Below are positions 1-64,000 of a stretch of DNA of 64,000 nucleotides, piece after piece; the first letter of the stretch is position 1; the number at the start of each line of letters is the position of its first letter. Origin of the DNA: Macrostomum lignano. Its lineage: Eukaryota. The translations under genes were made by a program, and so were the position numbers. Location: the NCBI GenBank assembly GCA_002269645.1, contig NIVC01000013.1, forward strand, positions 434,001 to 498,000, in the 5' to 3' direction. Under the pieces are notes generated by a model. It ran no database searches. It was not told the DNA's origin and was given only the letters and a program-made list of their open reading frames with translations.

Positions 1-2758
1 GCGGCTGGCGCAGTCGGTAGGTGGCGAATTGGCGCCAGAGGGCAAATCGGGTCACGGGGTTGTCCGGCCCGTCCGGCACGTTCAGGCGGTCCAGACGGCG
101 CAAGGACACCAGCGAGGCCAGCTGGTGAAAGTGTCGAATGTCGGCCGCCTCGAGCGTCAGGGACTGCAGGGCTGCAGTGGGGGGGGAATAGGGAATTAAG
201 ATGTTTTATAGGTTTGAGTGGGGTCCTAGCCACCAGCTAGGTTGAAAATTGGGTTTCAGATGGGGATTTCCTCATGGAACTTAATGGGGATTTCCTCAGG
301 AAACTGAATGGGGATTTCCTCATGGAACTTAATGGGGATTTCCTCAGGAAACTGAATGGGGATTTCCTCATGGAACTTAATGGGGATTTCCTCAGGAAAC
401 TGAATGGGGATTTCTTCAGGGAACTGAATGGGGATTTCCTCAGGAAACTGAATGGGGATTTCCTCAGGGAACTGAATAGGGATTTCCTCAGGAAACTGAA
501 TGGGGATTTCCTCAGGAAACTGAATGGGGATTTCCTCAGGGAACTGAATGGGGATTTCCTCAGGGAACTGAATAGGGATTTCCTCAGGAAACTGAATGGG
601 GATTTCCTCAGGAAACTGAATGGGGATTTCCTCAGGGAACTGAATGGGGATTTCCTCAGGGAACTGAAAGGGGATTTCCTCAGGGAACTGAATGGGGATT
701 TCCTCAGAGAACTGAATGGGGATTTCCTCAGGTATTCACAGCAGCAGTTGCGCACCTGGGCAGCGAGCCCTGAGCCGGTGCAGGTGCTTAGCGGCCAGGT
801 CCAGTTCCACGTAGCGCATGTTAGCGGCGGCCACCGCCGCAGGCGCGGCCAGACCCCAGGACTTCACGGCCGAGTGCTGCGGATCAATGAGCGCGTCCAG
901 ACTGCCGTTGCCATAGAGATTGAGAGTGTCGCCGTCAAGCTCGGCGTAGTTGCTGGCGTCCGTGGGCACCGCGGTTCGCTCGCCGAGGATTGGACGAGCC
1001 TTGCCGATGTTGCTGCCTGAAGCTGCTTGAGCCTGCTGCTGCTGCTGCTGCTGCTGCTTCTGAGTGGTGACATCATCAGCTTGGTCGACATTGGCGGCCG
1101 ACGAAGAGGCTCCCGTTTGACGTCCAGTCGATGCGGCGCTCGAAGGTCTCGACGAAGCGGCCGACGCGCTTAATAACTGAGTGGACTGTGACTGGGACAG
1201 CGACTGCTGCTGGGCTCGGGAGGACCGGCCGCCGGCTGAAGGTATTCGACGAGCGCTGCCGACTCGCGATTGACGACCGGAGTTGCCGCCGGTGCTGGAC
1301 GCGGCGGCCTCTTTGCGAACGAGGGCGGCCACCAGACGGCGCTCTTCTTCGGAGACGCGGCGAAGGTCCAGCTGGCGAAGTAGCGGCATTCCGCTGATAA
1401 CCTGTGGTAGGGGGGGGGGGCAGATGTAGTCAGGCAAAATTTATGGCCCGCTAGCCCCCAACACCCCACATCCCAGCTATTCTATGGCCCGCTAGCCCCC
1501 AACACCCCACATCCCAGCGATATTCTATGGCCCGCTAGCCCCCAACACCCCACATCCCAGCGATATTCTATGGCCCGCTAGCCCCCAACACCCCACATCC
1601 CAGGGATATTCTATGGCCCGCTAGCCCCCAACACCCCACATCCCAGCGATATTCTATATGGCCCGCTAGCCCCCAAACACCCCACAGCCCAGCGATATTC
1701 TATGGCCCACTAGCCCCAAACACCCCACATCCCAGCGATATTCTATATGGCCCGCTAGCCCCCAACACCCCACAGCCCAGCGATATTCTATATGGCCCGC
1801 TAGCCCCCAACACCCCACATCCCAGCGATATTCTATATGGCCCGCTAGCCCCCAACACCCCACAGCCCAGCGATATTCTATGGCCCACTAGCCCCCAACA
1901 CCCCACACCCCCACGATATTTATGACCCGCTAGACCCCAATTCGCCATTACCCATGATATCATATAACTAATAGATATCAAGCAAAGACTCGACTCGCTC
2001 ACCTGATTCCGATAATTGGCCTGCTTCGACAGCGGCGTCCCGTCCATGGTGAGCTCGGCTAGCGAGGGCGATTCACCCAAGCAGGCAACGTTTGTCCACG
2101 ACTGGATGCCGTTGAAGCTCAGAAACAGTCGCTGCAAACTCGGCAGAGAGCCGATGTCGTGCACCGTGTGAATCTGATTGCGGCGAAGGTTCAACTCGGT
2201 CAGAGCTGCCATGCCGCGCAGATTGCGGACCACCTGTCAATCAGCCATCGATAGAGAATACACCACAATGGCCTCAAAATGGGGGATTTCGATCCTATCA
2301 AGCCCTTACCTGGATACAATTACTAGCTAAATTGAGCACCCTCAGCTCGCTCAAATGATTGACATTCTCCAATTCCACAATATCGTTTCCGTGCAAGTCC
2401 AGCACGTCGAGTTTAGTCAGCGACTCGAGGCCTCGGATTCGGCTTATCCGATTCTTGCCGAGCATCAGCACCCGGAGCGAGCGCAGGCTGTCGAGGCCGC
2501 TGATTTCGTCGATTTGGTTGTCGTACAAGTCGAGAAAGATGAGCTTGCGAAATGCGGCCAGGTGCTGAATTCTCTGAATGCTGTTGTGCTGATAGTTCAG
2601 CAGGCGAAGGTTCTCCTCGCCTTCGAGCAGCGGGCAGGAGGTCAGGCCGCGCCTGTGTGGAAATAAATAGTAAAATATACTGACTAACTGACTGACTGAC
2701 TGACTAACTAACTAAGTAACTGACTAACTAACTAACTAACTGACTAACTAACTAACTG

Positions 2759-2809
<51 letters not shown>

Positions 2810-2814
2810 GACTG

Positions 2815-2870
<56 letters not shown>

Positions 2871-2982
2871 GCTAACTAACTAACTAACTAACTAGCTAAC
2901 TGACTAACTAACTAACTAGTTAACTAACTAAGTAGCTAACTGACTAACTAACTAACTAGCTAACTAACTAACTAGCTAACTG

Positions 2983-3025
<43 letters not shown>

Positions 3026-3150
3026 GACTGACTGACTGACTAACTAACTAACTAACTAGCTAACTAACTAACTAGCTAACTGACTAACTAACTAACTAGC
3101 TAACTAACTAACTAGCTAACTAACTAACTAGCTAACTGACTAACTAACTG

Positions 3151-3185
<35 letters not shown>

Positions 3186-3774
3186 GACTGACAAACAAAA
3201 AAACAAAAAACAAACAAAAAACCAAACAAACAAACAAACAAACAAACAAACAATCTAACTCACTAACTAGCCAACAAACTTAAAAAACATATGATACTAA
3301 TAATACTAGTATTAGTAATTAGTAGTACCTGTCCAGTGATAGCCGGTCTGGGTTTGCCGCCCTCTCCTCCGGGCTGCGGTAGATCACTCGCTCGCCAGCG
3401 GAGCCTTCGGCTGAGGCGGCCGCAGCTGCGGCGCCGTTTCGGGCAGTCTGATTGGACAGCGGCCGAGAGGAGACGCCGCGTATTGGCGCCCGGCTTTGCT
3501 GGTAGTGCGGCTGCTGCTGTTGCTGCTGCAAGTCGCCAGTGAAGGAGCGGCTGCGGTCCTGACGGGCCACGAAATCGGCCGGCGAAATCATGGCGGCCGC
3601 CTGCTGCTGTCGAGTCGCTGTTCCGCCGAAACGTTGCGGCGCCGAGGACGTCGCGCCGACTCCAGCCGCGCCCAGACTGGCGCCAAGACTGGCGCTTGGC
3701 AGCAGAGTGAAATGCGGCGGAGGGTGGAATTGGCCTTCGCGGATGCTCAACGATTTTCGCCCGCGGTTGTTCAT
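1..3774 (-). CDS. LRRC49: Leucine-rich repeat protein 49 (tubulin polyglutamylase complex subunit); exons 3329-3774, 2310-2652, 2003-2233, 756-1401, <1-171; 3' end beyond the window
   Basis: The spliced translation has NPDRLSLDR|RGLTSCPLLEGEENLRLLNYQHN...LIFLDLYDNQIDEISGL..LRVLMLGKNRI, then LRQLDLRRVSEEERR and NPVTRFALWRQFATYRL. These match vertebrate LRRC49 segments as recalled. All four introns are GT-AG with consistent phases (2,0,0,1). Confidence 0.92.
255..732. repeat. 24-bp minisatellite (GGAAACTGAATGGGGATTTCCTCA), about 20 copies, in LRRC49 intron 172-755
   Basis: Tandem unit read directly; it produces the periodic ORFs 237-755 and 274-1020. Confidence 0.95.
1441..1935. repeat. 43/45-bp minisatellite (TATGGCCCGCTAGCCCCCAACACCCCACATCCCAGCGATATTC), about 11 copies, in LRRC49 intron 1402-2002
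   Basis: Tandem unit read directly. Confidence 0.95.
2680..3270. repeat. (ACTA)n microsatellite with TGAC/TAGC variants, followed by (ACAA)n, in LRRC49 intron 2653-3328
   Basis: Direct reading. Confidence 0.95.
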
Positions 3775-5944
3775 CGTCTGCTAGCGGAGACGGGCGCTGG
3801 AACTTACAATTATTAGAGTAGCTTGCAATGTAACCTTTTTGTTAAAATCTCAGAGTAACTTGGAGTGTTAAGTTATTAGATTTTGCAATAAATCATATAG
3901 TAAATAATTTGGTTTTATATAATAATTTTGTTACTTTTAGTGGCTTAGAATATATAAAACAATTACTTCTTCTACTTGTCTAGGATAGCCATATGATATT
4001 TTTAACACACTGGAAGGACATCTAGTCACAGATTTGCATGCTAAGGACTTTGGCATTTTTTGAACAGAAAATTATCTATTTATAAGATGGTATCCCTCAC
4101 TGTTAATGTTATATAATGTCAAATTATATTTGAAGTAAAACTGAAAGATTTGACCTTTTAACTCGACACAAATGATTTTTGTCTAAAGTATGAGTTATTT
4201 TACAGAAGTTAAAATCTCCCTATTGAAACTAATATTCAAATTGAGTGACTTTAAACTGAGACAATTTTCATTATAAATATTATTATATATCATAATTATG
4301 ATTATCATTAAATATCGTTATGCCATCATTATATATAAATATATCTTTATAAAAGACTATTAAATTTGTCAACGTTTGAAAAAAGCCTGCAGGCTAAAGA
4401 AAACAAACAGTCCTACTGCTTTATAAATTTGGAAGCTGTAGTTTTTTATTCGCTGATAGCATAGAAAAACAACTAATGGAAAGTCTTCCTTAATAATTAA
4501 GAGGCTAAATAAAAAGATAAATCATTATTCTAACACGAAAAAAAGAATTAATTAAGTGTTTCATTTTTTCGAATCAAATATTTTAAATCGAATTTCAAAT
4601 ATTGATATCATGGGTTATAGCTGATAATTTAATTAATTAGAACTCAATAGATTTAAAGAAAGATTTTTAGTTGAACAGACGTTAAATATGTCTTTGAATG
4701 ATTGGTTACTTCTTAACTTCTCTACCTGCATTCTGTAAATCAAATTTATTCAATCCAGAAATGTACATTTTTAACATTGATGAAGATTGCCTCGTGCAAA
4801 AATGAAGAAAGAGGCCCCTGTTGAAAGTGTGATGTAAAGCAGAAAATTTAATATTTATTTTAAGTTTTACCATAAAATAAGAAATAAAACATTTTTACAC
4901 GTTTTCATCTAAACGAAATATTTTATAGTGTAATAAGCAAAATTCTACGTAAAACACTTTGTTTTAACTTTAGTAATTTACGGCTTTAAAAGTCGGATAC
5001 AAACCAGGATTCTAAATTCTAAGGATTTTTCGCTCTATTAATCACTAGAGTCTATTTTAGTATATGGATATAATCAGTGTAGAGTCTAGTAGATCTATAC
5101 AGTAGAGCAATTTGTATAGAACCTGTCACTAGAAAATGAAATGATTATCTCAATATACTAAAATTAGACTATATATACGGATGATCTCATACGAAGTCAA
5201 CTGCCCTGATTGGAATTTGATTTTAAGTACGTTTATTTTTAAATCCAAGATGCTTGAAGTTCAATAAACGACTTTTTGGCCATTGCATGCGTTCATACGA
5301 ATTTGAAGTGGTGTGCAGTTTTTATTAAACTCTTTGATATTAGGAATATGGGTTACTACTAAGTGCTGGTAATTTTTCATTGCTTGAATGTTTTAGAAAA
5401 GTGTGTGAAATCGACTAAAATTAATTTGACAAATTAACTTGAGCAATGGTATTTCTTACAGATTGATTAGTCAACAAAACAATACGCGCATTTATTTACA
5501 ATTTGTTTTAATTGCGTAACAAAAACATGATTGTATATACGAATAAACACATCAGAGATGTGCATTTATCTGTGATAAATCTATCTATATAAGAATATTG
5601 AGGATATGGCAAAACAAAAAACAAGAGACACCACAATTTTGCTTTAATGAGCGTACATTTTAGTGTGAGCAGATCAAGAATATACTCATAATATATTCAT
5701 TAGCACTAGGCTACTTACCATCATATATGTCATATATGGATATGTATGTTGAGCTCTTAGACATCCATGTCATATTGAATAGGACAGCAATAAATGACAC
5801 ACAGCGTTACTACCCAGTTTAATTAATCGGCGCTAACCAGGAGCAACCAAGAAGCGAATAGAGCAACAAACCATGCGCAAGCGTGTGGAGCTAGCGTGCA
5901 AAGCGAGGCCGGCGCAAAAAGTAAAGTAGAAAAGTAGAAATCAA

Positions 5945-6600
5945 ATAGACAAGAGATAGAACAGAGATATATGCCAAATAGATAAATGATATAACAGAGG
6001 GATAGACCAGATAGATACGAGATAGACCAGATAGATACGAGATAGAACAGAGAGATAGACCAGATAGATAGGAGATAGAACAGAAAGATAGACCAGATAG
6101 ATAGGAGATAGAACAGAGAGATAGACCAGATAGATAGGAGATAGAACAGAGAGATAGACCAGATAGATACGAGATAGAACAGAAAGATAGACCAGATAGA
6201 TAGGAGATAGAACAGAGAGATAGACCAGATAGATACGAGATAGAACAGAGAGATAGACCAGATAGATACAAGATAGAACAGAGAGATAGACCAGATAGAT
6301 ACAAGATAGAACAGAGAGATAGACCAGATAGATACGAGATAGAACAGAGAGATAGACCAGATAGATACGAGATAGAACAGAGAGATAGACCAGATAGATA
6401 CGAGATAGAACAGAGAGATAGACCAGATAGATACGAGATAGAACAGAGAAATAGCCAGATAGATAGGAGATAGAACAGAGAGATAGACCAGATAGATACG
6501 AGATAGAACAGAGAAATAGCCAGATAGATAGGAGATAGAACAAAGAGATAGACCAGAGAGAAAATAGATAAACCAAAGGGATAGGAGATAGAACGGAGAG
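5945..6600. repeat. 33-bp minisatellite (GATAGACCAGATAGATACGAGATAGAACAGAGA), roughly 17-19 copies
   Basis: Direct reading; explains the 11-aa periodic ORFs at 5823-6882. Confidence 0.93.
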
Positions 6601-7071
6601 ATAGACCAAAAAGGAACAGACAAAAACAGACAGATCTGAGAGAGAAATACAACAGATATAAAGAATAGACAACAGAGATAGAGAAGAAAACAAACGCGGA
6701 TAATTGACCAATAGAGCCAAATAACATTTCATAGGGTGGGGCAAAATACAGACTAGCAAAAAAGGGATAACCAGCGAAATAACAAATATGTATAAGATAC
6801 AACAACAGGAAAACAAAATAAATATAACGAGAGGTGGCTCGCAGCGCAACAAAAAACGTAATAAAATTATTATAAAGCACAAAAATCTAATTAGCTAATT
6901 AAAAATCAAAAAGTTTTTAAATCTAGAATTCTATATCGTCATATCCGTATTGGGTAATGATAATTACAAATGATGAGCATCTCAATAATTAAAGTGACGA
7001 TAAACAGAGATATATTCTATAATCTGAATAACCCACACTTTGCGGCGAATTGCACTCGCTAATCGATTTTG

Positions 7072-7560
7072 TATCAATTAAGGGCGATTTTTTTATCAAT
7101 TAAGGGCGATTATTTTATCCACTAAGGGCCATTTTTTATCAACTAAGGGCGACTTTTTATCAACTAAGGGCAATTTCTATCAATTAAGGGCGATTTTTTT
7201 ATCAATCAAGGGCGATTTTTATCAACTAAGGGCGATTTTTTATCAATTAAGGCCGATTTTTTGATAGGGCGATTTTTTATCAATCAAGGGCGATTTTTTA
7301 TCAACTAAGGGCGATTTTTTATCAATTAAGGGCGATATTTTTATCAATTAAGGGCGATATTTTTATCAATTAAGGGCGATTTTTTATCAATTAAGGGCGA
7401 TTTTTTTATCAATTAGGGTGATTTTTTATCAATTAGGGCGATTATTAGCAACTAAAGGTGAATTTTATCAATTAAGGGCGATTTTGAGCAAATAAGGGTG
7501 ATTTTTAGCAACTTAATGGTGATTTTTATCAATTAATGGCGATTCTTTAGCAACTAAAGC
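7072..7560. repeat. 21-22-bp minisatellite (TATCAATTAAGGGCGATTTTT), about 22 copies, starting about 40 nt past the PI3K stop codon
   Basis: Direct reading. Confidence 0.93.
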
Positions 7561-7600
7561 CGCTTTTATCAAAAGTGAAAAGTTGAAAAGTTACTGTCAA

Positions 7601-8098
7601 TCACTCTGTATTTACAACCCAGTGACCAACCCAGTCGATTTTTGTGGTCCAAGCATTCTGCAACGCCTCAGTGAGCTGTTTATTGAAGTAGATCAGTGCG
7701 TCCGACTCCCTGCGGTCCAGCGCCAGAGTGGACCTCAGATACTCCAAATCTTGAGGCGACTGCAGCTCCGGGATGCCCGAGTGCAGCATCAGGGTGAACA
7801 GGGTGAGAAACAGGGCCGCGTTCTGGCGCAGCGCCTGGTAGGCTCGGCTGCACAGAGTGGCGAACTGTGTGAACTCGCGCCGGGAAGTCAGCTCGCGCCA
7901 CGTCATGGAGCCGTCCTTGTCCCGGCAGATGATGCGGACGAAGTCCTGCGCGGGATGACGGGGTGCTGATGGGATCGCCGCCTATGTCTGTCTGTCTGTC
8001 TGTCTTCTGTGTTTGTGTCTGTCTGTCTGCCTGTCTGTCTTCTGTGTTTGTGTTTGTCTGTCTGTCTGTCTGTCTGCCTGCCTGCCTGTCTGTTTGCC

Positions 8099-8143
<45 letters not shown>

Positions 8144-8383
8144 TCTGTGTTTGTGTCTGTCTGTCTGTCTGTCTGTCTGCCTGCCTGTCTGTCTGTCTTC
8201 TGTGTTTGTGTTTGTCTGTCTGTCTGTCTGTCTGCCTGTCTGTCTGTCTGTCTGCCTGCCTGTCTGTCTGTCTGCCTGTCTGTCTGTCTGTCTGTCTGTC
8301 TTCTGTGTTTGTGTCTGTCTGTCTGTCTGTCTGCCTGTCTGTCTGTCTGTCTGTCTGCCTGCCTGTCTGTCTGTCTGCCTGCC

Positions 8384-8420
<37 letters not shown>

Positions 8421-8660
8421 TCTGTGTTTGTGTCTGTCTGTCTGTCTGTCTGTCTGCCTGTCTGTCTTCTGTGTTTGTGTCTGTCTGTCTGTCTGTCTGC
8501 CTGTCTGTCTGTCTGTCTGCCTGCCTGTCTGTCTGTCTGTCTGCCTGTCTGTCTGTCTGTCTGCCTGCCTGTCTGTCTGCCTGCCTGTCTTCTGTGTTTG
8601 TGTCTGTCTGTCTGTCTGCCTGTCTGTCTGTCTGTCTGCCTGCCTGTCTGTCTGTCTGCC

Positions 8661-8720
<60 letters not shown>

Positions 8721-11700
8721 GTCTGTCTATCTGTCTGTCTGTCTGTCGTCTGTCTATCTGTCTGTCTGTCTGTCGTCTGTCTATCTGTCTATCCATCAAT
8801 TTATCTTAGTCTCAATCACACCCGTCTCAATCAAGGCCTCACCTGCGGCAGTACAAACGGCACCCTCTCCCTCGCAATGCCGAATTTCTTCTTCTTATTA
8901 TTGAGAAAGTGGCCGAAGTCGATGTGCAGCAGCTGTCCGGTGCGGCACAGCATGATATTGTCCGGATGCCGATCTCTAATCCCAAGCACAAAGGTGGCCA
9001 CGCAGTAGCCCGCGCACGACTTGGTAAACGTGTCAACAACTGTCTCGTGCGTGCTGGAGTCCGCATTCTGTTCTAGCAGCCATTTGTACAGCTGCGAGCT
9101 GTCCATCTGCATGGCGGCCACACGGGTTCGCTCCTTCTGTATGCCCATCACCGTGTAGGCGTCTCGGACCACCTGCGGCGCCGGGGGGGGGATGGTGGCG
9201 CCAATTGTACTATTGTACTTATTGATGATTAGAATTTAGGAACAGCGGCCGCAATATCTTTCTATCTAGATAACAGACAATGACACAGATAAATTATCCC
9301 AGTTAAGAAATATCAAATTATCTCTTTCGAGAAATCATAAAATTATCCCATTCGAGAAATCCCAAAATTATCCCATTCAAGAAATCCCAAAATTATCCCA
9401 TTCGAGAAATCCTAAAATTATCCCATTCGAGAAATCACAAAATTATCCCATTCGAGAAATCCCAAAATTATCCCATTCGAGAAATCCCAAAATTATCCCA
9501 TTCGAGAAATCCTAAAATTGTCCCATTCGAGAAATCCTAAAATTATCCCATTCGAGAAATCCTAAAATTATCCCATTCGAGAAATCCTAAAATTATCCCA
9601 TTCGAGAAATCCTAAAATTAATCCATTCGAGAAATCCTGAAATTATCCCATTCGAGAAATCCTAAAATTATTCCATTCGAGAAATCCTGAAATTATCCCA
9701 TTCGAGAAATCTCAAAATTATCCCATTGGAGAAATCCTAAAATTGTCCCATTCGAGAAATCCTAAAATTATCCCATTCGAGAAATCCTAAAATTATCCCA
9801 TTCGAGAAATCCTAAAATTATCCCATTCGAGAAATCTCAAAATTATCCCATTCGAGAAATCCTGAAATTATTCCATTCGAGAAATCCTGAAATTATCCCA
9901 TTCGAGAAATCCTAAAATTATTCCATTCGAGAAATCCTGAAATTATCCCATTCGAGAAATCTCAAAATTATCCCATTGGAGAAATCCTAAAATTGTCCCA
10001 TTCGAGAAATCCTAAAATTATCCCATTCGAGAAATCCAAAAATTATCCCATTCGAGAAATCCTAAAATTATCCCATTCGAGAAATCTCAAAATTATCCCA
10101 TTCGAGAAATCCTGAAATTATTCCATTCGAGAAATCCTGAAATTATCCCATTCGAGAAATCCTAAAATTATTCCATTCGAGAAATCCTGAAATTATCCCA
10201 TTCGAGAAATCTCAAAATTATCCCATTGGAGAAATCCTAAAATTGTCCCATTCGAGAAATCCTAAAATTATCCCATTCGAGAAATCCAAAAATTATCCCA
10301 TTCGAGAAATCCTAAAATTATCCCATTCGAGAAATCTCAAAATCATCCCATTCAAAAAATCCAAAAATTATCCCCTACGAGAAATCCTAAAATCATCTCA
10401 GTTGAGAAATCTTTCAAGCACGCTAATATTCATACAATTTGTCTCACCTCAATTAGTCCCATATGCCTGCCTGTGGCCAAGCAGTTATATGGCGACATTC
10501 TCAGACTGAAGCCCAGCTCCTGCCTCCAGACGTCCTCCATCAGGGCGATGAGCTGCAGCGTGAGCATGTCCTGCCTAAGATCGTCGCCGTATTTGAAGAT
10601 CAACTTGTAGTCGGTGAGGTGCTGAGACGCCATGGGGTCCGGGTTGACCCACTCCAGCCACAGTGGCCGCTTCTTGGACTTCTTGATCTTGCAGCGTTCA
10701 GGCTGGGGGAGTTCGGGTGCAGATGAACTTAGGGTTTGTAGGGAATCTGGGAGGCTGGCCCAGCAACTGACACTCTGGGAGGCTGGCCCAGCAACTGACA
10801 CTCTGGGAGGCTGGCCCAGCAACTGACACTCTGGGAGGCTGGCCCAGCAACTGACACTCTGGGAGGATGGCCCAGCAACTGAGGATCTGGGAGGCTAGCC
10901 CAGCAACTGACACTCTGGGAGGCTGGCCCAGCAACTGACACTCTGGGAGGATGGCCCAGCAACTGACACTCTGGGAGGCTGGCCCAGCAACTGACACTCT
11001 GGGAGGCTGGGCCAGCAACTGACACTCTGGGAGGATGGCCCAGCAACTGACACTCTGGGAGGCTGGCCCAGCAACTGACACTCTGGGAGGATGGCCCAGC
11101 AACTGACACTCTGGAAGGCTGGCCCAGCAACTGACACTCTGGGAGGATGGCCCAGCAACTGACACTCTGGGAGGATGGCCCAGCAACTGACACTCTGGGA
11201 GGATGGCCCAGCAACTGACACTCTGGGAGGCTGGCCCAGCAACTGACACTCTGGGAGGCTGGCCCAGCAACTGAGGATCTGGGAGGCTGGACCAGCAACT
11301 GAGAATCTGGGAGGCTGGCCCAGCAACTGACACTCTGGGAGAATGGCCCAGCAACTGAGGATCTGGGAGGCTGGCCCAGCAACTGACACTCTGGGAGGCT
11401 GGCCCAGCAACTGACACTCTGGGAGGCTGGCCCAGCAACTGACACTCTGGAAGGCTGGCCCAGCAACTGACACTCTGGGAGGATGGCCCAGCAACTGAGG
11501 ATCTGGGAGGCTGGACCAGCAACTGAGAATCTGGGAGGCTGGCCCAGCAACTGACACTCTGGGAGGATGGCCCAGCAACTGAGGATCTGGGAGGCTGGCC
11601 CAGCAACTGACACTCTGGGAGGCTGGCCCAGCAACTGACACTCTGGGAGGCTGGCCCAGCAACTGACACTCTGGGAGGCTGGCCCAGCAACTGACACTCT

Positions 11701-14700
11701 GGGAGGATGGCCCAGCAACTGAGGATCTGGGAGGCTGGCCCAGCAACTGACACTCTGGGAGGCTGGCCCAGCAACTGACACTCTGGGAGGCTGGCCCAGC
11801 AACTGAGGATCTGGGAGGCTGGCCCAGCAACTGACACTCTGGGAAGCTGGCCCAGCAACTGACACTCTGGGAGGCTGGCCCAGCAACTGAGAATCTGGGA
11901 GACTGGCCCAGCAACTGAGGATCTGGGAGGCTGGCCCAGCAACTGACACTCTGGGAGGCTGGCCCAGCAACTGACACTCTGGGAGGCTGGCCCAGCAACT
12001 GACACTCTGGGAGGATGGCCCAGCAACCGAGGATCTGGGAGGCTGGCCCAGCAACTGACACTCTGGGAGGCTGGCCCAGCAACTGAGGATCTGGGAGGCT
12101 GGCCCAGCAACTGAGGATCTGAGAGGCTGGCCCAGAAACTGAGGATCTGAGAGGCTGGCCCAGCAACTGAGGATCTGGGAGGCCGGCCCAGCAACTGAGG
12201 ATCTGGGAGGCTGGCCCAGCAACTGACACTCTGGGAGGCTGGCCCAGCAACTGACATTCTGAAAGGCTGGCCCAGCAACTGACACTCTGGGAGGCTGGCC
12301 CAGCAACTGACACTCTGGGAGGCTGGCCCAGCAACTGACACTCTGGGAGGATGGCCCAGCAACTGAGGATCTGGGAGGCTGGCCCAGCAACTGACACTCT
12401 GGGAGGCTGGCCCAGCAACTGACACTCTGGGAGGCTGGCCCAGCAACTGAGGATCTGGGAGGCTGGCCCAGCAACTGACACTCTGGGAAGCTGGCCCAGC
12501 AACTGACACTCTGGGAGGCTGGCCCAGCAACTGAGAATCTGGGAGACTGGCCCAGCAACTGAGGATCTGGGAGGCTGGCCCAGCAACTGACACTCTGGGA
12601 GGCTGGCCCAGCAACTGACACTCTGGGAGGCTGGCCCAGCAACTGACACTCTGGAGGATGGCCCAGCAACCGAGGATCTGGGAGGCTGGCCCAGCAACTG
12701 ACACTCTGGGAGGCTGGCCCAGCAACTGAGAATCTGGGAGACTGGCCCAGCAACTGAGGATCTGAGAGGCTGGCCCAGAAACTGAGGATCTGAGAGGCTG
12801 GCCCAGCAACTGAGGATCTGGGAGGCCGGCCCAGCAACTGAGGATCTGGGAGGCTGGCCCAGCAACTGACACTCTGGGAGGCTGGCCCAGCAACTGACAT
12901 TCTGAAAGGCTGGCCCAGCAACTGACACTCTGGGAGGATGGCCCAGCAACTGAGGATCTGGGAGGCTGGACCAGCAACTGAGAATCTGGGAGGCTGGCCC
13001 AGCAACTGACACTCTGGGAGGATGGCCCAGCAACTGACACTCTGGGAGGCTGGCCCAGCAACTGACACTCTGGGAGGCTGGCCCAGCAACTGACACTCTG
13101 GGAGGCTGGCCCAGCAACTGACACTCTGGGAGGATGGCCCAGCAACTGAGGATCTGGGAGGCTGGCCCAGCAACTGACACTCTGGGAAGCTGGCCCAGCA
13201 ACTGACACTCTGGGAGGCTGGCCCAGCAACTGAGAATCTGGGAGACTGGCCCAGCAACTGACACTCTGGGAGGCTGGCCCAGCAACTGACACTCTGGGAG
13301 GCTGGCCCAGCAACTGACACTCTGGGAGGCTGGCCCAGCAACTGACACTCTGGGAGGATGGCCCAGCAACCGAGGATCTGGGAGGCTGGCCCAGCAACTG
13401 ACACTCTGGGAGGCTGGCCCAGCAACTGAGAATCTGGGAGACTGGCCCAGCAACTGAGGATCTGAGAGGCTGGCCCAGAAACTGAGGATCTGAGAGGCTG
13501 GCCCAGCAACTGAGGATCTGGGAGGCCGGCCCAGCAACTGAGGATCTGGGAGGCCGGCCTAGCAACTGACCTTGAGCATTCCCAGCTCCTCGGAAGGCTC
13601 CAGCGGCGAGGTGAACATGCTGATATCATTGACCAGCTCCTGAGTCTGCAGCATAGCCTGGAAGACCTTCTGTTGCTGGTCATCCCGCTCGCTACGCAGC
13701 GTGTTGGCCATGGTCACCAGCTTGTCGATGGCGTCCCGCTGGCGAGACAGCAGGTTCAGGCCGGGGCCGAACCCGCGGCAGAAGGCCTCCAGGATCAGAG
13801 TGAACCGAAGTCGCAGCTGCTGCTGATGGATCTCCGACCAGAGGTACCAGAAAAATCGAACTCCAGATCTACGAGTAAGAGTAGGTCAGGAAATAGTAGA
13901 CGGGTACCACAACCAAAATACCCTAAAGACAGGTACCTCAACCAAAACACCCCAAAACAGGTACCCCAACCAAAATACCCCAAAACAGGTACACCAACCA
14001 AAATACCCCAAGACAGGACCCCAACCAAAATACCCCAAGACAGGTACCCCACCGAAGATACCTCAAGACAGGTACCCCCACCAAAAATACCCCAAAACAG
14101 GTACCCCAACCAAAATACCCCAAGACAGGTACCTCAACCAAAAAACCCCAAGACAGGTACTTCAACCAAAGTTGAACTCCAAGACAGGTACCTCAACCAA
14201 AATACCCCAAGACAGGTACTTCAACCAAAGTTGAACTCCAAGACAGGTACCTCAACCAAAATACCCCAAGACAGGTACCTCAACTAAAAAAATACCCCAA
14301 GACAGGTACCTCAACTAAAAATATACCCCAAGACAGGTACCTCAACTAAAAAATACCCCAAGACAGGTACCCCCACCAAAAATACCCTAAGACAGGTACT
14401 CCACGGAAAGTACCCCAAGACAGGTACCAAAGTGGCAAAAAACTCACCGGACGCTCCTCAGCGACCATCTCAACAGAAAGTGAGTCAATCTATTGCTAAG
14501 AAACGGTTCAAACTTCAAGCACTGAACCAACTGCAGCAACAGCCTGCGAAACAATTTATCAGTAAGCGACTGATCCAAAGACTCAACGGCCAACGATCTC
14601 AGCCGAGGATCCATAAACTTCGGGCCCAACAATTGCAGACTAGTGTGCAATGGCAACGGTCGCTTCCACTGCTCCAACAGGTAATAGAACTTCAATACGT

Positions 14701-17700
14701 CATGCCGATTGGCCCAGTTAACAGCGCTAGCCAGCACTGGCAGAGAGGCCGGGTGCCTGGCGCAGCAGTCCTGCCGATAATACCAAACTAAATCGCGCTC
14801 TGAATCTGTCAGTTCGCTCAGACAGTCTCGATTGAGAATGGATTTCAGCTGGTCCTGCAGCTGCTCCTCTTTATTAGGCGGGATCACATCCCAGCCGGGT
14901 CGATTGCTTGACGGAGTCAATGGCGACTGCTGCAGCATAGAGTTCAGGCTGTCCTTGTCGGGGAAGCACAGCCGGGACTCGGGGAACATCACCTGCGTAG
15001 GGCATTGGGTGGCTGTGCGACTTGCGAATCGGCAAAGTGTTGGATTGCTTACTCTGAGAATGTTGGTTTCTGATCCTCATTCACCACCTTCTCCCCTGTG
15101 TAACCGCCCTTGCCTAATCTCTCCCCTTGCCTACCTCTCCCCTTGCCTACCTCTCCCCTTGCCTACCCTCTCCCCTTGCCTACCTCTCCCCTTGACTACC
15201 CTCTCTCTCTTTGCCTACCCTCTCTCCCTTTGCCTACCCTCTCTCCATTTGCCTACCCTCTCTCCCTTTGTCTACCCTCTCCATTGCTTTCCCTCTACCC
15301 CGCCTTTCCTCTCTTCTCTTGACTACCATCTCTCCCCTTGTCTAAATCACCCGCCCTTTTCTAATAAATCATCCTCATTGTCTACCCTCTTTCTCTCTCT
15401 CTTTCCATTTTACCCTCATTTTCCTTGACTACCCTCTCTCTCCCTTTGCCTACCCTCTCTCTCCCCCTTTGCCTACCCTCTCTCTCCCCTTGCCTACCCT
15501 CTCTCCCCTTGCCTAACCCTCTCACTTCTTGTCTAAAGCACCCCTTGTCTATCCCCTCTCTCTTTTTCCATTTTTACCCTCATTTTCCTTGCCTACCCTC
15601 TCTCCCTTTATCTACCCTCTCTCCCTTTATCTACCCTCTCTCCCTTTATCTACCCTCTCTCCCTTTATCTACCCTCTCTCCCTTTATCTACCCTCTCTCC
15701 CTTTATCTACCCTCTCTCCCTTTATCTACCCTCTCTCCCTTTATCTACCCTCTCTCCCCTTGTCCACGCTCTATCCCCATGTCTACCCTCTCTCTCTCTC
15801 CTAGGCGCTCCGCAGCCTCCCAAGCCCCAATAAAGCAGCAGCAGCAGCGGAGGCGGGCTCACCTCAGCCACCGGAGCGTCGCTCTGATTACTACCAAACG
15901 TGGTGCCCAACGGTTTAAGAAAGTCAACAGCCCCAGCCGAGGATTGCTGGCCAACTCCGCCAAGAAACTCTTCAGTCCAGAATCGCATTTGAATTGGTCC
16001 GCTACGCAATTTGCCATCGTAGGCAAATATGTTAACGTTGCTCCAGCCTAGACAGTTGTGCTCGTCAGTAGTGTGACGCCGGACAACATAGCACAGGGCT
16101 AAGCACAGCCTGGCGTATATTGGCAAATTCGATACTAATACGTCGAACATCAGTGGCTCGCTAATGCTTTCAGCATTGCAACTGCGCATAGCTCTAGTGG
16201 TTAGATTGCCGCACAGCGGGGCGCTGCCGCAGTAGATGCCGGCTCTCAGGTACAGCTGACCGTTGGGAGGGTCGGACACTTGAACGCTGGTTACCTGGGG
16301 GGAGGAGAAATGAAGGTCAGACAGTGAGCTGAAATACCTGAAGCATAGATACGGCGATTTAACATGTATATAAGGGAAATAAGGGAATGAGTGGGTGACG
16401 GGAGGCAGAAGAGACCGAGAGGGAGAGGTAGATGGAGAGAGGGGGGATAGGGAGAGGGAGATGGGGAAAGGGAGATGGGGAGAGGAGAGAGAGATGAGGA
16501 GAGGAAGATGGGGAGAGGGAGATGGGGAGAGGGAGATGGGGAGAGGAGAGGGAGATGAGGAGAGGGAGATGGGGAGAGGGGGAGAGGGAGATGAGGAGAG
16601 GGAGATGGGGAGAGGGGGAGAGGGAGATGGGGAGAGGGAGATGAGGAGAGGGAGATGGGGAGAGGGAGATGGGGAGAGGGAGATGGGGAAGGGAGATGGG
16701 GAGAGGAGAGGGAGATGAGGAGAGGGAGATGGGGAGAGGGGGAGAGGGAGATGAGGAGAGGGAGATGGGGAGAGGGAGAGATGGGGAGAGGAGGAGAGGG
16801 AGATGGGGAGAGCGAGAGATGGGGAGAGGAGAGGGAGATGAGGAGAGGGAGAGAGGGAGACTGAGAGGGAGAGGGGAGAAAAGAAGAGGGAGTGGGAGGG
16901 CAAGGGCGAGAGAGAGGGCACAGAGCCGTAGCAGACAGAGCGGCAGCCAACAGAGGGACACACATGAACAGTGAAGTATTCGTTAACGCAATTCCACAGA
17001 TCCATAGGCCGGGCCAAGGCGGGCTGACTCAGCGAGTCCTCGCGCACCATGGCATACGATGAAGACGTAGAAGTCCTATCGGAGGCGGCCAGGTTGCTGA
17101 GGTATTCTGGCATCGAATAGAAATTGCAGCAGCCGGGCTCGCTGACGCTGTCAAAGCTGGGGTCTTTCTCAACCAGCATGAGACAGGGAGTGACATTGGA
17201 GTCTAAGCAGTGCCGGAAATAATCGTACGAACTGAGAGGCGACCGCGATGTTAAATACTGATTGCAGCAGCACACCTTGACCAGGTAGCGATTGGGATTA
17301 ATCTGCTGACGCGACTGAGGCTTGCGGGCGACCTCTTCTACTACAGTTAAAGGATAGCTGCGGTCCAAGTCTAGCTGAATAGTGAATCGCATTGTCTGAT
17401 TGCCGCTGCGGTGAAATACCTGCACCTTGTGAATACTGCTTGGACTGATGGCGGGTCCGGTGAATGACAATCTGTCAGATGAATTGTTCGAAGCGCTGGC
17501 ACTGCTGGTGCTGCTCTTGTGCCGAATAATTGGGCTAGTATCCTCGCAAGTGGCCCCGGTGCGAAAGTGGAACACCTGTTGATATAAATAATCAATGCAA
17601 AGTGTCAGAAATTTACAGGAAGTTAAACATACCTTTGCGTTTTCTAAGAAACGGGAATTCCGAAAATGAAGACAGCAACATAATTAATAACTTAGCAACT

Positions 17701-18917
17701 CTAAAAAGATAAGGAACCCCTAAACAGGGAAATCCCAAACAAGGAGATACCAGTAGGGAAATCTTAAACAAGGAGATTTAGACTACCGGTAGGGATATCC
17801 TAAAGAGGGAAACCTCAAACAAAGATATTCACAGTAGGGAAATCCCAAACAGGGAAACCCCAAACAAGGGGATTCACAGTAGGGAAATTTCAAAAAGGGA
17901 AACTTCAAACAAGGGGATTCACAGTAGGGAAATTTCAAAAAGGGAAACTTCAAACAAGGGGATTCACAGTAGGGAAATCCCAAACAGGGAAACCCCAAAC
18001 AAGGGGATTCACAGTAGGGAAATCCTAAACAAGGAGATTCACAGTAGGGAAATCCCAAACAAGGAGATACCAGTAGGGAAATCCCAAACAGGGAATCCTA
18101 AACCGGTAGGGAAAACCCAGAGGGAACCCTAAACAAGGAGATTCACAGTAGGGAAATCCCAAACAGGGAAACCCCAAACAAGGGGATTCACAGTAGGGAA
18201 ATCCCAAACAGGAAAACCCCAAACAAGGGGATTCACAGTAAGGAAATCCCAAACAGGGAAACCCCAAACAAGGGGATTCACAGTAGGAAAATCCTAAACA
18301 AGGAGATTCACAGTAGCGAAATCCTAAACAAGGAGATTAGGGAAATCCTAAACATGGATAGTCACAGTAGGGAAAACCCAAACGGGGAAACCCCAAACAA
18401 GGGGATTCACAGTATGGAACCCTACAAAACAAAAAGAATAGCAACCGCAGCTAATCATTTTCACCTGGTCGGCGCCGCCATTCCTAGTCTGCTGGCAGGC
18501 GTCTTTCACCGTGGCAAAAGCGGCCCCACGAAAACTGGTAGCCTCGGCGTCCATGACTCGGCCGAGATCCTTGGCGGACACGCCGATCGAATGAAACACC
18601 AACGCTTCCCTAGTTTTGTCGCTTTTCATATCGTGACTCTGACGGAGGCTGAGCATTGGTATAAACAATCTCAATTGGCTCAACCGTTGCGTCTCTTCTA
18701 GGAAATCCTCCGTGGACCCCTCCAGAATTACGCCGCTAAATACGTAACTATCTTGGTCGAGCGATTCCGAATGATACCCGGCCTTGTGCGCCTCCGACCA
18801 GACCAGCTTCTTTAAATCGCACAGCGGCACATCGGCCGAACAGGTGAGCACCAGCAGGAAGCCAGAGGGCAGCAGGACGTCAACGTCCACGCTGCCGCCT
18901 AGTAGTGCGCCGGACAT
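7601..18917 (-). CDS. PIK3CA: Class I phosphatidylinositol 3-kinase catalytic subunit (p110, alpha-like); exons 18465-18917, 16964-17575, 15863-16294, 14448-14992, 13571-13868, 10448-10702, 8843-9172, 7601-7945
   Basis: Full class I domain order: ABD ([19 protein letters not shown]), RBD ([12 protein letters not shown]), C2 (YLRAGIYCG), helical ([12 protein letters not shown]), kinase ([51 protein letters not shown]). All seven coding introns are GT-AG and phase-consistent. The isoform label (alpha versus beta/delta) is uncertain. Confidence 0.9.
7985..8795. repeat. (GTCT)n/(GCCT)n microsatellite with interspersed TCTTCTGTGTTTGTG units, in PI3K intron 7946-8842
   Basis: Direct reading. Confidence 0.95.
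9320..10400. repeat. 25-bp minisatellite (AAAATTATCCCATTCGAGAAATCCT), about 43 copies, in PI3K intron 9173-10447
   Basis: Direct reading; has a 250-bp higher-order period. Confidence 0.95.
10742..13570 (-). repeat. 28-bp minisatellite family X (transcript strand GTCAGTTGCTGGGCCAGCCTCCCAGAGT, with an ATCC variant), about 100 copies, filling PI3K intron 10703-13570
   Basis: Direct reading; the same unit occurs at 52845-53770 and 58670-59070. Confidence 0.97.
13900..14430. repeat. 28-bp minisatellite (CAACCAAAATACCCCAAGACAGGTACCT), about 18 copies, in PI3K intron 13869-14447; unrelated to family X
   Basis: Direct reading; GGTAC core in each unit. Confidence 0.93.
15100..15800. repeat. CT-rich 19-bp minisatellite (TTTATCTACCCTCTCTCCC and the TTGCCTACC variant), in PI3K intron 14993-15862
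   Basis: Direct reading. Confidence 0.9.
16400..16925. repeat. Purine-rich (GGAGAGGGAGATGG-like) degenerate repeat, in PI3K intron 16295-16963
   Basis: Direct reading. Confidence 0.9.
17715..18420. repeat. Composite 30+15-bp (about 45-bp) minisatellite (AAACAAGGGGATTCACAGTAGGGAAATCCC + AAACAGGGAAACCCC), in PI3K intron 17576-18464
   Basis: Direct reading. Confidence 0.9.
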
Positions 18918-19029
18918 CCCTGTGGCTGATTGTCTCTGTCGATCTGTAGCAGCGATCGGCTACCGGCGGATGGTGGCGCCGAGCTGAAGGGTTTGAGACA
19001 TTAAAATTAATGCAAACTGTACGGAATCC

Positions 19030-19770
19030 TACTTTGGAGAATCAGCTAGCGAATCCTCTTTGGGAGTCTGCTGGGGAATCCCATTTGAGTGCTGGGGAAT
19101 CCCTTTTAGGAGTCTGCTGGGGAATCCCATTTGAGTCTGCTGGGGAATCCGATTTGGGAGTTTGCTGGGGAATCCCATTTGAGTCTGCTGGGAAATCCCT
19201 TTTAGGAGTCTGCTGGGGGGGAATCCCATTTGAGTCTGCTGGGGAATCCCATTTGAGTCTGCTGGGGAATCCGATTTGGGAGTCTGCTGGGAATTCCCAT
19301 CTGAGTCTGCTGGGGAATCCCTTTTAGGAGTCTGCTGGGGAATCCCATTTGAGTCTGCTGGGGAATCCCATTTGAGTCTGCTGGGGAATCCCATTTGAGT
19401 GCTGGGGAATCCCTTTTAGGAGTCTGCTGGGGAATCCCATTTGAGTCTGCTGGGGAATCCGATTTGGGAGTCTGCTGGGGAATCCCATTTGAGTCTGCTG
19501 GGAAATCCCTTTTAGGAGTCTGCTGGGGAATCCCATTTGAGTCTGCTGGGGAATCCCTTTTAGGAGTCTGCTGGGGAATACCTTTTGGGAATCTGCTGGA
19601 GAATCCGATTTGGGAGTCTGCTGGGGAATCCCATTTAAGTCTGCTGGGGAATCCCTTTTAGGAGTCTGCTGGGGAATACCTTTCGGGAATCTGCTGGAGA
19701 ATCCCATTTGGGAGAATCCACAAGGGAATCCCATTTTTTGGAATCCACTAGGGAATCCTTTTTGGGAAAT
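19030..19770. repeat. 23/24-bp minisatellite (GAGTCTGCTGGGGAATCCCATTT), upstream of the PI3K 5'-UTR acceptor at 18984
   Basis: Direct reading. Confidence 0.93.
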
Positions 19771-20123
19771 TCACTAATCCTAATAAGTGAAATATCTACA
19801 AAAATCCAAGTCACCTTAGAAAATCAAAGCCTGAATCTCGTAGCAGACTCAAATAGGAAACTTTCTAGAAGCAGAAAATTACAAAAATCGGGAAATTTTT
19901 TTAACATTTAGCAACCGGCAAGACAAAGAAACTTTAATTAAAAAAATAGACTTATTGTTGCTGCAATTGAAATCCAAAAACCGCTCATTGACGCGTTGAT
20001 TTATTTGATGGATCGAAAAAGAATAAAACAATAAATGACATCATATTTGAGAAGCGGCTTGCCGAATAGCCTTTAGATTACAGAGCCAACATTTAAATAT
20101 AACAAAAAGATCTTTCGACAACT

Positions 20124-20135
20124 TTTATTTTTATT
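20124..20135 (-). terminator. Candidate TYW1 polyadenylation signals (two tandem AATAAA on the minus strand)
   Basis: TTTATT at 20124-20129 and 20130-20135 on the plus strand, with T-rich sequence downstream on the minus strand. Use of these sites is unproven. Confidence 0.4.
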
Positions 20136-20214
20136 TGAATAAGTGATGTTCTTGGTAACACAACCAAGAATTACTATGATGCTTAGAAACAATAAACCAC
20201 TTCTTGTTCCCTAA

Positions 20215-20960
20215 GCAACTGGATTTATCTTAGCAACTAGTTTTGCCTTAGCAACGGATTTACCTTAGCAACTGGATTCATCCTAGCAACCGTATTTTCC
20301 TTAACAACCGGATTCACCTTAGCAACCGTATTTTCCTTAACAACCGGATTTACCTTAGCAACTGGATTCACCTTAGCAACAGGGTTTACCTTAGCAACTG
20401 GGGTTCACCTTAGCAACTGGATTTACCTTAGCAACTGGGGTTCACCTTAGCAACTGGATTTACCTTGGCAACATAATTTACCTTAGCAACAGGATTAACC
20501 TTGGCAACTGGGTTTATCTTAGCAACTGGATTTACCATAGAAACCGTATTTTACGTAACTACCGCATTAACCTTAGCAATTGGATTCACCTAAGCAATCG
20601 TGTTTTCCTTAACAAACGGATTTATCTTAGCAACAGGGTTTACCTTAGCAACTGGGGTTCACTTTAGCAACTGGATTTACATTGGCAACATAATCTACCT
20701 TAGCAAAAGGATTAACCTTGGCAACTTGGTTTATCTTAGCAGCTGGATTCACCTTAGCACCCGTATTTTGTTTAACAACCGGATTTACCTTAGCAACTGG
20801 ATTCACCTTAGCAACCGTATTCTCCCTAACAACCGGATTCACCTTAGCAACAGGGTTTACCTTAGCAACAGGGGTTCACCTTAGCGACAGGGTTTACCTT
20901 AGCAACGGGGTTCACCTTGGCAACTAGATTCACCTTAGCAACAGGATTTCTGTTAGCAAC
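20215..20960. repeat. 18-bp minisatellite (CCTTAGCAACTGGATTTA and variants), about 40 copies, starting about 40 nt after the TYW1 stop codon
   Basis: Direct reading; gives the AKVNPV-periodic ORF 20645-20842. Confidence 0.93.
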
Positions 20961-21002
20961 ATAATTTGATCATAAATCAAGCTTCATTCTCTGTTAGCAG
21001 CA

Positions 21003-24000
21003 TCAGTAATCTCCAGAAGCTGCAGCGGCAGCGGCAGCGGCAGCAGCCCGCCGACGGAATCGCGTCTCATTGGGATCAAATCCCTGTTCAGCGGAGCCGT
21101 ACACAGCCCACTCTGGCGTCTCGGCCATATAATCGGCCGCATTGAACCGTTGGCCAGTTTCCACAAATCGTCCATAGAGCTGCTCAAATCTATCGTAATC
21201 AATCCAGGTGTGCCAACGATTGTTAACTAGAAATTTGCGTTTATTAGCCAATAGGACGCAGTTGGAGTGCTCGTGCTCACAGGCGATGTCGTACTGATTG
21301 GCCAGAGAGTCGGCCAAGGCCTGGCTGAACTGCACCACCTCCTTGTGCCAGGGCACGTTGCCCATTGTCAGCTGGCTGGCCTTGCTATCGCCGCAGAATG
21401 TCACTCCTTTCACTTCGATGAAATCTGGGCAGCCGAGATCCACTAGCTTAGCGTATTGTTGCACCTTGATTAGCGGATGGGGGAGGGAGATTATTGTGGC
21501 TGGGGGATTATTATCCCAATTTTGATCTACAAAAAGTGTCCCTAAAAACCTTGAAAAATATCCCAATTCCCAAAATAGTTACATTTCTATACTGAAACAT
21601 ATGAGGGATAATTATCCCCCCCTACTGAAATATTCAAGGGGATAATTATTCTTTCTACTGAAATATCTCAGGGGATAATTATCCTTCCTACTGAAATATT
21701 GCAGGGGATAATTATCCCCCCTACTGAAATATCTCATGGGATAATTATCCTTCCTACTGAAATATCTCAGGAGATAATTATCCTTCCTACTGAAAATCTT
21801 AGGGGATAATTATCCTTCCTACTGAAATATCTCAGGGGATAATTATCCTTCCTACTGAAATATCTCAGGGGATAATTATACTTTCTACTAAAATATCTCA
21901 GGGAATAATTATCCTTTCTACTGAAATATCTCAGGGGATAATTATACTTTCTACTAAAATATCTCAGGGAATAATTATCCTTCCTACTGAAAATCTTAGG
22001 GAATAATTGTCCTCCACTAAAATATCTGGGGGGGGGGGGTAATTAGGTTCACTTTAAATATCTAGAGAACATTAATTACTAACTAAAATAGAAATCATTC
22101 CTAGTTCTTGGGACAATGATCCTCTACCAAAAAAAGTATCTCAAGCTCCCCCACACAGCAACAAACCTCCTCGGTGTTCCAAGCCTTGACCAGAGTCAGC
22201 CGGTACACGGTCCGCTGGCCGCAGTCGCGCATAGCCCGCAGGCAATCGATAAAACGCTGCCAGAAATCCTTGAACAGAGGCCTGTCGATGCGTTTCAAGC
22301 TATCCGGCGTGGCTGCGTCAACCGATACGTAAAGTTGCGTAACAGGCGGCAGTTGACGCATCGCTTCGGGGAACTGAGCGTTAGTAACTAGGAACGAAGA
22401 GATGCCGGATGTGTGCAACAGGTGCAACAGCTGGTTGATGCGCGGATACATGATTGGCTCGCCCACTAGGCTGAGTGCGCAATGGCGCGGCTGCATGCCT
22501 TCGGAGATGCGCTCGGGCATGACGCCGGGCACTCCGCGGAATTCCCGTATCATCCGCCTGCGGCGGGTGGGGTTAGTTTGTAAGGCAATTGTGATTAAGA
22601 GCATCTAAGCCTTCGAGTGGGGATCTCGGAGATCATTACTTTAAGTGGAGCTGATTCTCATTCCTAGATTCTTACTAAGGATATCACAATTCCTTATTGG
22701 GATTCCCCTAGATTCCTAACTGGGATTACCCTAGATTCCCCATTCGGATTCTCTTACAGTCCTTATTGGGATTCCCCTAGATTCCTCATTGGGATTCCCC
22801 TAGATCCTTTATTCGGATTCGCCTAGATTCCTCATTGGGATTCCCCTAGATTCTTTATTCGGATTCCCCTAGATTCCTTATTGGGATTCCCGTAGATTCC
22901 TCATTGGGATTCCCCTAGATCCTTTATTCGGATTCTCCTAGATTCCTTATTGGGATTTCCCTTGATTCGTCATTGGGATTCCGCTAGATTCTTTATTTGG
23001 GTTCTCCTAGATTCCTTATTGGGATTCCCCTAGCTTCCTCATTGGGATTCCCCTAGATCCTTTATTCGGATTCTCCTAGATTCCTTATTGGGATTTCCCT
23101 TGATTCCTCATTGGGATTCCGCTAGATTCTTTATTTGTGTTCTCCTAGATTCCTTATTGGGATTCCCCTAGCTTCCTCATTGGGATTCCCCTAGATCCTT
23201 TATTCGGATTCTCCTAGATTCCTTATTGGGATTTCCCTTGATTCCTCATTGGGATTCCGCTAGATTCTTTATTTGTGTTCTCCTAGATTCCTTATTGGGA
23301 TTCCCCTAGCTTCCTCATTGGGATTCCCCTAGATCCTTTATTCGGATTCTCCTAGATTCCTTATTGGGATTTCCCTTGATTCCTCATTGGGATTCCGCTA
23401 GATTCTTTATTTGTGTTCTCCTAGATTCCTTATTGGGATTCCCCTAGATTCCCAACTCGGATTTCCCTTGATTCCTCATTGGTATTCCCTAGATTCTTTT
23501 TTCGGATTCTCCTAGATTCCTTATTGGGATTCCTTTAGATTCTTTATTGGGATTCCTTTAGATTCTTAATTGGGATTTTCCCAGATTCACTATTCGGATT
23601 CTCCTTGATTCCTCATTGGGATTCCCCTAGATTTCTAATTGGGATTTCCTTGATTCCTCATTGGGATTCCCCTAGATTTCTAATTGGGATTTCCTTGATT
23701 CCTCATTGGGATTCCCCTAGATTCTTTAATCGGATTCTCCTAGATTCCTCATTCGGATGCTCCTAGCTTTCTTTTTAGGATTCCCCTAGATTCCTCATTG
23801 GGATTTCTCCTAGATACTAAAAAGGGATACCCCTAGATTTGTAATTAGGATTCCCTTGGATACTAAAAAGGATATCCCCTATAAACTCCAATAGACCTCC
23901 GCCATCGCTCACCTGTGAGCATCCAAAGCGCCCGATAGAATCTCGTCGGGCGGATCTTCCAACCAGCGCCACTCGGTGCCCACCGGATTAGTGTGATGCC

Positions 24001-26505
24001 GCCAACAGAAGACACATTTATTGGCGCAGGCCAGAGAAGGCGTGGCCTCCATGCACCGGTGCGAGGCGATGCCATAGAATGCGTGCTTGTAGCAGCCGCC
24101 GCGGCCTCGCAGCATGGATTTGGTCCATCGGCACAGCTTGACGCCGGAATGACTGCCAATCAATCGGTAGCCTTGCTTCTCTAACGATTTACGAACTAAC
24201 GGCGTAACCATAGCTCGTCTGGTTGTGGCTTCTTGGCCAAGTTTCTGCTTCTGATTGCTTCTAGTAGCAGACGACAACACACCGCCAATATCTTCAACGT
24301 CTACTAGGCCTTCTTGATCTTCCTCATCTAGATTATCATTATCAACGTCTGAATGGTCTTCGGCAACATCTGACGCCGCTTCCGCGCCTTGGCAACAAGC
24401 TGAATTGCCGGTAGCCTCTGAACAGCAAGCTGATTTATTTTTCTTACTAACCAAAGGATCCAACAGTTGAGATTGAAGCGCGGCCTGAAAGTCGGCCTCT
24501 TGACCGCCGTGGCCGGTTGCTGAGGCGACATTTTCGTCTAGCAGAACTGGCGGCCGCAGACGGGTGCCAGACAGCTGAGTCAGCTGCTCGTCAACACGCT
24601 TGGCTATCTGACAGTTTTTTTGAAGGAAACAAAGAGAGGCTCGCTGTGGTGGAGGCCAAGCATTCGGAGACGGAGAGAATGGACGGAGATAGGAAAGGGG
24701 GAAGGGGGAGAAGGGAGGCAGAAAAAACGGAGAGAAGTAAAGGAGAGAGGGGAGCAAGGGGGAGAGGGCGAGAAAGGGGAAGAGAGAGAAGGCGAGAGAG
24801 AGGGAGAGAGAGAAAGAAAGAAAGGGGGTGAGAGAGAGGGAGGCGGATTGGCGGGAGAGAGGGAAAGAGAGGGCGAGAGAGGGAAAGGAGAGGGGGAGAG
24901 GGGGAGGGGAAGAGGGTGAGAGAGAGAGGGGAAGGGGTAGAGGGTGAGAGGAGAATGGAGAGGGGAGGGAGGGAGAGCGACGAAAAGAAAGTGAAGGGGG
25001 AGTAGAAAAATTAAAAGCCTCACCAAATTGTAATTCTCAGCGTAGAGCGAGTTGCCCAGGCCGATGACAATGAACCTCAATCCGCTTAGGTGGCCCCTTT
25101 CAACGCGCCAATCTTCGGCCGCTTCGGCCAGCCATTTGCAGAACCAGGCGCCGGTATCGGGAGGCGAGCCGCCTTCGTAGGTTGGCAACAGAAAGTAGCA
25201 GAGGGTGTCGGGAGACTGGGAAAGGTCAGGGGTTAAATTGAATGAGAATTGCATTTCGATAATGGATTAACAAATTTTTATAGTTGATTATCGGACTTTG
25301 ATATTGGATTACCGGATTTTGATATTGGATTACCGGATTTTGATATTGGATTATCGGATTTTGATATGGGATTATCGGATTTTGATATTTGATTAACGGA
25401 TTTTTTATATTAGATTATTGGATTTTGATATTAGATTAACGGATTTTGATATTAGATTTACGGATTTTGATATTGGATTTACGGATTTTGATATTAGATT
25501 ATTGGATTTTGATATTAGATTAACGGATTTTGATATTAGATTTACGGATTTTGATATTGGATTTACGGATTTTGATATTGGATTATCGGATTTTGATATT
25601 GGATTATCGGATTTTGATATTGGATTTACGGATTTTGATATTGGATTTACGGATTTTGATATTGGATTATCGGATTTTGATATTGGATTTACGGATTTTG
25701 ATATTGGATTTACGGATTTTGATATTGGATTATCGGATTTTGATATTGGATTTACGGATTTTGATATTGGATTTACGGATTTTGATATTGGATTATCGGA
25801 TATTGATATTGGATTATCGGATATTTATATTGGATTATAAAGAAATAAATGAAAACCCACCTCTTTATGCAGACTCTCCTCTGGATCATAATTAGCCAAA
25901 TCAATCAATTCAATGCCAGCAGAATCGCTACTACTAACAGTAGTAGATTTGCACGCTTCACCGTCGCCACCGTTGCAACACTGAGACTGCTGTTGCTGCT
26001 TTTGTTGTTTCAACACACCAGCCAGTTCGGCTAGAAGCAGAGTGGCAAAATGTTTAGCTCTGCCTAGTTGGCTAGCGTAGAACACGCGCACTTTATTAAA
26101 GGTCTCGTCAACGCTTCCATTAGCTGTACTTGTGCAACTTGTAGTAGGCAGCATTGCCTTGCGAGTTGTTGGACTCCTCAACGACATTTGACTACTACTT
26201 GAAAGTACCGCTTTCTGTTTGGATGAAAAAACGACAACAAAATTTGTGTTATGCTACTAAAAGTAGAAAAGTGAGAATAAAATTGTAAATCAGTAAGAAA
26301 AAAATTTAGTTTTCTTAATTAAAATTACCTTGACAGACGACGCGCTAATCACGTGACCTTGACGGCCGCGACGTTGAAACAAAATCCATGCGCCAACAAC
26401 AGAAGCAGCCAATAGAAGAGAATAAGAGAGAGCGCTGCTGTTTTGCAGAGCTCGACTTATGTGAACAGTCAGGTCCCAGTGCGACATTTTGCTTGCTGAT
26501 TGCAT
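21003..26505 (-). CDS. TYW1: S-adenosyl-L-methionine-dependent tRNA 4-demethylwyosine synthase; exons 26329-26505, 25861-26214, 25024-25215, 23913-24607, 22167-22557, 21003-21464
   Basis: N-terminal hydrophobic anchor, flavodoxin domain (VFYASQLG, GLGNSLY) and radical-SAM domain (GSHSGVKLCRWTK, CYKHAFYGIASHRCMEATPSLACANKCVFCWRH, HCALSLVGEP, PDFIEVKGVTFCG, HEHSNC). Splice phases are consistent. The start could be M1 (26505) or the downstream MSHWDL. Confidence 0.95.
21585..22025. repeat. 33-bp minisatellite (GGGGATAATTATCCTTCCTACTGAAATATCTCA), about 13 copies, in TYW1 intron 21465-22166
   Basis: Direct reading; contains the palindrome GGATAATTATCC. Confidence 0.93.
22690..23870. repeat. 23-bp minisatellite (ATTGGGATTCCCCTAGATTCCTC and variants), about 50 copies, in TYW1 intron 22558-23912
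   Basis: Direct reading; has a 138-bp higher-order block. Confidence 0.93.
24680..25000. repeat. GA-rich low-complexity tract, in TYW1 intron 24608-25023
   Basis: Direct reading. Confidence 0.85.
25280..25835. repeat. 21-bp minisatellite (TTTTGATATTGGATTTACGGA / TTATCGGA), about 26 copies, in TYW1 intron 25216-25860
   Basis: Direct reading. Confidence 0.94.
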
Positions 26506-26815
26506 GCATTCAATAGGAAATGCTTAACACTTTATAATAAGCTATATAACTTGAAAATGGAAAAACGCATAACTGATTATAGGCTAGCTAGAACTAAATC
26601 GTTTAGCAATTGACTAATTTTTAAGTCTAATCTTTGAATTATCCGAGTTTATAAGCAATTTAAATTGTCCTTTGTTGTTTTTGACAATTTTTTAACCTTT
26701 TCACTATTTATCAACCATCAAATTAACATTAATTTTTGTTTATTACTGTCTTAAAAAGTAGTATCATTTCTTTTTATATTAAAAAAGTGCAAAAAGCCCG
26801 TATTTCTCTTTGCTA

Positions 26816-27570
26816 CAAGGTGTGAAACTATTTTCAACCGTCAGCAAGAGTAACAGCAATTGATTTATATCATAGCGACTTTACTTACTAATGATACAGT
26901 GAAAGAATTTTGAAAGTATCACAAACTTATCAAAAGTTATGCCTCCTTAACTGCAGTGGGGTGCTGCATCTCAACAGGAACTGGAACTAGACTACAATTT
27001 TGAAATCTCACAGAAATTAACAAAGTTCGAAATTGTTTGAAAAATCTCTAGCATGTGCCATGTCATCACTTTCTATATCTATGGTACAAGTTTCATTTGC
27101 TTCTGCTTGTGTGGCACTCTGAAACTAAGGGGCAGAGTTTATGCCAATTGTGACTGCTTTGAGCAGGAAGTGCGACAGGTTCTTGTCTACGAAATGCCAA
27201 GACAGGTGCAGGCAGATGTCATTGACAACATGCTTACATGGTGGAAGAAATGCATTCAACTAAAGGGTGACTATATTGAGAAGGTCTCAGTTGCCACTGA
27301 GAGAGACATTTAAACTTTTTTGAAATACAACTGACTTACTATTTCCTGGTGCTTCATATGCAGCATCCAAGTTCCTGTTCATATATTGAGATGCAGTACC
27401 CCACTGCAGTTAGGATGCATAACTTTTGATAAGTTTGTGATATTTTCAAAATTCATTCACTGTGCCATTTGTAAGTAAAGCTGCTATGAAATAAATTAGT
27501 GGCTGTTACTCTTGCTGACTGTTAAAAAGAGTCATGTGAAAAAGTTCTAAGACTTTTTGGACACCCATTG
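26816..27570 (+). mobile_element. Internally deleted Tc1/mariner-family element (transposase C-terminal remnant at 27053-27313)
   Basis: Long imperfect inverted repeats, e.g. GTCAGCAAGAG/CTCTTGCTGAC and TATCACAAACTTATCAAAAGTT with its reverse complement. TA flanks at 26814-26815 and 27571-27572. The remnant LKLRGRVY...WKKCIQLKGDYIEK matches the mariner transposase C-terminal pattern (LRGRRF...RWEKCV...GDYxE). Confidence 0.8.
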
Positions 27571-30500
27571 TATAGCAGGGGTTAGCAACTCTGGCCAACA
27601 ACACCTTCAAGTCTGGCCTGTAGCACTCTTATTATCTAACAATATAAAAGTGACCCATAAATCAATTTTGTACTGAAACATTTAACTTTACATTTACAAG
27701 TAAAATTTGCTTTCACTCCATCATTCCTATATCAGTTTTAGCTGTGGGGTTGTTTGTGTGGCTTGGTTCATGGGGTTGGTTAAGAGGGAGAGAAATGGCT
27801 TGTCCAATAGAAGTAGATATAAAAAAAGTTGGACACATACAAAGTGCCAATGTACATTGGTAGATCACCATTCTCTTCTTCACTCTAGTTCTAGCTAGCT
27901 TTATATCTAAACTCTAGTCTTGTCAAAAAGCCTTTAGTCCAGCCAAAGATTTTAAATTAAACAAAACCCTTCATATTTCTTTATTTATTTCTATCAACTC
28001 CTTTCTGCAATATATCATATATCATATCATTTTATCATCACATCATATCATCAGTGCTGCATTTTTATAGTAAGTCTTGTTCATATAATATTTGGAAGAC
28101 TTTCTTACATTTTGATGCATAGAAGAATATTGAAAATCATTAGACTCAAATATGTCATAGAAATGAATAGCAATACACTGACTTTTCATTTGCTTATTAT
28201 AGCAAATCTATATTTTTCTTCTTATTTGCAGACTATGGTTTTAGCACCATAGCAAAAGCACAAGGTAGATATAGAGCATTGAGTGTTCAACCCTGCATGG
28301 ACTCAACAATACTTTTTTGTCAACTTCAATAGGAAGGCATAGTGCTTTATATACATGGCAAATGTTGCAATCTTCAAAGAAGCCAAGGTACACTGCCACT
28401 GGGAGTCTATACACAAGATATCCAAGTATATAGGGATGGACAATGCTTCTTAACAGTGTTATTAGTAGGCTGACTATATAGCATATCTAGCAGACCAACA
28501 GCTTTGTCCATCAAAAGCTTGGACAGTATAACTTTCATAGCCTCTAATAAAAAAAACTTTCATAGAAAAAGCCACCTATGCATTTTTGAGGTGTCTCTCT
28601 TCATTGCTAAAAATATATTTAACAATGGAGACTTTATCAAAGTGCCTATTAGCAACTACCAATCTTATGTGCCCTGACTAGCAATCCACTTTTTCCTCTA
28701 TTAGCCTTTAATGAATTTCAAATAGTGTCTGCAGGTCCTTAACCCTATTGGAAAAAATTTTGAAAATGCAGGGACATATCAAGGGTCTAGCAAAAATGTG
28801 CAAAGGGGTCACTTTCCAAGGTACATAGGCCATTTTGCAGATGGTAGGGTGTACGCCAGAAAATTCCGGCATACACTTGATTTCTGTGGCATACACCAGC
28901 GTACATTTCTTGGCTGTGTACAGTGTGGCATACAGTGTGGTGTATATGATTGGCATAGAAATTAATATAATGAATTTTTTTGTGCTTTTTTGTGTTAAGT
29001 TATTTCAAAAACTTTTTTTCTGCTACTATTTTCTCATCTACCAATCATTTTAATTACTGGAGTTGTCACGACAATCGTCATGTTGTTATCAATTTTTTGT
29101 ATTTTAAATTTAAATTTAAATATTCGCTGATTTTTTACCATTTTTTAAGTTGGCATACATTTAAAATCTGTTGGCGTACAATTGAAAATTCAATAAAAAT
29201 GTGTCCGGCGTACACAGAAAACCTTCCGCAATATGGTACATGGGCCATGTCAAGGGACTATAGTTGCAACCATAAAAGACCTTTTTTGCAGTTGCAACAA
29301 TAAAGAACCTTTTTTGCAATCACAACTTTTTTTTAAGTTTGAATAAAAATATAAGCTTTGATTAAAATTAAACTAAATGATACCTACTGAAAAAGTTTAG
29401 ATTTTCAATAATGTAGGTATATTCAACTACATATGTCTAGAAAAACCACTTCTATATTTAATCCTCTTATCATAAATATACTTTCTATAAAATTACTTTA
29501 TGTCAATTTGTTATTGTCATACCAATTTGTTTTACATTATATTTTACTATTTGGTGATTTCATCACATGTCTATTTTAATGTGTAGCTATTTTTATTGGA
29601 TTCTAAGCACTATACCAAGTAAGGCTGTGCATTGCACCACATCAAACACCATCTCATAGAAAATGTGCTATACCATTTTGTTAGATCATTTTTGACATTT
29701 TGAAAACATTCTATATTGCAAGGTCATTTTTAAAATGTGTGGGATGGCTGTTTACCATTTGATAACTTTTTCTAATAGGGCTTCTTAAGATTGAACTTTA
29801 TATTCACATAGGCTGTTTTAAATTTGTTGACACAAAATTTAAAGAAACATTTTGACTATGGCCAGGTTGGCTATAAATAGATTTTCAGCTATATCAAATG
29901 CAATTTGTACTTTTGACAAGCAATAGTCTAGAAACTTTTGCAATATCCTTCATATTAATATTTATGAAATATTAAATGATTATTAAAAAATAGAAATTAA
30001 TATTAAGTTTTTGAAAAGCTTTTTATATTTTTGTTCTTCTAAAATTTAAATTGTTGTAAAAGCAAAAAACTAAACTGATATAAGACATATAAGTGAGAAG
30101 TCTAAAGTCTTAACTAAGGTCAGCAAGCTAGGCCTAGGCCTATGCAATTAAAAATAGCAAGTTTTAAAGATGCTCATATTTTTAGCAGGATAGAAAAAAA
30201 TTCTAGGGCCTATTAAAAAATCACAATAAATAAAGTAAATAAAACACTCTTTCATTTATACAGAGTCATAGTCATAGAGCTAGGGTAGGGGCCTACTACA
30301 TCTCATATTCTCATACTCTTGATACAGTGTAAAACCATATAAAGATTAAAACTGAAGTAAAAAACAAATAGTGGGGGCCTAGTTGGATTTGTACTTAGTG
30401 GTGTAACCAGAAATTCGTTGAGGATGGCCTGAGTGGCCTGTATTTTATTAGCAAAAATTTGCTTGGTCTCCTCTGATTTAGGTTTCCGACGAAGCGGCGG

Positions 30501-30848
30501 CTAACCCTCGCCCCCTCCTGTTTGCGCCCTTGTTTGTACTTACTTAGCATGCTTCAACTACGAGCTACCCATAGGCCCTATCAATCCTTGCAGGCTGTCC
30601 TCAGATTCAGAATAATATTAAAATCCAGCGGCCGACTTCAAGCCGCGTTCAAGGCCGAAGGAATCAATTTCTTCATAAGTAAGTTAAAACCACATGTTTA
30701 TTAGCTATAAACTAAAACAAAGTATTAAAATGTATTACAAACACAAGACGGTATCAAACCATAAACAGCGTTAATATAATCTTATGTAGTTTTTCTAATA
30801 ATTGATTATTAATTAAAATTCTAAAATTTGTACCAGCTGGTACTTCTA

Positions 30849-31120
30849 TTCACTAGGCCGAAATTTCACATTGCCGAAAAATCATTTTAGCAGCTTCTTT
30901 CGCTTCACATTGCCGTAAATGGCTAGCAAGCTATTTAATAAGTTTCGCCTGTTTGGGCCTAGTGAAAAAGGCTGCTAAATGTTTTTTCGGCGTTGTGAAA
31001 TTTCGGCCTCATTAAGATCGTGTGCTACATCATGTAGCTACTTTGGCAATGTGAAGTTTCATCCTAGTGAAGTTTTGGCCAAGTGAAAGAGAGTACTTTC
31101 CGGCGAAGTGAAATTTCGGC
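30849..31120. mobile_element. Degenerate palindromic MITE-like or transposon subterminal-repeat cluster
   Basis: Arm 30849-30894 is an imperfect inverted repeat of 30971-31009. The 11-mers TTCACTAGGCC and TTCACATTGCC recur in both orientations. No TSD was found. Confidence 0.45.
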
Positions 31121-31595
31121 AGCCCGCATCCTCGGATAACGGGGGCGCTTTCACTACTCAAGATTCAGCGATTTGTACAAGGACGAAGAAGCTACGTTGC
31201 TGGAAAAATTTTAGGAGGCATATGCTTTTTCGAAAAAAAATTGCAGAGATGGATCGACGATCGAGGTTTAGATTAAATAATTTTGAATTAATTACAAGAA
31301 GCAATTATATGATGAGTGATCCAGGTACTACATGTATGTTCTTCGAAAATCTACTTTACAAGTCTATCTGGACACAATCTAGCGGCTTAACTTTGAATCT
31401 GGTTTAGGTCGTTTCGGTAAAAATTTGTTGTCTAGTGATCAATAAGATTACAACGCGTTATATTATATTTTGTTGTACATGTATTTGACATATTTTTTGC
31501 GTATTTTTCTTATATCTATAAGTAGAGTCTAAAAAACCCACTAGATTTTCCGTTCTCCGTTCATCGAGTACTATGTAGGTTTCGTTATGCTACGT

Positions 31596-31950
31596 CAGGG
31601 GCGTAGCCAGGAATTTTGATTGGGGGGGGGGCCGTGAGTTAGGGGGCGCCAGCTTCTTATAGGGGGGGCGCCAGTTTCTTTTAGGGGGGGAGCGCCAGTT
31701 TCTTATAGGGGGGGGCGCCAGTTTCTTTTAGGGGGGGGCGCCAGTTTCTTATAGGGGGGCGCCAGTTTCTTTTAGGGGGGTGCCAGTTTCTTTTAGAGGG
31801 GGGGGGGCGCCAGTTTCTTTTAGGGGGGGGGGGCGCCAGTTTCTTTTAGGGGGGGGCGCCAGTTTCTTTTAGGGGGGGGGGCGCCAAGGCCAGAGTTGGT
31901 GATTGGGGGGGGGCCACGGCCCCCCTTGCCCCCCTCTGGCTACGCCCCTG
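31596..31950. mobile_element. hAT-type MITE (355 bp) with an internal G-rich minisatellite
   Basis: Perfect 15-bp TIRs CAGGGGCGTAGCCAG / CTGGCTACGCCCCTG. Perfect 8-bp TSD TGCTACGT at 31588-31595 and 31951-31958. About 9 internal copies of GGGGGCGCCAGTTTCTT(T/A)TAG. Confidence 0.93.
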
Positions 31951-32590
31951 TGCTACGTGTAGTAGCCAAAGCATTGCTGCTTATTACATGTATATCTGTA
32001 GGCTCCAACCTAGCGTATCCCTTTAAACCTAACGCCTAGATCGTTTCATAAGAATTCTTTGGTTGCCTTAAGCTGCTTAGAATACAAGCTGCAACCCGCG
32101 GCCTTGCCTGGTCAAGGCTAGAGCGCTTTTTCTTAGTCTGACAAAAGTTAAGTCGTTGGCGGCACTTCATACGAGCGTATTCATGACAAATTTATCGATT
32201 TTTTAGATTTTATATACGTTATTTTGTTTCGGTCCAGCCATGTACATATACACGCAAAATAAATATACTGGAGCGGTATATATTACATGTGAGATTACTA
32301 ACTTTTCTACTAGCTGCAACTGCAAGTACAACTGCAATACTCAACAAAATATTAGATTTGGTGAGTGGTCATTTCGATTTTTATACATTTACAATATTGA
32401 ATAGTGCAGGGCGGGTTTCAGTTAATAATACATGCAACGTACACTTCAGTTATCGATTGGCCTTTTCGGACACTGACAAAACCAAGGCCAGTCTCAAAGC
32501 AAAAAAGTAACGAAATGGAAATCGAAACGCGAAAAAACTGAAAGCATGAAACGAGAACCTAAGGCGAGAAAGCGACGGTAAGAGTTTACG

Positions 32591-33679
32591 ATGACTAAAG
32601 AAGAATCCGACAGCCTTCACGTCAAACTGCTGCTCGAGTATTCCCAGTTTAGGGAAATAGACCGACTCGCGAGTTGGCTCAAGAAACGCACTCAACGGTT
32701 TCAGCCAGCTGAGCATAGAAATCAGAAGAAAAGGACGAAAATTCAATTCGGTCGTTGGCTCATCACCATGCAGACCACCGATGGTCAGCAAATGTCCGAG
32801 ACATTCCGTCTGCTGCCACAGAAGTTGAGCGATAACAGAAGCAAAGTTGAGTTCGTGAAATCGCTCTGCCGGAGCTTCAGCGACATGTCGAGCGACGAAG
32901 CGACGCATCTGGTAGAGTCGCTGCTGTCCATGATCGATCAGTTTCTACAAAGAAAGATTAATATCGCTAAGGTGAAGAAAACCGCGAAGCTGCGATACGA
33001 GGAGGCCGGCAGTCGAGGCCGCATCACATTTGGGGAATTCTGGACGCCTTGGAGCAAGCGAGTCAAGCAGCTGGTCGAGCTGTGCGGTGAGCAGCGGGCC
33101 GCGCTGGTGTGCCTTCGCTACTACAGCCTGAGTATGTTCAGAGGCGGCGAGTCCAGCCTCTGCCCCAAAGCTTTCGATGCCCTGTTCGAGCTGGGCAAAG
33201 CCGCTCACGAGGGCTTCGCTTCGCCCCTCAATTGTCAGCTACTGGGTCGGCAAGGAGCAAAGTTCTGCAGCCTGTTCCCTGACACTGACAGCGTATTCGG
33301 CAGTCTGGGCGACTTTTTTCGCATAGACCTGATGCAGAATCCAGGCGGCTGGGTGCTCAACCCCCCATTTGAAGAGATCCTGCTCAGAGCCACAGCGAGG
33401 CGAGTTGTTGACATCCTTGACGAGTCGGAGCGGGGAGCTTTCTGGTTCTTCCTCATCTTTCCGTACTGGACAGACTGCGACGGCTGGAAGATCCTGGACG
33501 AGTCCGAATGGAAAGTTGACAGAATTGATGTGAAGCCAAATCAGCTGGAGGTTCAGGATTGCTACGGCTTCACGCTGACTGTGCAGGTCACGGTGAGCCT
33601 GTTCACCATGGGGGAGCCGCCAGACTCCGTCAACCTCGCCAAGCTTTGGGACGCGATGAGAACAGACGCTGGCGAGTGA
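32591..33679 (+). CDS. Intronless PCIF1/CAPAM-like N6-adenine methyltransferase (362 aa, no WW domain)
   Basis: Motifs LRY..., EGFASPLNC, FCSLFPDTDSVFGSLGDFF, VLNPPFEE (NPPF at 33359-33370) and FFLIFPYW match the PCIF1 methyltransferase core (human ECFASPLNC..YCSAFPDTDGYFGSRG..ANPPF..FIVFIPEW, as recalled). FGRW..LLP resembles PCIF1 FNRW..DPLLP. AATAAA at 33699-33704. Confidence 0.85.
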   Translation: MTKEESDSLHVKLLLEYSQFREIDRLASWLKKRTQRFQPAEHRNQKKRTKIQFGRWLITMQTTDGQQMSETFRLLPQKLSDNRSKVEFVKSLCRSFSDMSSDEATHLVESLLSMIDQFLQRKINIAKVKKTAKLRYEEAGSRGRITFGEFWTPWSKRVKQLVELCGEQRAALVCLRYYSLSMFRGGESSLCPKAFDALFELGKAAHEGFASPLNCQLLGRQGAKFCSLFPDTDSVFGSLGDFFRIDLMQNPGGWVLNPPFEEILLRATARRVVDILDESERGAFWFFLIFPYWTDCDGWKILDESEWKVDRIDVKPNQLEVQDCYGFTLTVQVTVSLFTMGEPPDSVNLAKLWDAMRTDAGE

Positions 33680-33819
33680 CAGAAATGAGATCCTATCCAA
33701 TAAAGTAAAAATTTTACTGAGTGACATTGTACATGTATATGAAATTTCTCCGAGTACTCGTACTTGTATTAAAACCTTGACGTTTGTCGCAATTTTTAAT
33801 GCATCTCTTTAGTTCATCT

Positions 33820-34155
33820 GCACTCCCCTCTGTTTACTCTATTTTCTCTCCAACTTTCCAGTTCAGACTTGTTGTCTCTCTCTCCCTCCCCTCTTTGTCT
33901 AGTAAAGTCTTGTTATTCTTATCTCTCTCCCTCGTGGCCTTCTGATTGGTTCTTCAATCTGGCCTCTTTCCTCAGTCGCGCACTCTAACCCCCTCGCCTC
34001 TGTTTACTCTATTTTCTCTCCAACTTTCCAGTTCAAACTTGTTGTCTCTCTCTCCCTCCCCTCTTTGTCTAGTAAAGTCTTGTTATTCTTATCTCTCTCC
34101 CTCGTGGCCTTCTGATTGGTTCTTCAATCTGGCCTCTTTCCTCAGTCGCGCACTC
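33820..34155. repeat. Near-perfect direct duplication, period about 171 bp, pyrimidine-rich, about 140 bp downstream of the PCIF1-like gene
   Basis: CCTCTGTTTACTCT...CAGTCGCGCACTC occurs from about 33827 and again from about 33997. Confidence 0.9.
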
Positions 34156-34739
34156 CTGCCTTTTCTAATCTGGACTCAATCCCCATCCCCTAATTTAATA
34201 CCTTATATAGTTTTGCGCCTCGTTAATCGATTCGTATTAATGCATTAGTTTTTACCGAGTATAAATTACTTGAGAAACGAGCGTATAAAAAAATTCAATC
34301 GTTTATCTTATTTTTCTCTACATCGTTACTACCGAAATTTTACCTAAACATTGGTAGTAAATCCATTCGATTGATTTACCGGAGACGACAAGTACATTCA
34401 TTTATACATAATAGCCTCGTACAATTGTATACTGATGAGGACGAACTTTTTCCAATTCTACATTTGCAAATTGGATGCATACAATATGCACTACTGGCAG
34501 TAGGCTACAAGTGTTTTTTAACTTCTCACTATTACTAAATTTGTGTGTTTGGCATTTATTGCTTTGCTTTTCTAGGTCAGTTTGTACTACGAATTCAAAA
34601 TTTAGTTCTGCTTGTTAGGCCAGATCCATATTTCTTTGTCTGTGAGACTAGGGTGGCAGTTGTGACATCGGATGACGTCGTTCTTGGGTACTGCGCACAG
34701 GCCTCCCTGACGACTCCAACGGATTCTTGCTCTGTCGCA

Positions 34740-35400
34740 GAACAAGCAGGCGACACCCCAGGAGAAGCGACTATCCGTCCTAGCGGACGTCCTAGACTCT
34801 CCATCCTAGCGCTGCTGTCTAGCTCAGCTGAAGGAGCTCAACGCCTGCTAGACCAGCTGACGGCGGCGGCCGCTGTGCAGTGATCAGCGGTCTAGTGCTA
34901 AGCATCATGGACGACATGGCACGGCGCAGGGCGCTTTCCTGGAGCGCATTCCGCACGGTGCGGACTGTCCTGCAGTGCCTCGCGCTGCCGGATCGGCTGA
35001 GAAGGCGGCTGTTCCAGGCAGTCATAGAAACGGTCCTCCTTTACAATACCAAAAGGTGGACACTGACCGGCCCACAAGAGCGGCAACTCGGCACCGTTTA
35101 TGCTGGACTTCCGCGAGCCGCCTTCGGTGTCTACTACTCGCCGACCGCCACCACCAACACCAACTGCTGCGCATGCGACGTTTACAGCTGGCCGGTCATG
35201 TCATCCGAGAAGAGCATTACTGCCCTGAGCCACTGCAGGACGCGCTGCTGCTCTCCCGTCAAGGACCGCGGCGGCTTGGTCAGACAAAAAGTCTGTGTTT
35301 CATTGACCTGCTTAATTCTAAGAGATGCTGAGATTTCTAACCCTCGTGGACTCGCTGTTCTGCGCAACTCTGCGCTTGCGCGCGCATTTTGACACTAGCC
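34740..35400 (+). pseudogene. Decayed non-LTR retrotransposon (RTE-like) reverse-transcriptase C-terminal fragment
   Basis: Fragments ILALLSSSAEGAQRLLDQLTAAA, RRALSWSAF..RLFQAVIETVLLYN..WTLT and RRLQLAGHVIR resemble the post-YADD and thumb regions of RTE-type RTs. The sequence is interrupted by stops and frameshifts, and no YADD motif is present. Confidence 0.78.
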
Positions 35401-35716
35401 CAGCTAGGCTTGTCTAGGGCTGCTGTAGTTTGCTTTTGTTGTTGTTGTCTCACAGAAATTGCGTGTTGTCTATGGCACAGACTTATCTTTAATCTATACT
35501 TAGTTAAGAGTATTTTTTATTGTTACAGTACCTGTACTGTTCATGTATCTACTGTATTCTATCTTCATTACCAATTTTACACAAAAATTGAGTTTTTCAT
35601 GCGAAAAAATAAAGTAAATTATTGCACATATACTTGCAGTAGAAATACGTGCAAATACATAGTTCACATATTTTAATCAGTTTGCAATTCCATTTGTAGT
35701 CAGCGCAATTTTAATA

Positions 35717-37538
35717 TCAATCTTCACCCTCGTCCTCATTGATCGGAGTCAATTTTTCGTCCTTGACTTCTCCAGCCTCCGCGCCGCCTTCCCCTTCACC
35801 GCGTGCGTCTGGGGTGCCATCGGCGCTAGTGCCATTCTCGGCGCCGTTTCCGTCGTCCGTCGATCCGGGAAGCGGCTCGGGACTTCCGTAGTTTGGCGGC
35901 TCCGGCAGCAGCTCGTATCGCTTGGCGTAGACGCTCGGAGCGAAGCCGAACGCATCGAGAGCGGTGTCGCTCTGTTCGACAGACTTGGCGGCGGCCGCCT
36001 CGCGAAGAATTTCAACAAAGTTCTGGCCGGCTCCGTAGGCATAGTGCAGCGGTAGGCGGCCAAAGCTGTCAGCGAGTCGAAGCAGGTCTGGGTGCTCGTT
36101 GGCTAGGTAACGAGCAGTGTCTTGGTTTTTGCAAAGCAGGGCAATGTGCAGCGCCGAGAGGCTCTCTCTAGTGCGAGAGAACACATCTTCAATTTGCTGC
36201 TGATCTTGCTGTTGCTTGCAGTGCTGCTCCAGATGCTCTCGAGTTCCTTTGGCGCTGAGCTTCCACAGCTCCCTGTAGCGAGCCTCCCACTTGGACACGG
36301 AGTCCACAATTAGCTTGCTGGCCTCCGGCAGACCTTTGAGCTTGGGACCGAACGACTTTTTCAGGCTTGGCAAACTGCTCCCATAGTCGTTGGCCAGCAG
36401 CCAGCGGAGGTGTTCGACTTTCTCTTCGCGCATCCAACGGATCACCAAACTGTCAAGCTCCTTGACAACGGCGTCGTTTTTAGTGGCTTGAGCTGCGTCG
36501 CGAACGTTCATTCCCTGGAATATGTTAGAGATTTTCCATTAGACACTTTTCGATCTGTTTAATTTTCAGAACTGTCAGCCCCTGTAGGCTATGCATTCGT
36601 TAGGAAAAGGGCATTTTACGTTTCTCAAACTCCACAACCCCCCAATCACAACCGACTTCCCTCTCCCAAAACTTCATTCTGATGCCGTGCAACACCCTGA
36701 AACCGACGAATGTCGGCCAAACGTCGGTGTTACAAGCACCTAAAAGTGTTCATACACCAACGACTTTGGGTAGATGTGAGAAACATCGCGGAAATAGCGG
36801 AACTATGTTTCAAAATTCTTGTTGACCGAATTTCACCTTGTTCAATGTTAATTCTGCTACTTCAGAAGTCCCAATTTGTAGAATACCTTGGGTGAAAATA
36901 GAGTTGTGAAAGCATCCACAAAAAGCGCACCAGCTCAATCCAGCATTCATCGACGCCCTCACCTGTGCGTCGCGAGCGCAGAAGTTGTGCCCATCGTGCA
37001 GCATTCGCAGCAGAGTCTCGACATCGCAGCTGGATCGCACCGCCGCGTGCAACGGCGTCGCGCCGGTTTTGTTTCGCGTCTCGCCTCGCTTCGACGGCAG
37101 AGCGAGCGTCTCAACCGGTACAGACTGGCGCAGCTGCTCCAGCTCCTCGCGACGACGCTGCTCTTCGCGCTCACGTTGCAGCCGTTGCTCCTCGGCTATG
37201 GCCCGTTGTCGCGCCTCCTCCTGCAGCTGGCCAATGCGCGCCTGGCGAATCTCTTCAATCTCTTCGTCGCGTTCTCGACAATAATCGACGGTTCGACGAT
37301 AGTTCATCAGACGCTGGGCCACGAACTCGATCGGATCGTCCGGACGGCAGGCGGCCGCTTCGGATAATGCGAGGGCGAGCGCGCTGCCAACAGTTTCACG
37401 AGCGTAGACTGAGTCCGGATGCTGCTGCTCGTCAATGACGAAGGATTTGGGCTTAGGAGCTCGGAGGAACATGTTGTGCACGTCGGAGTTGGCCGGCGTC
37501 ACCTGGCTAGGATCGATTTCGATTTCTGAGCTGGCCAT
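35717..37538 (-). CDS. DPY30/DYDC-like dimerisation-motif protein with a coiled coil and ankyrin repeats; exons 36963-37538 and 35717-36514
   Basis: YARETVGSALALALSEAAACRPDDPIEFVAQRL is a Dpy-30/RIIa-like motif. Ankyrin motifs are GATPLHAAV, SALHIALL and GRLPLHYA. The phase-0 GT-AG intron 36515-36962 joins ARDAQ|GMNVRDAA. Confidence 0.85.
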
Positions 37539-38067
37539 TTTGTGTTGTCGGATGGAGCCAAATGAAGCAGAGAGAATTGTTCTGTTATGCCTTTAGCTAT
37601 AGAGTCTAGATTGAAATGTAAAGAGCTAAATAACTGCTTGGGGGCTAGAGCTGATTGCTGCCTTAGCTACCACTCCCTAGCAACAGCGTAGGGTAGAGAG
37701 TTAGGGGATGAGGGGCTATGCCATGGGGAAGGCAATAAATGTACACCGGCAAGAGTGAGCCGGGTGTACAGCAAGTACAGCCCGAGTTTGGGGCTTGGAA
37801 GTGAAGGCATTGAGGATAGGGAGAAATAATGCAGGTGTTGGGGACAGCCGCACGCTTTTGGAAAGAAAATTCTACCAGCAGCAGTATGAAAAAACACCTG
37901 GTAAGGGATTTGAGTACGAGATTAAGAATTTTGCGTAGCAACCAGGTCAGCTTCATCTCCTCTGTGTAATGCTGGGCCGTTTACATGCTATGCAATAAAC
38001 TGGATAGAGGCTTTGGATTCAATGATTTCACTTCAATCAGGATCCCTTTGTCCGCTTAAATCCCTAT

Positions 38068-38670
38068 GCGCCCCGACACCCATAGTGACATCTCGACACC
38101 CATAGTGGCATCTCGACACCCATAGTGGCATCTCGACACCCATAGTGGCATCTCGACACCCATAGTGGCATCTCGACACCCATAGTGACATCTCGACCAC
38201 CATAGTGACACCCCGACACCCATAGTGGCATCTCGACCCCCATAGTGACATCTCGACCCCCATAGTGGCATCTGGACCCCCATAGTGACATCTCGACCAC
38301 CATAGTGACACCCCGACACCCATAGTGGCATCTCGACCCCCATAGTGGCATCTCGACACCCATAGTGACATCTCGACACCCATAGTGGCGCCCCGACACC
38401 CATAGTGGCGCCCAGACAACCGTGTGGCGCCCAGACACCCATATTGGCGCCCAGACACCCATATTGGCGCCCAGACACCCATATTGGCGCCCAGACACCC
38501 ATATTGGCGCCCAGACACCCATATTGGCGCCCAGACACCCATATTGGCGCCCAGACACCCATATTGGCGCCCAGACACCCATATTGGCGCCCAGACACCC
38601 ATTAGTGGCGCCCAGACACCCCTAGTGGTGTCCCGACATCCATAGTGACGCTCAGACAACCGTGTGGCGC
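38068..38670. repeat. 20-bp minisatellite, about 29 copies, switching from CATAGTGGCATCTCGACACC to CATATTGGCGCCCAGACACC
   Basis: Direct reading. Confidence 0.94.
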
Positions 38671-39559
38671 TGACTTATCCGAAGATCCAAGAAGTGGAAC
38701 TTTATTTTGCCAGAAAGCACATATGTAGAGTCATACATGTAGAGTCACGCATGAAGTTCTAATACAGCAGTTCATGCGGTAAAAACAACACTGTTATCAG
38801 CCGCAGAATGACGTAGTCAACATACCCGGTAGTTGCACAAGTTTGGCGCAATCACACGGCACAAATGCGTGTGTTCTAAAAATATCTTGAAATGCAAATA
38901 CTTGAATGTACAAGCTGAGTGCTAGTTGATGATCAGAGGTGCAAATCTCAAGGCAAAATACGCACCAAACTTGCTTTTGAACGCGTGCCGGCCGGCCGTC
39001 CCAATGCTGTAAATTTTTAACGGTCAAACGAGTTCAAACAGGCCGAAGATAAGATTTACTTATTATTCAAGTAGCCGGATAGGCTTCTGGAATTGGACAG
39101 CAATAATCTATAATTGATAACAAATATAGGCTTAATAATTTAAATCAGTCATGACTCAAGTTGATTCACTCAGAGCAGCACTAACAGAAGGTACTAAAGA
39201 TAAAGAAGTTTACATGTAAGCTATAGTAAAGCGATATTGACTGCACCACGTCGTGCGCCTCTTTCAATATCAAACTGCGTGACCTGCAACCCCCGTAGTC
39301 TGTATTTTTCTAAATTTGGCTCCAATCATTCCATTGGCTCTACCAGCATCCGCCATTGATCCCCCACTGCAGTATAGCCTACTCGGCCAACGAAAACATG
39401 TGTAGGAAGCATGAAACAATCGCTAAAAATATACCAAAAGTTGTTTAGTCGAAATCGAATCACGATATAAAATTTCTCGATTGTATAAATATACGCTGCC
39501 ATGTATCGACAGAGCTTGAAGGAGAATTGCTATGAGATCATTCAACCGCTCCACTTGAG

Positions 39560-40243
39560 ATGATTACGAAGAACTCAGACAACAAAGGCAGGTTCGGCTT
39601 GCTTCGACAAATATTTGACTCTTGTCAGAGACAGCAGCAGCGTCGGTGCCAGCATCCTCCGCCGCTGCCCAGCTACGAGCAGGTTGCTCTAGAAGTCCGA
39701 CTCAATCTGCCACAGGGCAGTCTGGCTGATCGGAAATATCGAGTGTGCTACCTGTGCTCAACCGACGCCTCTAATTCCTACTCGCCGCCGTCTACTTGCA
39801 AGATCATGGACAGTAGTCGGTTGAGGGTAAATCAGCAGACACTGCTGCACAGTCTGGATGACATAGCTGCCTACCTGCTGGAGGAGCTCACGGATTTGCG
39901 CTACGGCCCTGTCGATGCAGCACTGCCTATAGTGAAGAAGTTTCTGGTAAACCGAGGCAAAGTCTTGCTGGTAATGAACACGTCAGCAACGACACCGGAG
40001 CTTCCGCGAAGGTTGACCAGCCTGCTGTCAGAAGCATCAGGCTGCCCTTTGCTAGCCCGGCAGATCGGCAGAGTGCAACAGGAGCTTCTGGCACTTCAGC
40101 GTGGCATCGACGGTGATTTTCATTTGCAGCAGCATCGACTACTACGACGACACGCGCTGGTTCGAGTCGACTTGGACAAGTTGAGCAGTCTGCTATTGAA
40201 AAAGCGAGTCGCAAAAATTGAGTTGAGATCTGAGCGGGTTTGA
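39560..40243 (+). CDS. Hypothetical single-exon protein (227 aa), no recognised family
   Basis: A non-repetitive, GC-enriched 684-bp ORF inside AT-rich DNA with protein-like composition. No motif was recognised. Confidence 0.45.
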   Translation: MITKNSDNKGRFGLLRQIFDSCQRQQQRRCQHPPPLPSYEQVALEVRLNLPQGSLADRKYRVCYLCSTDASNSYSPPSTCKIMDSSRLRVNQQTLLHSLDDIAAYLLEELTDLRYGPVDAALPIVKKFLVNRGKVLLVMNTSATTPELPRRLTSLLSEASGCPLLARQIGRVQQELLALQRGIDGDFHLQQHRLLRRHALVRVDLDKLSSLLLKKRVAKIELRSERV

Positions 40244-41439
40244 AGCTAATTCGATCATGTATGTAAATTTCAATCCATTGTCAACCATTTTACGAGCTAT
40301 TTTGAAGTGTTCCACGAAAATGTACATGTATTAGCGAAACGTGCGTGGTTTCTTTGAAACCTTATCTATATCAGATTTCCATCTCATAAGAAACGCACAG
40401 CAATATCTAATATTTCCCTGCTGCCACCTGTACATAACAGCATGTAGCCACCCCAGTTTGTTTAAATTTCTCATCTTTCATTCTGTGTTCTGTTGCCCTG
40501 TATATATGTGCTTTTATACATTTTTGAACACTTTAATTTGTAAATATTTCGATTGTTTTTAATAAAATTAATCTGGAGTGCTCGAGCTATGTTATTTTCT
40601 AAGTCGAAAAAAAAGATTTATTTCTTTCATATCTCCAGGCCTCTCTCAGAGTGCAGAAATCAGAGCTCGCATTGCGATCGATCAAAGAAAATGAATCTGG
40701 CATGTAAAACCTGCATCATTGCATCGTCAGCTTTGCCTTTTAAATTAAACTCGCAAGAACAATTTAATTACTGGTAATTTCACTCAATCCCAATCAAGCA
40801 AAAGAAAAACATGCATAGCTATGTTACGTGCAGATTGATCTCCCAGATTATCTAACATAATTCCCCTTACTACGGACCTGTACAGACTTTGAAAATTAGA
40901 AGAAAGATATATACAAAATGAAAACTAAAAAAGGTAGCAAAAACTTATTAAGCAGCGAGAAAATAAAATTTAGTTCTAGCTCGTAGTACTGACAGTAGTA
41001 TATATACGCGATGATGATGTACGATGAGAGAGAAGTGATTACATGGACATCATGTAGTCCATCCACATTTATTAGTGTCATATCACATGACATGTACAGT
41101 GGTATACATGTACATACACATGTGTGCATGCAGAGAGATGAATAAATTTCTAAAGCTGAAAAATGAAAATGGAACCCAAAATCACTATAGAAATTCTGCG
41201 GCGAAGTAAAACCCACAGTTGATAAAAGGATCTGCACACAAGGATCCTATGCACTGTATAACGTATATACAATGGTCCTTGTCCGCACATTTACGAGCTA
41301 CATGCAATATATAGTACAGATTTTATACATGTATGGATTTTAAGGTGGGGAGGGACGAAGCCAAGAATTCAACATGTACATGTACATAACTAAATTCCTA
41401 CAATTCCATTATTTTGAGAATTGTGTTTGATTGCATTGT

Positions 41440-41508
41440 CTGCAGCGCTCTTTTGGCGCCGCGCATGCGGGTACCCAGTTCAGCGCCGCATGCACTCTAG
41501 CGCTGCAG
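41440..41508. other. GC-rich imperfect hairpin in AT-rich intergenic DNA
   Basis: CTGCAGCGCT (41440-41449) pairs with AGCGCTGCAG (41499-41508); GCATGCGG (41463-41470) pairs with CCGCATGC (41486-41493). Confidence 0.6.
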
Positions 41509-42935
41509 GCCGCACTCATTTTGGCACTAAAGGCGCTATATTTTAATTGGCGCCCTGAAGAAAAATTATTGATTACCACAACGAGTCACAAGGTGGGGTG
41601 GGGGAACAAAAGCATTGCATGGCATTAGCCAATGATGCAGTACGCTATAACCTGTACATGCAGTATGGCGATGCGAGGAAAATTATGTTTTCGAAAGCCC
41701 GCGCCGTGCATATATATATATACAGGTGAAACCACAGAACTAAAATATGATGTTAAAAAATTGAAATGAGATTTAACACCCGACCTCCTTAAAAAATCAT
41801 TTGGATTCCACGTTATTGTATTCTAGTGGTGCAGAATAGTATTGTTGCCATAATTCCCATGAAGGCGGTTAGATTTTGACGATTTAACGTGTAGCTTAAA
41901 ATTTAAAACTGCACCTACAAAAAAGCATGCTAATTTTTATAGAAAAAGAAAATTCCTCGTTTACGAATGTGTACGAGGACACAACTTAACTTTCCGGGTT
42001 TTCTGTAAAAAATATATTTCGCGGAATACAGGTTTTAAAAAGTAAAATGATGTATTTTGTTGTGACTCACTAGGCCTATACGATGATGCTGATGTGATGA
42101 TACTGATGCACCATGCTGTTGTGTGATGGGACGGCAGTGACGTGAGTCTGACAACAATAAAACAACAGTACACTAAGCTGCGTAGCCATGACTCCAACTA
42201 TTTTTTTACCTAATTTATGTACCTTTTATGTAATCTAGACTCTACATATACTAAAGTTCACGTGTATACCTATAAAAATCAAAACTGGGTCTGTCTTTTA
42301 TCATTTATTACCTAAAGGTTTAGTCCAAAAATGGTTAAGGGTTAGGCCTATAATTCAACTGTATCTGTCACTGTCACCTAGGGGCCTATCAATGTCACGG
42401 GGTCAGGCTTGCAAGTGAAAATTTCTAATTTCTTTTTTTGTTTATTTCTGATAAATTTAAAACTACTTATTATGCTGAGGCCTAGATATAATCAGAAATA
42501 AATTAAGGATGCAGTCAAACAAATAAACAAAATAATTTACAAACTTTTTTGAAAATTTGTCATGATGTCAAAAGTTTTGTAACTTTTTAGGTCTACTACT
42601 TATCCAAATTTCAAAAGTAGGGTGGCCTAAGATAGCCTAGACCCCTATCTTTTTATTGTATTAGAAAATTGACAATGTATTAGACTTGTATTTTTTCATA
42701 GGTCTAGGCATGCCACACTTAGAGACATGACAGCCATAGCATAAGCATAGGTCTATCTATAATTCAAAATCTGGGCAATCTCTTATTGCCAAAATTTAAA
42801 GCAATAGTATATGATTAATATTATCATTTTTGACTAAAAACATAATATAGTAATATACTAATATGCATTATGCTATGTGCATTAGTAATTTAATATAGGG
42901 CCTATCAATTATTTTAGCAATAGCATACTTGATGC

Positions 42936-43417
42936 CCAGCATGGAATTCTTGCATCTGGCAAATAAAACGGAAAATTGTGACTTTATTTCTGCACGCAAT
43001 TCTATATTGAACGAAACACAATTTTTACAATCTTAAACAAAATTTAGTGGCGCAATTTTTAGCATTACTAATTGTCAAAATAATGTTTTGCAATAGTCTC
43101 ATACTCTCATTTTTTACGACTTGTTACAATAAATATTAGACTGATTACCTTTGTTTTTTTTAAATAGAAAATTTTAAATTTGAACAGTTCATAAATAACA
43201 AACTATAAAATGTTACGTTTTTTGATAGTAATTCTACATTTAATACAGTAAAGCCAGTAATTTAAACTGTGAAAACAGTCGCAAAATAATTCACAATTTT
43301 TGTCACATTTTTTGCAGCCTGTACAGGTGTGCAATTTTTTTGCGTTGCGCAATTTTTTGCAATTTTTTCCCAAACGTAAAAATGCGTTGCAATTTTCGTG
43401 CAAGAATTCCATCCTGG
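42936..43417. mobile_element. AT-rich MITE (482 bp) with 19-bp TIRs and an 8-bp TSD
   Basis: TIR CCAGCATGGAATTCTTGCA versus TGCAAGAATTCCATCCTGG (one mismatch). TSD CTTGATGC at 42928-42935 and 43418-43425. Confidence 0.85.
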
Positions 43418-44971
43418 CTTGATGCAACTAGAGACATTGGCATACTGTCAATAGATAATAGAGGTGTTCTAAAAGTATATTTTCTGTCAAAATTGAAAAC
43501 AAAATTTAGTATGAGCAATGCTCACTTTTTCACTTTTGATTTACTGCTAATGCAAAACAAAATATGTGTACATATATAGGATAAATTTGTAAATTTTTTA
43601 GCCTCTAGATATGTAGAGTTCTCATTGCTATTTCACTTTTTTGCTGCAAAAACTATAAAATCTAGTTACTCCTTGCTACTGGGTATGTGTGTATATGTAA
43701 TATAGACTAGTATATAGTAGTCGCAACTATATAAAAGTATAATTCCAATAATGCTACCAAGACTTAGGCAGAAGAGCTATGGAACAATATGTATACAAGT
43801 GTATTATACAGTTTATATAAAGTATAATGCAAGCAAAAGGACTATGTTAAGAAGATTGGACATGTAACCCTCATTAAATATACTCTTCTCTATGCATGGC
43901 ACCTTTTCTTGCTCTCTTGCATCTTCTACATAAACATGCAGTATCACTTAATGTAAGCTAGTAGGTTAATATACATGTACATTATATCACTGAATACCAA
44001 TAATTGCAATCATATAAACTATACATGTTTATGTATATGTATCTGTACTGCAATATGTAGAAAATATGCAACATATCAGCAAATGCTTTTACAGTTAAGT
44101 TCTGCAAAATTTACAAAACTTATAGTTCCACAAACATGCTAAATATATGAAACAGTTTTAACAACTCCAAATACTTTTTAAAAATTATAAAAATATCACT
44201 GATTCAACACAGTAACAAAGTTCCAAGAATATTGAAATTAGATAGAAAATTTTGGAACTAGACTTGGAAAGTAGTAAGAAAAAGAAACTGAAAATCTACA
44301 TAGGTTTAATGAAGCAACAAGTTTTACATTAGCAATGTGCATCTTCAGGTTTATTTGAATAGCAAATGGGTTGCAAGTAAATAAGTATGTATAATTTTAA
44401 TCATTAAGGTCACACCCCAATAGCAAAAGAAATGAGCAGCAGGTATGGAAATGTCTATGGCACAAAGCAGTGCAAGAGGTTGGAAAGCAACCCCCAGAAA
44501 ATGATAAGATTTGTTGGCTAATTTTATACAAAGTGATTGGCAAAGAACGTTAGAAATAAACAGGCAAGCAAACAAGATAAAATGAGTAAAAAAGGTTAAA
44601 AAATTTATGAGCTACTAAGCCAACGCTAGCAATGTGGTACAGGAAGCAGCACACAGGTAAATAAGTGAGTAAGCAACCCCCACCCCACTGCGCACAAAGG
44701 TTTTATATGTAATTTCTCATTTATGTATAGTTTTGTATTTATTGGGATTCTAGCGATTTCAAGACTTTACTAATTGTTACTGTTAAGCAAAAATTTTTAA
44801 ACATGCAGTCTATGAAGTCTGACAGAGGCTCAGCAATATAATGGGTAGGGTGGTTTGTATATCATGCTTTATCATTTTAATCCACAAGCAAACATACTAT
44901 AGAAAACATTGCAAACAACGCATTAAGTTGCTGACTCATTGTTAATCTTTATCCCACTGTTTGTCCAACAG

Positions 44972-55245
<10,274 letters not shown>

Positions 55246-55350
55246 GACGGTAAAACTAAATAATATTTGTTAGAATGGCTTGTTTATTGAATAATCTAGG
55301 TTATGTCATGTGCTCGTAATTGATGGTATTAATTTAACGTATTACCAAGC

Positions 55351-55356
55351 AATAAA
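55351..55356 (+). terminator. Candidate TACC polyadenylation signal AATAAA
   Basis: Lies 106 nt after the stop codon, followed by GT/T-rich sequence. Confidence 0.45.
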
Positions 55357-57071
55357 AATCTGTCTGTATGTTTCGCATGACATCGAATGTTTTTGATTGG
55401 TTTCGCCTAGTTGATTGCGTTTAAAAACTATTAAAATAAAACTTGCTTTGCTCGGCCTTAATAGGTGCTTAAATTTATTTCATTAAAGTTAATTTTTTAC
55501 TATATATATCCCTTCGGTGCATACTTTGCTTTCAGTATGCGATTAAAACAATTATTATTAATCATCATATTGAAGCTGGTGTTGTCTTCAAATTTGAATA
55601 TTCTTTGCTTCATCAACTGATTTTTTATTTTAAGGGATTATAATTCAAAATTAATTTTTATAGTCTTCCATCCTGCTATAAACTGCTTTAGTAATTTATT
55701 TATTAAACAATTTAACAAAAATCAGTTCATTCAGTATTCATGTCCAATGCTATTTTTTATTATATAGGCTAGCTACACTTCAAACTGTATTTTCAATTTG
55801 TAATTCTCTATTTGTTTATATTATTCTTCTACACATGGTTTTTTATCCCCTCATTCACGTAACGTGTCTCTTAACAGCTGGTGTTTTTGCATTGCTGCTC
55901 AATCGCGTTTCAATATACATGTGCGTGATGTACTACTCACTCGTAGGCCTAACTGGGCCTGTTCGAAAACAACTGACCGATGTTTATAATGAAACACTAT
56001 TTTTGTTGATAAATGCAAATTTGTCTGCTAAGAGTTCTTTCTCTTTGGTTTCATTTTTAGTGTCCGTCTGTCCGCTTTCGTTTGCTTTTTTGATGTGCGA
56101 GCGTCATTTGACCCCCCCCCCCTACACACGCACGTGTGCTTGTTGCTCCATTGTAAAGCTATCTTGCTTGATTTTGGCTTGCAGTTGTTTTATTGTAGAC
56201 TGGTTGCACAATTCTGCAGTTAGTTTTACCATTATTATTGTAAAATTATTTTTTCTTTGAAAAAAGCAATTGATATGCGATATAAAAAAGTTAATACTTG
56301 AAATTCAAATGGCAGTTGCTTTCACTTCACTCGGGTCGCATGCGACTAAATGCTAAACGAAATAATTTGTTATATCATATGATTTTCGTTTTTTACAGCT
56401 ATAGAATCACTTAAGATAGAACTAAAGCAGGATATTATTTTTGCTTCGAAAAATCAAACATTTACACTGTCCTGTGATGGGGCACGTAGATGTACGAGTT
56501 ACTTTGTATTACACGAAATGCATGTCAAGTCTTAAGTACAAACCATGCAGTACCCACCCGGTGCTTTGGCCAGTTGGTGATTAGCGAGGCTACGCTCGTA
56601 CCTTAGTAATATTAGCTTTAAAAAGTTGCTGATCAGATTGCTTACAGTAGCCACTTTTGAAATTATAGCTCCATGTATAAAAATTTGAAACTCTCTCGAA
56701 AATATTGAAAAAGTTAAAAACCTGCGTACCGGAACAAAGACGGTAAAACAAATTCACTACAATTTAAGCTTTCTTATTTAAGGAATAGCGGTAAAAATGT
56801 TAATTTAATAAACTTAAATCTTTTAGTACACAAAAATATAGGATATAGGCAATAAACTTAAAGGATTTCGTGCACGACAACATAATTTAACTTGCAAGGT
56901 CAATACCATTTTTTATAAATAAAGACGACTTCATATTCTGATAAATCATAATCACTTGTTTGCCTGTGAGTGCGACTCATGACTGTAGTGTAGGAACTGG
57001 TGAGGAATAAAACCGACTAAAGCACATAATTTTATTTTAGCGTGAACACAGTACAAGGCAGCTAGATAAAT

Positions 57072-60000
57072 ATGTCAATTCGAATTAATGAAGACGAGGA
57101 AGATTCGCCATTGCTGGCTGGTGTGTATTCTGATGCTACTTCAGCTGCACTCCAGAATGAAAGCAATTCGTAAGTTTCGTACAGATTAATGTTTCCTTTT
57201 TTGATTAAAAAAGTAGTAGAATAAGAATAAAAAAACTATAAAACCCTATGCTATCCATGTATTTTTTTAAGTTTTTTTGAGTATTATCTTGGAGAGTATG
57301 CTAAAATGACCTACATGTCTATAAATAAAGAACAAACTTGTTCTGTAAAGCTTTTAACTTAACAATTAATTTTTTCAGATCAGTGTCAATCAACAGGAGT
57401 CCAGCTGATGAAACCTACAGATGGAAGTCGATTAGACTTTGTTACTTGACATTCTTTATATCTAGCTTGGGTTTTTCAATTTGTTTGTCTTCAATTTGGC
57501 CATATCTGCAACAAGTAAGTTAAAGAATCTTTAAATTTTTGTGTTATTTTATTTGGATAAAAATAGTATTATATTTTATTATTTCATGTTAGAAAAGACT
57601 GACAAATACAAAATATTTATTATAACTTAAATAAATATCATTGATTTTAAATTAAAATTAAAACTTATTTTTTATTAAGACAAAAAATGCTAGAGTTTGA
57701 CGTCTTTTATTCTATTAAGATGCTCCAAAAATCAGTTACAGAGGTAGTGTTTTAATATACAATAATAAATTCTAGCTTTTTTATTCTAAATTATCTTTGT
57801 GTGTACTATTTTTTATTAATCAACCAAAGTTCAAAGATTTTATATTTAGTTAAATTTGGTTTGCTTTAGATAGGCACTGGTTCAAATTATTAAATTAACT
57901 CAGCAAATCATAATAATGCATTAATTTTCACTTTCAAACAGGTGGACACTGAATCAAATGAAGCCTTCCTAGGCTGGGTGGTTGCCGCCTTCAGCTTGGG
58001 CCAACTGATTGCCAGCCCAATCCTTGGCTTGCTATTCAACGTGATGAAGCAGGCCAGAATCCCTATTCTAATCTCCCTAGTGATCAGCCTGTTTGGCAGC
58101 GCTCTATACGCTTATGTACACATATTCCCAACCAATCGCAGATTTGTACTATTAGTGTCCCGCTTTGTCATTGGTCTCGGCGCTGGAAATGGCGCCGTGA
58201 TTAGAAGTTTCGTGTCTGGCGCCACCACGGTGGCCGAGCGCACTGAAGTGATGGCCAAAGTGTCCATCTGCCAGTCGCTGGGGTTTATTGTTGGCCCTGC
58301 GGTGCAGGCTGTATTCACGCTACTGGGCTATCCTGGCCCTGTGCATGGCGCTGCGCTACAGATCAACATGTACACCTCTGCCGGGCTGCTGTCCTTTCTC
58401 ATGGGTGAGCTCATCCTCTGAACCGCTTCTAACTCTCCCCTGTGCCCCTCTCACTAATTAAAATTGTATATTCTTTCATTTTCACTTTCAATTACAGCTA
58501 TCGGAAACATCGTTTTGATTGCTGTCTTCTTCAAAGAGTTCTTTTTCGAGACTGACACGATGGACAGATCTTTGGCTAATCCGGCTAGCATCAGTGAGTT
58601 TTTATCAGTGCTTTGCGGTTGTTTGCTGTCGTTGATATTATCGACTTCATTTTTTACCACAGCAAAAATATCCCCAGTTGCTGGCCCAGCCGCCCAGATC
58701 CTCAGTTGCTGGGCCAGCCTCCCAGAGTGTCAGTTGCTTGGCCAGCCTCCCAGATCCTCAGTTGCTGGGCCAGCTTCCCAGATCCTCAGTTGCTGGGCCA
58801 GCTTCCCAGATCCTCAGTTGCTGGGCCAGCCTCCCAGATCCTCAGTTGTTGGGCCAGCTTCCCAGATCCTCAGTTGCTGGGCCAGCCTCCCAGATCCTCA
58901 GCTGCTGGGCCAGCCTCCCAGATCCTCAGCTGCTGGGCCAGCCTCCCAGATCCTCAGTTGCTGGGCCAGCCTCCCAGATCCTCAGTTGCTGGGCCACAAT
59001 CCCAGATCCTCAGTTGCTGTGTCACCACCCTCTCAGATCTTTAGTTGCTGGGCCTCCCCGATCCTCAGTCTCCCATACTCCTAGATGCGATCTTCAAACT
59101 TCTTCATCACTGGAAGCGCCATCTCATTGCAGACTCGGATGCAGCTGAACAACTCCAGCATCAGCAGACAGACAGCCAGACCAAGCCGGACACTTTGGCT
59201 GCCCTCATCTGCATCTTCACGTTCTGCGTTCTGTTTTTCAATTTTTCAACGCTGGAAACGTGAGTTTATGGTTTTTAGAGGAGCTGCTCAAAATTGCCTG
59301 TAAAATATTCTGTGAATTTTCTGTGCTCTGAGTTCAACAGAACCTCAAGAAAATTCATTGCAATCATTGCTTTTTACACCATATATTGCTAACTGAAATT
59401 GCATTAAGGCGAAGACAAGACTAGATTAAAAAAACATTTTTTTAGATAAGCCAGTTAAGCCAATGGACTTTAATTATTGATATGACACGCTTCTTTCTTG
59501 CGTCAAGAACTTTGACTGTCAGTATAGTAGGAGTTTCATTTTGGCAATACGTCTTATCTCAAATTTTTGGCATTCTGCCTGTAGCTGCACCGCTTTCACT
59601 TCTGCATTGCAGTATCATGACCCCGCTGAGTCAGGTCATGTTCGCCTGGAATAAGGAGCAGGCATCGCTGTACAATGGCATCGCTCTGGCCGTCTGCGGC
59701 TTCATCTCCATGGTGTCTTTTATATCTATTAGGTGCTGGACTAAAATGTGAGTGGCGAGATAAATTGATTGATAGATAGATATGTGCAGATAGATCAGCA
59801 GATAGATCAGCAGATAGATCAGCAGATAGATCAGCAGATACTCGTAGATCAGCAGATAGATCAGCAGAGAGTTCAGCAGATAGATCAGCAGATAGAGCAG
59901 CAGATAGATCAGCAGATAGATCAGCAGATAGATCAGCAGAGAGTTCAGCAGATAGATCAGCAGATAGAGCAGCAGATAGATCAGCAGATAGATCAGCAGA

Positions 60001-61218
60001 TAGATCAGCAGATAGAGCAGCAGATAGATCAGCAGATAGATCAGCAGATAGATCAGCAGAGAGTTCAGCAGATAGATCAGCAGATAGAGCAGCAGATAGA
60101 TCAGCAGATAGATCAGCAGATAGAGCAGCAGAGAGTTCAGCAGATAGATCAGCAGATAGAGCAGCAGAGAGTTCAGCAGATAGATCAGCAGATAGATCAG
60201 CAGATAGATCAGCAGATAGATCAGCAGAGAGTTCAGCAGATAGATCAGCAGATAGAGCAGCAGATAGATCAGCAGATAGATCAGCAGAGAGTTCAGCAGA
60301 TAGATCAGCAGATAGAGCAGCAGATAGATCAGCTGATAGAATAGCAGATAGATCAGCAGATAGATCAGTAGATAGAGCAGCAGATAGTTCAGCATAGATC
60401 AGCAAAAATATCAGCAGATAGATCAGCAGCCACCCCTTCCCCACCCAGCCTGACGGAGAACGATCTGATAGTGGCCGCCCTGACCCTGACCTTCGCGGCC
60501 TTCATGCTGCTGACCCCGTGGGTCGGACTGCCGGCCCCGCTGAGCTCCTACTTCATCGTCAACGGCACCGCCAGCGACGGCAGCGCCGGCCTGCCGATTC
60601 GAGTCGAGGACCACTCAGGCGGCTGCTCGCCAGCTCTGCCCTGGTGCTACCGAGTGCCTGCGGTGAAGCTGCCCCTGGCAATTCTGGCCATCGCTGTGCA
60701 CTCAGTTGGCTATCCTATCGCCATAGTGCTGGCTCCCTCCGTGCTCACGAAAATTCTTGGCCAAATTCGACAAGTGAGTGATAATTTATAGATGAGTCAA
60801 TAGACAGAGATATGACCTCATTTAAACAATCTGTACACTCATGAGTCATAGACAGAGATATGACCTCATTTGAGCAATCTGTACACTCATGAGTCATAGA
60901 CAGAGATATGACCTCATTTAAACAATCTGTACACTCATGAGTCATAGACAGAGAGACATATGACCTCATTTAAACACACAGGGCGTGTGGATGGGCCTCC
61001 TCACAGGCGGGGGCAGCTTGGCTCGCTGCATCGGCCCCATAGTGGTGAGCCTTCTATTCTCCGGCTACGGACCGCAAGCCTCTTTTCTAACCAGCTCAGG
61101 CCTCGTCCTACTCAGCCTGATTGCCGTTGTCGCGTTCGCTAAACGACTCGTACCGTTCGACGTTTATCGGATGCGAAGAATGCGCCTAGGCGGCTATGGG
61201 ACCTACGCCGAGATCTGA
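57072..61218 (+). CDS. MFSD8: Major facilitator superfamily domain-containing protein 8 (CLN7, lysosomal); exons 57072-57169, 57379-57514, 57942-58404, 58498-58593, 59085-59259, 59613-59747, 60449-60773, 60982-61218
   Basis: N-terminal acidic dileucine signal EDEEDSPLL, then [17 protein letters not shown]|[37 protein letters not shown]|IMTPL and [19 protein letters not shown]. These match MFSD8 as recalled. All seven introns are GT-AG and phase-consistent. Confidence 0.93.
58670..59070 (+). repeat. 28-bp minisatellite family X, about 14 units, in MFSD8 intron 58594-59084
   Basis: Same unit as the arrays at 10742-13570 and 52845-53770. Confidence 0.95.
59770..60430. repeat. 12-bp minisatellite (CAGCAGATAGAT and variants), about 54 copies, in MFSD8 intron 59748-60448
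   Basis: Direct reading. Confidence 0.95.
60793..60975. repeat. 48-bp tandem repeat, about 3.5 copies, filling MFSD8 intron 60774-60981
   Basis: GAGTCATAGACAGAGATATGACCTCATTTAAACAATCTGTACACTCAT is repeated; the last unit runs into the acceptor ACACAG. Confidence 0.92.
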
Positions 61219-62973
61219 ACGTAAAGGACATGCACCCGACCTAATTTAAAGAAAAACCTAATCAAATATGATAGGAGAATCTCGTGTTGAAGGGAAATCC
61301 TGTATCTAAAGATTGATCCCGTATGTAGGATCACTCTCATATATAAGACAAATCATGGTTGTAATTGAAATCCCATGTCTAGGGTTCATTAAAATACAGC
61401 AATTCGTCGATATTAGGCTAGCAAAATCATTACCATTTTAGGTAAAATTCCATGTATATAAAATGGAAATTTCCTAGTTAGAGTATTAATGAAAAAAGTG
61501 AATTTCTTCCTTGATAAAGAAATTAGAGTATTTTCTGTATAGTTTGTTTTAATTAACTAGTTTAAATTTAGTGCATCCTTTGCTATTTAAAAAGTTTCAA
61601 TTTGGAATTGCCGCGTTGACTCGCAAAATTTCAACTACACTTTCATATAAATTTGGAACCTTTAAATAGCTGTAATTATTTAATTTTAATTTTATTGTAA
61701 CCTACCTGTACTTCTCTGGCTGTAGTCGAATTTATGTCTATTAGAAATATCAGTTCCCACAATGTTAATAAAAGTTGGTAACAATTAACTTTCTGTTTTT
61801 TGTTTTGCGTATTATAACAAATCAACATTTTTTCTGAATTCTATTGCTCCACAATTTGATCAAAATATTAAATTTTATGTATCTCAATTTCTAGTTTATT
61901 GCAGAACTCGAAATTAAATCGCCTCATTTTTTATTTTCATAAACGAAAAAGATAAGTGGATGTGACGACAGCAAATACGGCATTTAATCACTTTCGACTG
62001 ATGCATATCCGCTTCAAATTTAATCGATTTTCGCCACAGTTTTCATGCTTAAACATTTTATTATATTATTAAACATTTTATCCAGTTTTAATTGCTTTAT
62101 AATTAATTCTATTGTATTCATAAAATGCGTTAGTTTGTTACTGATGAAATTACTTGTCTGGTAGTGCTTTAAGAATTTTTAATGTATGAATTCAGCCTCC
62201 ACAAAGGTGTAACTATTTTATAAATAAAGGTACAAGAAGAAATGTCTTGTTAAGGTCTTTTTTCAAAAACTTTCAAATTACATTTTTTTAAATTGATTGG
62301 TTGTAAACACGAAGAAGCAGTGAATTTATGTAATTTGCACAGCAGGAAAGTAGCACGATATAATTATAAAAACTATTATAAAAAGTTAAAATTTAAACAA
62401 ATAGATAAGCGCAGCGGAATAAGCAAGTGCAATAAAGTTTATAAGCACCATATAAGCCTGGTACAACAAAATTCAACATTTAATTCAAGCGCTAGATGTA
62501 GAAGAAAAATTACGTGGAAAAGCCGGTTTAGAGTAAAATGATACTTTTTATAATTAAAATTTTTCGATTATTTTTCGATATTTTTCGATTATAGTTTTCG
62601 ATTATTGATATCTTTTATATATATTTATCGTCAAAGTTTAGTCAATTGGAAGACAATTAAAACAAATAGGAACAAAAACATATAAGCAAAATTAAAACAA
62701 AATTAAAGTTAAGTTAAATTGAGATTTTATTGCTATTGGGTTTAAAGAACTATTAGGAACTACATAAATTTCTGCATGCAGAGGCGCAAAAACGCTGAAG
62801 TTAATCACAAATTAAAACTGCTACTAAAACCAAAATAAAATAGTTTTATGTCAGAAATATCATCACAAATTTATTTGCATTTAAAAAAATGTTCTAAATT
62901 AAATTATAAAAGATTTCGTTAAATATATCGTTTCAAAATTACTAAAACATAAAAGTAATTGCTTGCTTAAATG

Positions 62974-63883
62974 TCATTCAGATTTCTTTCGCAGAGGCTG
63001 AACCCAGATGATCAACTGGGCCAAGGGCAGTATAGCTGCTAGGCCGCCAATGCTGTAGCTTAAAGTTGGACCGTAGAGCCAGAAAGCTGAAAAAATCAAT
63101 AAAATACGCAAGTCTGCAAGTAACTTTGATAGCCTTAAGAGTACAAGTAGACAGTAATGATTTTTATAACTAACTTTTAAAACATTTTTCAATTATATAT
63201 TACATCAGTTATTCACCCATAAGAACCACATTTAAAGCCTATTTAGTAATTTTTTTTGAAAATTCTACTTTTAGAATACTGCAAGTAGGCAAGCAGCGAA
63301 TTTTATTAACAAATTATTAAAATTTTATTTATAGCTTACTGCAAGTAGGCAGGCAACGACTTTATTAAAATTTTATTTATAGCTTACTGCAAGTAGGCAA
63401 GCTACGAATTTTATAACCCAAACCCAAACTTACCAAGCGAAGCAAACAGAGGACCGACAGCTCGAGCCAACGAGCCCAAGGATCTGAGCACGCCAAGCGC
63501 TTGACCCTGCGACTCGGGCGGAGCCAGCTGCGACAGCATAGCGGTCAGAGCTGGCACGGGACAAGCGGAGCACATTGAGAATAACAATACGCCAATGTAG
63601 AAGACCGATTGGCCAGTTGCATTGCCTAGCAACAAGCCGGCCGGGCACAGAGCGGCAATGGCTAAGCTGGCCAGTTTGAGCTCCGAACCAGCTCGAACCC
63701 GACGAACCAAGCCGCCTTGAAGGAGGGCGCTGGTCACGCCGATGCACAGAAACATGACGCCCTGCTGGCCCCGGCTGAATCCCAGGCGTAGGTGGGCCAA
63801 GAATGGCAGCGTGAACTCCAGGCCAGAGAATAGCGTTAGGAATAGAAAATACACCAGGGCGATGTGGCGCATCTGACCTCGCT
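62974..63883 (-). CDS. MFSD10: MFS domain-containing protein 10 (tetracycline-transporter-like), last two exons 63434-63883 and 62974-63086; 5' part beyond the window
   Basis: LVYFLFLTLFSGLEFTLPFL..QQGVMF..GVLRSLGSLARAVGP..FWLYG matches human MFSD10 (LVYFLYLFLFSGLEYTLSFL..GTLRSLGALARAAGP..YWLAG, as recalled). The intron 63087-63433 is phase 1. The gene is convergent with MFSD8. Confidence 0.9.
63275..63415. repeat. Three copies of an AT-rich unit containing TACTGCAAGTAGGCA, in the last MFSD10 intron
   Basis: Direct reading. Confidence 0.8.
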
Positions 63884-64000
63884 CTGGAAGCGATTGTGTA
63901 CATGAAACTGGCATTGATGTGCTATCGATTATAGTAGCATTCACAAGTGAGATTCACAATGTGATTCACTGTGATTCACGCATCCTTCACGATGAGGTTC

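What the first reader, a model, noticed from the sequence alone, without database searches (positions are those of the whole stretch)
32591..33679. Intronless, WW-less PCIF1/CAPAM-like adenine-N6 methyltransferase in a transposon-rich accessory tract
Seen: a single-exon 362-aa ORF with an intact FASPLN / FCSLFPDTD..FGS.G.FF / NPPF core and AATAAA 20 nt after the stop. It is flanked by a hAT MITE, a mariner remnant, a direct duplication and an RTE remnant, while every recognisable conserved gene nearby is spliced. Known: animal PCIF1 is about twice this size, carries an N-terminal WW domain that binds phospho-CTD of RNA polymerase II, and makes cap-adjacent m6Am; NPPF is its catalytic motif IV. 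Here there is no WW domain, the helical region is short, and there is an insertion (LLGRQGAK) between FASPLNC and FCS. Inference: this is not the ordinary orthologue. It could be (a) a horizontally acquired or virus-derived compact PCIF1 homologue, (b) cargo of a large mobile element, or (c) a specialised paralogue acting Pol II-independently, for example on spliced-leader or snRNA caps in a trans-splicing animal.
Basis: partly seen in the sequence, partly recalled or inferred. Interest (0 to 1): 0.8.

Follow-up and report, generated by a model that had tools for sequence, protein, structure and literature searches.

The report
Compact PCIF1-like methyltransferase gene in flatworm
An intact, intron-free flatworm (Macrostomum) gene copy encodes a short relative of PCIF1, the enzyme that methylates the adenine next to the mRNA cap; it is one recent copy in a multi-copy, non-standard branch of that family, not a unique oddity.

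Summary
Window 32591-33679 (+) is an intact 362-aa ORF with a strong PCIF1 methyltransferase-domain match (Pfam PF12237, E 3.9e-28), an NPPF motif, no WW domain and AATAAA after the stop. A confident structure model (pLDDT 89) matches human and zebrafish CAPAM over both the helical and methyltransferase domains.

It is not a singleton. Macrostomum lignano carries at least five paralogue groups of WW-less PCIF1-like genes. Some have GT-AG introns, one group has lost the catalytic Asn, and one locus holds three tandem units. The window copy belongs to an intronless sub-lineage with at least four sequences 85-92% identical in protein; one of these has a frameshift. Homology to two M. lignano loci covers only about 1.3-1.9 kb, without poly(A), terminal repeats or synteny.

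All flatworm-type sequences form one clade (92% bootstrap) that does not group with human, zebrafish or dinoflagellate PCIF1. The "LLGRQGAK insertion" is a signature they share with compact homologues in cultured bacteria and metagenomes. The deep origin is unresolved.

Recent horizontal transfer, contamination and mobile-element cargo are not supported. Substrate and expression are untested. This is a new member of a known family, of moderate interest.

The parts
32591..33679 (+). Intact single-exon ORF, 362 aa, PCIF1/CAPAM-like methyltransferase without a WW domain
   Evidence: ORF; PF12237, E 3.9e-28; AF2 pLDDT 89; Foldseek 6irw E 5e-13, TMq 0.65; in-frame stop 4 codons upstream.
32591..33085 (+). 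N-terminal reduced helical domain (about aa 1-165): five helices and a beta-hairpin. It includes R55, which aligns with the human m7G contact R235.
   Evidence: Secondary structure. Whole-length match to CAPAM helical plus methyltransferase domains. Profile alignment to human PCIF1 with large human-only blocks. R55 is at least 90% conserved in alignment A6.
33086..33676 (+). Rossmann-fold methyltransferase domain (about aa 166-362)
   Evidence: Pfam stretch aa 169-319; PDB alignment aa 185-295; strands and helices.
33233..33265 (+).
   Evidence: 5 residues longer than human and zebrafish. The spacer is 11 aa in 14 of 14 scored flatworm-type sequences, 10 of 11 bacterial sequences and 45 of 52 scored other metagenome sequences. 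It is 6 or 8 aa in 20 of 20 canonical-cluster sequences.
33359..33370 (+). Catalytic motif IV, NPPF (aa 257-260). It is followed by E262, which aligns with the human cap contact E558.
   Evidence: N257 is at least 90% conserved and P258 invariant across 27 sequences. Contact residues taken from PMC13290413.
33554..33568 (+). Clade-specific loop QDCYG (aa 322-326), in the position of the canonical substrate-binding loop
   Evidence: Q322, D323, Y325 and G326 are invariant in the 10-sequence clade alignment. A motif of this type occurs in 13 of 15 flatworm-type sequences and in 0 of 112 others.
33699..33704 (+). AATAAA polyadenylation-signal hexamer, also present in the M. lignano sister locus
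   Evidence: alignment with L001.
32410..33752 (+). Continuous segment homologous to M. lignano loci L001 and L014: about 180 bp of 5' flank, the ORF and about 70 bp of 3' flank. Further patches extend to 34358.
   Evidence: blastn hits 32465-33730/33731 to both loci. MAFFT extends the homology to 32410 and beyond the polyA signal. ORF 93.6% identical with 1 in-frame indel. Flanks 73-84% identical with 6-8 indel events. No shared neighbouring genes.
33823..34155 (+). Tandem duplication of a 170-bp unit in the 3' flank (2 copies, 98-99% identical). L001 has matches of 62-95 bp to both copies.

Best explanation
The ORF is a real, intact, intronless gene copy from Macrostomum lignano or a very close relative. 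It belongs to a lineage-expanded family of compact PCIF1/CAPAM-like SAM-dependent methyltransferases.

Shown:
- The protein has the two-domain catalytic module of CAPAM: a shortened helical domain packed on a Rossmann methyltransferase domain with an intact NPPF motif.
- It has no WW domain.
- It is one of at least four recently diverged copies, 85-92% identical in protein. Homology to other loci is limited to about 1.3-1.9 kb, with no shared neighbouring genes.
- The whole flatworm-type family forms its own clade and carries a spacer signature shared with compact homologues of bacteria and uncultured microbes, not with canonical animal or dinoflagellate PCIF1.

Inferred:
- It binds SAM and methylates an exocyclic amino group in the NPPF pocket. 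The most likely target is N6 of an adenosine at or near an RNA 5' end, as in PCIF1.
- It would do so without WW-mediated recruitment to the phosphorylated Pol II CTD.
- The family is either an old horizontal acquisition or an old paralogue, later naturalised and amplified, with introns in some members. It is not the vertical orthologue of human PCIF1.
- This particular copy is probably still under weak constraint, concentrated on the catalytic core.
For: Identity and fold:
- Pfam PF12237 E 3.9e-28.
- AF2 pLDDT 89, pTM 0.87.
- Foldseek top hits are human and zebrafish CAPAM, E 5e-13, TMq 0.65.
- The nearly invariant family columns, all numbered on the window protein, are all present in it.
- Human m7G contacts R235, E558 and W588 (PMC13290413) align with R55, E262 and W293.

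Family in M. lignano:
- Gene models Mlig030305, Mlig031925, Mlig015920 (three models), Mlig000263 (three models, each with three tandem units), Mlig008908 (three models) and Mlig021227/007261/016061. All carry PF12237 only.
- The P0003 gene has two GT-AG introns that reproduce the annotated protein exactly. P0004 has at least four introns. P0001 and P0058 are intronless.

Clade and subfamily:
- Flatworm-type clade bootstrap is 91-92 of 100 and 57 of 60.
- The spacer indel character separates it from the canonical cluster.
- Its core scores 208 bits against the compact-metagenome profile and 108 bits against the canonical profile.

Resident host gene:
- GC3 is 0.69 against 0.56-0.66 in neighbouring host exons.
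- It lies between TYW1 and an Ank/Dpy-30 gene.

Constraint:
- The ORF is 93.6% identical to L001 with one in-frame indel. The flanks are 73-84% identical with 6-8 indel events.
- Nucleotides 481-840 are 97-99% identical among three copies, against 84-97% elsewhere in the ORF.
- dN/dS is 0.53 in the methyltransferase core.
- The chance that 70 neutral substitutions produce no stop codon is 0.07.
Against: - Overall dN/dS against the closest copy is 0.85, and about 1 in the N-terminal domain.
- A sister copy (L014) already carries one frameshift, so this sub-lineage is at least partly decaying.
- No expression evidence is available here.
- The compact subfamily also occurs in cultured bacteria, which have no caps. 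Homology to PCIF1 therefore does not fix the substrate.
- R55 and W293 are conserved in the compact metagenome relatives (alignment A6) too, so they do not prove cap binding.
- Two of the five human cap contacts (P591, P592) are not conserved.
- Deep nodes of the tree have under 15% support.
- The 'other metagenome' profile was built from sequences picked for their similarity to this protein, which inflates that score.
- I could not establish whether Macrostomum also has a canonical WW-PCIF1.
Confidence: 0.6

Rival explanations
1. It is the ordinary vertical flatworm orthologue of PCIF1 that lost the WW domain, shrank its helical domain and evolved fast. Its separation from human PCIF1 would then be a long-branch artefact.
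For: [quoted passage not shown]
- The model matches CAPAM over both domains.
- Three cap-contact residues are retained.
- Deep nodes are unresolved.
- The capped searches returned no canonical Macrostomum PCIF1. This is weak evidence, because those searches cannot prove absence.
Against: - The 11-residue spacer is shared with 10 of 11 bacterial and 45 of 52 scored metagenome sequences. All 20 canonical-cluster sequences, including dinoflagellates, have 6 or 8 residues.
- Dinoflagellate sequences are far closer to human PCIF1 than the flatworm ones are. The A1 profile scores 271 bits against human PCIF1; the window protein scores 44 bits.
- Kimura distances from the window are 2.06 to human and 1.2-1.5 to the GC-rich compact group.
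Confidence: 0.2
2. This particular copy is a non-functional duplicate that has simply not yet been disrupted. Under this reading the family may be functional, but this locus is a pseudogene in waiting.
For: - dN/dS is 0.85 overall.
- It sits in a repeat-rich intergenic tract.
- A sister copy has one frameshift and only its C-terminal half is annotated.
- The closest paralogue group has lost the catalytic Asn.
- No exact-match gene product is on record.
Against: - There are no stops and no frameshift across 1086 nt at 6.4% divergence (p about 0.07 for stops alone).
- All near-invariant family residues are retained.
- The core is 3-4 times less diverged than the ORF ends, and the ORF is far less diverged than its flanks.
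- The AATAAA and about 180 bp of upstream sequence are co-conserved with L001.
Confidence: 0.25
3. The enzyme acts on something other than cap-adjacent adenosine, such as DNA adenine, internal RNA adenine or a protein amide, as its bacterial relatives must.
For: - Homologues with PF12237 occur in cultured Psychroflexus and Salibacter chromosomes among housekeeping genes, where no cap exists.
- The substrate-loop motif QDCYG is unique to the flatworm clade and differs from the canonical loop.
- The family derives from M.EcoKI/M.TaqI-type DNA methyltransferases (PMC4738411).
Against: - The CAPAM-type helical domain, which contributes to cap and RNA binding in CAPAM (PMC8287941), is retained.
- Counterparts of R235, E558 and W588 are present.
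Confidence: 0.2
4. It is cargo or a derivative of a mobile element (for example the methyltransferase domain of a DIRS1-type retrotransposon or of a large DNA element), or a processed retrocopy.
For: - DIRS1 polyproteins carry PCIF1-derived methyltransferase domains (PMC4738411).
- The copy is intronless while paralogues are spliced.
- The copies lie at non-syntenic loci.
- Repeats flank it.
Against: - No inverted or long terminal repeats lie around the unit.
- No reverse transcriptase, RNase H, recombinase or transposase domain was found in the neighbouring ORFs scanned.
- The NPPF motif is intact, whereas DIRS1 copies are reported as degenerate.
- There is no poly(A) tract. Homology with sister loci runs past the polyA signal and about 180 bp upstream of the ATG.
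Confidence: 0.04
5. It is contaminant (bacterial, viral or protist) DNA in the assembly, or a very recent horizontal transfer.
For: The nearest non-flatworm relatives are metagenomic. They include a dense small-gene contig, an Iamiaceae-binned contig and RNA-polymerase fusions typical of giant viruses.
Against: - It is contiguous with spliced host genes in the same window.
- Its GC3 is host-like.
- The top hits are all M. lignano paralogues, with 14 NCBI gene models listed on 12 or more contigs.
- Some paralogues have GT-AG introns.
- Identity to any bacterial or viral sequence is only 24-53% over partial lengths.
Confidence: 0.02

Closest known systems
Vertebrate PCIF1/CAPAM (PDB 6IRV-6IS0), the cap-specific m6Am methyltransferase
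   Same: - Same Pfam domain.
- Same two-domain helical plus Rossmann fold.
- NPPF catalytic motif present.
- Counterparts of the m7G contacts R235, E558 and W588 are present.
   Different: - No WW domain and no long linker.
- The helical domain lacks two large blocks.
- 11-residue spacer after SPLN instead of 6.
- Different substrate-loop motif.
- P591/P592 counterparts absent.
- Only 15-17% identity in the structural alignment.
- Does not group with it in trees.
Macrostomum lignano PF12237-only paralogues (for example BOX15_Mlig030305g1, Mlig015920, Mlig008908, Mlig021227, Mlig000263)
   Same: - 87% identity to Mlig030305g1.
- Same clade, 91-92% bootstrap.
- Same spacer and same QD.YG-type loop.
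- Same architecture.
   Different: - The window copy sits at a different, non-syntenic locus.
- Mlig008908 and Mlig021227 have introns.
- Mlig015920 has Gly in place of the catalytic Asn.
- Mlig000263 has three tandem units.
Compact PCIF1-like proteins of giant viruses (for example Cafeteria roenbergensis virus 362-aa protein, Bodo saltans virus, pithoviruses, salmon gill poxvirus, giant-virus MAGs)
   Same: - Same size class and a WW-less helical-plus-methyltransferase architecture.
- Foldseek E 1e-10 to 4e-15, with TM up to 0.69-0.72.
   Different: - Sequence identity only 11-35%.
- Kimura distances of 1.6-2.8, no closer than human at 2.1.
- They do not group with the flatworm clade.
Bacterial and metagenomic compact PF12237 proteins (Psychroflexus spp., Salibacter halophilus, MAGs binned to Iamiaceae, Myxococcota and Saprospiraceae; the GC-rich metagenome group P0062-P0066)
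   Same: - 11-residue spacer.
- Length of 330-400 aa.
- Lowest distances to the window protein, 1.2-1.5.
- 29-53% identity.
   Different: - They lack the flatworm-specific loop motif.
- Prokaryotic genomic context: next to a release-factor gene, an ArsC-family gene and fumarase in P. longus.
- A sister relationship is not supported by bootstrap.
Methyltransferase domain of DIRS1-type retrotransposons
   Same: Described as PCIF1-derived (PMC4738411).
   Different: - It is embedded in a polyprotein and reported as catalytically degenerate.
- Here the ORF stands alone, NPPF is intact and no retroelement domains were found nearby.

Membership tests
PCIF1/CAPAM superfamily (Pfam PF12237) | Match to the PF12237 profile above the gathering score | tested here: met
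   98.6 bits against a cut-off of 31.1, E 3.9e-28, profile positions 23-171 of 176.
PCIF1/CAPAM superfamily (Pfam PF12237) | Catalytic (N/D)PP(F/Y/W) motif IV intact | tested here: met
   NPPF at aa 257-260. N257 is at least 90% conserved and P258 invariant in A1.
PCIF1/CAPAM superfamily (Pfam PF12237) | Helical domain N-terminal to, and packed on, the Rossmann methyltransferase domain | tested here: met
   AF2 pLDDT 89. Foldseek alignment to 6irw spans the whole model, TMq 0.65. The domain is shortened.
Cap-specific m6Am methyltransferase (the function of PCIF1) | Residues that contact m7G (human R235, E558, W588, P591, P592) | tested here: inconclusive
   R55, E262 and W293 align with the first three. 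P591 and P592 have no counterpart. R55 and W293 are also conserved in the compact metagenome relatives of alignment A6, so they are not diagnostic.
Cap-specific m6Am methyltransferase (the function of PCIF1) | m7G-cap-dependent N6-methylation of the first transcribed Am | not testable with these tools
   No biochemical or modification data are available.
Canonical animal PCIF1 orthologue | N-terminal WW domain that binds the phosphorylated Pol II CTD | tested here: not met
   No WW in Pfam. The protein starts four codons after an in-frame stop, and no WW-like pattern lies in the 6 kb upstream. All 15 clade members scored carry PF12237 only.
Canonical animal PCIF1 orthologue | Groups with metazoan PCIF1 in a phylogeny and has the short (6-8 aa) SPLN-CS spacer | tested here: not met
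   The flatworm clade lies outside the human, zebrafish and protist cluster, which has 61% support. The spacer is 11 aa against 6 or 8 in 20 of 20 canonical-cluster sequences. Deep nodes are weak, and only two animal sequences were available.
DIRS1 retrotransposon methyltransferase domain | Embedded in a polyprotein with reverse transcriptase, RNase H and tyrosine recombinase; catalytic motif degenerate | tested here: not met
   The ORF stands alone and NPPF is intact. No such domains were found in the neighbouring ORFs scanned. No terminal repeats.
Processed retrocopy | Intronless copy of a spliced parent, bounded by the transcript ends, with a poly(A) tract and target-site duplication | tested here: not met
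   It is intronless while P0003 and P0004 are spliced. However, there is no poly(A) tract, and homology to sister loci runs about 180 bp upstream of the ATG and past the polyA signal. An older retroposition founding the intronless sub-lineage cannot be excluded.
Giant-virus-derived gene | Nested among viral homologues in a phylogeny, or lying in a viral-like genomic island | tested here: inconclusive
   Giant-virus MAG relatives are 24-35% identical and do not group with the flatworm clade. Some close metagenome hits are fused to RNA polymerase subunits, but their taxa are unknown. The window flanks are host genes.

The most novel reading that the evidence does not exclude
The flatworm-type clade may descend from a compact prokaryotic or viral PCIF1-like gene acquired horizontally long ago. 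Under this reading it was naturalised (introns, host codon usage) and amplified in Macrostomum. It would now act on a non-canonical substrate independently of the Pol II CTD, for example the 5' end of spliced-leader RNA, and might stand in for a lost canonical PCIF1. The Asn-less paralogues would serve as non-catalytic binders.
Probability: 0.15. Interest if true: 0.7.

Novelty: new member of a known kind. Interest (0 to 1): 0.4.

Why it matters
PCIF1 is usually described as a single-copy, WW-bearing, Pol II-coupled enzyme in animals.

This locus shows that a regenerative flatworm model carries a whole family of WW-less, compact PCIF1-like genes. In signature and similarity they resemble bacterial and uncultured-microbe homologues more than vertebrate PCIF1. 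The family includes young duplicates, tandem arrays and copies that have lost the catalytic Asn.

If the family is expressed, it gives a natural system for two questions: what PCIF1-type enzymes do when uncoupled from the CTD, and whether cap-adjacent methylation exists in a trans-splicing animal. It would also be a candidate case of an old horizontal acquisition of an RNA-modification enzyme.

As it stands, the finding is a correct annotation plus a family-level observation. It is not a new kind of system.

Tried and rejected
1. A canonical WW-PCIF1 in Macrostomum. Three word-indexed protein searches returned only PF12237-only proteins. The exhaustive search lists only the best 150 of 2136 hits. 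Absence therefore cannot be claimed.
2. Transposon labels for the flanks. Pfam and PDB sequence searches of the putative RTE and mariner pieces found nothing.
3. Terminal inverted or direct repeats bounding the duplicated unit. None were found.
4. Synteny with the M. lignano sister locus. No neighbouring gene is shared. The only extra hit is a 47%-identical TE-like 85-aa segment.
5. Exact-product look-ups for the window ORF and two neighbouring ORFs. None is on record, so the assembly and exact species stay undetermined.
6. Taxon of the non-Macrostomum clade members P0005, P0067, P0061 and P0060. Only UniParc, Logan and JGI identifiers are available.
7. Deep placement by neighbour-joining with bootstrap. 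It remains unresolved.
It succeeded with a narrower alignment.
9. Rfam and tRNA scans of the window were empty.
10. Literature on PCIF1 in flatworms or giant viruses. Nothing relevant was found.
11. A suspected inverted duplication at 5.8-9.0 kb was rejected. The long multi-frame ORFs there and at 10.7-13.6 kb are minisatellite arrays.
Full report
**1. The observation**

Window 32591-33679 (+) is an uninterrupted 362-aa ORF from ATG to TGA. An in-frame stop lies four codons upstream. AATAAA sits at 33699-33704.

The ORF matches Pfam PF12237, the PCIF1 methyltransferase region, at E 3.9e-28 and 98.6 bits against a cut-off of 31.1. It matches the crystallised human and zebrafish PCIF1/CAPAM at E 1e-10 over aa 185-295. 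All the quoted motifs are present, including NPPF at aa 257-260.

No WW domain is detected in the protein. No uninterrupted W...W..P pattern exists in the 6 kb upstream on the same strand. A six-frame scan with family profiles finds only this one PCIF1-like unit in the 64 kb.

**2. The fold**

An AlphaFold2 model built on a 27-sequence alignment is confident (mean pLDDT 89, pTM 0.87). Its best PDB matches are human and zebrafish CAPAM (E 5e-13 to 5e-11, TMq 0.53-0.65). The alignment spans both the N-terminal helical part and the Rossmann domain.

A profile alignment to human PCIF1 shows the same domain order, with two large human-only blocks. The helical domain here is therefore genuinely reduced.

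Among predicted viral structures, the best matches are compact PCIF1-like proteins of giant viruses and a poxvirus (for example a 362-aa Cafeteria roenbergensis virus protein, TM 0.69), at only 11-21% identity.

**3. Organism and family**

The best protein hit is Macrostomum lignano BOX15_Mlig030305g1 (P0001, 361 aa, 87% identity). The next hits are further M. lignano proteins. Cluster look-ups and an exhaustive HMMER search show a multigene family in that species:
- Mlig030305 and Mlig031925, plus a UniParc sequence.
- Mlig015920, three gene models.
- Mlig000263, three gene models, each with three tandem PCIF1-like units.
- Mlig008908, three gene models.
- Mlig021227, Mlig007261 and Mlig016061.

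Every member carries PF12237 only.

Gene structures differ:
- The P0003 gene has two canonical GT-AG introns that reproduce the annotated protein exactly.
- The P0004 gene has at least four introns.
- P0001 and P0058 are single-exon, like the window ORF.

The P0058 group is the sister of the window sub-lineage (87% bootstrap). It has Gly instead of the catalytic Asn.

**4. This copy and its nearest relatives**

Against the M. lignano loci of P0001 (L001) and P0211 (L014), blastn homology covers window 32465-33730/33731 only. Global alignment extends it to about 32410 upstream, past the polyA signal, and in patches to 34358. No neighbouring gene is shared. No poly(A) tract or terminal repeats bound the unit. 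The copies therefore arose by DNA-level duplication of a small segment, not by a recent retroposition or a recognisable transposon.

The four sequences of this sub-lineage (window, P0001, P0211, P0212) are 85-92% identical in protein. They share variants in a mosaic way, which suggests gene conversion. The L014 copy has one frameshift, and only its C-terminal half is annotated.

**5. Is this copy constrained?**

- dN/dS against P0001 is 0.85 overall: about 1.07 in the N-terminal domain, 0.53 in the methyltransferase core and 0.93 at the C-terminus.
- The ORF is 93.6% identical to L001 with a single in-frame indel. The homologous flanks are 73-84% identical with 6-8 indel events.
- Nucleotides 481-840 are 97-99% identical among three copies, against 84-97% elsewhere in the ORF.
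- Seventy random substitutions leave both copies free of stops only 7% of the time.

I read this as weak, core-focused constraint, possibly combined with gene conversion. It is not proven function.

**6. Place in the wider family**

The exhaustive search found 2136 relatives at E of 0.001 or better. Neighbour-joining trees of the core domain (110-127 sequences) recover one clade that holds all Macrostomum paralogues. It also holds four sequences of unknown taxon (P0005, P0061, P0060, P0067). Support is 91-92 of 100 and 57 of 60 bootstraps.

Human and zebrafish PCIF1 fall with dinoflagellate and other protist sequences (61% support). All deeper nodes are unresolved, with under 15% support.

A discrete character helps. 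The spacer between the SPLN motif and the following CS motif has these lengths:
- 11 residues in 14 of 14 scored flatworm-type sequences.
- 11 residues in 10 of 11 sequences from bacterial genomes.
- 11 residues in 45 of 52 scored other metagenome hits.
- 6 or 8 residues in all 20 sequences of the canonical cluster.

The 'LLGRQGAK insertion' is therefore the signature of a compact, non-canonical subfamily.

Profile scoring agrees, with the caveat that the metagenome set was picked by similarity to this protein. The window core scores 208 bits on the compact-metagenome profile, 119 on the bacterial, 108 on the canonical and 97 on the giant-virus profile.

Kimura distances from the window protein:
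- 1.2-1.4 to a GC-rich metagenome group.
- 1.47 to an Iamiaceae-binned contig.
- 1.5-1.9 to the other bacterial sequences (mainly Bacteroidota).
- 1.6-2.8 to giant-virus MAG sequences.
- 1.84 to a dinoflagellate.
- 2.06 to human.

Bacterial homologues are real. They occur in more than ten cultured Psychroflexus strains and in Salibacter. In P. longus the gene lies among housekeeping genes: a class-I peptide-chain release factor gene, an ArsC-family gene and fumarase. Some close metagenome relatives are fused to RNA polymerase subunits, XRN or a GT8 glycosyltransferase.

A loop motif, QDCYG in the window protein, is invariant at four positions in the clade and absent from all 112 other sequences.

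**7. Resident gene, not contamination**

The ORF lies between spliced host genes on the minus strand: PI3K at 15.7-18.9 kb, TYW1 at 21.0-26.2 kb and an ankyrin/Dpy-30 protein at 35.7-37.5 kb. Its GC (0.55) and GC3 (0.69) resemble those of the host exons. The intergenic tract is repeat-rich: a hAT-like MITE, a 23-bp minisatellite and a 170-bp tandem duplication.

**8. Mechanism**

Shown: the CAPAM-type catalytic module is present with an intact NPPF, and there is no WW domain.

By alignment, the human m7G-contact residues R235, E558 and W588 (PMC13290413) correspond to R55, E262 and W293. P591 and P592 have no counterpart.

The WW domain is reported to be dispensable for catalysis and to serve Pol II CTD binding (PMC8287941). 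A WW-less enzyme can therefore be active but would not be recruited in that way.

Inferred: SAM-dependent N6-methylation of an adenosine at or near an RNA 5' end. This inference is weakened by the bacterial members of the subfamily and by the clade-specific substrate loop. Whether spliced-leader RNA, snRNA, mRNA or something else is the target cannot be told from sequence.

**9. Verdict**

The claim 'not the ordinary orthologue' is supported. The more exotic options, a recent horizontal or viral gene or mobile-element cargo, are not.

This is a recent copy in a Macrostomum-expanded, non-canonical PCIF1-like family whose deep origin is unresolved. I found no paper on PCIF1 in flatworms. The M. 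lignano paralogues are, however, already in public databases, automatically named 'PCIF1 WW domain-containing protein'. I classify the finding as a new member of a known kind, of moderate interest.

Noticed in passing
window 31588-31958: A 355-bp MITE (31596-31950) with perfect 15-bp terminal inverted repeats (CAGGGGCGTAGCCAG) and an 8-bp target-site duplication (TGCTACGT), which is hAT-like. Its interior is a 23-bp minisatellite of about 10 copies (31642-31879).
   Followed up: yes
window 6019-6561, 7064-7557, 7985-8790, 9291-10411, 10746-13570, 13898-14428, 15118-15794, 16421-16879: Very dense mini- and microsatellite arrays, for example a 28-bp unit in 101 copies spanning 2.8 kb. The 880-984-aa multi-frame 'ORFs' at 10.7-13.7 kb and their weak Pfam hits are artefacts of these arrays.
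   Followed up: yes
window 15722-18917 (-), 21003-26187 (-), 35717-37538 (-): Spliced host genes flank the finding. They are a PI3K catalytic subunit (p85-binding, Ras-binding and C2 domains), TYW1 (flavodoxin and wyosine-formation domains) and an ankyrin-repeat/Dpy-30-motif protein.
   Followed up: partly
L007 6001-7119 (M. lignano Mlig015920; P0058, P0204, P0205, P0059): The paralogue group closest to the window sub-lineage has Gly in place of the catalytic Asn of NPPF. The rest of the domain is conserved, so these are candidate non-catalytic family members. A second, partial copy (92% identical over aa 242-372) lies at the start of the same locus.
   Followed up: partly
L006 8001-14499 (M. 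lignano Mlig000263): One 1283-aa gene model contains three complete tandem PCIF1-like units, each with NPPF, carried by three separate long ORFs. It is probably three tandem genes merged by the gene predictor.
   Followed up: partly
L002 8224-10410: Downstream of the P0003 gene there are further PCIF1-like coding pieces (48-62% identity to P0003). They partly lie inside a gene model annotated as a mitochondrial carrier, which suggests an unannotated or decayed tandem paralogue.
   Followed up: no
L014 (M. lignano NIVC01000382.1), about 9.3-10.6 kb: A third genomic copy of the window sub-lineage is about 92-94% identical to the window at the nucleotide level. It has one frameshift, and only the C-terminal 184 aa are annotated. 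L014 and L001 share about 4 kb of flanks with each other, but not with the window.
   Followed up: yes
L019 4485-5465 (Psychroflexus longus) and 38 other bacterial loci, L015-L053: PF12237 'PCIF1' domain proteins of about 330 aa occur in cultured Bacteroidota (over ten Psychroflexus strains, plus Salibacter) and in several MAG lineages. In P. longus the gene follows a class-I peptide-chain release factor gene and an ArsC-family gene on the same strand. The bacterial function is unknown.
   Followed up: partly
proteins P0101, P0143, P0123, P0062, P0073 (metagenome): Close metagenomic relatives are fused to RNA polymerase Rpb1 or Rpb2 domains, to an XRN 5'-3' exonuclease, or to a GT8 glycosyltransferase. 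In contig L004 the GT8 gene is a separate upstream neighbour.
   Followed up: no
window 34883-35137 and L001 12235-12489: A TE-like 85-aa coding segment (47% identical between the two loci) lies about 1.2 kb downstream of the PCIF1-like ORF at both loci, in opposite orientations. It gave no Pfam or PDB hit.
   Followed up: partly
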